Shown here: piece after piece, positions 1 through 64,000 of the stretch
How positions within the stretch are numbered: the first letter of the stretch is position 1
How the letters are laid out: the number at the start of each line of letters is the position of its first letter
Origin: a virus
Lineage: Duplodnaviria > Caudoviricetes
Direction: 5' to 3' (one strand)
DNA length: 64,000 bases
Virus record (IMG/VR): IMGVR_UViG_3300021426_000086
Coordinates: 11,366 to 75,365 of that record
Program-made: the position numbers and the translations under genes
Notes under the pieces: generated by a model
What the model was told of the DNA's origin: nothing
What the model saw: only the letters and a program-made list of their open reading frames with translations
Databases searched by the model: none

Positions 1-376
1 CGTCGCCCAGCATCACGTCAGGGGGCAGCTCTATGGCCAGATAGTCGTAAGCCTCCATCTTAGCCACGCTCTTCTCGCCTATGATGGCGCACAGCTCCTT
101 GGTGGTAATCCACTGCTGCTGGTCACGCTGTACCACGGCCTTGCCACCCGTGGGTGGTATGCCACGCAGTATATTGTTGAACGCCCGCTGCGAGTAGCAC
201 CAAGAGCACGTCTGCTCAGTCTCGGGTATCAGCGTAAGCTGGTTGCGCATAAGTATATACTCGTGCTGGAAGGGGCAGAAGGCGTAGGGCTGGTTTTCGG
301 CCAACCGCTTGTTGGGATCAATGGCGCGATAGAACTGCGCCACATACGTTGGCACTCGCAGATAGATGTTAGGCAT
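1..376 (-). CDS. hypothetical phage protein, runs off the left window edge
   Basis: Hand translation from ATG at 376 (MPNIYLRVPTYVAQFYRAIDP...) stays open to position 1 and overlaps the stop of 369..1115. Confidence 0.7.
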   Translation of the reverse strand, partial: MPNIYLRVPTYVAQFYRAIDPNKRLAENQPYAFCPFQHEYILMRNQLTLIPETEQTCSWCYSQRAFNNILRGIPPTGGKAVVQRDQQQWITTKELCAIIGEKSVAKMEAYDYLAIELPPDVMLGD

Positions 377-1115
377 TGATGGGGGTGTTTAGGTTCATCG
401 CTTCTATATCGCGCTGGCATCGCAAAAGATCTTCCTTGCGCTGCATAAAAGCCTCTTGCTGCATAAGTTGCAGGCCGTCGGCATGGCAGGGGTAGGCCAT
501 ACACAGGTAGTAATAGCCATCGAAATCAAAGAACACGGGGGTTACAGGTTCTATTTTTTTAGCATCTAAAAAGTCAACCTGCAGCAACTTGTAGAATCTA
601 TCGGTAAGCACCGTGGGCAGCAGCAGGCGCTCGCGTTCTATGCGGATGGCCTGACGGGCTGTGCGACTAAGCTGGCACTGCTTGCCGCGCTTGGTGCTAC
701 GGCTCTGGTGCTGGGGCTCGTCGCTATAAAGCTCTATGTAGTGCAGGCGCCCATCAATGGCGGGGCGCTTGGCGTATAATCGGGTAGCGGTGTCAATGGG
801 GCTGTGGTTGGGGTTATAGTCTATGCTGCCCTCACGCTTGTTGCAGCGGGGTTCCCACATCTCAATGCCGTCGGCATCTTTTCCGCAGCTGCGCCACAGC
901 TGCTCGTCGGGGCGGGCGTCATCGGCAAAGCTAACACACATCACTCCGCCGGCAAAGGCACTGGCGGCTGGGTAATACTGCTGGGCACCCACCTTCTTGG
1001 CAAAGCGCTCGGCGGCTTGCTCAGCGTGCATACACTCGCGGTGCAGCGAGCGGAACTGCTTGCCCAAATGTGTACTGATAGGTAATCGGTAGTAATAACG
1101 TTTCTGCTGTTCCAT
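369..1115 (-). CDS. hypothetical phage protein (248 aa)
   Basis: ORF track; AT-rich leader and a promoter just upstream. Confidence 0.75.
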   Translation of the reverse strand: MEQQKRYYYRLPISTHLGKQFRSLHRECMHAEQAAERFAKKVGAQQYYPAASAFAGGVMCVSFADDARPDEQLWRSCGKDADGIEMWEPRCNKREGSIDYNPNHSPIDTATRLYAKRPAIDGRLHYIELYSDEPQHQSRSTKRGKQCQLSRTARQAIRIERERLLLPTVLTDRFYKLLQVDFLDAKKIEPVTPVFFDFDGYYYLCMAYPCHADGLQLMQQEAFMQRKEDLLRCQRDIEAMNLNTPINA

Positions 1116-1145
1116 AAATCTTTCTTTGTAATTTTAGGTCGCCTG

Positions 1146-1153
1146 CAAAGATA
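1146..1153 (-). promoter_or_regulatory. Bacteroidetes -7 promoter element TATCTTTG
   Basis: Matches TAnnTTTG in an intergenic region about 30 nt before the ATG at 1115. Confidence 0.65.
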
Positions 1154-1289
1154 CAACAATTTACATCAATATACATCAATTAGCATCGAAATTTACATAT
1201 AATTAACACGCTGACAATAGGTTAAAGCCGTGTTAATGCTCAGCAGGTGCAACTGACTGGATAGCCGAGCATACGGTAAGTTTTTAAAC

Positions 1290-1324
1290 AAAAAAAAAGA
1301 GAGGCGATTGCCTCTCCTTTTTTA
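1290..1324. terminator. intrinsic terminator, probably bidirectional
   Basis: GAGAGGC-gatt-GCCTCTC stem flanked by an A9 run and a T run. Confidence 0.8.
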
Positions 1325-1876
1325 TTCAGCAGCGGGCTTCTCTTCGTTGGCGGGCTCGGGGTAGAGGGCTTTGTAGGCGCTCCAGTCGATAGCGTCCTTG
1401 CGAGCCCATCCTGCCTGCTGGCATGCCAGTACATGCTGGGTGGTAGCGGTGCAGATGGCGTGCATTTCCTCGGCGTTAGCAAACTCCTCGAACACGGCTG
1501 TGCCGTCGGCCAGCTCGCCTACCTTATACTTCACGGGGAAGGTGAGCGCATCGGCATTCTGGTGCATGGCGTGGAAGTCGCTCTGGTTCTCCTTAGAGAG
1601 CCATACGTTAACATCGGTACCAGCCTGTGCGCCGTGCAGCACGGTGTAAGCAAAGCCACGGGTAATCTGCTCTACGGTGTCGGCATTGATGTCGGCCTCG
1701 ATGGCAGCCTTGATTACTGCAAAGGTAATCTGCTGCACTTGCTTGGTGGGCAGATAAACCTCGAACCACTCGTAGTTGTCCTTCTTGATCTTAACAAGTC
1801 CGTAACCAACTACCACGCGCGTACCTTCGTCGCGCACCAGAGCAAAGTCGCTCTTAACTCCATTCATTTTGTTCAT
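1322..1876 (-). CDS. tail-associated / fibre-chaperone-like protein (DUF4376-like)
   Basis: 184-aa ORF downstream of the DGR; family call from memory of similar phage proteins. Confidence 0.4.
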   Translation of the reverse strand: MNKMNGVKSDFALVRDEGTRVVVGYGLVKIKKDNYEWFEVYLPTKQVQQITFAVIKAAIEADINADTVEQITRGFAYTVLHGAQAGTDVNVWLSKENQSDFHAMHQNADALTFPVKYKVGELADGTAVFEEFANAEEMHAICTATTQHVLACQQAGWARKDAIDWSAYKALYPEPANEEKPAAE

Positions 1877-3074
1877 AATGCTTGTTATTTAAAGGTGAAT
1901 AATTATATAATGTAAACTTAGTAACGTCGCGGTCAAAATAGCCTATCTGCAGCAGCTTGGGTATAAGAAACAGGCGGCAGCGGATGTTGAACGAGTCGTA
2001 ATGGCTCAGCACGCCCAGAAACGAGTTGACTGACAGGAAGGCGTGTATAGGGTCGGCGGTATTGATTTTGTTCACATTGTATATCATGCGGTCGATAGAT
2101 GCGTTGCTGATATAACTGTGGCCATTCTTTACAAATGCGCCCAGAAACTCCACACCGCTGTAGGCATCAAGTGTGTGCAGCTTATTGCGGTTAAGCTCAA
2201 GCCCCAGGCGCTCGGCCAGAAACTGCTCGGCAGGGTCAATCAGGCTGCGCAGCCACTCCTTGCTGGTGCCTACCACAAACGAGTCATCTACATATCGGCC
2301 AAAGTGCTTGCAGCCCATCTCGCGCTTCATATACTGATCGAACTCATTAAGATACACATTCGAGAATAGCTGCGATGTAAGATTGCCTATGGGCAGGCCG
2401 CACCCGTCCATGGTGTAGAACAGGCTCTTGGCGTGGTCAAGCCCCTCCCAGTCGTCAACACTGCCTGCTATGCGGCAGTTGCCACGAGGGTCGAGCAGTG
2501 CTATCTCGCGTGTTAGCCACAGCAGGAAGTCGATATCAAGCTCATCGGCCCATGTGCAGCCTATGCCGCGCCCGCGTCGTGGTGCCATCTTCAGCAGGTC
2601 GGCACAGGCTATATCGGCCAGTCGCTGTCGGTCGATGTGCATAAAGTAGCCGCGCTTATCCAGCTTGAGCACCCAGCAGGGCTGCTGATAGCCACAACTG
2701 GCACGGCGTATGTGCATCTTCAGTCGCTCTATGCCGTAGTGCGTGCCTCGGCCTGGTATGCAGCTGTAGCAGTCCTCTATAAACAGGCGCTCGTACAGCT
2801 GGTGGGTGTAGTTGTAATACAGGTGGTGAAGCACGCGATCAGGGAATTGCGCTGCAAAAACCTCACGCTTTTTTGGGCGCTCTACTATAAAACAGCTTGA
2901 GGGTTCTGGCTTATACCGTCGGGCCATCAAGTCGTCGGCCATCTTATTCAGATTCTCGTCAAGATTCTGCTCGTATTTTACTACATACGGCTTACTGGCC
3001 TTGTGGCGCTTGGCGCTCACAAAAGCAGCATGAAGGTCGAGCAACAAATCCTCGCGAGTTAAATGGTATGCCAT
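1854..3074 (-). CDS. DGR reverse transcriptase (about 406 aa; alternative start 3110)
   Basis: GLPIGNLTSQLFSNVYLNEFDQ and RYVDD motifs; lies next to a TR/VR pair. Confidence 0.95.
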   Translation of the reverse strand: MAYHLTREDLLLDLHAAFVSAKRHKASKPYVVKYEQNLDENLNKMADDLMARRYKPEPSSCFIVERPKKREVFAAQFPDRVLHHLYYNYTHQLYERLFIEDCYSCIPGRGTHYGIERLKMHIRRASCGYQQPCWVLKLDKRGYFMHIDRQRLADIACADLLKMAPRRGRGIGCTWADELDIDFLLWLTREIALLDPRGNCRIAGSVDDWEGLDHAKSLFYTMDGCGLPIGNLTSQLFSNVYLNEFDQYMKREMGCKHFGRYVDDSFVVGTSKEWLRSLIDPAEQFLAERLGLELNRNKLHTLDAYSGVEFLGAFVKNGHSYISNASIDRMIYNVNKINTADPIHAFLSVNSFLGVLSHYDSFNIRCRLFLIPKLLQIGYFDRDVTKFTLYNYSPLNNKHYEQNEWS

Positions 3075-3137
3075 ATAGTCCTTTTTTGTTCTAAACAACT
3101 CTAATAACATCTGAATTATAAATAACATCAATAAAAG

Positions 3138-3325
3138 CTGAACCGGGCGAACAGCGAAACCGTTGAAGCGGTTGTTGTTGTTCTGCGGATTGACACCACC
3201 CGAATTGAAGTTCAGGTTGCGACCGTTCGTGGCGGAATTGAGCGACGACGACCAGTAGTTGCCGTTGGAGCCACGATTGTTCCACGACGTGCCATTACCG
3301 TTACCGGCGCACGGGAAGAACAAGA
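3138..3325 (-). repeat. DGR template repeat (TR), 188 bp
   Basis: Aligns without gaps to 4280-4467 with 14 mismatches, all at TR adenines on the coding strand; 17 AAY codons. Confidence 0.97.
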
Positions 3326-3550
3326 ACACGCCCGGAGAAACATCTCGTTACCACCTTGCTAACGTAAGGCCAGAACAGGCACCACCTGCGGGTAGCGTGG
3401 CTGAGCCAGTCTATGTTTTTCTGGGGGATTTTTCGCCAGCCCTAACCAGAGAGCAGCGGACGGATAACCTATGTAATTATCTACTGTCAAAAATAAAATC
3501 AGATATGTAAAAGAGCGCCCGTCGAAGCGGAGGTTTGTTTTTATATTTTG

Positions 3551-4132
3551 TTAAAGCAGTCCTGCCACTTGCTGTTTCAGGCTACTTATAAATGCTATAT
3601 TCTCTTCAGGAGTGCGGTCCTCAAGTGGGTAGGCTATCACCTCGCTCACTATCGAGAACAGTCCGCTACGGGCCAGTGCCGATTGCTGGCTTGGTCCGCT
3701 TTTTATGTCCCTTTTACTTTGGTTGTTGGTAGTAACCTCGGTAGGCAGAGCCAAACGCCATGTTTCGTAGTCGCCCTGAATTTTATCAGGCGTATCTTCG
3801 AGAGGAATCTGGGCGCCGTCGATAACTATCAGCAAATCGTCGTTATCAAGCACCTGCTTAGAAGCGTAGCTGGGTATGAACTTTGATAGCGACTCAAGCG
3901 GGAAACCAAGCTGCACAAAGTCGTAGCTCTTCTTGGCATAATGCTTTACCTGTAGTAGTTTAGAGTCGCCACGTTGCTTCTGGAACTCCTCGGTACACAG
4001 ATAGTGCTTTATCAGGTAGGCACTTATCTCGTAAGCACGATAAAACTTTCCCTGCTTGTGCAGGATTACCTTTCGCCAGTCGTAATCGCCCTCGCGCTGC
4101 TGCTCAAAAGCTATTGCTTCTTTCTCCAGCAT
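3551..4132 (-). CDS. DGR accessory protein, MutS domain I-like (MSL type)
   Basis: Sits between TR and the target gene; VILHKQGKFYRAYEISA resembles the MutS-I hhhxxxGxFYE motif. Confidence 0.65.
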   Translation of the reverse strand: MLEKEAIAFEQQREGDYDWRKVILHKQGKFYRAYEISAYLIKHYLCTEEFQKQRGDSKLLQVKHYAKKSYDFVQLGFPLESLSKFIPSYASKQVLDNDDLLIVIDGAQIPLEDTPDKIQGDYETWRLALPTEVTTNNQSKRDIKSGPSQQSALARSGLFSIVSEVIAYPLEDRTPEENIAFISSLKQQVAGLL

Positions 4133-4191
4133 AATTATATTTTTTTAATTAGTTAATAATCTTGTTAATTTTTAATTTCCATTTCCCTGCC

Positions 4192-4230
4192 CGTGCTGCG
4201 CCGCCCTTGGGGGCGGCTGTATGCAGCACG
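4192..4230. promoter_or_regulatory. GC-rich hairpin/cruciform downstream of VR (DGR target-recognition element)
   Basis: GCCGCCC-ttgg-GGGCGGC nested inside CGTGCTGC/GCAGCACG arms, about 50 nt past the target stop codon. Confidence 0.7.
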
Positions 4231-4276
4231 CGCATTGAAATGGGTTTTGTTGTTTGTTCGGTTTGACAGTAAATAA

Positions 4277-5356
4277 TTACTGAACCGGGCGAACAGCGAA
4301 ACCGCTGAAGCGGCTGTTGTTGTCCTGCGGATAGACACCACCCGAATTGAAGTACAGGCCGCGACCGTACGTGGCGGAATAGAGCGACGACGACCAGTAG
4401 CGGCCGTAGGAGCCACGATTGTACCACGACGCGCCATTACCGTTACCGGCGCACGGGAAGAACAAGATAGCGTTATTAATCTTACTCTTCAAGCGAATAC
4501 CAACGATACTATTCATCGTAATCAGCTTGTTAGTGGTAGCTGCAGCTATCACGTTACCATCGGCATCAATATAGTCGATATTGTTGAACAACTCGGCAAA
4601 CTCGCCCGTAGTAGGCATACGCCAAGGAGCGCCAAGGTTAGCGCGAGCAGCATCGAACGATGGCGAGATGTTGCCTGTAAGGGCTGCGCCTGGAGTGTCG
4701 GCATAAGGACCATCGTTGGCTGTACCCCAGTTGTAGTCGAACGCACTTGCGCTGATGGGGTTGTGCATCTGGGTGTTACCCCACGAGCAGAACGAGCACT
4801 CGTACTGATACTCGCTGGCGGCAAAGCCGTTGGCCTGAGTGATATCAATATTCTTCTTAGCCCAGAGCACGCCGCTTGGCAAGCCCATATCTACATAAAG
4901 ATCGCTGGGGCTGCCACCACCTTCCAAGCCCATCAAGCCCACAATGTTGTAGGCCGAGCCATCGTAGCACATAATGGCTGTCATACCAGCCTTGATAACG
5001 CCTGGCTGCAGATTGCTGCCGTTAATCTTTATGTTCTTAGCACCTGTGCTGCTGATGTTAAGTGTGGCATCGGCCACGTTAACGGCATTGGCAAAGCGGA
5101 TGGCCACAAAGCCATTCTTCAGCAGAATAAAGTCGGAGATAGAGGCCGTTTTAGCGGCAGTGGTAGCAGCTGTGCTACAGGTGGCCTGTCCACTACCAGC
5201 GGTGGCAAGGTCCTGTATAAGCTGGCGTGCCAGATACTTGCCGGCAGGTGTACCGTCGGCGTTGAACAACATTACAGTCTGTGCCGCACCTGGTGCAGCC
5301 TGACTCAGCCCGGCCTGTATAGCCTTGAGCATGTTTAAACCTGTAATCGTTTCCAT
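4277..5356 (-). CDS. DGR target: tail fibre / receptor-binding protein with a C-terminal CLec-type variable domain
   Basis: YVDMGLPSGVLWAKKNI and WRMPT motifs; VR encodes the last 62 aa; gene ends the tail operon. Confidence 0.85.
   Translation of the reverse strand: METITGLNMLKAIQAGLSQAAPGAAQTVMLFNADGTPAGKYLARQLIQDLATAGSGQATCSTAATTAAKTASISDFILLKNGFVAIRFANAVNVADATLNISSTGAKNIKINGSNLQPGVIKAGMTAIMCYDGSAYNIVGLMGLEGGGSPSDLYVDMGLPSGVLWAKKNIDITQANGFAASEYQYECSFCSWGNTQMHNPISASAFDYNWGTANDGPYADTPGAALTGNISPSFDAARANLGAPWRMPTTGEFAELFNNIDYIDADGNVIAAATTNKLITMNSIVGIRLKSKINNAILFFPCAGNGNGASWYNRGSYGRYWSSSLYSATYGRGLYFNSGGVYPQDNNSRFSGFAVRPVQ
4280..4467 (-). repeat. DGR variable repeat (VR)
   Basis: 188-bp copy of TR with A-to-N substitutions only. 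Confidence 0.97.
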
Positions 5357-5406
5357 GTGATAATTTTAAAAAATTTATAAATAATCTCTTAACTCTCAAT
5401 TCCAAA

Positions 5407-5922
5407 TTAACCATTGATAACCACCGTCTTTGGCATCAGGCTTGCCACTGCCTGCAGCAGTTCGCTCACAGTGTATTGCTGGCCGTTAACGGTGTAAGTA
5501 TCGGTGGGCTGCACAGCGCTGCCAGCCTTGCTGCGTATGGTGGCCAAATCACTGATAGCATCCTGCTTGGCAGCCAGAGCGGTGTTTATGCTCTCTACCC
5601 AATACTCTATGCTGGCATCGGTAAATATCTCCCAGTCGGTGTTGGGCGTAGCATTGCTCACCACAAAGGCAATCTTGCCGTTAACCGTGTGTACCACAAA
5701 GGCATTGCCCTGCGTAACCATGGTGCATGGCAGGTTGCTGGTGGCCTTGGTGCTGCGATACAGCACGCCATTAATGCCCACCACGGCGTTTTTAACAAAC
5801 GTACTCGATGGCGTCATGCTCGATACTGCCACGGGGTGCAGCATGTCGTCGGCCAAAAGTTTTGTACGGAATCGCCCGAGCCGTCGGGTTGTCACATACT
5901 TAGTTGGATTCGTTATTGCCAT
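5407..5922 (-). CDS. putative tail fibre-associated protein
   Basis: 171-aa ORF; N-terminus MAITNPTKYV mirrors MALTNPTKYV of the neighbouring gene. Confidence 0.55.
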   Translation of the reverse strand: MAITNPTKYVTTRRLGRFRTKLLADDMLHPVAVSSMTPSSTFVKNAVVGINGVLYRSTKATSNLPCTMVTQGNAFVVHTVNGKIAFVVSNATPNTDWEIFTDASIEYWVESINTALAAKQDAISDLATIRSKAGSAVQPTDTYTVNGQQYTVSELLQAVASLMPKTVVING

Positions 5923-6023
5923 AATCTTATCTTTTTAAAGTTGCCTACGGTATTTTTTTTGTAACCCTGCGGGGAGTCGAACCCCGCAAGGTTTGGTAGT
6001 TAAGCGTGATTTTACCGTAGCAA

Positions 6024-6893
6024 CTATGAGAAGATGCTGTCGATATCGTCGTCTGAGCACTCCTGCAAGCCTGCCAGCTGCTCAGCCTGTGCAGCAGTCA
6101 TCAAACCAGCCTGACCGCCCACACCAGAGGTAGATGCAGATACAGTCTGCACGGTCTTTTTGTGTGGAGTGATTACACCGTTAGCATCCTGGCTGATGCT
6201 GTCGATGAAGTCAACGCCAGTGCCGTCGGCTGATGGATCGTTAACAGCGGTCTGCTTGGTCTTGTACTCAGAGAGTGCGTGACTGCTGTCAACGGGGTTG
6301 CCGTTGGCGTCAAAGATGGCGATGTTGTCAGCCACAGCGTCGGTGTCCTTGTCGGCCTTGCCAGAAATGTCCTGGTGGGCAACGAGTACCTGCTGAGAGA
6401 GACCACTCTTCAGAGTGATGTTCTTCTTAGTGGCGTCGCCATCAACAGCCTCGATGGCCATCTCGCTCTTCAGGGCGTAGCCTGAGAGGTCGTACATACC
6501 CTGGAAGATGTCGTACTTGTAAACGGGCTCGGCAGCAGTACCAGTGTTAGCCACGTAAACGTTAGCACCTGCAGGAATGCTGTGGCCAGCACCCTCGGCG
6601 AAGTCAGCAGTTGTTGTGAACGCATCGGTGATGTTCCACATCCATCCCAGACAACCAGCTACCAGGTCGGTGGCAGGAGCCAGGCCAGCGAAAGCCTTAG
6701 AGCCCTTTGGTACGATGGCCGATGGGATGGCTGCAATCTTACCCAGCAACTCAGCCAGAGCTTCCTCTACGGTCTGAGCTGTGAGGCCAGTGATGGCTGC
6801 GATAGCCTGAGTCTGATACTTAGCAGCGAGCTTTGTCTCGAAACGCTGCAATCTCTGTACGCTAACGTACTTTGTAGGATTAGTCAATGCCAT
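6024..6893 (-). CDS. putative tail fibre-associated protein
   Basis: 289-aa Ala/Asp-rich ORF in the tail operon. Confidence 0.55.
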   Translation of the reverse strand: MALTNPTKYVSVQRLQRFETKLAAKYQTQAIAAITGLTAQTVEEALAELLGKIAAIPSAIVPKGSKAFAGLAPATDLVAGCLGWMWNITDAFTTTADFAEGAGHSIPAGANVYVANTGTAAEPVYKYDIFQGMYDLSGYALKSEMAIEAVDGDATKKNITLKSGLSQQVLVAHQDISGKADKDTDAVADNIAIFDANGNPVDSSHALSEYKTKQTAVNDPSADGTGVDFIDSISQDANGVITPHKKTVQTVSASTSGVGGQAGLMTAAQAEQLAGLQECSDDDIDSIFS

Positions 6894-6979
6894 AATCTAA
6901 CAATTTTTAAAAATGAAACTTTAGTTAACTATAATTGAGTTGTTACTCAATTCGTTTTTGTGTCGGAGAGGCGCAGGGG

Positions 6980-7279
6980 CTATTTCTTTTTCTTAGCCCT
7001 CGGCTTAGCAGGTTTCTTAGCCTTCGGCTCGGTGCTTGGCTTTTCTGCCTTCTTAGTTGGCACTCTCATCGTTACAAACAGCTGCCCTTTGGCATCCTGC
7101 ATCAGCAACTTGGTTTGACCAGTTTCGCGGCAGTAGTCGCCAAAAAACTCGGTAAACATCGTCATAATCTCCTCGCCGGTTACTTTGTGTGCGTCGGCAC
7201 TCAGTTCGCCGTTCTTCAGCTCGCGAGCGGCATAAAAGCCATCGTCGCGGCGGTACATTTCAATTTTTTTCTTTTCCAT
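6980..7279 (-). CDS. hypothetical protein
   Basis: 99-aa ORF with a Lys-rich tail, in operon. Confidence 0.65.
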   Translation of the reverse strand: MEKKKIEMYRRDDGFYAARELKNGELSADAHKVTGEEIMTMFTEFFGDYCRETGQTKLLMQDAKGQLFVTMRVPTKKAEKPSTEPKAKKPAKPRAKKKK

Positions 7280-7315
7280 ATCGCCAGAATAATATTAAAC
7301 ATGAAACATTAAATA

Positions 7316-7573
7316 TTATATATCGTCGTTGCCATCGTCGGCGCCAGCGTCATAGCCAGCATCGTCGTCGTTGTCGAAGATCTCGTCGATATCGCTGTCG
7401 GTAGCTTCGTTCTCTTCCTCGCTCTCGTCGATTTCATCCTGGATTTTCTGCGGAATGGTTTCCTGATCGTCAACACCTGTCATTACCTGCATCAGTTCGG
7501 GTATGGTGTTAACGGCACCATTGGGGTCTTTGCCCTCGATGAGCTGCAGGAACTGCTCACCCGTCATTTGCAT
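7316..7573 (-). CDS. acidic hypothetical protein
   Basis: 85-aa ORF abutting 7574; Asp/Glu-rich C-terminus. Confidence 0.65.
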   Translation of the reverse strand: MQMTGEQFLQLIEGKDPNGAVNTIPELMQVMTGVDDQETIPQKIQDEIDESEEENEATDSDIDEIFDNDDDAGYDAGADDGNDDI

Positions 7574-8089
7574 TTAAACTTTGCCCATATCTTCTACTTC
7601 GTTAGATAATTGATTCGTGAATTGTATGCGCTTGCCGTCGCTGGTGTAAACATAGCGGCCATAGCAGTCGGCCAGATAGTCCTCGCCATCTATGCTGCAG
7701 CTCCACACCTGCTCGTACTGCACGGGGCAGGCAGCTGGGTGGCGCTGGCGGCGCTGGCGCATCATGCAGCCCTCTCGGCAAACAAACAGCACTTGTCGGT
7801 CGGTCCAGATGCGCTGCTGCTCGTCGTAGTCCTCATCCTCGTAGGCTCCGATAAAGATGGCAGTGTAAGTGCCCACCTGCGGATTGGTGATATTGAAATA
7901 CCATCGGCCCTGGTCGTCGTAGTAGCAATCGTTCTTAGTGATGCGATGCACCGTGCGTCCCAGATTGTTCTTTATAACGATATTCCACTTATCGCCCGCC
8001 AGGGTGAAATCATCCTTGGTGGTGGTAAGTCGGAACTTCAGGTCGGTGCCTGGGCACACGGCTGGTATGGTTCTTTGCTCTGTTGCCAT
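7574..8089 (-). CDS. hypothetical structural protein
   Basis: 171-aa ORF in the tail operon. Confidence 0.65.
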   Translation of the reverse strand: MATEQRTIPAVCPGTDLKFRLTTTKDDFTLAGDKWNIVIKNNLGRTVHRITKNDCYYDDQGRWYFNITNPQVGTYTAIFIGAYEDEDYDEQQRIWTDRQVLFVCREGCMMRQRRQRHPAACPVQYEQVWSCSIDGEDYLADCYGRYVYTSDGKRIQFTNQLSNEVEDMGKV

Positions 8090-8161
8090 AGTTTTATGTT
8101 TTTAATTTCTGACAGCAAAATTAAAAAATGCCTGCCACACATGGCAGACATTACCTTGGCG

Positions 8162-8437
8162 TTACGACTGCTGCGATTGCAACAATTCTTTAAGCGAATC
8201 TATCATATTTGGGCTAAACATCACTTGCCCAAAGTCGGTAAGCAGTTTTATCTCCTTGTCGTCAAGTTCCACCTCACCAGGGGTGTTGTATATCTTCAGC
8301 GCCAGTGCATGATAGGCTATACCCGTGCCGCGACTGTAGATGATATCACACAACTCCTGCTTAACATCGCTTACAACCAGCTGCTTGTGGGCAATATCCA
8401 TAAACAGCGGGAACTTCTCAAAATTTATTTTTGCCAT
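8162..8437 (-). CDS. hypothetical phage protein
   Basis: 91-aa ORF directly after the collagen-like fibre gene. Confidence 0.65.
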   Translation of the reverse strand: MAKINFEKFPLFMDIAHKQLVVSDVKQELCDIIYSRGTGIAYHALALKIYNTPGEVELDDKEIKLLTDFGQVMFSPNMIDSLKELLQSQQS

Positions 8438-8442
8438 AATCC

Positions 8443-10308
<1,866 letters not shown>

Positions 10309-10314
10309 GTTATA

Positions 10315-11496
10315 TTACGATTGAGTCTGTGCCTGTACGTAGCCACGTATGCCTCCGCTGGTGCTCTGACCACCTGCGGTCAGGGCTGCAAGAGCAAACG
10401 GAACGGTGATGGTGGCCTTACCGTTGTTCACGGTCATGGCGCGATAGCCATTAGCATCGGCTGCTGCCTGGCTGCCGTAATCAGCCGAACTTAAATCCTG
10501 CATTAGCGTCTGCTTATTGCTATCCACAAGCAATACCTTCCACGAGCTGAAGCTGGTATCTACGTTGCTTGCCGATGGATTTCCTGCATCGCCCACCCAG
10601 ATAGTAAAGGTAACACTCTCGCCCTGGCGCAAGCTGGCGCTCTTGCCGTTAGCACCGTTATAAGCAAAGTACATCTCCTGTGGGTCCTGAGTATCGTCAA
10701 CCTCCAGATAGTCGGTGCTCACCAGCGTATCTACGTTAGTGCCGCTGCCATTATCCTTTGGCATGTAGAACTCGCACTTTACGATGGCATAGTCGTACAC
10801 ATCCTGCTCGGTAACGGTAAGTGTGTTGGTAGCGCCCTTGGCCACCTTCTCGGTGTCGTTTATCAGCCAGCGATACTTCACGCCGTTCTGAGCGTTGGTC
10901 ATCTCGTTGCCGCTACTGTCGTACAGGCGTGCCACCAGTCCTACGGTATCGGTAGGGCTACTGATGTCCTTATCAACTGTGCCCGAGGCCAGATAAATCA
11001 TACCTACATAACCACCCTTGATAAGTTCGGTAATGGTAACATTAATGCTGGCCTGGAAAGGAATAGCGTTTGTGGCCAGGGTTTTCTGACCCTCAAAGCT
11101 GATAACGTCGATATCTACGTTGTTGCTGCTGGCCACGTTCTTAACTATCTTGATAGCGGGCACGTACTGGCCGCTCTGATACATCTCGGGTGTGTAGTTA
11201 GTTATCTTCTCGAATGTACCTGCTGGCAGATCGCCACACGCCAGGCTCTTGCCTGCGTCGTCCCACTGTATCTCGGTGCCGTTGTAACGCCACTTATAGG
11301 TAGAGTCGGGCAATATCCAGCTGGCGCCGTTCTGCAATACTATATACACCGTGGGCTGACTAACGCCGCCTGCCCAGTTAGGCACACACGTACCGTCGCT
11401 ATAAGCCTGAGCCAGCGGCTGTGTGCTGCGTATCTCGCCGCGAAGCATCGAGCCATCCTCGATTACTTGTACGAAAAATGAGTTACTGATAATCAT
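10315..11496 (-). CDS. putative minor tail protein
   Basis: 393-aa ORF with Ig-like beta-rich composition, in operon. Confidence 0.55.
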   Translation of the reverse strand: MIISNSFFVQVIEDGSMLRGEIRSTQPLAQAYSDGTCVPNWAGGVSQPTVYIVLQNGASWILPDSTYKWRYNGTEIQWDDAGKSLACGDLPAGTFEKITNYTPEMYQSGQYVPAIKIVKNVASSNNVDIDVISFEGQKTLATNAIPFQASINVTITELIKGGYVGMIYLASGTVDKDISSPTDTVGLVARLYDSSGNEMTNAQNGVKYRWLINDTEKVAKGATNTLTVTEQDVYDYAIVKCEFYMPKDNGSGTNVDTLVSTDYLEVDDTQDPQEMYFAYNGANGKSASLRQGESVTFTIWVGDAGNPSASNVDTSFSSWKVLLVDSNKQTLMQDLSSADYGSQAAADANGYRAMTVNNGKATITVPFALAALTAGGQSTSGGIRGYVQAQTQS

Positions 11497-11510
11497 AGCT
11501 GTATCTGTTT

Positions 11511-11750
11511 TTATTGTTTGTTAATCGGTTCCAGTCGGTAGCCGCCTTGGGCTATCAGGGTTAATGCATCGTTACGATCCACCTGCTCTACCTGAGCCTG
11601 CTCGCCATCCGACATTTGCACACGGCGCAACAGACGCGAATCAACCACCCATCGCCCGTCGGCTGTGCGATAGGCGCTGCCACCAATACGTGAAGCTATC
11701 ACGGTGGGCACTATGCAGTAAGACAAATTAAACATGGAAACATTAAACAT
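11511..11750 (-). CDS. hypothetical protein
   Basis: 79-aa ORF filling the gap between tail genes. Confidence 0.55.
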   Translation of the reverse strand: MFNVSMFNLSYCIVPTVIASRIGGSAYRTADGRWVVDSRLLRRVQMSDGEQAQVEQVDRNDALTLIAQGGYRLEPINKQ

Positions 11751-11765
11751 TAAAGATTAAACATT
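11738..11765. repeat. heptamer tandem repeat (AAACATT/AAAGATT x4); also at 20937-20964 and 44937-44964
   Basis: Read directly at three gene junctions. Confidence 0.8.
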
Positions 11766-12969
11766 AAAATCTACATATCACTACTTTGCCGTCTTGCACT
11801 ACTACGGCTGAGCCTTGCTTTACTACCTTGTAGGCGCCCAGTAGTTCAAGCTCGCTATATACCAGCGATGACTCTTGGGCGTGTATCTTTGCACCCTCCA
11901 ACTCCATCTGTGGGCCTGTGCCCAGAGTGGTTACAGCATCGGTAGGTGTGCTGCCACCTGTAGTGCGGCTGGCGGGGCGGAACTTCCATGTTTGCAGAAA
12001 GTTTGCGTTTACCACGCTGGCATCGAGTGTGCGGTTGCGCAGGGTTACTATGTTGCGGAACGTCTTGCTGGCGGTGTCCTGCTTAATGGCTCCGCCGTCG
12101 ATGGCCTCGGTGGTTACGTCGGCACGTATATTGTTGTCCCATGTCAGTGAGCGCAGAGCCTTGTCGGGGTACAAGCGGTTGGTAGCCACATCCTGCACTC
12201 GGGCCACAATGGTAATCTGGTCGGCAAGCATGGCATCGACCACCAACTGCGGTGTACCCTGACCACTAACATAGCATGGAAACTTAGCACATGGGCTGTC
12301 TGTGGCATCTATCAGCTGCTCGGTGGTTTCGCCATTGCCTATAGCATACCACTTTACACGATACTTAGCACCTGCGGCTGTGGTGTCAATCACCTTGTCG
12401 CCCAAACGTACCGTAGCATTAAAGGTAAAGCGGCTGCTCGCGTCGATAAACGGATTGTAGAGCACCGTACCCTCCTGATTAATCTCGATGCTGGGCGATG
12501 TAACAGTGCTGTCGCGATTGGTCTGCAGCTGCACCTTATCTTTCACCTCATAAGTCTTACCAGCATTACGCGGGTCAACGTATATGGCGCGGCACAGAAT
12601 GTTGACGGGCGATGATTCGTTCACATTCTTCTTTACCGTCAGGTCGCCGTTGCTGCGCACCACATAGTCCACATCGCCCTCCTCGGTATTGGTAATCTCG
12701 GTGTCGTAGTTACCCGTAGCGGTGTTAAGCAGATACCAGCGCACTGAGTAGAACGATGGTGTGTAGGTGGCGTGAGTCTCGGGGTCGAAAACACTGAGCA
12801 TGGGGCGCAATGTGAGCGGTGTGATGGCACGGTCGGGCATATACTGTCCCGTCTGGTCGTAGTGCCACTGCTGCAGGGTGTCGCTGGCCTCTATGTAGAA
12901 GCTCTCGGTAAATGGCGGCAGCAACACATCCATCACCATTGGGCGGCTTATTCCAATCTTTTTTGCCAT
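11764..12969 (-). CDS. putative minor tail protein
   Basis: 401-aa ORF in the tail operon. Confidence 0.55.
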   Translation of the reverse strand: MAKKIGISRPMVMDVLLPPFTESFYIEASDTLQQWHYDQTGQYMPDRAITPLTLRPMLSVFDPETHATYTPSFYSVRWYLLNTATGNYDTEITNTEEGDVDYVVRSNGDLTVKKNVNESSPVNILCRAIYVDPRNAGKTYEVKDKVQLQTNRDSTVTSPSIEINQEGTVLYNPFIDASSRFTFNATVRLGDKVIDTTAAGAKYRVKWYAIGNGETTEQLIDATDSPCAKFPCYVSGQGTPQLVVDAMLADQITIVARVQDVATNRLYPDKALRSLTWDNNIRADVTTEAIDGGAIKQDTASKTFRNIVTLRNRTLDASVVNANFLQTWKFRPASRTTGGSTPTDAVTTLGTGPQMELEGAKIHAQESSLVYSELELLGAYKVVKQGSAVVVQDGKVVICRF

Positions 12970-12972
12970 ATC

Positions 12973-15393
12973 TTATGCTATTATCTGATTCTGAATTATA
13001 AGCTGCTCGCTGCCATCCTGTACGGTGGCGCTGCAGGTAAAGATGGCCTTGTTGCTACGGCTCCAGGCGGTTGGCATATCGTCGTTGCCCAGATTCAGCA
13101 CGTTGGTGCCTTGGTGGGCGGGCATAGCGTCCCAGGCTTGGTCGGCCTCGGTCTTGCCACTCTCCGATGAGCGCGTCCAACCAAATGCAGCGGCGCCTAC
13201 GGTGGCGGTAACATCCTCGTCGCCCCAATATAGATGGGCAGTAACCACGGTGCTAACATGGCCTTGATAGAAGGCATCGCCATTTGTCGAGGCAAATCCC
13301 ATGGTCCACAGCATGTAGCCGCTTATAACCTTCCACTTGGTGCAACCGTACTTAGGCTCTTGGGCGGTGCCGTCCTCAAGGCACTCCCACAGTTTATTGT
13401 TATTCCACACGCGGCTCACCTCAAGATCAACCTCTTCGCGCCACTCCTCATACATCTTCAGCAGCAGCTGCTTGTCGCTCATACTGCCGTAGTGGGCGGT
13501 ATCGAGTCGGTAAGTCAACCACTGGTTCATAGTAAACGTGCGATAGTGGTAGCCATCGGCTATGGTGTCGCCAGTAGCATAAGTGCCGGCATAACCATTG
13601 ATTATCGGCAACTGCGCAGCGTAGTCGGCCAGCTCAGGGTCGGTGGCATCAAGTGTGCCATCGGGGGTGTAGGTGCCGCTGTAAACACCATCGTAAGTAC
13701 TGGTCGGGTTGGCGCTCCACTGCCCGCGATCCACCTTCTCTACCTTAGCGGGGTAGTTGGCACGCGCCTGATGGTCGTAGAAAATTGTGTTGACGTAGAG
13801 CGACGGCATTTCGCGATTGCGCCAGTCTGGAAGGTTGGCCAGCTCGGGCAGTATGCCCAGGCACAGCGCGTACATATCATCAAGAATGATGGGCTGATCT
13901 ACTCGCCAGAAGAATGTAAGTCGCTTATCGGTGGTGCTGAGCACCCAAGCCTGCTGGCGACCCAACTGGCTCTGGTGTATATGCTCATCGTACTGACCTG
14001 TATCAGGATTGATGCCATCGGCCACGTTACCATGGCGGGTAACGGTAAGCATAGTGTCGTAACCATCAGGACCCACGGTGGCAGCCTCTTGCTGCATGGG
14101 TGTGCCCACATCGGTGGTAATCTGTGTGCCGTAAGGACTGAAGTTGCTACCACCAGGAACGATTGGCTCGTAGATGGGTTGGTGCTGCTCGTCGTAACCA
14201 CTGATGCGACGGCCTTGATACAGTGCCACGCGCAGCACGTTCTCGGTAAGATCAACGCTCTTTACACGCATCCACGTCTTAAAGTAGCTGCCGTTGGCCG
14301 TTGGAGTATGGCCGTCGGGCACTGCGCTGCCGCGAGGCAACAGGTCGTTCTTTATACCATAGATAATGTCGCCGGGGTAGAAGGGGGTATAGTCGTTGTC
14401 GTGGTCTTTGTGCATGTGCAGCACTAAGGTCTGTCCGTCGTCCTCATAGTCCACGTGGTCCACGGTGTCGCCCTCGGTAAAGCTATAGTCGCTCTCCATC
14501 AGCTGCAAGCGGTTGATGATAAGCTCCATCACTCGTATAAAACCGCGCACGTTCATGCCGTCGGTCTCAATCAGTCCCTCAAGCGCGTCCATCCAGATGC
14601 CCTTACCATCGGTAAAGCCACGGCGGGCACCGAGCGACTTCAGGACCTTCTCGAATGTTATATCATCCTTAAACGTTATCTTGCCCTGGGCTATATCGTC
14701 CTTAACCTTGCTGAGAAAAAATTTGCTAACATAGTTTGGCGTGGCCACCATCTTGTCGCTATCCACTGGCACTGCCAGGGCGCTGGTAGCTACGTCGATA
14801 AGTTCCTTGTTGTTAAGTATGAAGTTGATAAACGAGGCATCGCCCACCTTCATCTTAATCTGCTTAAGGAAGGTCACAATGTCGTCCTCCTTTGAATACG
14901 AGTACCAGTCGGTCTCGGTGACGTCCATTATGTCCTCGTAGGTACCCAGACTACCCGAGTCCATCAGCTGTATAAAGTGGCGCTGTGCTGGGTTCTGGTT
15001 GTCGGGCTCGCTGATTATGCCCTGCAGCCAGATGTAGTAGTAATCCTCAGAGCCTATCTGCTGCTCATTCTCGTTCACGCCGTATATGTCGAGCAGTTCT
15101 GATGGATAAACCACCATGGCCTGCACGCCCACATCGGCGCTGCGGGGGATGGCTACGTAGATGTACTTCTCTGAGTTATTGTTGAAATATGTTGGACTGA
15201 CTGCCAGCGACCATCGGCGGGGATTGCGACCATTGTCAAGGTCAAGGCCCTCTATACCCTCTATATAGCACGATACCACCGCATTGCTGGGCACACTGAC
15301 CTGCACGCGGTTGGCATTGCCCAGGGCATTAAGCGTAATATTAACAGCCCCTGGCGCTATCCAGTATTGATTAGTCTTAGCATATATGCTCAT
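12973..15393 (-). CDS. putative tail / baseplate-like protein
   Basis: 806-aa ORF in the tail operon. Confidence 0.55.
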   Translation of the reverse strand: MSIYAKTNQYWIAPGAVNITLNALGNANRVQVSVPSNAVVSCYIEGIEGLDLDNGRNPRRWSLAVSPTYFNNNSEKYIYVAIPRSADVGVQAMVVYPSELLDIYGVNENEQQIGSEDYYYIWLQGIISEPDNQNPAQRHFIQLMDSGSLGTYEDIMDVTETDWYSYSKEDDIVTFLKQIKMKVGDASFINFILNNKELIDVATSALAVPVDSDKMVATPNYVSKFFLSKVKDDIAQGKITFKDDITFEKVLKSLGARRGFTDGKGIWMDALEGLIETDGMNVRGFIRVMELIINRLQLMESDYSFTEGDTVDHVDYEDDGQTLVLHMHKDHDNDYTPFYPGDIIYGIKNDLLPRGSAVPDGHTPTANGSYFKTWMRVKSVDLTENVLRVALYQGRRISGYDEQHQPIYEPIVPGGSNFSPYGTQITTDVGTPMQQEAATVGPDGYDTMLTVTRHGNVADGINPDTGQYDEHIHQSQLGRQQAWVLSTTDKRLTFFWRVDQPIILDDMYALCLGILPELANLPDWRNREMPSLYVNTIFYDHQARANYPAKVEKVDRGQWSANPTSTYDGVYSGTYTPDGTLDATDPELADYAAQLPIINGYAGTYATGDTIADGYHYRTFTMNQWLTYRLDTAHYGSMSDKQLLLKMYEEWREEVDLEVSRVWNNNKLWECLEDGTAQEPKYGCTKWKVISGYMLWTMGFASTNGDAFYQGHVSTVVTAHLYWGDEDVTATVGAAAFGWTRSSESGKTEADQAWDAMPAHQGTNVLNLGNDDMPTAWSRSNKAIFTCSATVQDGSEQLIIQNQIIA

Positions 15394-15450
15394 ATCATTT
15401 TCTTTTTTCTATGGGCAAAGATACTGCAAGCCGCCGATATGTGGCTGACA

Positions 15451-16560
15451 TTACACGGCGCCATCTACGTCCATCTGCACCGTCAGTTGCACTTCTATCA
15501 TCTCGGGTTTGCTCTTGTCGCGCAGCTGGGTGGTCTCTTCGGGCAGCACGTGGCAGGGCAGCCACATCTGGCCTCGGTGCAGCCACATCACCTGTGCCAT
15601 CAGTACCTCGTGGATGTAGAACTCGGCCCAGGCTTCGTCAAGCGGACCGCTCGATAGCGTCCACGTTTCGTAATCAGCGTGCTTGCGGGTGGTGGCGCGG
15701 CTGAACTTCTTGAAGGTTTCCTGTCGCGATATCACGTACTTATCGGTCTGGATATTCACCACACGCTTTGGCAGGCACTGCAGGTGCAGGCTCTCCATAC
15801 AGCCCTTGCTGCTTATGAATCGCAACTCGGCAGCATCGGCTGGCTTAGGTATCACGTAGATGTTGCGCCCGCCAACCACCATAGCACCCGTGGCCTGCGG
15901 TGTAAACTGGTCAGATCGTGGCCCGTTCTGCGGCGCATTGCTCACAAACTCTGGGTCGGGGTCGTCGCTCATATAGTCGCACTCCAGCCCGCGACTGAAA
16001 TCTACGGGATAAACCATCGTGGTGTTCTGATGCACCACCTCTACACCCGATGCAGGCTTGCAGGTCATTACCGATAGCTGCTGCGTATCTTCGCCCGTAG
16101 CCTGCAGTCGCTCCAGGTCGGTAAATCGGCCAAGGAAGGCATAGTAGTAGAAGTAGAGCGTACCCTGGTCGCCCTGCATGCTGCCTGGGTGATACACACG
16201 ACCTTGGTTCTCATACAGTCGCCCATCAATCATCCAGTCGTCGGCAGCCTCCAGTCGGAATTTCACGTAGGGGTACTGCGATGGTGGTGCTACATCATAC
16301 ACGTAGCGGTCGGCCACGGCACGCAGTGCGCTCGATATGTCGAACTGCGCCACTGTGGTGGTGGCATCTACTGCAGTCGAGAATTTAAACTCCAGATCGT
16401 CCTCGTCGCTATCGCCGCCGGGGATAATCAATCGGGCATACACCATCAGCTGTGTGCGATGGAAATTGTATATCGACTTGTGCGTGCTGGGTGTTACGTT
16501 GAACACCAGTGGACTGCCTATCAGCGGCGAACCACTCAGGAACTCTATCTTCTTAGCCAT
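15451..16560 (-). CDS. putative tail protein
   Basis: 369-aa ORF in the tail operon. Confidence 0.55.
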   Translation of the reverse strand: MAKKIEFLSGSPLIGSPLVFNVTPSTHKSIYNFHRTQLMVYARLIIPGGDSDEDDLEFKFSTAVDATTTVAQFDISSALRAVADRYVYDVAPPSQYPYVKFRLEAADDWMIDGRLYENQGRVYHPGSMQGDQGTLYFYYYAFLGRFTDLERLQATGEDTQQLSVMTCKPASGVEVVHQNTTMVYPVDFSRGLECDYMSDDPDPEFVSNAPQNGPRSDQFTPQATGAMVVGGRNIYVIPKPADAAELRFISSKGCMESLHLQCLPKRVVNIQTDKYVISRQETFKKFSRATTRKHADYETWTLSSGPLDEAWAEFYIHEVLMAQVMWLHRGQMWLPCHVLPEETTQLRDKSKPEMIEVQLTVQMDVDGAV

Positions 16561-16574
16561 ATCTTATATAGTTT

Positions 16575-19379
16575 TTACATTGCAAAGAAATCTATCTTGG
16601 TTTTGCCCACACCCTTCTGCACATCTACGGCATACTCTATGGTGTTGATAAAACCTATCTTACCGTCAATCTCCCACAGGCGCAGCCACTTGTTTGGAAT
16701 GTCGGCCAGTTCGGCGGCGGTGCAAAGTGCTTCAACCTCATAGCGCTGGCGATCAAGCAGGAAGCGGAAGAACTCGGCCATAAACGTGTCAGTGGTGCCG
16801 CGACTGCGAATGCGGGCGGCTATCGTTCCGTCGGCATTGCGCACGTCGTCGTCGCAAGGTATCAGCCATGAATCGTCCCACTCCTTCGGATTGGTTGATA
16901 TCTTGAGCTGCCCCGATACATATTTGTAGCGGAAGGGCTTGTAGGCGCAGGGCTTGAGCGAGAATGAACCTGCGGGCGATGTGCCCATAAATCGGCCACG
17001 CACATCGTATGAGTCAGCCGTTACGGCATAATCCTCAGCCGATATACCCCAACGACTATTGCCAAAGCCGTCGTAGTCCTCGTCGAACTCGTAAGGCTCT
17101 TCGCTGCCTGCTCCTGGGCGCAGTATGCCCACGGTCAGTCCCCACTCATGGCTCATCAGGGGCGATTGTCCGTCGTCTGTGCCCGTGGGATCGTAGTTCT
17201 CAAGCAGCTTCATGTTGTAGTTAAAGAACACCTCGCTGCGACCCACCACCATCACGTTCTGGACAATCATAGGCAGCAGCTCATGCTCCATATCTTCATC
17301 TACAAACGGGGCCAGCAGTATAGAGCCGTTCTGGTCGCGCTTTAGCACGTTGCAGATGATAGGTTCAAACTGGCTGCGATACTCGCGCACATAGTCGTCG
17401 TTCTCTTTCGAGCAGTCGCCTATCTCGGCACCCTTCAGTCCGCCCACCTCAAATAGCGATGGTTTCATCTCACCCACGGTCTTGGCGTCAGCATCTATCT
17501 TTATGCGGTAGGCGTTGCCGGTGGCCAGGTCAACGTAGCAGTTCATATTACCTATATCCACTAACTTTGTTATAGTGCTGTAAGGTGCCAGCAGGGTGCG
17601 GCCCTGCTGGTACTCCATGTAGTCGTAAGTGGTGTCGTAGTCCTTCTTCTGGTAGCGTATGTTGTCGCGCTGCTCCTGCAGATCGCTTTCGGCAGCATAT
17701 CCGGCACGCACGCCAGTAATCTTCTCGGTGTGTTTTACCATCGAGAGCACTGTACCCTTCAGTTTCACGGGGGCTTGCTGCTGGCGGAACATGTCGCGCA
17801 GCAGGCGCACCGTCACCTTGTTTTGCTCTACATCATAGCAGAATCGCACGCCAAAGGTGTTCTCAAGGCTCTCGATAACCTCCGATACGTTCACATCTGG
17901 GTAGTTATCGTTAGTGGCATACATCTCCTGCACACATGCCGAAACCTGCTGATTGCGCACGCTCGACACGCTGTAGGTGCGATCCAGATGGTAAGTCCAT
18001 CCCTCGTAGCGGCACGGCCATTGGTTCCACGTTACCAGCGGACCCACCGAGCCGTCATCGTTATCCATCTTGATATAGTACGATGGTGTGTAAGGCACGT
18101 TCTCAAGCACCACGGCATTGTCGCACGATTTCACCTCTTCTGCTGTAAGCGTAAGATACTTATGATAGTCGTCGCTCGACTGGTCGATGGTGTTAAGCAG
18201 CACCTCCTTGTCCAGGTTGTTATAGTCTATGCTTAGCTGTCCGCCACACCCGCGACTGCTCAACCATCGGTTTATATCCTCTATGTTGTCGAGCTCCAGT
18301 TGGGTGTTCTCGGTACTATACTTGCAGGCGGTGTTGAAAAAACACAGATAGTTAAAATCTTCGATATTGGTCAGGGCGCTCATATCGTAGGCCATGCCCA
18401 GGTCCTTAAACAGTCGCTCAAGGAAGTAGGCCACGTAGAAGCAGATGCCGCTGGCAGGGCGGTTGGCATCCAGCACCCAGTAAGGACCAAAGTTATGCTT
18501 GTCGTCGGGCGTGGCAGCGCCATTGGGCACCAGCGCATCGTCAGTCTCATACACCAGATTGCCGTCCTCGTCGGTTTCGCCGCTGTTCTTCTTGTCGTGG
18601 TGGGCGTAGCAGATGCGCGAGTTGCAGTAAGGCCATCGCTTGCCGTGTTCGTCGCCAGCGCCGTAAGGTGTCTTGGTGTTGATATACAGCTCATCCACCT
18701 GCGGGGTAGTTATGTGCTGTCCGTCGATGGTAAGCGAGTCCTGACTGGGTACGGCCTCTATGCCGTCCTCCTTGGTTATGCACTTGGCGGGATAGCTAAA
18801 GCCCAGAGCGGGCGGTTGGAAAGTGCCGTCGATAACCTCGGCCTTCTGCGTTATCTCGGTGGTGCCTATCTCGTGCGTCCACTGGTCAGATGGGTCTGAT
18901 GGGTCGCCAGGCGATTGGCGGTCAACCTGTATGCGCTGTCGCCACACCGTCTCGTACTCCACGTGCAGACTCACGTCGCCTATCTTCTCGCCTATCAGTA
19001 TGTCGTCATCCACCGATACGTCGCGGCAGCGCAAGTCTTGAATCATATCCTTAAAGGTGCGGTTGGTGGCATCCAGGTTCACGTCGATAGAGTCGGTCAC
19101 TCGGGCATCCTCCTGCACCTTCAGTACGGCGCTGCGCATGGGCACACCGTCGATGACTATCTGCAGTCGCTCGCCCTCCATATCCACGGCACGCATCTTT
19201 GAGTTCACGTTCTCAAGGTTCTGCACCAGATGGCGGTTGCCATCCAGCGGCAATGGGAAGTCGTGGCTAAACATCTCCACGTCATTGAACATCGGGTTTT
19301 TCTCTGTTATCGTCACCGATGAGTCGGGCTTCATGGCCAGCGGCCCCGATTTACCGATTATAGCTAAATGACTGTGCAT
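16575..19379 (-). CDS. large putative tail protein (about 934 aa)
   Basis: First gene after the promoter at 19404; ATG at 19379 preferred over TTG 19406, which lies in the promoter. Confidence 0.6.
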   Translation of the reverse strand: MHSHLAIIGKSGPLAMKPDSSVTITEKNPMFNDVEMFSHDFPLPLDGNRHLVQNLENVNSKMRAVDMEGERLQIVIDGVPMRSAVLKVQEDARVTDSIDVNLDATNRTFKDMIQDLRCRDVSVDDDILIGEKIGDVSLHVEYETVWRQRIQVDRQSPGDPSDPSDQWTHEIGTTEITQKAEVIDGTFQPPALGFSYPAKCITKEDGIEAVPSQDSLTIDGQHITTPQVDELYINTKTPYGAGDEHGKRWPYCNSRICYAHHDKKNSGETDEDGNLVYETDDALVPNGAATPDDKHNFGPYWVLDANRPASGICFYVAYFLERLFKDLGMAYDMSALTNIEDFNYLCFFNTACKYSTENTQLELDNIEDINRWLSSRGCGGQLSIDYNNLDKEVLLNTIDQSSDDYHKYLTLTAEEVKSCDNAVVLENVPYTPSYYIKMDNDDGSVGPLVTWNQWPCRYEGWTYHLDRTYSVSSVRNQQVSACVQEMYATNDNYPDVNVSEVIESLENTFGVRFCYDVEQNKVTVRLLRDMFRQQQAPVKLKGTVLSMVKHTEKITGVRAGYAAESDLQEQRDNIRYQKKDYDTTYDYMEYQQGRTLLAPYSTITKLVDIGNMNCYVDLATGNAYRIKIDADAKTVGEMKPSLFEVGGLKGAEIGDCSKENDDYVREYRSQFEPIICNVLKRDQNGSILLAPFVDEDMEHELLPMIVQNVMVVGRSEVFFNYNMKLLENYDPTGTDDGQSPLMSHEWGLTVGILRPGAGSEEPYEFDEDYDGFGNSRWGISAEDYAVTADSYDVRGRFMGTSPAGSFSLKPCAYKPFRYKYVSGQLKISTNPKEWDDSWLIPCDDDVRNADGTIAARIRSRGTTDTFMAEFFRFLLDRQRYEVEALCTAAELADIPNKWLRLWEIDGKIGFINTIEYAVDVQKGVGKTKIDFFAM

Positions 19380-19403
19380 ACTATATCTGTATTTTTGTTG
19401 ATG

Positions 19404-19411
19404 CAAAGATA
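19404..19411 (-). promoter_or_regulatory. Bacteroidetes -7 element TATCTTTG, candidate tail-operon promoter
   Basis: TAnnTTTG match 25 nt upstream of ATG 19379. Confidence 0.6.
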
Positions 19412-19470
19412 AGGTAAAGCCTCGTAGTTAGGCAGACATTGCGGGACACGCGATGTTTTCTTTTCGGCAA

Positions 19471-20016
19471 CTACTTGCGGCGCAGGGTTACTTCCCAGCC
19501 CATCTGCTCGATGCGGGCTACAAGCCAGTTTAGGTCGTTACGATGCTCGTAGCACTCGTCGCGCTCGGCTTCCATCAGCTCAACTATATGGTTTTCCAAC
19601 TCACGCTGTTCGTCCTCCAGCTTTCGTTGACGGCGGCGACGATTACGGGCTTGTATCAGCCGGCGTATCTTTTTGATATTCTCAGCCACACGCTGCTCGT
19701 CAGGGTTGGTAGTGCCTGCAGGTGGCATCAACTTATTTAGTGCGCTTACACTAAGCAGTGGGTAGGTATCGGCAAACATCCGTAACTTTTCCTTATCTGC
19801 TTTTAAGGTTATTGCATAATAATAGTAATAGCACTGTTCACCCTGTTTCCATGTTTCGGGTGCGGCACTGAATGTAATCAGTATGCCGTCGCATACACCC
19901 TGCTCTAAAAGCCACAGCACCTCTTTCTGTGTGGCTATCACAGAGCCTTCAGAGCGGCCATTCCTTCTTACATTCGTCCAAATGGCATCTTTCTTCTTTT
20001 TTATTTCTTCTGTCAT
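19471..20016 (-). CDS. hypothetical protein with a coiled-coil C-terminus
   Basis: 181-aa ORF. Confidence 0.65.
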   Translation of the reverse strand: MTEEIKKKKDAIWTNVRRNGRSEGSVIATQKEVLWLLEQGVCDGILITFSAAPETWKQGEQCYYYYYAITLKADKEKLRMFADTYPLLSVSALNKLMPPAGTTNPDEQRVAENIKKIRRLIQARNRRRRQRKLEDEQRELENHIVELMEAERDECYEHRNDLNWLVARIEQMGWEVTLRRK

Positions 20017-20027
20017 ATCGCCTACTT

Positions 20028-20297
20028 CTACTTTTTCAAATACTCCTTTTCAGCAGTGTTTAGGGCGGTTTGTATCAAATCTTCAAAGATTTGGACGCAG
20101 CCCTTCTTGTCGGCTGATTTGCGTAGCTCGTCGAGTGTGCGGTTGACAGAATAGCGCATGCCAAACTCTATGCCTGTCTTAACACCACGCCTCACACCAG
20201 CGATATATACTATCATCAGGAGTGCTAATACCGCAATAGTCATCAGTACCACCACCCAAATATTCATCTGCAATAGCGCAATAGGTAATATACTCAT
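20028..20297 (-). CDS. small membrane protein
   Basis: 89 aa with an N-terminal hydrophobic helix. Confidence 0.65.
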   Translation of the reverse strand: MSILPIALLQMNIWVVVLMTIAVLALLMIVYIAGVRRGVKTGIEFGMRYSVNRTLDELRKSADKKGCVQIFEDLIQTALNTAEKEYLKK

Positions 20298-20324
20298 ATC
20301 ATTCTTTTGTTAGGTTAAGCAAAC

Positions 20325-20350
20325 CTGCCAGGGACCTGTCCCCTGGCAGG
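20325..20350. repeat. REP-like palindrome CTGCCAGG(G/T)ACCTGTCCCCTGGCAG; other copies at 41272, 41307, 42878 (partial), 51666, 51713
   Basis: The 26-bp copy at 51713-51738 differs by 1 nt; the other copies have 2-3 mismatches. Confidence 0.8.
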
Positions 20351-20361
20351 GTGGGAAACTC

Positions 20362-20931
20362 TTAGAACGGCAGGTCGTCGGTGTCCTGCTGTGGAGGGAA
20401 GGGCTGCTCGGCGGTAGGCTGCCAACCTTGGGCACCGCTGGCGGCGGTAGCGTTGGCGGGGGCTGCCTGCTGACCGCCACCCTGGCGCTGATGACAGTAC
20501 ATAGAGCCCAAACGACAGCGCACGGCATCGTACATGGCATTGCGCAGGTCGGTGTTGTGCTCGGGATCCTCCAAGTCGGGGCCAGTCCACTCGGGATGCT
20601 CTGACAGCAGGCGCTTGCGTGCTGCCTCTAAAGCACGCTGGCGAAACTCAGGCGAGAACGATACCTCCATCTGGTGCGATGGGGGAGTGTAGCCCGTCAT
20701 ATCGTCGCCACTCTGCTGCTTGCGCTGTATGCAAGCCTGACGGAACTTATCGTTGGTCTCGGCCATAAACACACGCGCCGAGGCGTACTTGCCATCCTGA
20801 GTAATCTGGATGTCGTTGTAAGGTACGGGTATGCACACCCAAGCCATGTCGGGGTGCTTCTCATCGAGATGGGTAAACACTCGGGCTCCTTTAAAGCCCA
20901 AAAGATTCAATAATCCACTAAAATTTGCCAT
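20362..20931 (-). CDS. putative single-stranded DNA-binding protein
   Basis: Gln/Ala/Gly-rich linker and acidic C-terminal DTDDLPF tail; next to the clamp gene. Confidence 0.6.
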   Translation of the reverse strand: MANFSGLLNLLGFKGARVFTHLDEKHPDMAWVCIPVPYNDIQITQDGKYASARVFMAETNDKFRQACIQRKQQSGDDMTGYTPPSHQMEVSFSPEFRQRALEAARKRLLSEHPEWTGPDLEDPEHNTDLRNAMYDAVRCRLGSMYCHQRQGGGQQAAPANATAASGAQGWQPTAEQPFPPQQDTDDLPF

Positions 20932-20955
20932 AGGTTATACATTAAACATTAAACA

Positions 20956-22218
20956 TTAAACATTGACCAGCATTGGCATAACCAGGAGAGTTTTGCCTTG
21001 CAGTTTCTGACTCTCGTTGCGCAGCAGGATAGGGTGGCTCTGGTCGCTAAAGTACAGGCATACGCTATCTTCATCCAGCATATCGAGCATGTCGATAACG
21101 TTGCTGAGCTTCATACCAATCTTAAAGCCTTGGGGCAGGAAGGCGTCGGTCTCCTGTACGGCTACGCGCTCTGAGCCTTGGCGACCTTCTACGTCGTTGT
21201 TGGCTTCTACGATAAACGATTGACCGTCGCTACGCATAATGGCCAGGTTGGTAGTGCCATCACTGCTGAGCTGCACGCGGAGCAGAGCCATCTTCAGACT
21301 CTCACGACTGATCTGCACCTTGTAAGGATTGTCTTTTGGAATCACGCTGTCGTAGTTGGGATAGTTGCCCTCAATCTGAGCCATATTCAGCGTAGCACCG
21401 CCCATCTGCAGCATCAGTCGGCGGGTGTCGGCGGTTACGGTAAGCGTGCCGCTGCCACCAAAGGCGGCTATGAGCGATGCCATGGCACTCTTAGGTACCA
21501 GCAGTTTGGCGCTGCCATCGGCTGCAAAGCCCACGTGCTTCATGTAGCCTGGGCACTCTATCACCTGCTTATACAGGCGGTGGCCATCGCTGGCGGCTAT
21601 CACCACGCTATCTACCGAGCAATCCATGCACACAGCACCCATTACGGGGCGCAACTCGTCAGCAGCCACACAGGCGCGGCTCTGGATAACGGGACCAAGC
21701 AGATCACTGGCACCAATCTGGAAGCGGCATACAGCATCGGTGCCCTCGCGTGGAGCCTCGGGGGTTACGATGGCGGGTGCATCGGGAAACTCCAGTGCAT
21801 CCTGATAAGGCACATCCATCGCGCCATCCTGATAGTCGATAGTGCAGGTGCGCACATCGCCCTTCTGTTTTAGGATTACAGTGCAGCGGCGACTGGCGGG
21901 CAGCAGGCTGAATGCCTCGCGCAGTGGGGCATAGGGCAGGCACACATCAGCAAAGGGCTCCTTGGGGTCCTCTTTCAACAGGTGTACGCAGGGCTGGGTG
22001 TCGGCGTTGCCGTCGGCATCGGTAGTGGTGGTGGCGCAATCCACCGTGAGCCACAATTCACTGTTACTGCCTGTAAGGCGGAACACTTCGGCCTGACGAT
22101 CGAATGATAACTTAACGCACTGCAGTATAGGCAATGGTGTTTTTGGGCTAATAGCACCTTTGAGCTGGTTTAGCACATGACGGAAGCCAGCAACGTCGAT
22201 TGTAATTTCTGTTTGCAT
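20956..22218 (-). CDS. dnaN: DNA polymerase III beta sliding clamp homolog
   Basis: PILQCV, DELRPVMGAV, AASDGHRL, GNYPNYDSVIP and C-terminal LVMPM motifs; 420 aa. Confidence 0.85.
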   Translation of the reverse strand: MQTEITIDVAGFRHVLNQLKGAISPKTPLPILQCVKLSFDRQAEVFRLTGSNSELWLTVDCATTTTDADGNADTQPCVHLLKEDPKEPFADVCLPYAPLREAFSLLPASRRCTVILKQKGDVRTCTIDYQDGAMDVPYQDALEFPDAPAIVTPEAPREGTDAVCRFQIGASDLLGPVIQSRACVAADELRPVMGAVCMDCSVDSVVIAASDGHRLYKQVIECPGYMKHVGFAADGSAKLLVPKSAMASLIAAFGGSGTLTVTADTRRLMLQMGGATLNMAQIEGNYPNYDSVIPKDNPYKVQISRESLKMALLRVQLSSDGTTNLAIMRSDGQSFIVEANNDVEGRQGSERVAVQETDAFLPQGFKIGMKLSNVIDMLDMLDEDSVCLYFSDQSHPILLRNESQKLQGKTLLVMPMLVNV

Positions 22219-22288
22219 AATAATTTAAAAATTTATAGATTTAACGTATATATATGCGTACTATATTAATATATATTAGGGAATGAGC

Positions 22289-22918
22289 TTAGTGGCGGAA
22301 CGATTCGCCCTCGATAAAAAACACGCGACGGGTGATGGCGGTAAGTCTGTCGAACGTTCGCAGCTGATAGCGGTCGGTAAGTTCCTGTTTGCTCAGGTTG
22401 GTTGATACCAGCAGCAGCTTCTGCTTGCGCTCGCACTCATCTACCAACTCTGAAAAATAGCAGTGGTGCTCGCCAAACACGTTGGCATCGGGCTCGGTAC
22501 CCACATCGTCCAGGGCAATAATCTTGTTCTCGCGGCGTATCTTATCGTAGCGGGCGTGGGCCTTGCCTTTACCATCCACATCAAACTCGTTAAGCTCAAG
22601 CGCTGTGTAGCAGTTCACATACAGGCGGCAGTACTGATTAAGTATCTTAGGCAACACGTGGTGTATCAGCACCGTTTTGCCGCGACCTGGGCGACCAATC
22701 AGCATCAGGCCCTTGCCTTGATTGTTGGTAAGCCACTGGGCCACCTCCTCGTACTCGTCAATCCACATCGCCTCGTCGCCCAGATACTCGGCCAAGCCCT
22801 CCATCAGCCGCTCGCGGGCATCGGGCATCTGAATATATACACGCTCGTCCTGTCGGCGCACAGCATTAACGGCCTTGCGCCCCAGCATCTTGGCGATAGC
22901 TATAGGTTGCTTTACCAT
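22289..22918 (-). CDS. DnaC/IstB-like AAA+ ATPase (helicase loader)
   Basis: Walker A GRPGRGKT and Walker B IALDDVG; follows the initiator gene. Confidence 0.8.
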   Translation of the reverse strand: MVKQPIAIAKMLGRKAVNAVRRQDERVYIQMPDARERLMEGLAEYLGDEAMWIDEYEEVAQWLTNNQGKGLMLIGRPGRGKTVLIHHVLPKILNQYCRLYVNCYTALELNEFDVDGKGKAHARYDKIRRENKIIALDDVGTEPDANVFGEHHCYFSELVDECERKQKLLLVSTNLSKQELTDRYQLRTFDRLTAITRRVFFIEGESFRH

Positions 22919-23886
22919 TTCTCCTTGTACTTATCGGGTTTAACATCATGCAGCGGCACTGCCTGCCCATGGCGCGGAGCTGACTTAGAGCCTACGGGGC
23001 GGTCGCCACGCTCCTTGCGATAGTTCTCAAAGGTGCGGCAGCGTGCCCGCCAGTCGCGTATAGGTTTACCATCCTTCAGCGTCCAGCCGCTTTGGCAGCA
23101 GGCATCGTAGAATCCTTCGGCTGTGACATATACAAAGGGCTTGCCCTGCGCGGCGCGTTCGTCGAAGTAGGCTTGTATCTCTTCTAATGTAGGCGGACTG
23201 TCGGCCACCGTAGGTCGTTTTTTGCCGTTTAGCGTTTCTTTTTTATTTTTCTTTTCTTTCTTTTCATTATCTACTATATTATTATTCTCACTCTCACTCT
23301 CAGCGCGTGATGCGCGTGCGTGAGAAACAGGTGCTTTTTCGTGTACTTTTTTTGATACTTTTTTATGCACTTTTTTTGTACCTTTATCAGCACTTAAAAA
23401 ATCAGTGTTTTTATCAGCCGTTTTCAGGGCGGCATCGTCGCCTCTGAGCGCCATCGAACCGCTGTGCGGATCGTCGAGTATCGTGCCCTCGGCATCAAGG
23501 GTAAAACCGTTGTCGGCGAACATGCGCGGCTGGATGAGCGCATCGCCCACCACGGTGATAATACCTCTATTATATAGCTCCTGCAGACTCTCCAGAATGT
23601 CGCGCTCGCGCCAGGGCAAATCGTTGACCGAAAGCATCTTGGCAAAATACTGCAAACGGCTGTATTTATCGGGCTCGGCGAGGCATCGGGTGGTCTTGCT
23701 TCGGCTCCAGTTGGCATGCTCTTCCCAGTCGCTCAATCGGTACGCACCAGGCGTGGGCGGTTCGTTGAGTCGGCACAGCAGGAAGAGGTAAACGCCAGCA
23801 GCCTCCCGACTGAGCGCACGGCATCGCGGCGACGACATGATATCGCGGGTAAATAGCGGTAGATATGGATTGCGTTTACGTCCCAT
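22912..23886 (-). CDS. phage replication initiator (lambda O-like arrangement)
   Basis: N-terminal PYLPLFTRD...GVYLFLLC wHTH-type region, basic linker, C-terminal PPTLEEI...FY...GW...DW domain. Confidence 0.65.
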   Translation of the reverse strand: MGRKRNPYLPLFTRDIMSSPRCRALSREAAGVYLFLLCRLNEPPTPGAYRLSDWEEHANWSRSKTTRCLAEPDKYSRLQYFAKMLSVNDLPWRERDILESLQELYNRGIITVVGDALIQPRMFADNGFTLDAEGTILDDPHSGSMALRGDDAALKTADKNTDFLSADKGTKKVHKKVSKKVHEKAPVSHARASRAESESENNNIVDNEKKEKKNKKETLNGKKRPTVADSPPTLEEIQAYFDERAAQGKPFVYVTAEGFYDACCQSGWTLKDGKPIRDWRARCRTFENYRKERGDRPVGSKSAPRHGQAVPLHDVKPDKYKEKW

Positions 23887-23938
23887 AAGCGGGGGTTGTT
23901 TATATGTTATTTATATGCTAATTTGTGCCGAATTTGAT

Positions 23939-24140
23939 TGCAATCTGATGCGATAAACTGCAAAAAGTGATGCGATTTTGCAACTACTTATGCAACTGAT
24001 TATACACCGAAACTGCACCTGTTTTGCAACTGATTTTGCACCAATTTAGGTGCATTTTCTGCGTTAATTCGGTTGCAAAATTGACGCCATTTGCAACAGG
24101 TTTTGCAACAAAAGTGGCGTTAATTTGCAACTATCGTGCA
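23939..24140. repeat. array of 13 TGCA-core motifs, candidate origin or operator
   Basis: TGCA at 23939, 23959, 23979, 23991, 24014, 24025, 24037, 24051, 24074, 24092, 24104, 24126, 24137. Confidence 0.7.
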
Positions 24141-24395
24141 TCATTTCAGCGCTTCTTCCACCATTGTATATATATCCTGCACGGTGGCGCCATCGGTCAT
24201 CTGGTGCATCTGATAGTCGGAAATCGAGATATTGAACTGGTGCTCAATCTCCATAGTGATATCAATGGCATCCAGACTGTCGGCACCAAAATCCTCGGCC
24301 AGCTTAGCCTCTGGCTTCAGCTCGTCGCGGTTGTCGATACAAAGTTTGTCAATAAGGATGTCGTTAATCTTGTTAATCATTTCTTGCTTTTCCAT
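24141..24395 (-). CDS. acpP: acyl carrier protein
   Basis: 84 aa, acidic, with the GADSLD phosphopantetheine attachment motif. Confidence 0.85.
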   Translation of the reverse strand: MEKQEMINKINDILIDKLCIDNRDELKPEAKLAEDFGADSLDAIDITMEIEHQFNISISDYQMHQMTDGATVQDIYTMVEEALK

Positions 24396-24414
24396 AATTA
24401 TTGCATTTATTAGT

Positions 24415-25329
24415 TTATAATTCTATAGTCTGGGTAATATGTAGAATACCTTTCCACTCTCGCCTGCGCAGCTCGGCAATCAGTTCCTCCTGAGTGCAGT
24501 TGCGTAATACACCTTCTACGTGATTTACGATTTCTTCCTCAAATTCCTGCTGGGCCTCAATCACTGCAGTTTGCAAATCAGGCTGTGGGCGTTCTGGACC
24601 ATCAAACACTTTGCGCATCAGCTCTTTTTTATCTTTCGCCAAAACGCTTTCGTACTTTGGTTTGTCTATAGACTTGGTTTTTGCTTTTCTGCCGCCGTTA
24701 TGCGTGCGCTTATCGGCGGGCTTAAAGGTTTCTTCGTCGCCGGGACGGCACCAGTAGTAGCCACCCGATATGCCGCAGCGACTGATGGCACGCTGCACGT
24801 TCTTAATGCCCAGCCCATTTTGTGCTGCATTGCAGCTCTTCCATACCTTGATGGGCTTCAGTGTGTCAGCATCAAGCTGCACCACGCTCTTTGGCGGTGT
24901 ACCAGTGCGGCGGGCCAGTTCGCCCTCGCGCTTAGCCTTTGCCGCCGGCTTAACCTTAACCAGCGGTTCTTTTATTTCTGTAGTGGCTTTCTCGGCCTCT
25001 ATCTTCTCAATCGTTTGCACCATCTTCGAGGGCTTCATGCCTTCAAAGTTCACAATGTCGGTGTGGGTAAAGGTGGGCGCAGGGTTCAAGTCGGGCTCCT
25101 GCTGGTGCGCATAGTTCAGCACATGCACCATCACACTGGCTGCCTGCACCTTATCACCTTTGTCGGCATTTGCCTGCTGCAGCGCACGGCCCAATACTGG
25201 CAGTGTGTAGTACTCGCAAGGCTTGTTGGTAGGTATCAGCCACCAAACCTTTCTAAACTTCTGTCGGGTGTTAATGTAGAGCGTTTCGTTTTCCTGCCCC
25301 CACCTCTGGTAAGCATCATCCAATTTCAT
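24415..25329 (-). CDS. NUMOD1-domain DNA-binding protein
   Basis: KSVVQLD...IKVWKSCNAAQNGLG...I...C...GGYYW motif in the middle of the protein. Confidence 0.55.
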   Translation of the reverse strand: MKLDDAYQRWGQENETLYINTRQKFRKVWWLIPTNKPCEYYTLPVLGRALQQANADKGDKVQAASVMVHVLNYAHQQEPDLNPAPTFTHTDIVNFEGMKPSKMVQTIEKIEAEKATTEIKEPLVKVKPAAKAKREGELARRTGTPPKSVVQLDADTLKPIKVWKSCNAAQNGLGIKNVQRAISRCGISGGYYWCRPGDEETFKPADKRTHNGGRKAKTKSIDKPKYESVLAKDKKELMRKVFDGPERPQPDLQTAVIEAQQEFEEEIVNHVEGVLRNCTQEELIAELRRREWKGILHITQTIEL

Positions 25330-25348
25330 ATATATAGCGGTTTTTAAG

Positions 25349-25738
25349 TTATAGGTTCAGTAGCGTGTCTATCTTAAAATACTTCATCTTGTGGCCGCGA
25401 CCTTTTATGTTAGCCTCCAGCATCAGGCGCAGCTGCGATAGATCGAGAAACTGCGCGTTAAAGTCCTCAAGTATCACTCGCAGTCGCCACATCATGTGGT
25501 GCTTGCCGCGTGTAAAGCTGGTGCGCACATAGCCCAGACGGAATCCCTTGCATACGTAGCCGCCCTTGGCTATCTGTGCAAACACATCATTTAATAAAGG
25601 TATAGTGGCGCCCACAAAGCTGAATGCAGGCTGGCGTGGATTGTCCTCGTCCTGCTCCAGGGCATAACCTATATTCAGGTGGTTAAGCCAGTCGCCCTTG
25701 CGTTTTATTTTAGGTGCTCGTTTTTTAATCATTGTCAT
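25349..25738 (-). CDS. hypothetical protein
   Basis: 129-aa ORF. Confidence 0.65.
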   Translation of the reverse strand: MTMIKKRAPKIKRKGDWLNHLNIGYALEQDEDNPRQPAFSFVGATIPLLNDVFAQIAKGGYVCKGFRLGYVRTSFTRGKHHMMWRLRVILEDFNAQFLDLSQLRLMLEANIKGRGHKMKYFKIDTLLNL

Positions 25739-25760
25739 TGTAATTGTCGTTAGGTAAATT

Positions 25761-26045
25761 TTAAGATTGTTTTTTCTTGCAGATAAGTTCTTTTATTCGT
25801 CCGTCTTTCACCATCAGCATTATCTCGTGCAGCGGGTAAACCCACGACGTCTGGTGTTTTTTGCCTTCGTCGTCGGTCCACTCGGCACGGGTGCGATTAA
25901 AGCAGGAGCCGTTGCGTTTCAGCCACTCGGGCGTTAGCACCTCAATGTGCTGGCAGAGTGTTTCTGCCGTTACATATCGTTCGTTAAGTTCGGTCATCTG
26001 CTGACGGAACTCCCTTACTATCTCCTGCCTTAATACGCGATCCAT
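25761..26045 (-). CDS. putative excisionase-like DNA-binding protein
   Basis: 94 aa; YVTAETLCQH...WLKR resembles a Xis/MerR-type wHTH. Confidence 0.35.
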   Translation of the reverse strand: MDRVLRQEIVREFRQQMTELNERYVTAETLCQHIEVLTPEWLKRNGSCFNRTRAEWTDDEGKKHQTSWVYPLHEIMLMVKDGRIKELICKKKQS

Positions 26046-26099
26046 AGATACAAAAGTAGTTTAACTGATTATATATTGTAAATGGAAAAAAAAGAAGTG

Positions 26100-26315
26100 T
26101 CAGCTCAGTCGGCGATAGGCAATGCTGCGCTCGGCGTCGCCACCGTTGCCCAGGTCAACATACTCGTAGTCGTGGCCAAACTTGTGGCGCAGATGGCTCA
26201 CTGCCACACGTGCCGCCTCGCGTGCCTTGCGGTCGGGGAGCGTAAACACGCCCAGTTCGCCAATATCTAAATTCAGCCAGTCCTTGCGGCCAACTCGTTG
26301 TTTTGTAGCAATCAT
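26100..26315 (-). CDS. small basic hypothetical protein
   Basis: 71 aa, first gene after the promoter at 26411. Confidence 0.55.
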   Translation of the reverse strand: MIATKQRVGRKDWLNLDIGELGVFTLPDRKAREAARVAVSHLRHKFGHDYEYVDLGNGGDAERSIAYRRLS

Positions 26316-26410
26316 ATTGTTTTATTGTTTACTTGTAATATTCTAAGTTTCAGTGTGTATTAATAGGTGATGTTGTTATTAGTTTACACCAAAATTTACA
26401 TTTGCAGGTG

Positions 26411-26447
26411 CAAATATAGCAAAATAAAATTATACTTGTGCTAATTC
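26411..26447 (-). promoter_or_regulatory. promoter TATATTTG with upstream GAATTAGCACAA motif
   Basis: The same architecture recurs at 39352-39387. Confidence 0.7.
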
Positions 26448-26497
26448 GTGCTAAAAATTAATCCTTTTTAATACAAACTTTACGTAAACCCGAAGAT

Positions 26498-26522
26498 AAA
26501 AAAACGGGGCCGCTGCCCCGTT
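26498..26522 (-). terminator. intrinsic terminator
   Basis: AACGGGG-ccgctg-CCCCGTT stem with an A-run on the plus strand (U-run on minus). Confidence 0.7.
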
Positions 26523-26572
26523 CCAAAACACACACAAAGCAAACCGCTGCCTTCGCAGCAAAACGTAACTAA

Positions 26573-26815
26573 TTACTTTATCTCTTTATGATCATAATCG
26601 TCCCACTTGCGGCCATCCTTGGTCACGATGTTATCATCATCATCGCGCGTCCAGCACTCCTCGCAGTAGTGACGACCGCCTTCGCACTCTATCCACCCGC
26701 AATCAGGTAGAATATTCGTAGTGAGCGCTTCCTTATCGTCCCACCATGTTTCTTCATCGAGCAGCGCCCCGCAATGGTCGCACTCTACGTTATGAAATGT
26801 TCTGTCGATAATCAT
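26573..26815 (-). CDS. small Cys-rich (zinc-binding) hypothetical protein
   Basis: CDHC and CEEC pairs. Confidence 0.6.
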   Translation of the reverse strand: MIIDRTFHNVECDHCGALLDEETWWDDKEALTTNILPDCGWIECEGGRHYCEECWTRDDDDNIVTKDGRKWDDYDHKEIK

Positions 26816-26828
26816 AATTCACTCCTCC

Positions 26829-27737
26829 TTATTTTTTGGGGTATCGTTCTTTGTATCTCTCATCAACTTGCTTGGTAAACTCCCGATAGTTGAAATCAGG
26901 TTTAAGTTTTTTCACCAGATCTATAAACATGTGACGCTCGATAGTGTCGAAATTGATGTCGTGCTCTAAGTCGCTATATCTCTGCTTATAGTAATCTGCA
27001 TTCTTTTCGGCTTGCTCTACGCTCCGCTCGGCTTCTTTAAGTTGGTCGGTCAACTCCAGATATGAATGCTCCTGGCCTTTGCGCTGCAATTCATCCTGCA
27101 GGCGCTGTCGGTACATCAGCGAGTACTTTACCTGCTCGCGATAGTTATGCTTCCACGTCTGCATGTTGTAGTAGAACTTCTCGCCCAGGTTCAGCTCGGC
27201 ATCGGTGTACTTAGTCTTATGCAACTGCGGTGCCTTACGCACTATTTTGATGTCGTGATAATACTTGTCTGGATCGTCGCGATGGTATTTAGGACCCTTA
27301 CTGGTGGTAATGTAAATCAGTCCGGCATAAGGTGGCACCTCGTCGGGTTCAAGCATACCCTCTGGCACAGCGTAGTAAAAGAAGTTTGGCAGTTTGGTGT
27401 TCTCGGGATAGATATTCAGCTGCTCCTTAGTAATGCCAGGGTAGCGTTTCTGCTTTTGCTTCAGCAGGTTATCAAACAAATCTAACTGCACAGACTCTGC
27501 CTCCTTTGGCATCTTCGAGCTCAGCAGCAGGTGCTTCTCGGCCTTATGCTTAAAGTCGTTCTTATAGTCAGCACGACTAATCTTAATCTCAAACTCATAG
27601 ATATAGCCAGATTTGGTCCATAGTAGCTTGTCAGATTCCCAACGGAACACAAACAGCCCGTCCACCTTATATTTAGGCGATGCCATAAACTTATTCAGCA
27701 CCCGCTGTATCTTTTGCTCGGTTAGTGTCTTATCCAT
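26829..27737 (-). CDS. PD-(D/E)XK / MmcB-like nuclease-fold protein
   Basis: ESDKL...YEFEIKISRADYKNDFK motif. Confidence 0.55.
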   Translation of the reverse strand: MDKTLTEQKIQRVLNKFMASPKYKVDGLFVFRWESDKLLWTKSGYIYEFEIKISRADYKNDFKHKAEKHLLLSSKMPKEAESVQLDLFDNLLKQKQKRYPGITKEQLNIYPENTKLPNFFYYAVPEGMLEPDEVPPYAGLIYITTSKGPKYHRDDPDKYYHDIKIVRKAPQLHKTKYTDAELNLGEKFYYNMQTWKHNYREQVKYSLMYRQRLQDELQRKGQEHSYLELTDQLKEAERSVEQAEKNADYYKQRYSDLEHDINFDTIERHMFIDLVKKLKPDFNYREFTKQVDERYKERYPKK

Positions 27738-27740
27738 CGC

Positions 27741-28025
27741 TCAGCCCTCCTTTATTTCTTTCCATTCTACTGTGCGGTAGTAGTGCCACACAAAACCATC
27801 TATCTGTATGGTGCCGATGTAGATAAGTGCGGGCAGATTATCCATCACATAGCCCGTGCCAAAGCAGTAGATGTTGAGCTTCACCAGCGGCATATCGGTG
27901 TTGCACTCGTACCAGAAGGTTGGCACGCCCTGCTGCGCACCCAGATGCAGTATATTAAAGTCGCTCGGCAGTTGTACCGTCTGTATATCTTCTATCTCCA
28001 GTTTCTGTTTAAAAATCGTGTGCAT
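27741..28025 (-). CDS. hypothetical phage protein
   Basis: 94-aa ORF in operon. Confidence 0.65.
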   Translation of the reverse strand: MHTIFKQKLEIEDIQTVQLPSDFNILHLGAQQGVPTFWYECNTDMPLVKLNIYCFGTGYVMDNLPALIYIGTIQIDGFVWHYYRTVEWKEIKEG

Positions 28026-28044
28026 AGTTATTCCTCTTTATTAC

Positions 28045-28440
28045 TTAATATGATTCTCCATAAGATAGCGGGCAGTAGGCAAATTGCTGCGGGTTCTTAT
28101 CAACAAACAGCGAGCCGCGCGTAAGGTCTTGTAGTGCCATTACCTTGCCCATCTGCCATAGATAAATCTTAGTGCCTGCAGGGGCATAGTCCAGTATAAA
28201 CTGTGGCGAAACGCACAGCTGGGGCGAATAGTGCTCGGCCAGTGCCTTGGTCATAACCACCTCTTTGATGGCATCCACGCGGCACCAGCACTTTACGTCG
28301 TCGGTACCCTTCTCAACCACAAAAAAGCCATCCTCGCCCACCTTTATATTCTTTGGCAGACTCTTGCGCATCTCGTACCGCTTCTCGCCAGATATAATCT
28401 TTGCCAGTAGCTGCTTAGGCAGTGTTATCAGTATATTCAT
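28045..28440 (-). CDS. ASCH/PUA-like domain protein
   Basis: N-terminal ILITLP...KIISGEKRYEMRK signature. Confidence 0.65.
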   Translation of the reverse strand: MNILITLPKQLLAKIISGEKRYEMRKSLPKNIKVGEDGFFVVEKGTDDVKCWCRVDAIKEVVMTKALAEHYSPQLCVSPQFILDYAPAGTKIYLWQMGKVMALQDLTRGSLFVDKNPQQFAYCPLSYGESY

Positions 28441-28443
28441 AAG

Positions 28444-28830
28444 TCAGCCCTCCTTATGTTTTGTTACGCCGCAGGTGTCGGCAATCAGGCGGATCTTCTC
28501 GCAGAAAAAGTCCACTTGGTCGGCCAACTCATGTAGTGCCCAGTTGTACTTCGACTGCTCCACGTTGCGGTCAATCATCTCAAACAGCCCAGTGCGCTGC
28601 TCGTCTGTAACACACTTCTCGTTTACCAGATAGTTGGTAATATCCTTAAATGTGCCAGCAAGCAAGTTGATGGCCTCGCGCAGGTAGTCTGGTGTCTTGC
28701 TCATACACCAATCGCGTCGGGTAGTCTGCTGGCAGTCCTCCACACAAGTAGGCTGCCTTTTCTCCTCGCCAGGGAACGTATCAAAAATAAATATCCCCGA
28801 CAAATCACGTCGTTTCAAATCTTCTGCCAT
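28444..28830 (-). CDS. hypothetical protein
   Basis: 128-aa ORF in operon. Confidence 0.65.
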   Translation of the reverse strand: MAEDLKRRDLSGIFIFDTFPGEEKRQPTCVEDCQQTTRRDWCMSKTPDYLREAINLLAGTFKDITNYLVNEKCVTDEQRTGLFEMIDRNVEQSKYNWALHELADQVDFFCEKIRLIADTCGVTKHKEG

Positions 28831-28832
28831 AG

Positions 28833-29462
28833 TTATTTCTCCTTATTATTTAATATATTTGCCAGGCGTTGTTGCTGATTTTTGTCGAGCACCAATTCAT
28901 TGCCGGCGTATAAATCTTTGTTGTGCCCAGCAGGGTTGCTGGGTGCATCGTCGTAAGTCAGCATGCCTGGGTGCTGGTCGAGGTACTGCTGATGCAGTTG
29001 GTGCTGTATAAAGCGGCGATGCTGGCGGGCCATCATGCGGCGTACTATTCTGGTGAGCCGCTGCACCCACTTGGTGCGGGGATAGCTGGCAGGATGGATG
29101 CGCACACGCATGTCGTACTCGATGGTGAAGTTCACAGCGTCGCGATCTGATAGTGCATCGGTTTTAAACTGCGGGTCCATCACATCAAAGTCAGCGTGCC
29201 GTGCGGCCTTCTTTAGTTTGCGAGGCAGGCGTGGCTTCTTCCATATCGCCATCTGGCGAATCTTACGCAGGCGGCGCTTGGAAATCTTTACCTTAAACGA
29301 AAGCACGGGTGCCTCTTTGGGGAATGGTAGCTCGGGTATCGTTATCTTCTCGCGCAGATTCAGGACATCCATCTCGTTAGGCTTATCGCTCGGCAGCACC
29401 AGCCCCTTGCCCTCGGCAATCTTCTGCCCCGTTTTCTTATCGAATATCATAAAGTTACTCAT
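28833..29462 (-). CDS. hypothetical protein
   Basis: 209-aa ORF in operon. Confidence 0.6.
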   Translation of the reverse strand: MSNFMIFDKKTGQKIAEGKGLVLPSDKPNEMDVLNLREKITIPELPFPKEAPVLSFKVKISKRRLRKIRQMAIWKKPRLPRKLKKAARHADFDVMDPQFKTDALSDRDAVNFTIEYDMRVRIHPASYPRTKWVQRLTRIVRRMMARQHRRFIQHQLHQQYLDQHPGMLTYDDAPSNPAGHNKDLYAGNELVLDKNQQQRLANILNNKEK

Positions 29463-29474
29463 CGGTCAGTCCTC

Positions 29475-29903
29475 CTACTTATCATATCGCTCCACCCACT
29501 TGTGTTCCTTCAGGTCGTAGATGCCGACGTTCCAGTTGGCAATGATGGTGGAAGGGATGTCGAAATACTTATTGATGAACTCGCGCAACTCCTTCTGCGC
29601 CTCTTCTTTCTTACTGTAGGTCACGTCCTGGTCATCATCAATGTTGTGGTCGCTGTAGAACCTATCTGTCATCTGGTCGGCTATATCGTCCAGCGATGGC
29701 GCAAAGTCGGCAGGCTCGTATGTCTCAGCCGTGCCAACGTAGATGCAACCAGTGTAGTCGCAATCCTCGTCGAACGGGTTTCCGTCCTTTTCGTCCCATG
29801 ACGCTTGTGCATACTCAATCACTTCTTCGATTGTGTCGAATAGGTCAGACTCGCAGTGCGTATCATCCGTACCGAAGGCATACTTTAATTTTTTCTCTGT
29901 CAT
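29475..29903 (-). CDS. acidic hypothetical protein
   Basis: 142-aa ORF. Confidence 0.65.
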   Translation of the reverse strand: MTEKKLKYAFGTDDTHCESDLFDTIEEVIEYAQASWDEKDGNPFDEDCDYTGCIYVGTAETYEPADFAPSLDDIADQMTDRFYSDHNIDDDQDVTYSKKEEAQKELREFINKYFDIPSTIIANWNVGIYDLKEHKWVERYDK

Positions 29904-29960
29904 AGTTCTATTTCTTTTTCGATATAATTATCTTATTTTTTAAAGTAAAGTGTGAATAGG

Positions 29961-30407
29961 TTAGAGGTCTTTCACCTTGTCGTAGCAGATGCCGATGTCT
30001 ATGCAACAGCATCGTAGTATATGCTGGAACAGATGCAAGTAGTCGGCAAAACCCTCAAAGTATTGGAAATTGTCGGTCTGCTTACTATGTCCGTGACGCA
30101 CACACACCCACCAGTGGTCAAGTTCCGTGTGGTCAACGCAGATGTCAATGCGCTTCTCGCTGTCCTCGTATATCCACTCGTTAGGTGATACGCTTGAAGC
30201 AAATCCAATAGCCATCAGCAACCTTTCCGTTATCCTCATAGGGGCAATGCCTCGCATGGTGTGAGATTCGAGTCCGTTGCCCTTGCCCTGATAGATGGTG
30301 ATGTCTTGCTGTCCGAATGAATAAGTAATGCCGCTTATTCTGACTATCTCAACGGGCTTTCCATTGCGTAGTACGATGTCGCCTACCATTAATTCGTCTG
30401 ATTTCAT
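29961..30407 (-). CDS. hypothetical phage protein
   Basis: 148 aa; MKSDELMVGD-type start common in phage small genes. Confidence 0.65.
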   Translation of the reverse strand: MKSDELMVGDIVLRNGKPVEIVRISGITYSFGQQDITIYQGKGNGLESHTMRGIAPMRITERLLMAIGFASSVSPNEWIYEDSEKRIDICVDHTELDHWWVCVRHGHSKQTDNFQYFEGFADYLHLFQHILRCCCIDIGICYDKVKDL

Positions 30408-30410
30408 ACG

Positions 30411-30740
30411 TCAGTCCTCCTTTTCTATTACGTTCATGTCAATATATGTGCCACCTGTAAAGATGGTATATACGATGCGCCCGTTAGGTTTGTCGCCAGG
30501 CTTAGACTTTACATAAGGTCGGCGAAAATTGGGCTGCTCAGTGTCAGTAAGTCGCTGTGCCAACTCGTCGGCGCTGGTATGGTTCTCTACCCATGGCATT
30601 GCCATCAGGTCGAGATCGTGTACTGCAGAGCCATGGATGGCAATAGCCCACCCACACTTAGCTGCTATTCTTCGATACTCTGGGAACTTGAATATCCAGA
30701 ATATTGCATTGTTATCTTCGAGTTTTTTCAAATCAAACAT
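30411..30740 (-). CDS. putative nucleotidyltransferase-fold phage protein
   Basis: HGSAVHDLDLMAMPW resembles the GS..DxD motif. Confidence 0.4.
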   Translation of the reverse strand: MFDLKKLEDNNAIFWIFKFPEYRRIAAKCGWAIAIHGSAVHDLDLMAMPWVENHTSADELAQRLTDTEQPNFRRPYVKSKPGDKPNGRIVYTIFTGGTYIDMNVIEKED

Positions 30741-30755
30741 AGTGTATTCAGTTTA

Positions 30756-31067
30756 TTAATAACACAATGCACAAAGTGCTTTGTTCTTAAATGCTTCATA
30801 GAATAAATGTCTGGCGATATTGCAGCCTTCAGAATCCTTGGCATCAGGATGCTTACATAAGATGTACGACTCGTTCATACGTACACCAGCTGTAACACCA
30901 AACGACCATGGGTGGATAGAACTTCCATAATACTTACATCTCTGGCATCTTTCGCTACCAGCTTTGCAAGGCAGTCCGCTGCCTTTGCATTTTGTGTCCC
31001 ATTCAACGAAATGGAAATCAATCTCTATCTGTCCTGTCTGGTAATCAAATGTAGTTGCCATAGTCAC
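30756..31067 (-). CDS. Cys-rich hypothetical protein
   Basis: 103-aa ORF. Confidence 0.6.
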   Translation of the reverse strand: MTMATTFDYQTGQIEIDFHFVEWDTKCKGSGLPCKAGSERCQRCKYYGSSIHPWSFGVTAGVRMNESYILCKHPDAKDSEGCNIARHLFYEAFKNKALCALCY

Positions 31068-31073
31068 TTCTCC

Positions 31074-31604
31074 TTATTTTTTCTTAAATCTATCAGAACA
31101 TTGCAGTTGGATTTCGGGATTGTCGTGGATGTTGCCGATAATCTCGAAGTCGAAGATGGGGTTACTGCGCTTCTGATCGCCCCAAAGGCAACTGATGTAG
31201 GTGTCGTTTTCCCAGTCCAGACTTACCATCATCATGCCCTCGTCGAAAGCTACGGCGGTGATGCTCTCGGCCTCCAGCTCGTCCATCAGGTCGTCGAGGT
31301 CGAACATACGGCGCATTTCCTTGGCTTCTTCTTGCGGCATCTTGGGGTTCCATGATAGGTTACTAAACGTGCGCAGTCGCAGTATGTCGCCCTCGTACAC
31401 GCCATTGCCCATCTTATCCGTAAGACCAGTGTACTCGCCCACTGTATCGGGGTCAACCTGGAACTTCTCGTAATCGTCAATATCCAGCAAGTTTGTAGGT
31501 AGCATATACTGCTCGCCGCCATCATCATAAAAGTTGCCATACAGCCACTCGCCGCTGATGATACTCTTGCCTCGAAACTTAATGATTCGCTGTGCCATAA
31601 TCAC
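31074..31604 (-). CDS. YopX family protein
   Basis: IKFRGK...W.YG, TVGEYTGLTDK.G..VYEGDIL and IIGNIHDNPE motifs. Confidence 0.85.
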   Translation of the reverse strand: MIMAQRIIKFRGKSIISGEWLYGNFYDDGGEQYMLPTNLLDIDDYEKFQVDPDTVGEYTGLTDKMGNGVYEGDILRLRTFSNLSWNPKMPQEEAKEMRRMFDLDDLMDELEAESITAVAFDEGMMMVSLDWENDTYISCLWGDQKRSNPIFDFEIIGNIHDNPEIQLQCSDRFKKK

Positions 31605-32023
31605 TCCTCCTTATTGATTAGATTCTCCAAACAATACTTGATAGTTGCTTCTGCAGCGCCGAAGTGCGACGTATATGTACCGCTTGCAGGGTCGTCGCCA
31701 TCATCTTCGAGAAATTTTATGTCGGTGCCGCTCGGTATTGCCACTACGCAGCCTATCCAACCATATGCCGTGCGATATACTTCTACACTCAGATTATGCT
31801 TTTGTCGCAACCACTCGCAAGCCATCTGATGAGTAGGCGCAGAATAAAACTTGCGTTCGGGGTATGTGTGATACCAATCGCAAGGCTGATAAACATTGCC
31901 AACCCTGCTGCAAAACTCCTTTTTCTTGATGTCGTAGAAAGGAACCGTAGGCCAGTCGAAACCATTCTCTTGCAGCAACTTTGCAACGTCGTAGCTTACA
32001 AAATCTTCATATCCTATTTTCAT
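31601..32023 (-). CDS. hypothetical phage protein
   Basis: 140 aa; EDFVSYDVAKLL...APT...ACEWLR. Confidence 0.65.
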   Translation of the reverse strand: MKIGYEDFVSYDVAKLLQENGFDWPTVPFYDIKKKEFCSRVGNVYQPCDWYHTYPERKFYSAPTHQMACEWLRQKHNLSVEVYRTAYGWIGCVVAIPSGTDIKFLEDDGDDPASGTYTSHFGAAEATIKYCLENLINKEE

Positions 32024-32041
32024 TGTTTAGCCTCCTGCTTT

Positions 32042-32875
32042 TTATCCTACTTCTATCTCGTATCTGATGCGGATGCCCCAGCGACGGGCGATGGCCTCTA
32101 AGCCTTTGCGGGTCAGTCCGTAGAATATCGTATGGCCTATCTCGCCCCATCGTTTAGCATAACCGTTACGCACAAGGTCCTCCCATTCGGGTATGCACTC
32201 GTTATAGCACGATCCGTTGCGGAAGGCTTTGTAGAGTCCGTCCTTTACCTTGTCGTGCTCGATGCCAATGCAATGTTCCATGCGCTCGTAGTGCTTCTCC
32301 TTTGGCATGAAGTCGGGTTCGCGCTCGTTCATGTCGAGCACTTGGAATGAGTGAACGTAGTCCTTTTCGGCATTGCGCTCTTCCATGTACTCCTTGACCT
32401 TCTCACGTTCATCGGGACCAAAGAACTTCATCGAGTCCATTTTGAATTGACCGCAATGTCCGTGACCGACAAGGAATCCCATTGTATGATACGACTGCGA
32501 CAGATGTACGGCTGCGGGTTTCTGCGTGAGCATACTCAGCAGGTCGAAGTCTTGATTCAGCAGCCACAACAGCATCTTCGGGTGTTCCGTTATACTCGCT
32601 GACTTTGTACTGCGGCTGTACGGATAGCGGTAGTCCACATGATACGAAAGCGCGTTGTAGTCGAAGAACATCACGGTCAGCGATTTCTCGCCGTCGCTGA
32701 TGCGTGTCTGCTCGAAGTCAATTACGATGGTGTTCTTGAACATGTTACGGTCGATGTCCGTAATTGTAAAGTTACCCCAATAATCCTTGTGGCCGTAGCA
32801 GCCACTCATCTCGACGATCACTCGAAGCTCTTGGTCGGTGATGTCTCTCAGTTGTCTTTTACCTGGTGTAAACAT
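32042..32875 (-). CDS. hypothetical protein
   Basis: 277-aa ORF. Confidence 0.65.
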   Translation of the reverse strand: MFTPGKRQLRDITDQELRVIVEMSGCYGHKDYWGNFTITDIDRNMFKNTIVIDFEQTRISDGEKSLTVMFFDYNALSYHVDYRYPYSRSTKSASITEHPKMLLWLLNQDFDLLSMLTQKPAAVHLSQSYHTMGFLVGHGHCGQFKMDSMKFFGPDEREKVKEYMEERNAEKDYVHSFQVLDMNEREPDFMPKEKHYERMEHCIGIEHDKVKDGLYKAFRNGSCYNECIPEWEDLVRNGYAKRWGEIGHTIFYGLTRKGLEAIARRWGIRIRYEIEVG

Positions 32876-32877
32876 GA

Positions 32878-33027
32878 TTATTCCTCTTTATTGTTTTTAC
32901 TGATAATCTGATGACTCTTGTCGATGATGACGGTGCCAAAGCGAACGGCACAGAGCGTGATAGTCAACCCCAGCCAGTGCCAGAAGTCGCAGAAAAAGAA
33001 CTCACACAGATACTTTGCTGTCTCCAT
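32878..33027 (-). CDS. small membrane protein (49 aa; not in the ORF track)
   Basis: Hand translation METAKYLCEFFFCDFWHWLGLTITLC...; exactly fills the gap between neighbours. Confidence 0.55.
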   Translation of the reverse strand: METAKYLCEFFFCDFWHWLGLTITLCAVRFGTVIIDKSHQIISKNNKEE

Positions 33028-33029
33028 AA

Positions 33030-33719
33030 TCACTCCTCCATTTCTATTCTTATTTCTTGCTTAAAGTTGCCAGTGTTGGCCATGGGCATCAGTACAAGCT
33101 GCATACCGTCGCATACCTCAAACCAGTTCATGCCGGTTTCGCTCTCGCCAACCCACGTCATCTGCTCAAAACCCATCAGGCGCAGGGTTTCTACAACCTT
33201 CCACACGCGGCGGGCATCGAAAAAAGTGCGGTGCATAATGAATACCGAACCCTCGGGCACCAGCATTCGGCCAGTCTTTACGGGAACATAATCCTCGCGT
33301 ATGCCTGTGCCGTCGCATATCGGGCAGTCGCATTCGTGATAGTAGGTTTCGCCGTTTTCGGCGTTGTACTCAAACTCCACCTTTCCTTCGCCGAGGCACT
33401 CAGGGCAGTCCTTATCCTTGCCATCTTCTGACACCTCCTCGGGCACCAACTCCAGTTGCTTGTAGGCATCGTCGATAGCCGCAAAACTGATGGGGATGCT
33501 GATGGGTTTGTACGACTGCTGACGGGGTATCTTCAGGCTGTCGGTCTCGTACTTGCAGCGCAGCAGTTTCTTATCCACTATCAGCAGCACGTAGCCGTCG
33601 GTGGCTATCACCTTGCCATCATACACGCTATTGATAAACGGGCGTGTCAACTGCTTACGAAAGTGCGTATCTTCCGAGCAGAACATCTGCAGGGCCTTTT
33701 TCTCGTTTTTGATTTTCAT
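33030..33719 (-). CDS. beta-clamp-like fragment carrying a DnaJ-type zinc finger
   Basis: VIATDGYVL and terminal LVLMPM (clamp-like); CPECLGEG and CPICDGTG repeats. ATG 33719 chosen as start. Confidence 0.5.
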   Translation of the reverse strand: MKIKNEKKALQMFCSEDTHFRKQLTRPFINSVYDGKVIATDGYVLLIVDKKLLRCKYETDSLKIPRQQSYKPISIPISFAAIDDAYKQLELVPEEVSEDGKDKDCPECLGEGKVEFEYNAENGETYYHECDCPICDGTGIREDYVPVKTGRMLVPEGSVFIMHRTFFDARRVWKVVETLRLMGFEQMTWVGESETGMNWFEVCDGMQLVLMPMANTGNFKQEIRIEMEE

Positions 33720-33747
33720 ATCGCCTAATGTTTTAAATGTTTCTGAA

Positions 33748-34449
33748 TCAATGCCTGCGGCGGGCCTGTTTTTGCTGGCGGCGCTTAGCTTTTTTCTTTT
33801 TAGCGGCATTCTTGGGCTCCTGATAGTTGTAATGCTTGTGGTTATAGATGGCACCGAATTTTCCATAGGAAGATATTGGGCGTGCGCTGTCGGCCACCTC
33901 GCGCTGTTTCTGCATCTCTTCGTGTTCCTGGCGCTCCTCGGCAGTCCACGGCTTAACCACGTGGCGATGGCCGATGGCATCAATGTAGGTAATGTCGTAG
34001 CCGGTAAGATCGTACTTGTTACCCTCCTTATCGCCCACCTCGCCAAGTATCTTCAGTAGGCGCTCGCCATCGTTACGAATGGCTTCCTCGATGTGCTTTG
34101 GGCGGCCAAAGTCGGATGATGAGTCGTAGAGTGTTACGCGGTGGTTCTCGCCATCCACACCCCAGAAACCACCACCATCGCATCGCTGGTTGTAGATTTC
34201 ATCCTGCGAAAGCAGTGAGCGGTGCATATCAGTATATCGAGCACGGAAGCAGTAGCTGCCATGATTTTTTACGATAACATACTTGGGCTCAAGTTCGCTG
34301 CGAATAAACTCCTCCTCTTCTTCCCAGTTGGGTTTTTCGCGATGCGTAGGGTCGGCCATCAGTCCCTTTAACTTATCTTCCAGTCCATCGCCCTGATGTG
34401 CCGAAAGCATTTCTCTTAGTTGGTCGTAACTTCTGTCTTGCATAATCAC
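33748..34449 (-). CDS. hypothetical protein
   Basis: 233 aa with a basic C-terminus. Confidence 0.65.
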   Translation of the reverse strand: MIMQDRSYDQLREMLSAHQGDGLEDKLKGLMADPTHREKPNWEEEEEFIRSELEPKYVIVKNHGSYCFRARYTDMHRSLLSQDEIYNQRCDGGGFWGVDGENHRVTLYDSSSDFGRPKHIEEAIRNDGERLLKILGEVGDKEGNKYDLTGYDITYIDAIGHRHVVKPWTAEERQEHEEMQKQREVADSARPISSYGKFGAIYNHKHYNYQEPKNAAKKKKAKRRQQKQARRRH

Positions 34450-34808
34450 TTCTTCTTATTAAATACTCGTGCCCAGAAACCGCGACATTCCAGAGCCATT
34501 AGGCGGCGACTTAGGGTGGTTTTCTCGTCGGCCAGTTCGGTGGCTACTTTAGTCAGGCGCTCTATCTCCTTCTGAGCATCGGCCAGCACCTTATCCTTGC
34601 TAAATATTTCGAGGGTGTTACGCTCGCGCAGCATCTCGTATTCCGACTCCCAGCCCTTTGGTGCCTTGCGCCAACACTGGGTGATGTATCGCACCATGTA
34701 GCCGCGCTCGTCGGCTTTGGCTGCAATCTCCTCCATCAACTGCTGCTTATCTTTCTGATCCTGCACCAGCTGCTCGTACTCTTCGATAGGCAATGTTACT
34801 GTTTTCAT
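34446..34808 (-). CDS. coiled-coil hypothetical protein
   Basis: 120-aa ORF. Confidence 0.65.
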   Translation of the reverse strand: MKTVTLPIEEYEQLVQDQKDKQQLMEEIAAKADERGYMVRYITQCWRKAPKGWESEYEMLRERNTLEIFSKDKVLADAQKEIERLTKVATELADEKTTLSRRLMALECRGFWARVFNKKK

Positions 34809-34817
34809 ACGTTTAAT

Positions 34818-36893
34818 TCATTTATCTTTAACTCTTGGCTCTGCATTAAAGCCGTATTTATCGCACAGCTCACGTATGCGACTGTTTTTCTTTACGTGCT
34901 GTACCATTCGACTCCAGATGGAGTGCATCTCGGTCTCGCTTGGTAGTGGTCGGCGATGGTGCTGGGCGGTAAATGCCTCCATCATCTTTATCTTGTCATC
35001 AAGCGATATGGTCTTGGCATCGTACTGCTGGCGCAGGGCTATCACGCGGCTGTCGTCCTTGTGGTGCCAAACGATATACCGCCAGATGGCGTATTCTTTT
35101 TTCTCACTCGTGTTGGGGCGACGACCATGCTTAGCCGTAAACTCCTGCATTGCTTCTATCTTCTCGTCGGTGGTCAGCGTCTTGGGACCGTACTTCTGGC
35201 GCATGGCTATCACTCGTGGATCATCTTTGCCAGGGTCGAGCATATCGTGCCACACGCGATACATCTCTTTCTCGGCAGGCACGGGCTTACGACCGTAGCG
35301 GGCTGTAAACTGCAGCATGGTTTCTACGTGCTCCTCCTGAGTCATCTTGGTGGGCATGTATTTTTCGCGCATGGCTTTTACACGCGGGTCGCCTTTGTCC
35401 TCGGATGTCATCGTGCCCCAGATGGCGTACATCTCCTTTTCGCTCCACAGTGGCTTGCGATGGTGCTTGGCGGTAAACTCCTGCATCATCTGTATTTTGA
35501 CCTCCTGCGACAGCACCTTGCGCCCGTATCGCTCCACCAGGGCTTGCACCTCGGGGCGGTCGGCATACTTGCGCAGCTTTATGTAGTTCAAGCGTATCTC
35601 TCTGTCGGCCTTCTTGCCGGGGAAATGGCCGTGCTCCTCGCAGTAGGCAGTAACCTGTGCCAGGCACTCCTCGAATGATACGTAGGTGTGCAGGGCGGGT
35701 GCAAACTCTTTCATTAGTCGGTTGATGGATAGCGTATAGTCGTGTACTTCAAATTTGCGGGGCTGGCGACCTTCAATCTCAGCCTGTGGCACCTCGATGG
35801 CGTTAAACTCGTCCTGCAGACACTTGATGGCATTGGTAGTAGTGATGTTATCCACCATATCCAGCACCAGCGGCTTCTGCGTGTTAGCAGCGGTAAGGCA
35901 TCGGCCCATCTGCTGCATATAGATAATGCGGCTGGCAGTGGTGCGCAGCATCAGCACGGCGTTCACGTTGGGCACGTGTATGCCCTCGTTCAGCATGTTT
36001 ACACTAAACATCAGCTGCAGTCCGTTGCCATCGTTTTGCTCAAAGCGTTCCATCTGCTCGCGCTGTTCGCGGTCGGTCAGGTTAGAGTGCATCAGGCATA
36101 TTCCCTGTACCTTAAACCCAGCTTTGGTGAACCATTCCACCACGTCGTGCTGCATCTGGTCGATACTCTCTATGCCACCACAGAACACGATTACGCGGCG
36201 TGCATCGCGGTCAAGATGTTTTTTCAGAATGGCTGGCATGCCATACGACATCTCCCAGTGCAGGCGTGCATTGCTCAGGCGGAAGATGCGGTCGCGCTTG
36301 TCATCGTCGGTCAACGTGCGATTGCGGTTGATACGATCGGTGGCTTCGGCGATGGCTTTGTCCCAGCGGAACAATCCGCTCACGTAGCGCGGTATGGGCA
36401 GTATGTTGCGGTTCCATGCCTCGGCTATCGACATCTGACTGGCTACGTTTCCACCGAAAAGCTCGTCGGCCATATCGCGGTTGTCGTCGAGCCAGCGCAC
36501 GGGTGTAGCAGTAGTGCCCAGCACCTTGGCCTGCGGATTGAGTGCCAACAGTCGGTCGATAGCTGCACCCCACTCGGGAGCACCAGCACGATGGAACTCG
36601 TCAAGGCATATCAGATCGTAATCCGTGCGTGGATTCTCGGTGTGCATCAGCAGCGCATAGGTCATATATTCTATGCCACGCTTGCGCCACTTCAGCACGT
36701 CGGCCACCTGGTCGAGCACAAACGTATTAGGCCCCAGCACCAACACCCGCTTGTAGCCCTCGCTTACGGCGGCTATCAGGTAGCTTTTGCCAGTGCCTGT
36801 TGGGTGTACCACACAGGTACGGTCGGCGCTCTTCAGTGCCTCTATTACCTTGCGGTAAGCCATTTTGTTGTGTTCTAACAGTGATGTTCGCAT
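34818..36893 (-). CDS. superfamily 2 helicase (DEAH-like/ResIII) with C-terminal helical repeats
   Basis: PTGTGKS, DEFH, TATP, LNEGIHVP, QQMGR motifs; about five 50-aa repeats at the C-terminus. Confidence 0.85.
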   Translation of the reverse strand: MRTSLLEHNKMAYRKVIEALKSADRTCVVHPTGTGKSYLIAAVSEGYKRVLVLGPNTFVLDQVADVLKWRKRGIEYMTYALLMHTENPRTDYDLICLDEFHRAGAPEWGAAIDRLLALNPQAKVLGTTATPVRWLDDNRDMADELFGGNVASQMSIAEAWNRNILPIPRYVSGLFRWDKAIAEATDRINRNRTLTDDDKRDRIFRLSNARLHWEMSYGMPAILKKHLDRDARRVIVFCGGIESIDQMQHDVVEWFTKAGFKVQGICLMHSNLTDREQREQMERFEQNDGNGLQLMFSVNMLNEGIHVPNVNAVLMLRTTASRIIYMQQMGRCLTAANTQKPLVLDMVDNITTTNAIKCLQDEFNAIEVPQAEIEGRQPRKFEVHDYTLSINRLMKEFAPALHTYVSFEECLAQVTAYCEEHGHFPGKKADREIRLNYIKLRKYADRPEVQALVERYGRKVLSQEVKIQMMQEFTAKHHRKPLWSEKEMYAIWGTMTSEDKGDPRVKAMREKYMPTKMTQEEHVETMLQFTARYGRKPVPAEKEMYRVWHDMLDPGKDDPRVIAMRQKYGPKTLTTDEKIEAMQEFTAKHGRRPNTSEKKEYAIWRYIVWHHKDDSRVIALRQQYDAKTISLDDKIKMMEAFTAQHHRRPLPSETEMHSIWSRMVQHVKKNSRIRELCDKYGFNAEPRVKDK

Positions 36894-36896
36894 CGG

Positions 36897-37157
36897 TTAT
36901 TCCTCCCTTTTTTCGATGATGTCAATTTTGATGCAGCAGGGCTGCGAGTTGAACCAGCTGGCCATCAGCAGGGCTATCTCGTCCTGATGCAGGCGGTGGG
37001 TTCGCGCCATGTGCGCCACCATCTTGTCGAAGTCGGCAAACACGGCTGTCTGGTGCTCGGGCTTAAAGCCCTTCAGTCGCTTCTGTATCAGCTCTTGTAA
37101 TGCTTCGTCTCTGTTCATCGGCTCAGTCCTCCTCGTCAATATCCTGTATGGCTGCAT
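36897..37157 (-). CDS. hypothetical protein
   Basis: 86-aa ORF. Confidence 0.55.
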   Translation of the reverse strand: MQPYRILTRRTEPMNRDEALQELIQKRLKGFKPEHQTAVFADFDKMVAHMARTHRLHQDEIALLMASWFNSQPCCIKIDIIEKREE

Positions 37158-37617
37158 CGGCCTGCAGGGTGATGATGCGATGGTGAATCATCGACTTGCA
37201 CGTGTCGAGCAACTTGGGCCATCCGTACACGGCATACACGGCACCATTTACTATCAGCCCCATCTGCAGCAGCTGGAACATGGCCATTGACACGTCGTCG
37301 CGGTAGTCCTGCGTAATCTCGAATATCGAGTGGCCCGTAACGCTCTGTATGTAGCTCTCCATCAGCTCAGGCTTGCACTCGGCTATGTGGTGGCTGTGCG
37401 ATGCCTGGTAGTCATCTATATACCACAGCGCCTTCTTCAGATCCTCCACCTCCTTATCCACATCGTCCTTGCCCATTTCGGGTTTCAGTCCGGCACGCCA
37501 CAGGTACTTCAGCGCATTGGCCACATCGCAGGTGTAGTTGCGGATGATGCTGATGCACTCTATACCAGCGGGGTGCTGATTATAGTGCTGGGGATGATTT
37601 ACGTTTTTGTTTGCCAT
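37123..37617 (-). CDS. DUF3310 family phage protein
   Basis: NVNHPQHY...IECI...NALKYLWRAG.K...DLKKALWYI signature. Confidence 0.8.
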   Translation of the reverse strand: MANKNVNHPQHYNQHPAGIECISIIRNYTCDVANALKYLWRAGLKPEMGKDDVDKEVEDLKKALWYIDDYQASHSHHIAECKPELMESYIQSVTGHSIFEITQDYRDDVSMAMFQLLQMGLIVNGAVYAVYGWPKLLDTCKSMIHHRIITLQADAAIQDIDEED

Positions 37618-37933
37618 ATTTGTATTTTGGGTTTTAAGTTTTGCTATCGTTTTGGGATGTTTGGGTTTCAGCCCCCGCTGGGGCGAGCGGCAAGCCTGCA
37701 ATCACTGCTGTCAGCTGCTCAGATTGTTTAATGAAAGGAGGGACATCAACAGATGCCCTTGGTGGATATCTCTCAAAATTTCTGTGATTATTATCTTACC
37801 ACTCTCCGCCAAAGGGTCGGAACCCCAGAGCGTCGAGCTCGGCCTCCAGCTTGCGGTCTATCACGCGCGGCTTCTTCGGCCTTGGCTCGGTGAGTATCAT
37901 GCTTTCGTCGTCGGGAATCATACCTTATATATA

Positions 37934-38290
37934 TTATAGCGATAAAATAAGCTCTACGGCAGCCATGATGGTTACAATCATCTTTAGCATATAGATAATC
38001 CAGTCAACCGTGGTGATGTAATCGGGATAGCCGTAGCACTCACCGTTGAACTCGATGCCCTGCAGTCGCTTCTGTTGGCGCACAAACAGCTCCAGTGCAA
38101 AGCCCTGCCACAAGTACTGCAGCACGCCCAGCATCAGCGCCACCATCGCCAACTCCAAACTCACTGCGCCGTGGCCAGTGGTTACATATACCACCAGTGC
38201 CGCCAGCGTAATCAAGTACATCAGCATGTTGCCGCTCTTGGTTCGGGCGTACAACTCCTGGTTAGCCTCGTTAATCTTAATTTTCTCCAT
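37934..38290 (-). CDS. membrane protein (3 predicted TM helices)
   Basis: Hydrophobic segments in a 118-aa ORF. Confidence 0.65.
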   Translation of the reverse strand: MEKIKINEANQELYARTKSGNMLMYLITLAALVVYVTTGHGAVSLELAMVALMLGVLQYLWQGFALELFVRQQKRLQGIEFNGECYGYPDYITTVDWIIYMLKMIVTIMAAVELILSL

Positions 38291-38402
38291 ATCGCCTTTA
38301 TATTTAGTTACCGTTAATTAAACCAAGCATCAGCAGGTATAGTCTGGTGATTGCTCTCGTCGAACTTTGGAAAGTCCTGATCCTCGTTGTGTCTGTTTGT
38401 TG

Positions 38403-38669
38403 TCATTTCTTTTTGCGTTTTTTGTTTTGTGGATGATGGTTTGCGTATATCTTCAGCGCCGTTTTGCGATTGCTGGCCAGTATGCGCTCACCTTTTATTA
38501 TAAACTCGTGTTTGTCTGTGGCGGCAGGGTTCATCCTGTGGTAGCGGTCCTTGCGCTCGTCGTCGCTCTCGCCTGCGTGCGGCTGTCGTGGTGGTGCGTA
38601 TATGTCGCGCATGCCATGTCCTGCCAGCATCAGCATCGCCGCCATTATGCCTAAACTCTTCCTTGTCAT
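38403..38669 (-). CDS. hypothetical protein
   Basis: 88-aa ORF. Confidence 0.6.
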   Translation of the reverse strand: MTRKSLGIMAAMLMLAGHGMRDIYAPPRQPHAGESDDERKDRYHRMNPAATDKHEFIIKGERILASNRKTALKIYANHHPQNKKRKKK

Positions 38670-39061
38670 TCTTCTGTGGCTTTTTTGTTCTCAGTCGTTC
38701 CGTGTTCCATCGCATACTTACGCAGTGCATAAGTGCGAGCCTGCAGTCCGATGGCCTGTATCACCTTGCGCACGGCAGCTGGCTGTTTACTCTTCTTCTG
38801 CCAAATCAGCTCAAACTCGGCCCAAAGTTTCTCTGGGTCGTTGTAACCAAACTTTCTGCTGAATAGCTCCCAGTCGTTCTTCTCGTTGTAGTGATTGCCA
38901 TACTTTTTGCGTTCATCGTTCAGCATCTTATGCACACTTTTTACAGCCTCCTTTACACCATCAATCAGGTAGTCGTGCGGAATCTCAAACATTTCGTCAT
39001 TTACCTGCTGGTCGTCGTTTTCAGCCGTTGTCACGGCAGATGTTTTGTCGTTTAGTGCCAT
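38666..39061 (-). CDS. hypothetical protein, first gene of the leftward operon
   Basis: 131-aa ORF. Confidence 0.65.
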   Translation of the reverse strand: MALNDKTSAVTTAENDDQQVNDEMFEIPHDYLIDGVKEAVKSVHKMLNDERKKYGNHYNEKNDWELFSRKFGYNDPEKLWAEFELIWQKKSKQPAAVRKVIQAIGLQARTYALRKYAMEHGTTENKKATEE

Positions 39062-39189
39062 ATCGTTCTTATTTATATTATATTGTTTTAGGCCAATAAT
39101 TTCACCCAGATATTTGTTAAATTTACACCGCTTGTCAGCCTGTTGTCATCGCGTAAATTTTAAATTACCTTAAAATTTTACATCGGTTT

Positions 39190-39219
39190 TTTGTTATCGG
39201 GAGAAAAGCCGTACCTTTG
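39190..39219 (+). promoter_or_regulatory. rightward promoter (TTTG-18 nt-TACCTTTG) toward the repressor gene
   Basis: Bacteroidetes -33/-7 consensus. Confidence 0.6.
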
Positions 39220-39351
39220 CAAACGTTTCAAGTCAGGCGTAAGGTGGTGCTTTTGTCGCTCCCAAAAGGTATTCGCAGTACCTTTACGGCATTTTTCCAC
39301 CCGATAGTTTAGGCCAAGTTGTATTTCGCAGCGAGTGCCGATTTTTGCCTG

Positions 39352-39387
39352 CAAATATACACATAAAAATTGTATTTGTGCTAATTC
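39352..39387 (-). promoter_or_regulatory. leftward promoter TATATTTG with GAATTAGCACAA motif
   Basis: Near-copy of 26411-26447. Confidence 0.7.
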
Positions 39388-39437
39388 ACGTAAATTATTA
39401 AGATAAATTAATACAAACGTGACTAATTTAAGCGCTT

Positions 39438-40115
39438 ATGATACGGATTAGTAAAAAAAAGAAGAAAGCAGGCATTTTGCCAAACCATCGGGTTATTGCG
39501 ATGGTAGATTACATTCTCGACCATCGAGTTTACGCTGATCAGAAGCAGCTGGCAGCAGCTGCAGGTCTTACCAACACCACTATCTCGCGCATGAAGAGTG
39601 GCGCCATCAAGAATCCCACCATGAGCTCGCTGATTAAGATCAACGATGCTTGTGGTGGCATTTTCAATATGGATTATCTTCGTGGCCGTAGCAACACCAT
39701 GTTGGCTGCCGAAGCTGTTACCCCTACTACCGATGCCGCCGCACCCGCACAGCCCGCCGTTATGCCCGCCAGCAATGCCGAGCTTAGCAGCTATGTCAAC
39801 AGTGCCCTGGCCAGCAAGGATGAAACCATCGAGGCTCTTAAATCAAAGTTGGCTGACCTTGGTACACTGGTTGACGAACTTCGCGAACAACTGGCCGAGA
39901 AGCGTCGCGACAAAGCCGAGCTGCAGGATGAGAATTGTCGTCTGCGCAAGGAACTATCTGATGTCAAGCTGGAGCGCGACCGCTTGCGAGCCCAGTTAGA
40001 TGCCGACCCGCTACGCCACTATCCTTACCCGATAGGCGTAGCCGAGCCAGGCAGCAAGTCGCAGGTAGGCACCGGCGATGCCGCCGCAGTCCCCACCCAG
40101 AGCGACGCCTTGTAA
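39438..40115 (+). CDS. XRE-family HTH repressor candidate with a coiled-coil tail
   Basis: QKQLAAAAGLTNTTISRMKSG HTH; divergent from the lytic-side operon; upstream of the integrase. Confidence 0.7.
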   Translation: MIRISKKKKKAGILPNHRVIAMVDYILDHRVYADQKQLAAAAGLTNTTISRMKSGAIKNPTMSSLIKINDACGGIFNMDYLRGRSNTMLAAEAVTPTTDAAAPAQPAVMPASNAELSSYVNSALASKDETIEALKSKLADLGTLVDELREQLAEKRRDKAELQDENCRLRKELSDVKLERDRLRAQLDADPLRHYPYPIGVAEPGSKSQVGTGDAAAVPTQSDAL

Positions 40116-40140
40116 CCATCCATCGCAAAAGCGCTAATTT

Positions 40141-40419
40141 TGTTATACCCCTGCGCTCACTCATTTCTGCGAAAACCCCATAAACACTAAGGTTTCCGCC
40201 AATTCCACCCGAGCCCCAAACGGATCACTACTTTGGGAGGGAGGAGGAATAAACGGAAAACCTGAATAATACTGGGAATGCGGCGCGGAGCCGCTTAAAT
40301 ACACGGAAAACTTTCACTTTGTTTAGTTGTGAGCGCTGGGGGAATCCGGGGCAAATTGGGGTATATCGGTAGTGATGTTTTACCCCTTTCGAGAAAAAGG
40401 TACAACCAAGGGTACAACA
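40141..40419. other. putative attP: tRNA-3'-like core at 40210-40228 plus TGTTNTACCC arm-type repeats
   Basis: CGAGCCCCAAACGGATCAC; TGTTATACCC 40141, TGTTTTACCC 40376, inverted TGTTGTACCC 40410. Confidence 0.5.
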
Positions 40420-40739
40420 ATTTTTCTCTATTTTGCTATCTCCGAGTTGCAATTTGGCGCTTTGCTGCGCTCGCTCACAAAATTTTTTTTGGGGGATTGG
40501 GGCATTGCTTCGTTCGCCATGATGGTGCGGCTGCAGGTGCTTTCGCCACCCTGAATCGCCGAATTTAACAGATGTACGGGGCACTACGGCGGCTTTTTTC
40601 GCACAATTTCGTCGATAACAACGCCTTTTGTAAACATTTCGATAGAAATCTTCGTCCACAACAAAATCACCCATGTAAAGATTTTAGAAACTAATAAAGT
40701 AAATAAAGTGAAACTAATAGATATAATAGGAGGAATTGA

Positions 40740-42032
40740 ATGATGAATGCTACATTAACTATCATCCACGACCGCAAACGTAAGGCGGTTGGTACCAACA
40801 AAGAGGCTGTTTTGGAGGTTCGCGTCACCCGCCACCGCCGCAGCATACACGTAAGCACTGGCATCAAGGTTCGCCACAGCGAGTGGGTGGCTGGTCGCGT
40901 GGTGGGCCGTCTCGATGCTCAGGTGCTCAACGATCAGCTGGCCATCATATATAATAAGGTGGGCTCGGCTGTTAACGATGCCATCCGCACGGGACAGCCG
41001 ATTGATGCCGACGTTATCAAGCACAAGGTGTGGCAGGTGGCCGAGGAGCGCACCGATAAAGAAACGCTCATCGAGTGGTGCGCGGCGCAGATACCCGTGC
41101 TAAACATCAGCGAGGGGGCCAAGAAGCACTATCGCGCACTCATCAACCGATTGGATGAGTACCGCCGATTGCGCCGATTTGCCGACTGCACGCCCGAGGC
41201 TATCTGTCAGTTCGATGCGTGGCTGCACTCCCTGCGCCGGCCATCCACCAAAGCTGCCCAATCTGCCAAATCTGCCAGGGGACTGCCCCCTGGCATAACC
41301 GATAAGCTGCCAGGTAGCTGTCTCCTGGCAGATGTGCCCGTCACCTTCAGTCGCTTGGGCGATGGGCTCAGCGATGCGGGCGTGTATAACTATCATAAGT
41401 GCCTTAAAGCCCTGCTGCGCCGTGCCCGATTGTTCAACAAGATAGAAACTAACCCTTACGATTTATTAAGAGGCGAGTTCAAACGCGGCGACTGCGAAAA
41501 CATCGAGTTCCTTACGTGGGATGAGATGCAGCGCATCATCCATCTCAACCTGCCCGAAGGCAGCAAACTGCAACGCAGCCGCGACTTATTCGTTTTCCAA
41601 ATGTTTACTGGTCTGGCCTATAGCGATGCCATGGCGTTCGACTTCTCGCAGTACCGATGGAATGGCTCGGCGTGGGTGTATCGTGGTCGCCGCGTAAAAA
41701 CGGGAGTTCCCTTTGTCAGTCAGCTGCTGCCGCCGGTGGTAGATGTGCTGGAGCGCTATGGCGGACAGCCACCACGCATGGATAATGCCGACTACAATCA
41801 CGAGCTCAAAACCATCGGCATGCTCGCCCAGTCGTCGTGCCCGCTCCACTCCCACCTGGCCCGCCACACCTTTGCCACGTGGATGCTGGCCAACGGCGTC
41901 AAGGTAGAAAATCTGCGCCGGATGCTGGGCCATAAGAATATCGCTCAAACCATGCGATACGCCAAGGTGCTCGACCAGTCGGTCATCGACGAATACCAGA
42001 TGATTGAGGCCAAGCTCGATGCCAGGGGATAA
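40740..42032 (+). CDS. int: tyrosine integrase, Bacteroidetes type
   Basis: N-terminal arm-binding region; FTGLAYSD, HLARHTFAT, LGH..I..T..Y motifs. Confidence 0.92.
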   Translation: MMNATLTIIHDRKRKAVGTNKEAVLEVRVTRHRRSIHVSTGIKVRHSEWVAGRVVGRLDAQVLNDQLAIIYNKVGSAVNDAIRTGQPIDADVIKHKVWQVAEERTDKETLIEWCAAQIPVLNISEGAKKHYRALINRLDEYRRLRRFADCTPEAICQFDAWLHSLRRPSTKAAQSAKSARGLPPGITDKLPGSCLLADVPVTFSRLGDGLSDAGVYNYHKCLKALLRRARLFNKIETNPYDLLRGEFKRGDCENIEFLTWDEMQRIIHLNLPEGSKLQRSRDLFVFQMFTGLAYSDAMAFDFSQYRWNGSAWVYRGRRVKTGVPFVSQLLPPVVDVLERYGGQPPRMDNADYNHELKTIGMLAQSSCPLHSHLARHTFATWMLANGVKVENLRRMLGHKNIAQTMRYAKVLDQSVIDEYQMIEAKLDARG

Positions 42033-42053
42033 AGTGAACCCTGACATAAGCTA

Positions 42054-42091
42054 AAACCCCGAGGATGACTATCGCAGTCGCCTCGGGGTTT
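42054..42091 (+). terminator. terminator downstream of int
   Basis: AAACCCCGAGG...CCTCGGGGTTT stem. Confidence 0.7.
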
Positions 42092-42291
42092 CAGTGAAAC
42101 GCTTTTCAATCAATAATTCATTACTCTATTCACATTATTAACATTAATGTATGAAAAAACCAACTTTGTTATGAATAACTAAAAACCTAATTACATTATT
42201 AAAAAAACTGCCCGAACCTCACGGCGGAGGCAGAAAAACAAATCTAATCTAAAACAATCTAACTTCAATAAAAGTATTATTATCAATGGAT

Positions 42292-42855
42292 TCAGAACTT
42301 CACGATGGTGCGGGCCTTGTCGTTCATCCGTAGGTAGCTCCATTGGATGCTGTTCAGGCGGTTAAGCCATCCCTGCAGAAACTTCTTCTGCGTGGGGTTG
42401 GCTCCCAGTCGGCGCAAATACTCCTCGCGCTCCTTCCATAGGCGATTGAATAGCTCGCGCTGATCAGGATAACCATTCAGCGCCGCGATGGTCTTGGGGC
42501 CTACTGCACCGTCCATCTTCACGCCCAGTATCTTCTGCGGCAGGCGTATGCCGTAAGCGCCGCTGTTCCAGTACCAGTCCACCACCAAGTTGGCTATGGC
42601 CTGGCTCTGTATCTTGTCGGCCTGCCATTTGTCCCAGTACACGGGCTTCATTATCTCGTATATGGCGTCGTACTCGGTTATCAGCATCACGTCGCGCTCG
42701 TCAATGTCGCCGTCGCAGTCCTTGTCGTAGCCATATCGGCGCCATGTGGCCAGCGTCACGCCCTTGTTGGTAGCGCCGCCACGGTCGCCCTTCACTTTGT
42801 TGTAGCCGCCCTCAAAGCTGAGTATAAACGGCGCAAGAATTTCTAATTTCGCCAT
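42292..42855 (-). CDS. endolysin, glycoside hydrolase family 108 with a PG-binding domain
   Basis: FEGGY...DRGGATNKGVT and DGAVGPKTIAALN; ends GWLNR. Confidence 0.88.
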   Translation of the reverse strand: MAKLEILAPFILSFEGGYNKVKGDRGGATNKGVTLATWRRYGYDKDCDGDIDERDVMLITEYDAIYEIMKPVYWDKWQADKIQSQAIANLVVDWYWNSGAYGIRLPQKILGVKMDGAVGPKTIAALNGYPDQRELFNRLWKEREEYLRRLGANPTQKKFLQGWLNRLNSIQWSYLRMNDKARTIVKF

Positions 42856-42894
42856 AGTTCTAACTTTTTAGTGTTCATGCCAGGGGACAGGTGG

Positions 42895-43215
42895 TTAATG
42901 CGTAACCACCCTTTTGCCGTCGATTTCGATGATTAGATAGTCGCGTATGCGGCGTATCTGATTGCTCTCGCAGAATTTCACCATGCGCTGATGCTCGCGG
43001 GTGTAAACCTTCAGCGTTATCACCATGCCCTCGATGAGTTCGCCTTTGCCGGTGATGGCCCGTATGTAGTACGGCTTTTGGCGCACCTGTTTGGCACCCT
43101 GCGGCGGATTAAATCCGCTCACCTCGGCGCCCGTCCGTGCGTCGCGCCACGTCCACACCTCGGTCAGCGCTCTTATCTGCTGCCAACTTATCGTCTGCTG
43201 TCCTATCCTCGGCAT
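42895..43215 (-). CDS. hypothetical protein
   Basis: 106-aa ORF in the lysis operon. Confidence 0.6.
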   Translation of the reverse strand: MPRIGQQTISWQQIRALTEVWTWRDARTGAEVSGFNPPQGAKQVRQKPYYIRAITGKGELIEGMVITLKVYTREHQRMVKFCESNQIRRIRDYLIIEIDGKRVVTH

Positions 43216-43227
43216 CGTTCTCCATAT

Positions 43228-43875
43228 TTAGTGGCGCACCATCGGCAGCCAGAATTTGCGGGTAAATATAAACAGCAGTGCCAGCGCCAGTATCAGCAGC
43301 CAGCCAAACTTGCGGTCGAACTTGTCAAGCCACGTTTCGGCGGCCTTGCCTTGCAGCTTCTTGTCGGCCACGCTGTCGGTGCGCTCAAAGTGCGTGCGCA
43401 GCTGCTCCAGCTTGGCGTTCCACTCACTGTCGTGGCGTGTTATCGCCTGCTGCAGTCGCGTTTCAAACTCCTGCACCAGCCGTTCCTCCGTCAGGCGCTG
43501 CTGCTTCGACGTGTTGCGATCGGTAACGCGCTGCTCCTGGCGAACTTCTCGGCCCAGGCTATCCACCCAGCTGGTGATGGTCTCGGTGATGCGTTCGCGC
43601 TGCTGCTCTTGCGATTCCTGCTGCGTTGTTACCTGCGTGGTCACTGCCTTCATGGCGCTATCCATGCGCTGCTCCACGCTCTTGGTTCGTGCCTCCATCA
43701 TCTGCACAACGCTGGCGCTGTCAAGTCCTATGGTGCGATACTCGGTGCGGTCTATAATCTTGGTTGGCGCACAGCCCACTATCAGGCTTATCACCAACAC
43801 CAGCACCACTGCCCAGAAGCACGCCAGGAAGCAGATGCCTCCCACGGCGTGCCAGTTAATCTTAGGTTTCGTCAT
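43228..43875 (-). CDS. putative spanin-like lysis lipoprotein
   Basis: Hydrophobic N-terminus ending LIVGC, coiled coil, C-terminal TM helix. Confidence 0.55.
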   Translation of the reverse strand: MTKPKINWHAVGGICFLACFWAVVLVLVISLIVGCAPTKIIDRTEYRTIGLDSASVVQMMEARTKSVEQRMDSAMKAVTTQVTTQQESQEQQRERITETITSWVDSLGREVRQEQRVTDRNTSKQQRLTEERLVQEFETRLQQAITRHDSEWNAKLEQLRTHFERTDSVADKKLQGKAAETWLDKFDRKFGWLLILALALLFIFTRKFWLPMVRH

Positions 43876-43882
43876 AGCGCCG

Positions 43883-44065
43883 TCATTTTTCGGGTTCTGC
43901 CTTCACGAACAGGTTGCAGATGGTACTGATGGCACCTGTTGCCACGCCGATAGCGGTATTGATGGCCGTAGCGTTGGCTGGCTCGTAATAAGTTACAAAG
44001 GCGATAGCGCCTGTAGAAACCGCTGTCAACAGCGAGTTGATGAGTGTAAACATTTTCTTACTCAT
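43883..44065 (-). CDS. putative holin
   Basis: 60 aa with two hydrophobic helices and a charged tail, upstream of the spanin-like and lysin genes. Confidence 0.45.
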   Translation of the reverse strand: MSKKMFTLINSLLTAVSTGAIAFVTYYEPANATAINTAIGVATGAISTICNLFVKAEPEK

Positions 44066-44149
44066 AGTTTTTTTGTTTTTAGTTCAACAATATTGTTAAT
44101 TGATCTCGATAATGCGAAATTACGAAATGTATCTGAGCGATGGCTGACA

Positions 44150-44932
44150 TCATGTGCCGTAGGATTTGAGGGTCTCGATATCTTCCTGCGAGATGTATTT
44201 CTCGGCGGTGTCGAGGTTGTGCTCCAGGGCAAACTTTCCCATTCGGTTGATGTAGTCTGGGTCGTTCAGCTTGCGTGTCAGCACGTCAACGGCCAGGTTC
44301 ACTTGTTTGTCGTCGTTCAGCACCACCTGGCCCTCGCGCTTGTCGTCGCTCTGCACCCAGATGTCGCACAGCTGGCTCCATGTGTGCAGCACGCGATCGT
44401 AGCGCCCATCTTGAAACAGTGCGGTGTAGTCCACGCCGTATTTCTCTTTCATGCTGCGCATCACCTCGTCAAACTCGCCCACGGCCAGTGTGCAGCAGAT
44501 GCGTGCGCACTCCAGTCGGGCTTTCAGGTCGGTTCGGGCGTCGCGATGGTAGTCCATCACCTGTTTGATGGTCATAAAGATGTGAAATATGTGCTGGCGA
44601 TACTCATGCTCCACGCTGTCGAGATAGTCGAGCCACAGTTTCAGTCGGTCGCCAAAGTTCTTGTTGTGCATCGCCTCGTACTCCTCCTGCCGGCGTTCGG
44701 TTTCGCGGCACAGCTGCTTGGTGCGCTGTTTGTAAAGTCCGGCGGCCTTGATGGCGTCGATGGCGTCGCTCACGGCCAGTCGTGCCACCTCGTTGGCCAC
44801 GCCCACCAGCATGTTCACACGGCTGTTGGTTTCGTCCCACCCCTGCAGATACTGTTTCGGGGTCAGCTTCGGGTTCATAGCGTGCAGCAGCGCATTGTGG
44901 CGCTTCTGATATAATAGTGGATTTATTGGCAT
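44150..44932 (-). CDS. hypothetical protein
   Basis: 260-aa ORF. Confidence 0.65.
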   Translation of the reverse strand: MPINPLLYQKRHNALLHAMNPKLTPKQYLQGWDETNSRVNMLVGVANEVARLAVSDAIDAIKAAGLYKQRTKQLCRETERRQEEYEAMHNKNFGDRLKLWLDYLDSVEHEYRQHIFHIFMTIKQVMDYHRDARTDLKARLECARICCTLAVGEFDEVMRSMKEKYGVDYTALFQDGRYDRVLHTWSQLCDIWVQSDDKREGQVVLNDDKQVNLAVDVLTRKLNDPDYINRMGKFALEHNLDTAEKYISQEDIETLKSYGT

Positions 44933-44955
44933 AGTTCTACATTAAACATTAAAGA

Positions 44956-45456
44956 TTAAACATTAATTGCGCGGGCGCGGCGGGTTTCCCATGTTTTCTT
45001 CGAGCGTTCGCTCAGTTCCTTTTTGTGTGTCATGTTCCATCGGTGCAGTCCGGCTATGCGTTTCTCGCGCATCTCGGGTGTCTCCTTGTGGCCTTTTTTA
45101 AACTCGCCTGCGGGGTTGGCTCGCACGCCCTTCTTAAATCGGCCTGGGTTGCCAGCCTTGCTGGCTGCTGCCCGTGCCATTATGCGGCGCTCCTCATACA
45201 TATCGTGCAGCCATGTGGGGTCCTTCTGCAGTCCCAGCTGCCGTGCCTTGCGTATCATTGTGCGCATGCTCACGCCCAGCCATCCTGCCAGTTCGTCGTT
45301 CAGTGTGGTGGCAAAGTTTCGCTTCAGGTAGTCCAGCATCTGCGTGCTCCAGAATATGCGCGTGCTGTAGCCGTGGTGCTCCATAACCCGCCCGTATTTA
45401 GGGTGCAGGTAAATGCCCTCCTTGGCCTTAACATAACCATTGTCTTTTTTCTTCAT
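44956..45456 (-). CDS. basic HTH/NUMOD3-like DNA-binding protein
   Basis: NDELAGWLGVS.RT..RKARQLGL and two FKKG repeats. Confidence 0.5.
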   Translation of the reverse strand: MKKKDNGYVKAKEGIYLHPKYGRVMEHHGYSTRIFWSTQMLDYLKRNFATTLNDELAGWLGVSMRTMIRKARQLGLQKDPTWLHDMYEERRIMARAAASKAGNPGRFKKGVRANPAGEFKKGHKETPEMREKRIAGLHRWNMTHKKELSERSKKTWETRRARAINV

Positions 45457-45466
45457 ATCGCCGATG

Positions 45467-45631
45467 TTATTCTATCTCTACCTGATTGCCGCCGGTGCGC
45501 TCCAGGTCTATCAGGCACTCGCCCAGACGTTTCATGTCGCGGTCGCAACTTAACAGTACTACCTGATGTGCGCCTTTGTCCTCGATAACTACTTTTACCA
45601 AATTGTCCTCATAATGTTTTGTAACTTTCAT
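45467..45631 (-). CDS. small hypothetical protein (54 aa; not in the ORF track)
   Basis: Hand translation MKVTKHYEDNLVKVVIED...EIE. Confidence 0.55.
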   Translation of the reverse strand: MKVTKHYEDNLVKVVIEDKGAHQVVLLSCDRDMKRLGECLIDLERTGGNQVEIE

Positions 45632-45650
45632 AATGTTTTGTTTTTATTGT

Positions 45651-45904
45651 TTATAAATCGTGTTCGATGAATACACATAGGCTGGTGGAGCCTGTCATAA
45701 TAGTGCCTGCGATGTGACCGCGATCAGTTACGCGGGCTCTACGGGTTATGCTTGAGGGGTAGTCGATGTCGAACACGCCCTGCGGGTCGCACTCGATGTA
45801 GCCTTGTTCGGTGGCTTGGCGGATTCGGAGCACGATTTGCCCCCCCTCGCAGCGATTTCAAGGAACGGTCGGGATGATGTTTTATATATCATTGATTCAC
45901 TCAT
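45651..45904 (-). other. MTase TRD-like cassette M15, out of frame (G7 at 45840-46; G8 restores)
   Basis: With G8: ...RGGQIVLRIRQATEQGYIECDPQGVFDIDYPSSITRRARV...GTIMT...FIEHDL. Confidence 0.8.
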
Positions 45905-46095
45905 ATTCTATTAGTATTACCGTCTTTGGATAGTGAGCCAAGGTGAGGATATCTTCTGGCAGCTGCATGCCGTCGTAACGAGTATTGAGTGTGCAAACAC
46001 ATCCTCCAGTGGTAACATTGACTGGCAGGCAGTACCCCCCCCCTAACAGGTTTGGCCGTAGCCTGATTGGTGCAGTGCAGTTTAATCGTATTCAT
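45897..46095 (-). other. TRD-like cassette M14, out of frame (G9; G8 restores)
   Basis: With G8: ...RGGYCLPVNVTTGGCVCTLNTRYDG...ILTLAHYPKTVILIEYE. Confidence 0.8.
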
Positions 46096-46219
46096 ACTCT
46101 ATCATTACCATTTGGTTGCGGTCGCTCATCGGGTTGGCACATACGCTGAAAGCATAGGGCTTGATGCTGAGCGATGGTTTGTCGCGGTCTCCTACTAATT
46201 GAATCATCCTATATCTCAT
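46082..46219 (-). CDS. TRD-like cassette M13, no tract
   Basis: MRYRMIQLVGDRDKPSLSIKPYAFSVCANPMSDRNQMVMIEYEYD; paralog of M7. Confidence 0.75.
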   Translation of the reverse strand: MRYRMIQLVGDRDKPSLSIKPYAFSVCANPMSDRNQMVMIEYEYD

Positions 46220-46352
46220 ACTCTATCATAACCTTTGGGATGTTGCCAGAACCTTCGCCGCTCTTGACGGCACGGCAAATGTCGTTGACGTAATACACAT
46301 TCTGCGTGAACCACCACGACAGCCTCCCTATTCGCTTCTTAATCGTATTCAT
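46209..46352 (-). CDS. TRD-like cassette M12, no tract
   Basis: MNTIKKRIGRLSWWFTQNVYYVNDICRAVKSGEGSGNIPKVMIEYEI. Confidence 0.75.
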   Translation of the reverse strand: MNTIKKRIGRLSWWFTQNVYYVNDICRAVKSGEGSGNIPKVMIEYEI

Positions 46353-46488
46353 ACTCAAATAAAATCGAAGTCATGCTGGCTTGCCCCCCCCTCAATAGGG
46401 TGGCAGCATAAAACTTGTAGCAGCCGGCAAGGATGGCCTTGGCGGTGCCGTCGCAGTTACTGTTGATGTATTGTATCTTAATCGTCAT
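46339..46488 (-). CDS. TRD-like cassette M11, in frame (G8)
   Basis: MTIKIQYINSNCDGTAKAILAGCYKFYAATLLRGGQASMTSILFEYEYD. Confidence 0.75.
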   Translation of the reverse strand: MTIKIQYINSNCDGTAKAILAGCYKFYAATLLRGGQASMTSILFEYEYD

Positions 46489-46620
46489 ACTCTACAATAA
46501 TCTTTGGAAGGCCGAAGTCGGTAGTTCCGATGCAAGGACACCAAGTACCCCCCCAACTATATCGACTACAGCGGCATGGTGCTGCATCGAACCTAATATA
46601 GTAATTACCTTATACGTCAT
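46478..46620 (-). other. TRD-like cassette M10, out of frame (G7; G8 restores)
   Basis: With G8: ...VDIVGGGTWCPCIGTTDFGLPKIIVEYDD. Confidence 0.75.
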
Positions 46621-46797
46621 ATTCTATCAGTGCTACAGTCATGGGATAGTGTGCCAGTGAGATGATGTTGGTTGGGCCAACGGCATCGTAACGGGTAGTG
46701 AGTGTGGCAGCGCAACTGTCGCCAGTGGTGTTGATGGCTCTGATTTGCCCCCCCTAATGCGCTTAATCTTCCCAATATTCGTTGTTCTATATTTCAT
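46610..46797 (-). other. TRD-like cassette M9, out of frame (G7; G8 restores)
   Basis: With G8: ...RGGQIRAINTTGDSCAATLTTRYDAVGPTNIISLAHYPMTVALIEYDV. Confidence 0.8.
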
Positions 46798-46968
46798 ACT
46801 CTATCAATATATACGGTGTGGTGTTATACATACCTGTGGCTGAATCTTTCCCAATACCCCCCCACATAGCGAGGTTATGGTGTTGCACGTCTGTTTTAGG
46901 TGATATTTTGAAACATCACCCTTTCCGCTGCCATGCCGCGTCCATCCTATAAATTTATATTTCAGCAT
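46787..46968 (-). other. TRD-like cassette M8, out of frame (G7; G8 restores)
   Basis: With G8: MLKYKFIGWTRHG...CNTITSLCGGGIGKD...TTPYILIEYEI. Confidence 0.8.
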
Positions 46969-47092
46969 ACTCTATCAATATCATTTGGTTGCGGTCGCTC
47001 ATCGGGTTAGCACATACGCTAAAAGCATAGGGCTTAATGCTTAGCGATGGGGCATCGCGGTCGCCTACCAGTTGTATCATGCTATATATCAT
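46955..47092 (-). CDS. TRD-like cassette M7, no tract
   Basis: MIYSMIQLVGDRDAPSLSIKPYAFSVCANPMSDRNQMILIEYAEI. Confidence 0.75.
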   Translation of the reverse strand: MIYSMIQLVGDRDAPSLSIKPYAFSVCANPMSDRNQMILIEYAEI

Positions 47093-47237
47093 ACTCAACC
47101 AAAAAAGATGGTTCCCGATTACCCCCCCCCATACAGGTTAGCGCGGGGCAAACACCTTGCAGGCTCCATACACCATAGGCAAAGCCCGTGTTGTACTTAG
47201 GGTTCTTGCTATTGCCGAGATATATTACTCTATTCAT
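47082..47237 (-). CDS. TRD-like cassette M6, in frame (G9)
   Basis: MNRVIYLGNSKNPKYNTGFAYGVWSLQGVCPALTCMGGGNREPSFLVEYDI. Confidence 0.8.
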   Translation of the reverse strand: MNRVIYLGNSKNPKYNTGFAYGVWSLQGVCPALTCMGGGNREPSFLVEYDI

Positions 47238-47523
47238 AACTCTCTCTCTATCCATACCAGATTATCTTTTTGTACTGATGTGATGGTGTTGGTGGCTTGC
47301 GACGACCCGAGTTCGATAACTTGGTGGAATGGTCGCTCGCCGTGCGGACCACGGAAGCCTACATCCTCTACATCGCGGTTCACCATTGCGCATACTCTCA
47401 CATTACCCCCCCATATTCAGGGCAGCGGTTGCGCAGATAGGTTTCTGCACCGCGCCCTCGGCTGGCTGAAATCCTTACGGGTTTCATACCCTCACTTGGT
47501 TCTGTATCTTTAATCAGTATCAT
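47234..47523 (-). other. TRD-like cassette M5, out of frame (G7; G8 restores)
   Basis: With G8: ...YGGGNVRV...HQVIELGSSQATNTITSVQKDNLVWIEREL. Confidence 0.8.
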
Positions 47524-47674
47524 ATTCTATCAATACGCTTACATCGAATTTCGTTGCTTTCAGACTGCGAGATATGTCGGGCAGCGGTGGATGCACGAAG
47601 TCGGCTCGCACAAAGGCATAGATGCCGTAGTACCGCCTTGGGCATTGCCCCCCCCTCAATCCTTTATCACTCAT
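47510..47674 (-). CDS. TRD-like cassette M4, in frame (G8)
   Basis: MSDKGLRGGQCPRRYYGIYAFVRADFVHPPLPDISRSLKATKFDVSVLIEYDTD. Confidence 0.8.
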   Translation of the reverse strand: MSDKGLRGGQCPRRYYGIYAFVRADFVHPPLPDISRSLKATKFDVSVLIEYDTD

Positions 47675-47875
47675 ATTCAGTAATCAATAAATTATCTTTC
47701 TGTACGCCGGTGATGGTGTTGCTGCAACCATCGGTGGCAGGGTAGTAGTTGCGGTCGGCAAAGTGGCAGTGCCCCCCCTGTCGCCGTAGGTGCGGCGCAC
47801 TGCGCGGGCGTGCTCGGTTCGCACACCCCGCAGCACGGAACTACTCACCACTTCTGGCTTGTGCAATTTCTTCAT
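47667..47875 (-). other. TRD-like cassette M3, out of frame (G7; G8 restores)
   Basis: With G8: ...YGDRGGHCHFADRNYYPATDGCSNTITGVQKDNLLITEYE. Confidence 0.8.
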
Positions 47876-49160
47876 CGCTCAGCTTGTGATCTGTTACCAC
47901 GTAGTGAATCTGTGCAGCCTCGGTGGCCTCATTCACGGTCAGGAACTTAATCACCGAGTCGGGCTTCAGGAAAAAGCGCTCATCCACATTATCCTCCAGC
48001 ACATCGGCTATGCACTTATCCAGTTCAAAGGGTCGCGGAAACTCATACTGTGTGCCATTCAGCAGGTCGGCACGTATGCTCACCATATACACTCGCTCGC
48101 GGTTCTGCGGCACGCCGTAGTGCTTGGCGTTCAGTATGCCTGCCACGGTTTTGCGGTCGCGCTTGTCGGTGCCCCAAGGGATAGGGAACTGGGGTGCCAG
48201 AAAGTTCACGTAGCCGTGGCTCTCAAGCAGTTTGCACCACTCTTTAAAATCGGGCATATTCACGCTGTTAATCAGCGCACGTACATTCTCCTGCAACAGC
48301 ACCTTTGGGCGCATGTGGCGCACGGCTTCCTCGGTGCTCCACAGCACGGCACTGCGGGTGCCGCTGCCTTTCTTGATGCCCTCGCGCTTGCCGGCCTGAC
48401 TGATGCTTTGGCAGGGGGTCGAATATGTCAGCAGGTCGATCTCGGCATCTTCAAGGTTGCTCCAGTCGGCCTTGGTCATATCGCCTCGGTTCAAGTCTTT
48501 GTACTGCGGAAACAGCAGGTTGTGGGCCACCACGGCTGGCTGCTCGTCCAGAGGGCGTGTGCTCTCGGGGTCGAACTCGCTCCATGCCATCAGCTTCCAT
48601 CTAAAATCCTTATATCGCTGCTGCAGCATATCCATGGCTATGGCTTGGCTATCGTAGCCGCTACATAATGTAACCAGTTTCAGTGGTTGTTTCTTCCAGT
48701 CGCGCGATAGTCGGAATTGTGGCAGTGCAAACAGGTCGGTTTGTTCGTTCGGCAGTCGGCGACCGGTGGGGTACATCAGTTCCTCGTAGATATACATCAG
48801 CACGTCGCACACTATCGAATTTCCTGCCAGCTTGTAGTGTGATGAGTTGGAGATAATCTGCACATCGCCGTAGCGCTGCTCTTGACTTGCAGCGATGATG
48901 GCCTGATAGGCTTGATCGTAATTCTGTCGTAATAGTGCGTTTTCCTCGGTATCAGCCTCCTGCTCCTCGGCTGTGATGCGCTGCAGGTCGGCATCGTCGG
49001 TTGGCATATCGTCGTCAGATGGTCGGTTCTCAAGGCTCTCTATGGCCTCGCGGTAGGCTTCGTCAACCTCTCGGCGTGTGGCACCGGGTTCCAGTCCGAA
49101 TACGGTCAATTGGGCATCTACGCCCGTCCAGGCCATATACGGTTTCTTTTCTGTTTTCAT
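47841..49160 (-). CDS. C5 cytosine DNA methyltransferase core, circularly permuted (motifs X, I, IV, VI, VIII)
   Basis: YKLAGNSIV (X), TLCSGYDS (I), YSTPCQSIS (IV, catalytic PC), ENV (VI), YGVPQNRERVY (VIII). ATG 49160 overlaps the upstream stop. Confidence 0.9.
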   Translation of the reverse strand: MKTEKKPYMAWTGVDAQLTVFGLEPGATRREVDEAYREAIESLENRPSDDDMPTDDADLQRITAEEQEADTEENALLRQNYDQAYQAIIAASQEQRYGDVQIISNSSHYKLAGNSIVCDVLMYIYEELMYPTGRRLPNEQTDLFALPQFRLSRDWKKQPLKLVTLCSGYDSQAIAMDMLQQRYKDFRWKLMAWSEFDPESTRPLDEQPAVVAHNLLFPQYKDLNRGDMTKADWSNLEDAEIDLLTYSTPCQSISQAGKREGIKKGSGTRSAVLWSTEEAVRHMRPKVLLQENVRALINSVNMPDFKEWCKLLESHGYVNFLAPQFPIPWGTDKRDRKTVAGILNAKHYGVPQNRERVYMVSIRADLLNGTQYEFPRPFELDKCIADVLEDNVDERFFLKPDSVIKFLTVNEATEAAQIHYVVTDHKLSDEEIAQARSGE

Positions 49161-49507
49161 AAGTGTTGCAATCTGTGGGGGGGGGGTACTCCCATCAGAC
49201 TGTAGCACTCTACAGGTGTAAGTTTTCGGATGTCGAAGTAGCGCACAGGGTGCGTTGGGTCCTTCTTGCCTTGCAAGTCGGGATGCCCGTCGGGATAAAT
49301 TTTTGCAATCATAAATTTTCTGAGTTTATTTATAGTTCTTTCTTCGCATACGAAATAGTGGTTACGCGATGATATGCCTGCAAGTATGGTTATCGCTATC
49401 TGGCGATGCGCCTGCTGGTTGTAGGTGTCGAGCATTTCGCCATGGTAGTCTGGCTCCCAATACCCCCCCTGAATCATTGCGTTTAGCCGCGAGTTATTAT
49501 AGTTCAT
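49157..49507 (-). CDS. TRD cassette M2 (G7, in frame) fused to MTase motif IX; C10 separates it from the core
   Basis: MNYNNSRL...LDTYNQ...ITI...NHYFV, then IRKLTPVECYSLMGV (motif IX). C8 or C11 would join it in frame to the core. Confidence 0.85.
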   Translation of the reverse strand: MNYNNSRLNAMIQGGYWEPDYHGEMLDTYNQQAHRQIAITILAGISSRNHYFVCEERTINKLRKFMIAKIYPDGHPDLQGKKDPTHPVRYFDIRKLTPVECYSLMGVPPPHRLQHL

Positions 49508-49645
49508 ATTCAATCAGTATCTTAGGTTTGTCGGTATCGTGCCCATTACCCCCCCTGCAAGGCAAAGGGCAGGCCCTTTGGGGCTTACCACTATGCCGTT
49601 TTGGCTGGGGCTGTACTGACCCAGAATAATAGGTTTATCGCTCAT
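49497..49645 (-). other. TRD-like cassette M1, out of frame (G7; G8 restores)
   Basis: With G8: MSDKPIILGQYSPSQNGIVVSPKGPALCLAGGGNGHDTDKPKILIEYEL. Confidence 0.8.
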
Positions 49646-49959
49646 ACCTCGGGATGATTACTCTGCCTTGCACTCCATTCCAGGTTGGTGTAGTGATTAT
49701 TGTCGCGGTTGCCATCCTTGTGCAGCACGTTAGGTAGGTTGTCGGGGTTGGGAATAAATGCCTCGGCCACCAGGCGGTGTACCTTAAACGTCTTACCCTG
49801 CAGACGCACGCGGCGGTAGCCTTTGCCATTGAAAGTGGCAATGCGGTGCCACGTCTTTGGGTCGCTCTCTGGGTTGGTGGTGCTCAGCACCTGACCATCA
49901 TCAGTAACATAATAAATGGTTTTACCCTTCTGGTAAAATTTCTGAATTGTTGCTCTCAT
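49642..49959 (-). CDS. HNH endonuclease (homing type)
   Basis: VHRLVAEAFIPNP.NLP.V.HKDGNR.NN...NLEW. Confidence 0.88.
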   Translation of the reverse strand: MRATIQKFYQKGKTIYYVTDDGQVLSTTNPESDPKTWHRIATFNGKGYRRVRLQGKTFKVHRLVAEAFIPNPDNLPNVLHKDGNRDNNHYTNLEWSARQSNHPEV

Positions 49960-50019
49960 TTTATATCGCCTTAAAAATTTGATGTAAAGGTAGGATTTTG
50001 TGCCGACACATGGCGGACA

Positions 50020-51267
50020 TCAGCGCCCCTGGCGGGCGAGGTGGATGGTGACGCTCTGGCCGAAGTATTGGCGGATGATGGCGTTAAACTGGTCGGCCTC
50101 TGTGCCGGTGGTCAGGCGGTCGGCCAACTGGGGTTGACTGCGATCGTACACGTAGGTAACGGTGTGCGACTGCTGCTTGTAGTTGCCAAACCACACGTCG
50201 GCACCGCTTAGCTCCATGTCCTGCTTCAGTCGCTCCCACACCTTCTCTTTTGCTGCCATTGCCTGCTCGGGTGTTAGTCCTGGCTCTGCCGCCTCGGCCT
50301 GTGCAAACATATCGGGCGTGGTGTCGGGTGCTGGCAGGTGGGCGTGGTTCACCACCACGTTGTAAGCCGTTCCCAGTGCCGTATGTTTTACGTGGAACAC
50401 CACTGCCTCGGGGTCGCCCTTGCGGCGTGTGCCTGGGTAGTGCAGGTCGTAGGTGTATGTAATGTCGGTGGTTGGTGGCTCTTGGCTGGCCATGCGCTGC
50501 AAATCTTTCTGTACGGCATCCAGCACCTTCTGCTTAAAGTTCGAGAACATCGGATAGGCCGTGGCCGATATGCCCAGATACTCCTTCAGTTCCATCAGCG
50601 GAATGCGCACGTCGGTCTGCTCGGCGCCTTTGGGCAGTGCCCGCATCAGCAGCAGATATATGCGCGGTGTGCTGCGCTTGGTGCTGTAGAGTGCTATCAT
50701 CTTCAGGTGGTTCACGTAGCCCTTACTCATGTCGAATGCCCACTGTGCTGCGTCGGGGTTAATCTTCACGTCGATATATGCCGTCTTGCGTGGCACTGCA
50801 TCGGGCTGTCCGTCCTTGCGTGTAAAGCTGTACCAGTCGCCCGTGTCTTTAAACCCGAACTGACTGAACACGTTGGTTCGCAGTATGCGCCCAGTTGGTC
50901 GGCCTTCGTCGTCAAACTCGGGATGATCCACCGCCATGTTTATCTCGTCGATGGCCCGTCGGGCAGCTTCGTAGTTGCTGGGTTGCACTCCCAGGTCTTG
51001 CAGCCATATCCGCAGCGGTGGTATGCCCTCCTGCAGCACGTACTGACTGAATAGCGGCTTGGGTGTGCCTTTGGCTCGGTCCAGCTTCATGTCGTAGAAT
51101 CGCTTAATGTATGGTGCCAGCACGTCCGTCACCATCAGCAGCGCCTGTTGCTGTATCAGGCTCAGTCCTGCCATCAGTGTGGTGTACGTCCAAGGTGTCT
51201 TGCTCCATGTGCGCTGTTCCACCATCTGCTGCATCAGCTCTAATTGCGTTAAACTATTATTTGGCAT
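50020..51267 (-). CDS. plasmid-type replication initiator (Rep_3/RepB winged-helix family)
   Basis: IPLMELKEYLGI...YPMFSNFKQKVLD motif; iteron-like repeats upstream; next to parA. Confidence 0.7.
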   Translation of the reverse strand: MPNNSLTQLELMQQMVEQRTWSKTPWTYTTLMAGLSLIQQQALLMVTDVLAPYIKRFYDMKLDRAKGTPKPLFSQYVLQEGIPPLRIWLQDLGVQPSNYEAARRAIDEINMAVDHPEFDDEGRPTGRILRTNVFSQFGFKDTGDWYSFTRKDGQPDAVPRKTAYIDVKINPDAAQWAFDMSKGYVNHLKMIALYSTKRSTPRIYLLLMRALPKGAEQTDVRIPLMELKEYLGISATAYPMFSNFKQKVLDAVQKDLQRMASQEPPTTDITYTYDLHYPGTRRKGDPEAVVFHVKHTALGTAYNVVVNHAHLPAPDTTPDMFAQAEAAEPGLTPEQAMAAKEKVWERLKQDMELSGADVWFGNYKQQSHTVTYVYDRSQPQLADRLTTGTEADQFNAIIRQYFGQSVTIHLARQGR

Positions 51268-51294
51268 AGCGTTTTTGCTGTTTTTTTAGTGCTT

Positions 51295-51490
51295 AAACTA
51301 TATCTTTGTTAGAGTAAACCGCCCTGTATCGCCCTGTTTATGCGGGTTTTTGCCCTCGGTAATATACTTATACGCCACTCTATAAAGGCTGAGAAATAAT
51401 ATAAATATAGTAATGTATGTATATTTACTCTAACCGAAATATAGTTTAGGCGGTGTTTTGGGGTGCGATTACTATAACCGATTTATAGTT
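51295..51490. repeat. three 21-22 bp iteron-like repeats (AACTATAWWTYKGTTAKAGTA)
   Basis: 51295-51316 forward; 51426-51447 and 51470-51490 inverted. Confidence 0.65.
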
Positions 51491-51864
51491 CAGGCGTTTT
51501 TCCCCTCCTGTCGGTCCAGCCAGTCGATGATGGCCTCGCCTGCTATCTGGGCTATATTCTGCTTGCGCAGAGTTTTCTGCTGCATCAGTCGCATGTAGTC
51601 CTTCAGTGGCAGATACGTTTGCACACCCTTGGTGTCAGGCCCCTTTAGGCCGATGATTTGTTCAGCTGCCTGGGGACTGGTACCTGGCAGGGCACTCTCG
51701 TTGGCTTGGTAGCTGCCAGGTACCTGTCCCCTGGCAGGTGCAGTTGCGTCTGATGGCGCAGCGGCTGTGCCGCCGTCGCTCGGCTTCTGATAGCCGCGAG
51801 TGATACGCTTTTCGGCGTCGTTCACCAAGCTATTCTCGATATCGTCAAAATTCCATTTTTCCAT
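51490..51864 (-). CDS. ParG-like ribbon-helix-helix partition protein
   Basis: Disordered N-terminal half; C-terminal GVQTYLP..YMRL......NIAQIAGEAIIDWL; directly after parA. Confidence 0.6.
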   Translation of the reverse strand: MEKWNFDDIENSLVNDAEKRITRGYQKPSDGGTAAAPSDATAPARGQVPGSYQANESALPGTSPQAAEQIIGLKGPDTKGVQTYLPLKDYMRLMQQKTLRKQNIAQIAGEAIIDWLDRQEGKNA

Positions 51865-51875
51865 AACGTCTATAA

Positions 51876-52727
51876 TTAATGTTGAAACATCTCCCTCACC
51901 AGTTCATCATAGGCGTTGGCCGCACTCTGCTTTTCGCGGCGGGGCAGGCCCTCTCCGTACTCATACACATCCTGCTTCTTGGTCTGCGCCTCCGTTACTT
52001 TTATCTCGCGTGGTATCACCGTGCGCAGCACTCGGTCGCCATAGGCACGGCGCAGATACTCCATAAAGCCTCGCGATATGTTCGGTCGTGCGTCCACCAT
52101 CGTGGGCAGTATGCCTCGCAGTGCCAGTTTGTCGTTCAGCAGCTCGCGCACCTCCTTCAGCTGGTTCAGTATAGGTGCCAGAGCGTTCACTGGCAGTCCC
52201 TCCATCTGCACGGGCACCAGCAGGCTGTCGGCTGCACCCATCGCGTTCATCGTGCGCATTGATAGGTCGGGCGGGCAGTCAATCAGCACGTAGTCGAAGT
52301 AGTCCTCAATGCTGGTGATGCCGTGGCCTGATAAGTCCTCGGGTTCAGCATGCAGCAGTCGGTCAAGCACCTTGTTTGGTGCCAACTGCTTCACCAGTGC
52401 GGGGTCGATACACTGCAGCTCGGGGCTTGCCGGTGTGTAGTATATGCTGCCGCCCGTCTGCAGCAGTCGCTCGTAGATGGGCAACTTGCCGCTGCTCGTC
52501 GCCATCGCGTCGGTCAGCGTAGGCGTCACCATCTGGTCGGGTTGCGCCCCCATCAGTTTTGTCAGATCGCCGCTTGGGTCCATGTCGATTACCAGTATGC
52601 GCCAGTACTGGCGATAGCGCACCATAGCGGCTGCCAGCGATTGCACGGTGGTAGTCTTGCCCACTCCACCCTTGTTGTTCACAATGGCGATAATTTCTTT
52701 CAGTCTGTGTAAATTCTCTGTTGCCAT
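51876..52727 (-). CDS. parA: ParA/Soj partition ATPase
   Basis: NNKGGVGKTT, LVIDMDP, YVLIDCPP motifs. Confidence 0.92.
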   Translation of the reverse strand: MATENLHRLKEIIAIVNNKGGVGKTTTVQSLAAAMVRYRQYWRILVIDMDPSGDLTKLMGAQPDQMVTPTLTDAMATSSGKLPIYERLLQTGGSIYYTPASPELQCIDPALVKQLAPNKVLDRLLHAEPEDLSGHGITSIEDYFDYVLIDCPPDLSMRTMNAMGAADSLLVPVQMEGLPVNALAPILNQLKEVRELLNDKLALRGILPTMVDARPNISRGFMEYLRRAYGDRVLRTVIPREIKVTEAQTKKQDVYEYGEGLPRREKQSAANAYDELVREMFQH

Positions 52728-52817
52728 AATTGTATTAATTTATATTAATATTGGTCTATTATTTACGTCGTGATAATGCACTACAAAAATTGTGCCAAAA
52801 TTTACGTCGTTGTTTAC

Positions 52818-52872
52818 ATCAAGAAATCAATCAATCAACATTTCTTGATTTCTTGATTTCAAGAAAATCAAC
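52818..52872. repeat. ATCAA/TTCTTGAT repeat cluster, parS-like; second cluster at 54489-54570
   Basis: TTGATTTCTTGATTTCAAGAA is identical at 52845-52865 and 54536-54556. Confidence 0.6.
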
Positions 52873-54337
52873 GAAGCAGTCCGCTTGCGCCCAATCCTAT
52901 TAGTCCCAGCGGGATGATAAGCCCCGTTTGCCATACTATAACGATAGCCAATGTGGCAGCAGCCAGATATCCTGCGCTTCGCATCAGTTTACGTCCTGCC
53001 GATTCCTCCTCTTCCTCCTCAAACAGCTCCAGCTGCTTAGGCTTTTCTAAAATGGGCTTACGAGCCTCACGGCTGGCGTTGCCCTGGTCGGTAGTAATAT
53101 TGGTTTTCGTATTGGTGTCCCCTGCCGCTGCGGGGGCGGCATCGTTGGCGGCATCGTTGCAAAGATGTTTCAAGTCAGGCGCAACGTTGGCAGCCTCCGA
53201 TGTTTGGATTTCAGTTGTCAAATTGTCTTTGACAACTCTATACACCTTTGGAGTCACATCGTTGCTCAAGCCCACCTCTACGGTGCAACCCTCAGTCACG
53301 CCCAGTTCCTCCATTTTTCGCTCGCTGTATAATGAAGCCTTGCTCACCTCGCGCCCCATTATCATCACCGGCTGCAGATACGCCACTGGTGTGCGGCGAC
53401 CACTCTCGGCCACCTTCACTTCGATACGCAGCACCTTTGTCAGCGCCTTGCAGGCCGTGAACTTATAGGCTATGTTGCCCTTGGGGTGATGCTCGGTGAA
53501 TCCTAAGCTGGCAGCACTCACCTTGCCGTCTATCTTAATCACCACACCGTCGGTGGGGTATAGATATGCCTCGCGCTCAGCTTCGTACTGGTCCAGCATA
53601 CGGGTCACGTCGGCCACCTCGCATGAGCGATAGTCGGCTGTAAAGCCCAGATTGCGGCATGCCTGCATGCTCTTACCCTCCATCAGCGAGTCGGCGCCCT
53701 GATAGTCCATCTGCCAGGCCATAAACGCCAGCTGCGATACCTCGCTTGTTGGCACCATCTGGTTGGTCAGTGCCGATGCAGCCGTGCGGCAGTCCTTATA
53801 TCCCAGGCTCGAAAGTTCAGCTTTGGGGCATACTATCTCGCCGCGCACCTCTACGCGCCCCGCCATAGTTATTTGTTTGGGCACAGAGGGCATCATTCTT
53901 ACATGGCTTAGTAAGTCCTGTCCCCGGTCCTTATCGCCGCGAGTAGCAGCCGAAATCAGCGTACCGTCCTGGTACACCAGCGAGCAGCTGATGCCGTCGT
54001 ACTTCCATTCCATCACCAGCGATGGCTCATACCCTAACGCCTTGGTGGTTTTCTTCATCCACTTATCCACGGCCTCGCGCGTCTGCGCCTTCTGGCACGA
54101 CAGCATACGAGTGCGATGGGCAATCAGTCGGCGACCGTTGTCCTGTAGATCGCTACCCACCTGCTGCGTGGGGCTGTCGGCCAGCGTCCACTCAGGATGC
54201 TCCGCCTCGGCCTGTTCTATCTCGCTCACCAGTGCATCAAACTGCGCATCGCTTACCGATGGCTGGCTCATTACGTAGTATTCGTAACTCAGCTGCTTGC
54301 ACTTGTCCACCAGTGCTGTGTATTCCTGTCGTGTCAT
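52868..54337 (-). CDS. ligA: truncated NAD-dependent DNA ligase with a hydrophobic C-terminus
   Basis: Domain Ia (YY..SQP.VSD..FD), KYDG, VRGEI, DGVVIK, AYKF, OB fold; no Zn finger, HhH or BRCT visible. Confidence 0.85.
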   Translation of the reverse strand: MTRQEYTALVDKCKQLSYEYYVMSQPSVSDAQFDALVSEIEQAEAEHPEWTLADSPTQQVGSDLQDNGRRLIAHRTRMLSCQKAQTREAVDKWMKKTTKALGYEPSLVMEWKYDGISCSLVYQDGTLISAATRGDKDRGQDLLSHVRMMPSVPKQITMAGRVEVRGEIVCPKAELSSLGYKDCRTAASALTNQMVPTSEVSQLAFMAWQMDYQGADSLMEGKSMQACRNLGFTADYRSCEVADVTRMLDQYEAEREAYLYPTDGVVIKIDGKVSAASLGFTEHHPKGNIAYKFTACKALTKVLRIEVKVAESGRRTPVAYLQPVMIMGREVSKASLYSERKMEELGVTEGCTVEVGLSNDVTPKVYRVVKDNLTTEIQTSEAANVAPDLKHLCNDAANDAAPAAAGDTNTKTNITTDQGNASREARKPILEKPKQLELFEEEEEESAGRKLMRSAGYLAAATLAIVIVWQTGLIIPLGLIGLGASGLLR

Positions 54338-54719
54338 ATACCTTATTATATTTAAAGGGTTGTTGTAAACTCGTAATTAAACGCTGCCCATGCCATCAGG
54401 GCTGCCATTATCCAAAGCCCGATGTTCGAGGCTGTAGGATATTTGTCGATAGTTCTAAAAATCTGCTCCATACTCCGTAAATGTTTAAATCAATCAATAT
54501 TGCAATCATTAAATCATTCATTCTTTCAATCAATGTTGATTTCTTGATTTCAAGAACTCTTGATTCTTGGGCAAAATTACAATAAATATCTTGTACTTCC
54601 AAATATTTCAGCCAAAAAATACAATATATAGCTTTAATTTAACTTTGGTTTACTAATACAATCTATATATTTACATAAATTCACAAAAACAATATATATA
54701 TTTATTTATTGCAAAATTA

Positions 54720-54751
54720 TTTGGATTATTCCAGATTATTACCTATATTTG
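54720..54751 (+). promoter_or_regulatory. Bacteroidetes promoter TTTG-20 nt-TATATTTG
   Basis: Full consensus upstream of 54787. Confidence 0.75.
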
Positions 54752-54786
54752 CACCCGTAAATGTTTAAATATATATATTGTAATCT

Positions 54787-55044
54787 ATGAACATCAAGAA
54801 AGTTATCAAGGACCACGGCTTCAGTACTCAGCAGATAGCCCAGGCGCTCAATATCAGTCAGCAGGCCGTCAGTCAGGCCATCAATGGCAATCCCTCGTTG
54901 TCACGCCTTCAGGAGATAGCCCGCGTGGTGGGCATCCCAGTCAGCGAGCTTGTGGCCGACGAGCCAACGCCCGATATCCAGCAGGGTAGGGGCGAAGTTA
55001 AGATAGGCGATAAGATATACGAAGTCACTATTAAGGAACTTTGA
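54787..55044 (+). CDS. XRE-family HTH regulator
   Basis: TQQIAQALNISQQAVSQAINGNPSLSRLQEIA. Confidence 0.85.
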   Translation: MNIKKVIKDHGFSTQQIAQALNISQQAVSQAINGNPSLSRLQEIARVVGIPVSELVADEPTPDIQQGRGEVKIGDKIYEVTIKEL

Positions 55045-55056
55045 AATATTACTATT

Positions 55057-55491
55057 ATGAAACGAATTAGCCTAATTCTATTGGCAGCAATGCTCGCTAT
55101 CATTGTGCCCACATCGTGCAGCAAGGAAGATGATCCTTACCACATCGACAAAACCTACGCAGCCGACGATTTTGTTAAGACCGACCGCAACATCCGCGAA
55201 AAGCTGGTAGGTAAGTGGCTCATCGAGCAGATGAAGGTAGGCCACACCACCTACTCAGCCCAAGACCTCGGCTCGGGCCACAACGCATGGTTCCGTGCCG
55301 ACGGCACGTGCGATATACTGTCGTTATCCGAAGCCCAGTGGAGTGTAGAGAGCCAGCGTGTCACCATCACCTATATGGATGAGGAGGAGCACCAGCGCAA
55401 AACCCTCGGCACGTTTGGCGTGGGTACCTTCGATGCCTGGCACATCACCCTTACCAGTACCGCCCGCACCATCAAACTCTACCACCAATAA
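55057..55491 (+). CDS. lipocalin-like lipoprotein
   Basis: Signal peptide ending TSC-SKEDD; LVGKWL motif. Confidence 0.7.
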   Translation: MKRISLILLAAMLAIIVPTSCSKEDDPYHIDKTYAADDFVKTDRNIREKLVGKWLIEQMKVGHTTYSAQDLGSGHNAWFRADGTCDILSLSEAQWSVESQRVTITYMDEEEHQRKTLGTFGVGTFDAWHITLTSTARTIKLYHQ

Positions 55492-55500
55492 GCGCAACGA

Positions 55501-55530
55501 AAAAGAGCCAGCCTCACGGTTGGCCCTTTT
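55501..55530 (+). terminator. terminator after the lipoprotein gene
   Basis: AAAAGAGCCA...TGGCCCTTTT stem. Confidence 0.6.
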
Positions 55531-55749
55531 CGTTTTGAAACGCTTTTCAATAATTCATTACCTTAGACTTAAACTAAAATCAAAATACTATTATTAACCT
55601 AAATTCTAATAAAGTAAACATCTATGATTTCTGCCCGATGGTGGCAAAAACCGCTGATTTCTCAGTTATAGTATAAAAAAGAGCTGCCGATCTTCGCAGA
55701 TGGGCAGCCCTGAAATAACAATTTAATACGCTATAAAGATATAAAAACA

Positions 55750-55776
55750 TGGTGGCCGTGGTGGGAGTCGGACCCA
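55750..55776 (-). other. tRNA 3'-end-like fragment (T-arm, acceptor strand, CCA)
   Basis: TGGG-TCCGACT-CCCA-CCACGGCCA-CCA; no complementary 5' half found. Confidence 0.4.
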
Positions 55777-55910
55777 TTTTCAGATAACCAGTGATATCCC
55801 AGGCCGTGTATAATGTAAGAGCGCGGGGGCGCCGTGTGGTAGGAGTGCCGCAGCATTCAGGGGTGTCGGTCGCCCCTCTCGCGCTCTTGGGGTGGTTTAG
55901 TCGTCCTCGT

Positions 55911-56177
55911 TCAGTCGCCCTGCACAGTTATCTCAAACACGCGGTCGAGTGCCTGCTCCAGGCGGGTGCGTAGATCGTCGGCTTGCTTCTGATAGGCACG
56001 CAGGTTAGCCATTGCGCCTCGCAGATCCATTACTGTGCTGCTGTTGGCATCAGCTGCCAGATAGTAGCGATATTTGCTCACTGCACGCTGCTGTGCCTCC
56101 AGTTTATACTCAGCCTCTAAAAGCTGCTCGTTCAGTTTACTTATTGTTTCAACTGCTTTCTTGCTCAAATTTGCCAT
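55911..56177 (-). CDS. coiled-coil hypothetical protein
   Basis: 88-aa ORF. Confidence 0.6.
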   Translation of the reverse strand: MANLSKKAVETISKLNEQLLEAEYKLEAQQRAVSKYRYYLAADANSSTVMDLRGAMANLRAYQKQADDLRTRLEQALDRVFEITVQGD

Positions 56178-56237
56178 AATTCCGTGATATTTTATAGGTT
56201 CTATAATATATATATAATATGTGGGGTAGGGCGATGA

Positions 56238-56735
56238 TTACTTGTGATATACGGGGTTAAAATAGCGGTCGGCTATTTTGATAACCAGGGCGCAAAAGCG
56301 CTCGTTACCCTCAATAGGCATCATACGGCGCTTGTTGTAATCATCGTGGCCATAGATAGGGCTACAAAAGTACAGATTGGTTTTACCCAGCATAGGGCGC
56401 TTAGCGTAGGGGCTGTCGGGCTCCTTAATCTCGCGGCGCAACATTTCGGCTACATTGTGGCGCTGTGCGCCCTTGTAAAAGCCGTGGCGGATGATACACG
56501 CCTTCTCTATCTCCAGTCGCTCCAGGGTGTGCTTCTGGGGGTATGTGATAGCAAATGCGTTGCGATACACGCGGTTGCTGGGGGCGTGGTTGCAAACAAA
56601 CTCGTAAACAGCTCGGCGATCGGGCACCCAGCCAACTATACGTGCAAACAGCTTATATATCTGTGTGCTGTCCTCAGTGCGCAAAATGCGCTCTATCTCT
56701 TTCTTTGTGATAGTTTTACCATTGTAAGTTTTCAT
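56238..56735 (-). CDS. hypothetical early protein
   Basis: 165-aa ORF. Confidence 0.65.
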   Translation of the reverse strand: MKTYNGKTITKKEIERILRTEDSTQIYKLFARIVGWVPDRRAVYEFVCNHAPSNRVYRNAFAITYPQKHTLERLEIEKACIIRHGFYKGAQRHNVAEMLRREIKEPDSPYAKRPMLGKTNLYFCSPIYGHDDYNKRRMMPIEGNERFCALVIKIADRYFNPVYHK

Positions 56736-56746
56736 ATCCGTAATGT

Positions 56747-56789
56747 GTTTAAATTGTTATTACTCTAATTAATTTCTGATATTATAACG
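56747..56789. repeat. 43-bp intergenic direct repeat (second copy 57616-57658; degenerate copies near 58571 and 59401)
   Basis: 2 mismatches between the two main copies. Confidence 0.85.
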
Positions 56790-56798
56790 TAAGGGATG

Positions 56799-57029
56799 TT
56801 AGGCCCAGCCACGCTCCAAAGTTACTGTAGTGGTGCAGCCTACATGGGGATAGGTATTGCATCGTGGTGTGTCGTACTGATAGCCATTTTTAACGTTTCT
56901 CAGGGTGTAGCGGGCTGCATCCTGGGCCTTGTTCGAGGCCATAAGATAGCGGCCACGCTGGGCGCTTGTATTGGTGGTGTATTCCTGACGGGTGCCGTCG
57001 CCGAATACTTTAACTGTTCGTAATATCAT
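56799..57029 (-). CDS. small hypothetical protein
   Basis: 76-aa ORF. Confidence 0.55.
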   Translation of the reverse strand: MILRTVKVFGDGTRQEYTTNTSAQRGRYLMASNKAQDAARYTLRNVKNGYQYDTPRCNTYPHVGCTTTVTLERGWA

Positions 57030-57041
57030 AATCGTGCTAAT

Positions 57042-57605
57042 TTAAAATGTTGCTACTAACCAATGATGTTTCTCGTCGTGTTGTTTGGCCGTGTTGGCCT
57101 CAGTCAGGGTAGCGCACACGCCCACGCAAATGGTGCCCGTGGCTGCATCCACTATATGATAGGGATAGTCAGGATCGCCCGTGTTAACTATCTGTAAGCG
57201 CTGCTGGGGGCCGGTAACTACAAGCACGGGCGATGCTTTACCACTCCAGAATATTTCGCGGTCGCGCTTGTAGGCGGCACGCTCGGTGGCGTGGGTGCTA
57301 TCATATTGGGGTGTGGTCCACTCCAGCTTGTTTGTTTCCTTATTGCGTTCCAGGCGTGTAGTAAACACGTGGTATTGGTTCTTACCCGTGCTGGGGGCTG
57401 CTGACACATGATCGAAACATACTGACTGCAAGAACATGCAGCCACGGCGTATTTCGGCTGTTGTGCCCTTGTAAGTATTGATGTAGGCGTACCAGATAGT
57501 TTTCACACCACTAAGTATTTTCTTATCCTCGATGATAGCGGCGTGCTGCTCGCCCTTATTTTCTATCATATAAATCTCGTGCAGCTGTATTTCCTCGTAT
57601 TTCAT
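57042..57605 (-). CDS. hypothetical early protein
   Basis: 187-aa ORF. Confidence 0.65.
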   Translation of the reverse strand: MKYEEIQLHEIYMIENKGEQHAAIIEDKKILSGVKTIWYAYINTYKGTTAEIRRGCMFLQSVCFDHVSAAPSTGKNQYHVFTTRLERNKETNKLEWTTPQYDSTHATERAAYKRDREIFWSGKASPVLVVTGPQQRLQIVNTGDPDYPYHIVDAATGTICVGVCATLTEANTAKQHDEKHHWLVATF

Positions 57606-57650
57606 ATCTATAAACGTTTAAATTGTTATTACTCTAATTAATTTCCGATA

Positions 57651-58559
57651 CTATAACGCGGCGTATATTGCGCGGCTGATAGGCTGCCGGTGCTCAGTGT
57701 TCGACATCCAGCCCCCAGGATGATTAAAATGTTTCTCAATATTGCCCTGATAGCGCTTATGTATAGCGCACACGCGATCAATACGGGCTGTAAGCTCGTT
57801 GCGGTAACAATTGCGCTCTGCATCCCAATCGGCAATTGCAAGTGTATCAAATATTCTGTTCCACTGTGCATAAAGATCGGCGCTTGATTTAGCCGTTTGC
57901 TTGCGCTTATTCCAGCCCACGGGCATACATGCAGCCGTGGCAATACAGTGGGCACCCTCGGCCAAACATTTATCCAGATAGGCGCTTTCCTCGGCGGCGC
58001 TGGGGCTGATATACTCAGTACCGTTCAGGCGCGATTTGTGGATCTTGAATATAGTGTGCTCGTTACTACGGCTGTTTCGGCAGAATGATAGCTGATAAAT
58101 GCCGTTGTGCTGCAATACGTAGGCGCTAACCGATGCAGTCTTTTTAAATGCAAGTGCAGCAAGCGACATGCCCGAAGCGTAGTCCTCGGCTTGTTGCTGG
58201 GTACACCAACAACCGGCTGTGATAAACTTTACCAAATCGCGGCCAACGTACAGCGCAAAAGCGTAACACTTGCGGCCCGTTTTAGCCTCGATAACATCGC
58301 TTTCAGGATCCAGCGCTGGCGCTGCATCATCCTTTAACCATGATACACTACAAATATAATCGCAGATCTCAGGATTATAGTTTTCGTGGCTGATATAATC
58401 GCACAGTGCGCTTATAACATCGGCCTCAGTCCCAGCATCCAACGCACGGGCTACAGCCATATAGTCTGGGTTATCTGTATAGTCCTGAACGTAATCGTAC
58501 AGATTGCGTGCCACATACTTATCGCCGTCTTTGCGGTCTAAAATCAAATCTATCAACAT
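57651..58559 (-). CDS. hypothetical early protein, probably multi-domain
   Basis: 302 aa; acidic N-terminal domain MLIDLILDRKDG...ALCDYI...YNPEI..YI.SVSWL. Confidence 0.65.
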   Translation of the reverse strand: MLIDLILDRKDGDKYVARNLYDYVQDYTDNPDYMAVARALDAGTEADVISALCDYISHENYNPEICDYICSVSWLKDDAAPALDPESDVIEAKTGRKCYAFALYVGRDLVKFITAGCWCTQQQAEDYASGMSLAALAFKKTASVSAYVLQHNGIYQLSFCRNSRSNEHTIFKIHKSRLNGTEYISPSAAEESAYLDKCLAEGAHCIATAACMPVGWNKRKQTAKSSADLYAQWNRIFDTLAIADWDAERNCYRNELTARIDRVCAIHKRYQGNIEKHFNHPGGWMSNTEHRQPISRAIYAAL

Positions 58560-58624
58560 AATCGTAAATTTTTAAATTGTAAAATCCTTAATTTCTCAGC
58601 TATTCTATAACGTAGGGGGCGGGC

Positions 58625-58978
58625 CTAATTCAGGGCGCGGCAATTGTCGATGATCTTTTGTTCCCAGCCGTCGGACACTTTACTTTGATGCGTGGTTAAA
58701 AACTCTATCAACCCAGCGGCACCCGATCGGGCCTGAATTTGTGTGCGCTGTATCTTTATAGCCCACTCAAAATTATCTTTCACGCTATAAACGCGCCCGT
58801 TCAGGCTGATATAGGCATTATCCACGCTTGCGGCGTATTGATACTCAGTTACTGTTTGGCCGTTGGCAACGTGCCGTATTTGGCCCCCAGGCTGGGGCAC
58901 TTGCAGCCACACTGTTTTAACCACGCGGCGCGTTTGGGCATCCTGAAAGCGGATGCAGCTTGTATTTACATTTTTCAT
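58625..58978 (-). CDS. hypothetical protein
   Basis: 117-aa ORF. Confidence 0.6.
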   Translation of the reverse strand: MKNVNTSCIRFQDAQTRRVVKTVWLQVPQPGGQIRHVANGQTVTEYQYAASVDNAYISLNGRVYSVKDNFEWAIKIQRTQIQARSGAAGLIEFLTTHQSKVSDGWEQKIIDNCRALN

Positions 58979-58991
58979 ATTTCCTCAGTTT

Positions 58992-59399
58992 TTAAACATT
59001 TCTATAATATACGTTTATCTGCGTTTCGGGGCTGTTTTCAAGCACGGCGGCACGCACGGCGGGCAAAAGCGCTTTCATGCTGGGGCGCAATACTATATTA
59101 GTAATAACAGCAGCAGCCACGCCCACGGCCAAATCTGTTTCGCTATACAGCACGGGGCAAATTTCGTAAATAGCGGGATCGTTCAGCCCTAAAATATCAT
59201 CATCCAGGGCGCCGGCGTTCAGGCCGTCGAGAAACTGCGTTTGCTGTTCCTCAGCCGTGGCCGTGTGCAAACTTTCATCAATTGTATTTTCAAAAAAGTA
59301 ATACATCGACGCGCACAGCTGGGCCGTGGCCTGATCGTAAATGCTAAAATCAACGGTAAACATAACACTAACTATTTTATGATTTTCAAATTTCCTCAA
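58992..59399 (-). CDS. hypothetical protein
   Basis: 135-aa ORF. Confidence 0.6.
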   Translation of the reverse strand: MRKFENHKIVSVMFTVDFSIYDQATAQLCASMYYFFENTIDESLHTATAEEQQTQFLDGLNAGALDDDILGLNDPAIYEICPVLYSETDLAVGVAAAVITNIVLRPSMKALLPAVRAAVLENSPETQINVYYRNV

Positions 59400-59432
59400 T
59401 TTCCCAGATACGCTATAACGTAGTAAATAGCG

Positions 59433-62402
59433 CTAAAATGCAATATATAGGGCTAAAACAGCGGCGGCGGGGCCCACGGATGCAGCAGCAGCCACGGCGG
59501 GCACACTAACAGCCCCAGGCGCGGGCGCCGGTACACTATCAGCGGGCACGTTATCGGCTGGGGCGCTTTCAGGATCAGCGGCGGGCGCTGCATCATCCCC
59601 AGGCGTGGGCACGCTATCAGATACGGCGCCGTTTGTTTCTGGGGCGCTTTCAGTATCGACGGCGGGCAAACTATCAGCGGCCACGCTATCAGCAGCCACG
59701 GGCAAAGATACGGCGCCGTTTATGCTATCAGCAGCCACGGCGGGCACGTTATCAGCTGCACACGTTTTCACACTATCAGCAGCAGCCACGGCCACGGCTG
59801 GGGCACCCTGAACGGATGCAGCAGCACGGCGGGCACGTTTGGCGCGTTTCTGGGGCGCTGGGGCGCTTGTTTTCTCAGCAGCGGGCAAACTATCAGCGGC
59901 CACGCTTTCAGCATCCACGGGGCAAAATACGGCCACGTTTTCAGGATCAGCGGCGGGCGCTGCATCATCATCCCAGGCGGGCACGCTATCAGATACGGCC
60001 ACGTTAACAGCTGGGGCGCTATTTCGGGGCGCGTCTATTATATAAGTTTTAACAGCACGCGGCGCGGCGGCCAAAATCAGCAGCACGGCAAAAAACGCGG
60101 CAATTTGGAAAACACGGCGGGCACGTTCCGCGAAATTTGCAGCTATCAGCAGCGCGGGCGCTGCATCATCATCCCCAGGCGTGGGCACGTTATCAGCAGT
60201 AGCGGGCACGTTATCGGCTGGGGCTGCATTATCATCCCCACGGCCAAACGTGCGCGTTTCTGGGGCGCTGTTTGGATCATCCACGGGCACGGCGTCAAGC
60301 GTGCGGCCCGGTACAAATAGGCTATTAATTATCATATCATCGGCCACGGCGCGGCTAAATACTATATTTATAAGTTTTTCGGCCTGATAAATAGCGTACC
60401 AAGTATTTTTAGCACTAACAGCCACGGGCAAAGATACGGCCACGGCTGGGGCGCTATCAGCTGCACACGTGGGCACGCTTTCAGGATCAGCGGCGGGCGC
60501 TGCATCATCATCCCCAGGCGTGGGCGCTGGGGCGTTTTCCTGATTAATCCACGAAAACGAAACGTTAACGCACAAATAATCTTTTATTTCTTTTTCATAT
60601 CGGCCTATTAATCGATCAAAAAGAAATATTTCACCGAAAATCAATTTAACGCCGTGCGCTAAAAGATACGTGTAATTTTCGTTAACGTCGATTTCTTTAT
60701 AAAAACACGTGCAATATATTTGTAAGTTTTTCCACGTTTCGACGTCAAGCGGGCACCCAGCGGGCACGCTTTCAGATACGGCGGGCACGTTATCAGCTGG
60801 GGCGCTTGTTTCTGCATCCTCAGCAGCAGCAGCGGCGCGGGCTGCATCCTCAGCGGCGGCGCGATCTTTTATAAATTTCTCAGCATCGGCACCAAACAGC
60901 ACGGGCACGGCTGGGGCTGTTTCGTTTTCGTCTATTTCGGCCACGTCGGCACGATCAGCAGCAGCCACGGCAAACAGCACGCCGGCACGGTTTATAAATC
61001 GGCCGTTTAATTCGTCAAAATATATATTATTTCGCTGCAAATAAGCGCGGCCAAAAATTTGTCTGAAAGATCCGCTAAATTTGTGCCCCCAATAATAGGC
61101 GCACAAAACGCCGTTAACAGCTGTTTTAATATCATCATCAACGGCGGGCACAAAATCGGCTGTTAGTATTTCCACCTTTGCAGCAGGCGGGCAAACGTTA
61201 ACAGCTGGGGCGCTATTCTGGGGCGCGTCGGCTACATCCTGAACGGATGCAAGCGCGGCGGGCGTGTTTTCAGCGTCAAGCGCGGCAAATTTGGCCACGT
61301 CAACGGCTGGGCGTGTCTCAGCATCCGCAGAAATAACTGGAAATTTTATATCATCATCGCATAACGGCATTAATAAAGAAATAACGTTATCAGCAGCAAA
61401 CAGCAAACAGCCGGCACCACTTTTAAACGGGTGTAAATATAAACTATCAACGGCCACGGGCACGGCTGCAAAACGTTTAGCCATGATTAAAACGTGAAAA
61501 TCAAACGTTAACGGCTGGGGCACGTCAACATTTATTTTTAATTCTTTATTAAAATCAATATCGACGGCGCAAACAGTTATATATTTTTCGCCGGCCACGC
61601 CTGAAAGTGAAACGTGCCCCAAACAGTGATTTTTGGCCACGGTTGCAACCGTTTTTTGTAGGCGCTTAAATACGTCAACGCCCAAATATATTTTGCAGCT
61701 TTCAGCCACGGCGGGCGCTACGCTTTCCCAATTTGGAAAACGTAGATCAGCACGGGCCGCGCACGTTTGGCCGTTGATAGTGCAATTTCCGGCCGTGTCA
61801 ATTGTAAGCGTACCTTTGCCCGTTTTTACTAAATCGGCGTTTATAATATAATGTTTTTCAGCATCCCCAGAAACAAACATATTTGGAACGGCCACGGCGT
61901 TTAATATATGGCCGTCGGATGCAACCACGGCGCGGCGCTGAGTATCTACGCAAATATTTGCATACGTGGGGCGTAATTCAATTTCTTTTTTATCAGTGAT
62001 ACGCGCTTTTATTACATCCTTAAAAACGGCGTTAAGATCGAAACGCACGGCCACGGATGCAGCAGCAGCGGCGCGGATAAATTTGGCACGGCGGGCCGTG
62101 GGCACGCCCCAGGCCGTTTCTATCTGTGATAAAGTACTAAATACGTCGCCGGCTAAAAAACTGCATTTGTAGCCGTCGAAAGATACGCGGATAACATCCG
62201 ATCCGTCAAAATCTGGGGCAAACAGCTGGGGCGCTTTTTCTGCATCATCATCCCCAGGCGCGGGCGCGTTTGCTGCATCCTTACAGATAATAGCGTGCAA
62301 TTCTTTCGCGCTATATTTGCCGGCGTTCACGTTCATTTTATCAAATACATTTTGCGCGGCGCTTGCAATTGCCTGATATATTATAAAATCTTTTGTTTCC
62401 AT
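59433..62402 (-). CDS. 989-aa protein: beta-clamp-like N-terminal region, TM helix and Ala/Asp/Pro-rich repeats
   Basis: ELRPTYANI, VVASDGHIL, RFPNWESVAP, LLMPL; QIAAFFAVLLILAAAP; many AADSVP/GDDDAAPA repeats. Confidence 0.65.
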   Translation of the reverse strand: METKDFIIYQAIASAAQNVFDKMNVNAGKYSAKELHAIICKDAANAPAPGDDDAEKAPQLFAPDFDGSDVIRVSFDGYKCSFLAGDVFSTLSQIETAWGVPTARRAKFIRAAAAASVAVRFDLNAVFKDVIKARITDKKEIELRPTYANICVDTQRRAVVASDGHILNAVAVPNMFVSGDAEKHYIINADLVKTGKGTLTIDTAGNCTINGQTCAARADLRFPNWESVAPAVAESCKIYLGVDVFKRLQKTVATVAKNHCLGHVSLSGVAGEKYITVCAVDIDFNKELKINVDVPQPLTFDFHVLIMAKRFAAVPVAVDSLYLHPFKSGAGCLLFAADNVISLLMPLCDDDIKFPVISADAETRPAVDVAKFAALDAENTPAALASVQDVADAPQNSAPAVNVCPPAAKVEILTADFVPAVDDDIKTAVNGVLCAYYWGHKFSGSFRQIFGRAYLQRNNIYFDELNGRFINRAGVLFAVAAADRADVAEIDENETAPAVPVLFGADAEKFIKDRAAAEDAARAAAAAEDAETSAPADNVPAVSESVPAGCPLDVETWKNLQIYCTCFYKEIDVNENYTYLLAHGVKLIFGEIFLFDRLIGRYEKEIKDYLCVNVSFSWINQENAPAPTPGDDDAAPAADPESVPTCAADSAPAVAVSLPVAVSAKNTWYAIYQAEKLINIVFSRAVADDMIINSLFVPGRTLDAVPVDDPNSAPETRTFGRGDDNAAPADNVPATADNVPTPGDDDAAPALLIAANFAERARRVFQIAAFFAVLLILAAAPRAVKTYIIDAPRNSAPAVNVAVSDSVPAWDDDAAPAADPENVAVFCPVDAESVAADSLPAAEKTSAPAPQKRAKRARRAAASVQGAPAVAVAAADSVKTCAADNVPAVAADSINGAVSLPVAADSVAADSLPAVDTESAPETNGAVSDSVPTPGDDAAPAADPESAPADNVPADSVPAPAPGAVSVPAVAAAASVGPAAAVLALYIAF

Positions 62403-62489
62403 ATCTTTTTATATTAAATTGTTTGTTACTGTTTATATCTTAAAAGCTGGGGCGCTGCATCCTATCAGCAGCCCCAGCCGTGGGCGTTT

Positions 62490-62846
62490 TTATTTAACTT
62501 TTTGCCCCAGCTCAGCGGCGGCGTGTTCATTTGTCGTAGTCCAATAAACATAATCCCAGGCCGTTCCGTAGTGATCGACGCATAAAATATAATGGTCTAA
62601 AAGATCAGAATAAGAAAATTTAAGATTAAATTCTTTTTCAAGATATTCGACGTCGGCGTCGCTTGCATCCGTGATAAACCACTGAAATATTTCGCGATAT
62701 TCGCCCGTTTCTTCATCCTCGATATTAAAACGCATGTTATCGAAAACGCTGGGGTCTATTTCGCAAATATTATTCTGCAAAATATAATTGTTATTGCACC
62801 AATTAACAGCAACGGCATAATTTGTATTATAAACTTTTGTTTTCAT
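62490..62846 (-). CDS. acidic hypothetical phage protein
   Basis: 118 aa; EIFQWFI...YSDLLDHYILCVDHYGTAWDYV. Confidence 0.65.
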   Translation of the reverse strand: MKTKVYNTNYAVAVNWCNNNYILQNNICEIDPSVFDNMRFNIEDEETGEYREIFQWFITDASDADVEYLEKEFNLKFSYSDLLDHYILCVDHYGTAWDYVYWTTTNEHAAAELGQKVK

Positions 62847-63087
62847 ATCATTTAATTATTAAATTGTTATATACTTGTTTTTTCTGCATCCTGAACGGCC
62901 CCAGGCTGGGGCGCGTTCACGTTTAGGCGTTTTTAATTGTAACTTTTGACACGTTGCAACCGTTAACTAACAGATCATTAATAATTTGCGCGGGCTGATC
63001 GGTTAAAAGCTCAGCGATCCCAGCACCCAGGCAAAAAGATAAAAGAAATACTTTTGTTTTCATATCTGCAAACGTTTTAAGTTATTA

Positions 63088-63351
63088 TTAAATTCTGTTT
63101 GAATATAGAATATTTTCGCCGGTGATTTTCCACGCGGCCCAGATCAGAAACGCGCCCCCGCCGTAAATCATCATGCAGCCAACAAACAGCCAAAAAAGAT
63201 CCGCGAACGTTGGCACGGCGTTTGTAAAAACGGGCACGCCGTTAACGCCTAAAAGTGACAAACTAAAAGCGCCGGCGGCGGCCACTGTTACTAATACAAT
63301 AAAAGCGGAAATAATACCGTTTTCAATGTTGATTTGTTTTTTCTGTTTCAT
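63088..63351 (-). CDS. small membrane protein (2 TM helices)
   Basis: 87 aa, hydrophobic. Confidence 0.6.
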   Translation of the reverse strand: MKQKKQINIENGIISAFIVLVTVAAAGAFSLSLLGVNGVPVFTNAVPTFADLFWLFVGCMMIYGGGAFLIWAAWKITGENILYSNRI

Positions 63352-63635
63352 ATCTTTAATATTTTTAAATTGTTTATTTGCTGCAAAGATAGATTATATT
63401 TTCCAAACTTGCAAATAAAATAGATTAAAATAAACAATTATTTGCATTAAAAGCTATTATTTAAACTATTTTAGTATTATAAAAGCGTTTAAACGTACTT
63501 TTTAGCCTATCAGCAGCCACACGGCGGGCGCTGCATCCTATCAGCAGCCCCAGCCGTGCCCGTGGGGCCTATCAGCTGCACACGTGCCCACGTTCCACAC
63601 GTTTACACCTATTATATATATATATTATATACGCG

Positions 63636-64000
63636 GGCACGCTATCAGCTGCACACGGATGCAGCAGCGCCCACGCCTGGGGATCAGTCAGCAGCGCCGG
63701 CGCTGCATCATCATCCCCAGCGGGCAAACTGTTAACAGCTGCACACGTGGGCACCCGTCGGAACGTTGGCACGCTTTCAGGATCGGGGCACACTATCAGC
63801 AGCGGGCACGTTATCGCCTGGGGCGCTGAGCTCAACACGTTGGCACGCTATCAGCTGCACACGGATGCAGCAGCGCCCACGCCTGGGGATCTATCAGCAG
63901 CGCCGGCGCTGCATCATCATCCCCAGCGGGCAAACTGTTAACAGCTGCACACGTGGGCACCCGTCGGAACGTTGGCACGCTTTCAGGATCGGGGCACACT
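63636..64000. repeat. direct repeat of at least 159 bp with a 206-bp period, cut by the window edge
   Basis: 63636-63794 vs 63842-64000, 2 mismatches. Confidence 0.85.

Follow-up and report, generated by a model that had tools for sequence, protein, structure and literature searches.

The closest described relatives of the system reported here are the multispecific enzymes of Bacillus phages, namely M.SPRI, M.Phi3TI, M.Rho11sI, M.H2I and MtbP of SPbeta. They are likewise orphan phage C5-methyltransferases (C5-MTases), in which one core serves several target-recognition domains (TRDs) of about 40–50 aa with T(L/I) motifs, and an anti-restriction role is presumed for them, as it is here. Their TRDs are arranged in tandem within a single polypeptide of canonical motif order, whereas in the present locus the core is permuted, up to 15 TRDs have an ORF each, complete with start and stop, and most TRDs contain a mutable G tract. 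Permuted C5-MTases occur naturally: M.BssHII, M.Alw26I, M2.Eco31I, M.Esp3I and M2.BsaI have their N-terminus within the variable region and motifs IX-X before I-VIII (PMC5944983). Each of them consists of one chain to which a single TRD belongs covalently; the TRD of our locus is detached, multiplied and switchable. Active heterodimers are represented by M.AquI, with motifs I-VIII in alpha and TRD-IX-X in beta (PMC5944983), and by M.EcoHK31I, with I-VIII, X and the TRD in alpha and motif IX in beta (PMC2836561). The break between their separately translated chains falls within the variable region or close to it, like that of the system under study, but both enzymes consist of two fixed subunits with a single specificity. 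We know of neither a free TRD-only subunit nor a library of alternatives for either of them.

In phasevarions, repeat slippage toggles the reading frame of MTases such as Mod of Haemophilus and Neisseria or the poly-G MTases of Helicobacter and Campylobacter (PMC11868660). The alternation between in-frame and out-of-frame states by slippage of simple sequence repeats is the common trait, but phasevarion MTases are cellular and one tract switches the entire enzyme, whereas our system is phage-borne and has 12 tracts, each of which serves a single specificity module of the common enzyme. Type I HsdS subunits and their phase-variable shufflons provide a separate, exchangeable specificity subunit with stochastic variation in the population (PMC11868660). 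We infer a comparable principle for the present locus by analogy, although HsdS systems comprise unrelated proteins, act as N6-adenine or N4-cytosine enzymes and vary by site-specific recombination between hsdS copies. No paper on free, individually switched TRD genes was found in the literature that could be searched.

The window, i.e. the whole 64-kb stretch of DNA that was analysed, harbors 15 coupled mini-ORFs on the minus strand that are located on either side of a circularly permuted C5-MTase core (Table 1). The phage is rumen-type and carries one DNA cytosine methylase core together with 15 tiny recognition-module genes. The sequence-only reading had described this layout (cassettes M1 to M15 around a permuted MTase core), and its observations held in every detail, including the size of the free cassettes (45–96 aa), their hhEY(E/D)-like C-termini and the T(L/I)-type motifs (SNTIT, TNTIT, CNTIT, AATLT, CTLN, PALT and GTIM). 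The next ATG overlaps the 3' end of the preceding cassette by 4–22 nt in 85 of 85 adjacent pairs. This ATG is kept at every junction, the junction motif contains stops in all three frames, and the frame offset between successive cassettes is a constant +1 at most junctions. A conserved repeat of 23 nt is present at eight junctions of the array; the junction repeats are short, degenerate and 70–87% alike, and the right border of TRD0, the TRD in UB, does not share the junction sequence. Two cassette pairs of the array are paralogues, and U5 and U11 correspond to a 139-nt direct repeat with 86% identity. The HNH gene at the array head is also found within the arrays of the related loci L002, L005 and L026.

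Table 1. Features of the cassette array, from the array head to the last cassette. Tracts are given as read on the coding strand, with positions of the corresponding run on the + strand.
Feature	Position	Strand	Tract and state	Remarks
HNH endonuclease gene, array head	49642..49959	-		Pfam HNH_3, E 4.9e-08; TGA stop overlaps ATG of UA (read from sequence)
UA, free TRD cassette type A	49497..49645	-	G7, 49549-49555, OFF (+1 needed)	..YSPSQNGIVVSP.G..GGGNGHDTDKPKILIEYEL
UB, TRD0 fused to Met-IAKIYPDG segment and motif IX	49157..49507	-	G7, 49463-49469, in frame	RKLTPVECYSLMG
C10 tract, between motif IX and remaining enzyme	49177..49186	-	C10 (G10 on + strand)	
Catalytic core, from ATG MKTEKK	47841..49160	-		PF00145, E 1.7e-36 (Pfam); motifs read
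U1, free TRD cassette	47667..47875	-	G7, 47772-47778, OFF (+1 needed)	..RTEHARAVRR.YGD.GG..SNTITGVQKDNLLITEYE
U2, free cassette	47510..47674	-	G8, 47648-47655, ON	
U3, free TRD cassette, 96 aa once repaired	47234..47523	-	G7, 47406-47412, OFF (+1 needed)	..TNTITSVQKDNLVWIEREL; family 2
U4, free TRD cassette	47082..47255	-	G9, 47122-47130, ON	..CPALTCMGGGNREPSFLVEYDI
U5, free cassette	46955..47092	-	no tract	U11 paralogue
U6, free TRD cassette type D	46787..46968	-	G7, 46857-46863, OFF (+1 needed)	..CNTITS..GGGIGKDS.TGMYNTTPYILIEYEI
U7, free TRD cassette type E	46610..46797	-	G7, 46748-46754, OFF (+1 needed)	..AATLTTRYDAVGPTNII.LAHYPMTV.LIEYDV
U8, free TRD cassette	46478..46620	-	G7, 46548-46554, OFF (+1 needed)	..CPCIGTTDFGLPKIIVEYDD
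U9, free cassette	46339..46488	-	G8, 46384-46391, ON	..AATLLRGGQASMTSILFEYEYD
U10, free cassette	46209..46352	-	no tract	..GSGNIPKVMIEYEI; singleton family; motif GSGNIPKI, similar one in TRD-IX-X ORF of L101
U11, free cassette	46082..46219	-	no tract	U5 paralogue
U12, free TRD cassette type E'	45897..46095	-	G9, 46035-46043, OFF (-1 needed)	..CTLNTRYDGMQLPEDILTLAHYPKTVILIEYE
U13, last cassette, type G, 84 aa once repaired	45651..45904	-	G7, 45840-45846, OFF (+1 needed)	

The proposed identity of the cassettes as TRDs is upheld by homology. In tblastn, U4 matches the TRD region of the Bacillus phage H2 MTase (E 8e-4) as well as the variable TRD region of the rho11s, phi3T and SPbeta MTases, and an alignment of U4 shows 63% identity over 27 aa. 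UA aligns with aa 327-353 of M.H2I/M.Rho11sI, and the type D family aligns with aa 267-315 through L003_3, L005_3, L007_8 and L008_8; U6 itself (W_6, type D) is not among the matches listed for these enzymes. The cassette end ILIEY pairs with the TRD end IAVEY when types A and D are aligned to single TRDs. These comparisons support the view that the cassettes represent TRD units homologous to the single TRDs of M.H2I and M.Rho11sI. Missing purifying selection had been named beforehand as an argument against the proposed system, but the repaired cassettes exhibit dN/dS values of 0.04–0.35 (pooled 0.13), and pairs with two OFF members are among those compared. The values are 0.12–0.22 for type D (U6), 0.06–0.18 for type E (U7) and 0.09 for U9 compared with its orthologue L005_9, thereby supporting genuine conserved genes under purifying selection.

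Over 30 related contigs from phages, MAGs and isolates (Prevotellaceae/Bacteroidales, mostly from the rumen) share the layout; it was recovered in L002-L010, 30-odd metagenome contigs, Prevotellaceae MAGs and the isolate Prevotella sp. MGM1. No contig with more than ~92% identity to the window was found. Orthologues of UA are present in 13 loci, and copies of U2 (98% identical) and U8 (97% identical, at a different position) occur in L108 and L106, respectively. The cassette order varies among relatives, and single cassettes with 94–98% identity are found at shifted positions in phages that are only 80–92% identical overall. The free cassettes are also present in a low-GC clade, where their ORFs are intact and have GGT/GGA codons in place of the G runs. 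A type A profile retrieved 75 representatives among 1.84 billion proteins; nearly all have 33–111 aa, about half end at the tract position and one is fused as TRD-IX-X. The array layout is real and conserved, and free-standing is the rule for type A cassettes.

The core ORF of the window is devoid of a TRD and contains motifs X (YKLAGNSIV), I (LCSGYDS), IV (TPCQSIS), VI (QENV) and VIII (QNRER) in this order, with an insertion of ~130 aa ahead of motif X; motif IX (RKLTPVEC) is located outside, in the upstream unit UB. The alignment of relatives revealed a conserved C-terminal tail (IHY.VTDHKLSDEEI), and motif IX and the Met of the IAKIYPDG segment are nearly invariant, the latter being present in 15 of 15 loci examined. 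Eight codons past the C10 tract, UB ends with a TGA that overlaps the core ATG, and according to the reading frames a UB-core fusion would need C8 or C11. The same tract is an in-frame C8 in L003, L004, L006 and L007, C9 in L008 and C7/C8 in L117/L118; L002 and L005 have an in-frame PPQQ instead of a C tract. C10 in the window consensus splits motif IX from the core, which much resembles the IX/X split of M.EcoHK31I, and the whole enzyme may be off. The core ORFs of L002 and L026 start just ahead of the conserved Met of MIAKIYPDG, and all TRDs of these loci are therefore free; to judge from these ORFs, the TRD-less core occurs naturally. Whether TRD0 is fused or free varies between loci. L013 encodes a single fused ORF (TRD-IX-X-I..VIII), whose topology is identical to that of the natural permuted C5-MTases, and L101 exhibits an AquI-like split with cassettes lying between the halves.

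All 13 G/C homopolymers of at least 7 bases in the window fall within 3.7 kb (45840-49555). Twelve are C runs of 7–9 bases on the + strand, corresponding to G runs on the coding strand, and the thirteenth is the C10 tract. None occurs in the remaining 60 kb, versus ~6 expected; mononucleotide shuffles gave 6.8 runs per window and 0.45 in the array region, with a maximum of three. The previous tally was matched exactly: four of the twelve G7-G9 tracts are in frame (UB, U2, U4 and U9; formerly M2, M4, M6 and M11), eight are out of frame and one base from repair, and three cassettes lack a run. U12 is the sole OFF tract that needs the loss of a base. The 2^12 methylation patterns of the sequence-only reading are an arithmetic ceiling; one tract is located in the fused TRD and two cassette pairs are paralogues.

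All tract polymorphism was seen between assemblies of relatives. L007 and L132 show 0 substitutions in 4,651 nt and three differences, all of them G-tract lengths; L112 and L113 show 0 substitutions in 2,882 nt and two differences, both in G tracts. Of the indels, 7/9 between L117 and L118 and 8/14 between L007 and L008 lie in tracts. ON/OFF flips run both ways, and most families have ON and OFF members. Over ten loci, G7 was found in 29 OFF and one ON cassettes and G8 in 22 ON and five OFF ones. The U1 tract is G7 (n=6) or G8 (n=6) in related contigs with matching flanks, the U12 tract is G8 in L111 and L119, the U13 tract has a length of 6, 7, 7, 8, 8 or 9 across related contigs, and the U9 orthologue L005_9 is G7 and OFF, unlike U9 itself. 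A comparison of tract lengths across related phages had been suggested as a check, and substitution-free pairs indeed differ at G tracts only. This signature in relatives supports the interpretation of the tracts as hypermutable switches. Types A, B and H are conserved although almost all relatives have them in the OFF state. This is a poor fit to free ON/OFF toggling and may point to phenotypic slippage or to steady counter-selection.

The docking of a cassette on the core, for which a complex model had likewise been proposed, gained support from the TRD-less core of L005 (85% identical to the window core) paired with the type A cassette of the same locus. The model scored 0.85, and the best control scored 0.00. 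Of 80 solved complexes, 58 attain this mark, as do 2 of 110 mismatched pairs. Contact agreement between model runs was at least 59% and partner pLDDT at least 71. Cassette residues 43-47 are predicted to contact core residues 24-31 (RYFDIRKL), and residues 21-26 the PQN of motif VIII. In the model, the free cassette occupies the canonical TRD site of a core that has no TRD itself, which supports docking; part of the score may stem from similarity to single-chain C5-MTases of solved structure.

The most likely explanation, with a probability of about 70%, is an orphan phage-borne C5 cytosine methyltransferase of several subunits, whose TRDs act in trans and are switched by tracts, thereby varying self-methylation. 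Its catalytic chain is circularly permuted (IX-X-I..VIII), and both chain ends therefore meet at the usual TRD site. We infer that the TRD is mainly supplied in trans by separate peptides from 14 translationally coupled mini-genes, the fifteenth TRD (in UB) being fused to motif IX. A core molecule would carry a single TRD at any time, with the hhEY tail pairing with the strand just ahead of motif IX and the T(L/I) loop against motif VIII. The outcome would be a mixture of holoenzymes with differing specificities, like HsdS subunits or sigma factors on one core. The 12 TRD tracts change length far faster than substitutions arise, mostly between G7 (off) and G8 (on), and the C tract would be a further switch that links or unlinks the IX module and the core. 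Assembly in trans cannot be taken for granted, since the permuted M.MpeI and M.SssI were inactive when engineered into small and large domain splits (PMC5944983).

The G7-G9 tracts might instead mainly serve as expression attenuators, with RNA polymerase or ribosome slippage always providing a minor in-frame fraction; low, tuned expression of every cassette regardless of DNA length would be fitting where many TRDs compete for a single core. Seven of the eight OFF tracts of the window are G7 and need exactly one additional base, the families A, B and H have low dN/dS values in spite of their nearly constant OFF state, and frameshifts in homonucleotide runs, G and C included, were bypassed to yield functional M.HaeIII under laboratory drift (PMC3812077). 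We nevertheless regard this explanation as unlikely: tract lengths differ in both directions between otherwise identical genomes, most families comprise both states, G8 being the ON length, and the low-GC clade keeps the system without tracts. Slippage attenuation and heritable switching are compatible and not mutually exclusive. Recombination of cassettes into the core, an alternative of the sequence-only reading, is very unlikely. The cassettes would then represent a silent library that is recombined or gene-converted into an expressed slot by motif IX, as in pilS/pilE or hsdS shufflons. The repeat at eight junctions, the shuffled order with near-identical cassettes in less similar phages and the variable fusion of TRD0 are in line with such a library, but neither inverted repeats nor a dedicated recombinase were found in the array. 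The junction repeats are moreover short and degenerate, the right border of TRD0 lacks the junction sequence, every cassette has its own ATG overlapping the previous stop, and L002 and L026 are devoid of any fused slot.

Programmed frameshifts at the junctions could theoretically turn the array into one long multi-TRD polypeptide, i.e. a conventional multispecific enzyme like M.SPRI. The homology of the cassettes to TRDs that M.H2I and M.Rho11sI carry in tandem, the constant +1 offset and the permuted topology, which puts all cassettes between motifs VIII and IX, would agree with it. However, thirteen consecutive shifts would result in almost zero full-length product, and the conserved ATGs, the junction stops in three frames and the separate ORFs of the low-GC clade make this scenario extremely improbable. 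It is also hardly credible that the frameshifts are homopolymer assembly errors or that the cassettes are decaying pseudogenes. Homopolymers are error-prone and seven tracts lack exactly one base, but the same ON/OFF mix recurs in dozens of independent assemblies, one isolate genome included, the states differ both ways, and G8 and G9 tracts are in frame in the same contig. Purifying selection extends to OFF/OFF pairs, and the rest of the window is free of G/C runs.

The likely purpose of the proposed tract-switched methyltransferase with trans TRDs would be to vary the self-methylation pattern across the phage population, which would hedge between being protected from the Type II restriction of its hosts and avoiding a cost or methyl-dependent (Type IV) restriction. 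The phage population can probably vary which sequences get methylated and may thereby evade host restriction enzymes.

All 13 G/C homopolymers of at least 7 nt in the window are located between 45840 and 49555 and comprise, on the coding strand, 12 G runs and one C10 run. Shuffled sequence contains 6.8 of these runs per window, 0.45 of them in the cassette region, showing that the tracts are crowded here and avoided elsewhere. Every gene of the region lies on the minus strand. The 15 cassettes listed by the sequence-only reading, designated UA, UB and U1 to U13, were recovered by three-frame reading and systematic single-base repair. UB, U2, U4 and U9 are in frame (ON), the tracts of UA, U1, U3, U6, U7, U8 and U13 are all G7 and short of one G, the G9 tract of U12 has one G too many, and U5, U10 and U11 are tract-free. 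At 12 G tracts and one C tract the length of a homopolymer within a CDS sets the reading frame, as in phase-variable loci based on simple sequence repeats. The 2^12 methylation patterns originally proposed for 12 independent switches stand as an upper bound only.

Every cassette has its own ATG and stop codon, and neighbouring ORFs overlap in different frames. The units end in hhEY(E/D)-like tails whose codons contain the ATG of the following unit (GAG TAT GAG has an ATG in the +1 frame), and in 85 of 85 adjacent cassette pairs this ATG precedes the end of the preceding ORF, with an overlap of 4-22 nt. The junction motif provides stop codons in all three frames; together with the ATG overlap, ribosomes in any frame should therefore stop beside the following start. 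Out-of-frame (OFF) readings are open to the following junction in 23 of 65 and 20 of 65 cases versus 14.4 and 13.6 expected from codon shuffles (z 3.0 and 2.2), an excess that is only suggestive of selection on OFF-frame read-through because the loci are related.

The core matches PF00145 (E 1.7e-36) and carries the C5 methyltransferase motifs YKLAGNSIV (X), LCSGYDS (I), TPCQSIS (IV), QENV (VI) and QNRER (VIII) in this order. Motif IX (R.LTP.EC) is present as RKLTPVECYSLMG upstream of the core in UB, where it follows a target-recognition domain (TRD0) and the Met-IAKIYPDG segment. The resulting order IX, X, I, IV, VI, VIII, with the permutation point in the variable region, is that of circularly permuted C5 methyltransferases of the M.BssHII type. 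In this assembly the C10 tract puts motif IX out of frame with the core. A tract of C8 or C11 would fuse UB to the core, and in the related loci L002, L005 and L013 motif IX is located in one ORF with the enzyme. As assembled, the TGA of UB overlaps the core ATG in TTATGA, the arrangement of translationally coupled genes. The single 438-aa ORF of L013 has an N-terminally fused TRD, and its topology (TRD-IX-X-I..VIII) is that of natural permuted C5 methyltransferases (PMC5944983). By family membership, the core and UB together are predicted to constitute a C5 cytosine DNA methyltransferase.

The affiliation of the cassettes is revealed by U4, which matches the multispecific methyltransferases of Bacillus phages in tblastn (H2, E 8e-4 in a 2.3-Gb search; rho11s, E 7e-3; also phi3T and SPbeta) and aligns to their variable region (aa 327-353 of 503). 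The cassette families of type A and type D show local alignments to single TRDs (aa 327-353 and 267-315), and the cassette end ILIEY coincides with the TRD end IAVEY. U4 and types A and D accordingly resemble the homologous units of ~40-50 aa of which multispecific phage enzymes contain several. In enzymes of the SPR/phi3T/rho11s/H2 type, however, a single polypeptide carries the TRDs one after another between motifs VIII and IX, whereas those of the window are separate ORFs. Among PDB sequences, profiles of types A, D and G had chance matches only (E >0.2), a type A cassette had one weak match (E 0.7) among phages in tblastn, and Pfam found nothing in single cassettes.

Cassettes were gathered from 16 loci, reading across the tract where required; the 120-odd sequences represent ~19 families. 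Comparison of the window cassettes with their orthologues yielded a pooled dN/dS of 0.13 (range 0.04-0.35) at nearly saturated synonymous sites; as these low values include OFF/OFF pairs, the repaired frame is the selected frame. An exhaustive profile search with type A among 1.84 billion proteins retrieved 75 representatives, nearly all of 33-111 aa. About half of them match up to the tract position only, thus indicating that these short proteins were called from OFF alleles, and one representative is a 162-aa TRD-IX-X chain. Judged from their sequences, the cassettes are best described as putative TRD genes under selection.

A protein-guided scan of IMG/VR identified nine related loci (L002-L010) with core identities of 58-85%, in which G7-G10 runs are grouped on both sides of the core and nearly none occur elsewhere in the 13-kb loci; scans of JGI metagenomes and GTDB genomes added dozens of further loci. 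A second clade (L011-L017, ~40% GC) has these free cassettes too, in the form of intact, run-free ORFs, and its Gly-Gly-Gly codons read GGT GGA GGT versus GGG GGG GG in the high-GC clade. The Met of Met-IAKIYPDG is conserved in 15 of 15 loci examined. In L002 and in L026, a cultured isolate of Prevotella (sp. MGM1), the core ORF starts just before this residue and all TRDs are free. An acidic, probably helical insertion of ~130 aa between motifs IX and X (core residues ~1-130) is present in the alignment in the high-GC clade and absent from the low-GC clade.

Further arrangements were observed among the relatives (see table). In the second architecture of L101, from a Bacteroidaceae MAG, a I-VIII ORF is followed by ~12 cassettes ending in hhhEDE/EDD and then by a TRD-IX-X ORF; this locus contains 10 G tracts of 7-9, most of its cassettes are tract-bearing, and similar tract clusters lie downstream of the core in L030, L048, L054, L085, L086 and L087. 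A more distant C5 methyltransferase locus with G and C tracts, found in L072, L073, L075 and L077 (Muribaculaceae, Porphyromonadaceae, Bacteroides), has its tracts at shared positions (~4955, 5535, 5735 and 8915) with lengths of 7-12 across genomes and looks like another phase-variable methyltransferase locus. In L002, L003, L004 and L005 one G tract precedes two overlapping tails in different frames. One tract length leads to a TRD of type E', the family of U12, and another opens ~70 codons of the other frame, which lead to a second TRD (..HGNCPKILIEYE) lacking its own start, so that, judging by the frames, a single tract may choose between two specificities. This arrangement is absent from the window. 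U8 and U2 have counterparts with 97-98% identity in L106 and L108, respectively, whose cores are only 80-92% identical to that of the window and which carry the matching cassettes at other array positions. On an evolutionary time scale, phages exchange cassettes as modules. The cassette array also contains a gene for an HNH endonuclease, which is chained to its neighbours by overlapping stop and start codons and has kept its place in several relatives. Its function may be that of a homing element mobilizing cassettes, or it may belong to the system.

Positions of the features in the window and in related loci
Sequence	Feature	Position	Strand
Window	Cassettes UA, UB and U1-U13	45651-49645	-
Window	Permuted methyltransferase core	47841-49160	-
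Window	Insertion between motifs IX and X	48700-49160	-
Window	C10 tract	49177-49186	-
Window	Stretch with U8 matched by L106	46467-46626	-
L106	Counterpart of U8	1548-1707	
Window	Stretch with U2 matched by L108	47520-47659	-
L108	Counterpart of U2	2561-2701	
Window	HNH endonuclease gene	49642-49959	-
L002	HNH endonuclease gene	~5001-5261	
L005	HNH endonuclease gene	4702-5028	
L026	HNH endonuclease gene	3877-4236	
L005	Double-tail tract	8226-8538	
L002	Double-tail tract	9037-9440	
L003	Double-tail tract	7944-8260	
L004	Double-tail tract	2193-2509	
L101	Second architecture	4968-7969	
Window	Tyrosine integrase (phrog_1)	40740-42032	+
Window	Rep_3-like initiator (PF21205, weak match)	50020-51267	-
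Window	Reverse transcriptase (phrog_1423, E 4.6e-81)	1854-3329	-
Window	Tail-fibre-like gene	8443-10308	
Window	Tail-fibre-like gene	12973-15393	

Comparison of closely related loci documents that the tracts are hypermutable. L007 and L132, from different metagenomes, are free of substitutions over an alignment of 4,651 bases and differ three times, each time in the length of a G tract, and L112 and L113 differ over 2,882 bases without substitutions in two G tracts only. In more divergent pairs, seven of nine indels (L117 and L118, 0.7% divergence) and eight of 14 indels (L007 and L008, 3.4%) fall into the tracts, and in the latter pair cassettes switch from ON to OFF as well as from OFF to ON. 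Tract lengths thus vary in both directions among near-identical genomes of the relatives, L003/L004 included, which is the behaviour of contingency loci. In contigs with matching flanks, the U1 tract is split evenly between G7 and G8 (six cases each), the U13 tract ranges from G6 to G9, and the C tract is C7 or C8 versus C10 in the window. A tally of ten loci (G7, 29 OFF and one ON; G8, 22 ON and five OFF) indicates that most tracts toggle between two adjacent lengths. The best match to the window in JGI metagenomes, which were searched for near-identical copies, has ~92% DNA identity, and for this reason the comparison is one among relatives; for the window's own phage population we infer switching from them.

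Other explanations of the reading frames and their variation were weighed. An invertase-type shufflon was rejected, since the only inverted repeats of the array are the homopolymers themselves, and nothing in the array points to inversion or gene conversion as a mechanism. An alternative genetic code is not needed to account for the stop codons, given that neighbouring long genes are open under table 11 and each cassette has an ATG. The families A, B and H are OFF in nearly all relatives and are still conserved. Phenotypic bypass by slippage may contribute, and transcriptional or translational slippage bypass has been documented for M.HaeIII, G and C runs included (PMC3812077); alternatively, the ON state may usually be counter-selected, e.g. 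by methyl-dependent restriction.

The assembly of core and free cassette was modelled with two chains of the closest relative, L005: the TRD-less core, which starts at the conserved Met and is 85% identical to that of the window, and a type A cassette that is in frame. The predictions scored 0.85, 0.82 and 0.85 and the best of three controls 0.00, values that apply to the relative's chains and may rest on single-chain likeness. The score mark is attained by 58 of 80 solved complexes and two of 110 mismatched pairs; contact agreement between runs was at least 59% and partner pLDDT at least 71. In the model the tail of the cassette (ILIEY) is placed next to the RYFDIRKL strand of the core, immediately before motif IX, and the SP.G.A loop of the cassette next to PQN of motif VIII and the following segment, a predicted position that equals the covalent TRD site of ordinary C5 methyltransferases. 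Of the insertion between motifs IX and X, several residues (72, 88-93 and 111-129 of the L005 chain) touch the cassette. The pass may be due to the prediction model having learned single-chain C5 methyltransferase structures. The cassette is accordingly predicted to fit the core as its missing piece, a fit short of binding in the cell. Natural two-chain enzymes exist, i.e. M.AquI and M.EcoHK31I, the latter with motif IX on a separate chain (PMC2836561). Engineered splits of permuted M.MpeI and M.SssI into small and large domains were inactive (PMC5944983), and assembly in trans therefore needs proof.

The window originates from a linear 75-kb IMG/VR viral contig with a completeness estimate of 76%. 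Among its genes are those for an integrase and, on the same element, a Rep_3-like initiator, together with genes for a reverse transcriptase, tail fibres and a ligase of the NAD-dependent type. No GenBank phage matched the region in megablast. The relatives take the form of prophage-like segments in Bacteroidales, among them Prevotellaceae and Muribaculaceae, and come mainly from rumen and gut. The tail-fibre-like genes are located a few kb from the reverse transcriptase gene, with which they may form a diversity-generating retroelement. If so, one phage would harbor two separate diversification systems.

The ingredients of the system are already known singly, namely multispecific phage C5 methyltransferases, permuted and split C5 methyltransferases, and phase variation by simple sequence repeats. 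The literature searched, a scope that leaves out most subscription journals, contained no arrays of free-standing TRD genes, no poly-G switching in phage C5 methyltransferases and no array of individually switched specificity modules for one such enzyme. We consider it somewhat more probable than an even bet (about 0.55) that a specificity-less C5 methyltransferase core samples a pool of small exchangeable TRD subunits, as do Type I enzymes or RNA polymerase, that mutation turns every subunit gene of these Bacteroidales phages on or off through a separate switch, and that one phage lineage could thereby generate thousands of methylation patterns, continuously re-matching the restriction repertoires of its hosts. 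Such arrays are currently annotated as strings of hypothetical or truncated mini-proteins. Their modules are short, portable and numerous (~19 families from 16 loci) and represent a possible parts list for programmable 5mC methylation. Experiments are feasible because the system is present in the cultured isolate Prevotella sp. MGM1, a lysogen. Should the TRD peptides work in trans, the phage enzyme would be the first C5 methyltransferase with exchangeable specificity subunits, a natural answer to the split that engineers could not achieve with M.MpeI and M.SssI (PMC5944983), and a phage-side counterpart of bacterial phasevarions. The finding provides a concrete, testable mechanism by which temperate phages of Prevotella and other Bacteroidales in rumen and gut may counter diverse and changing restriction systems.
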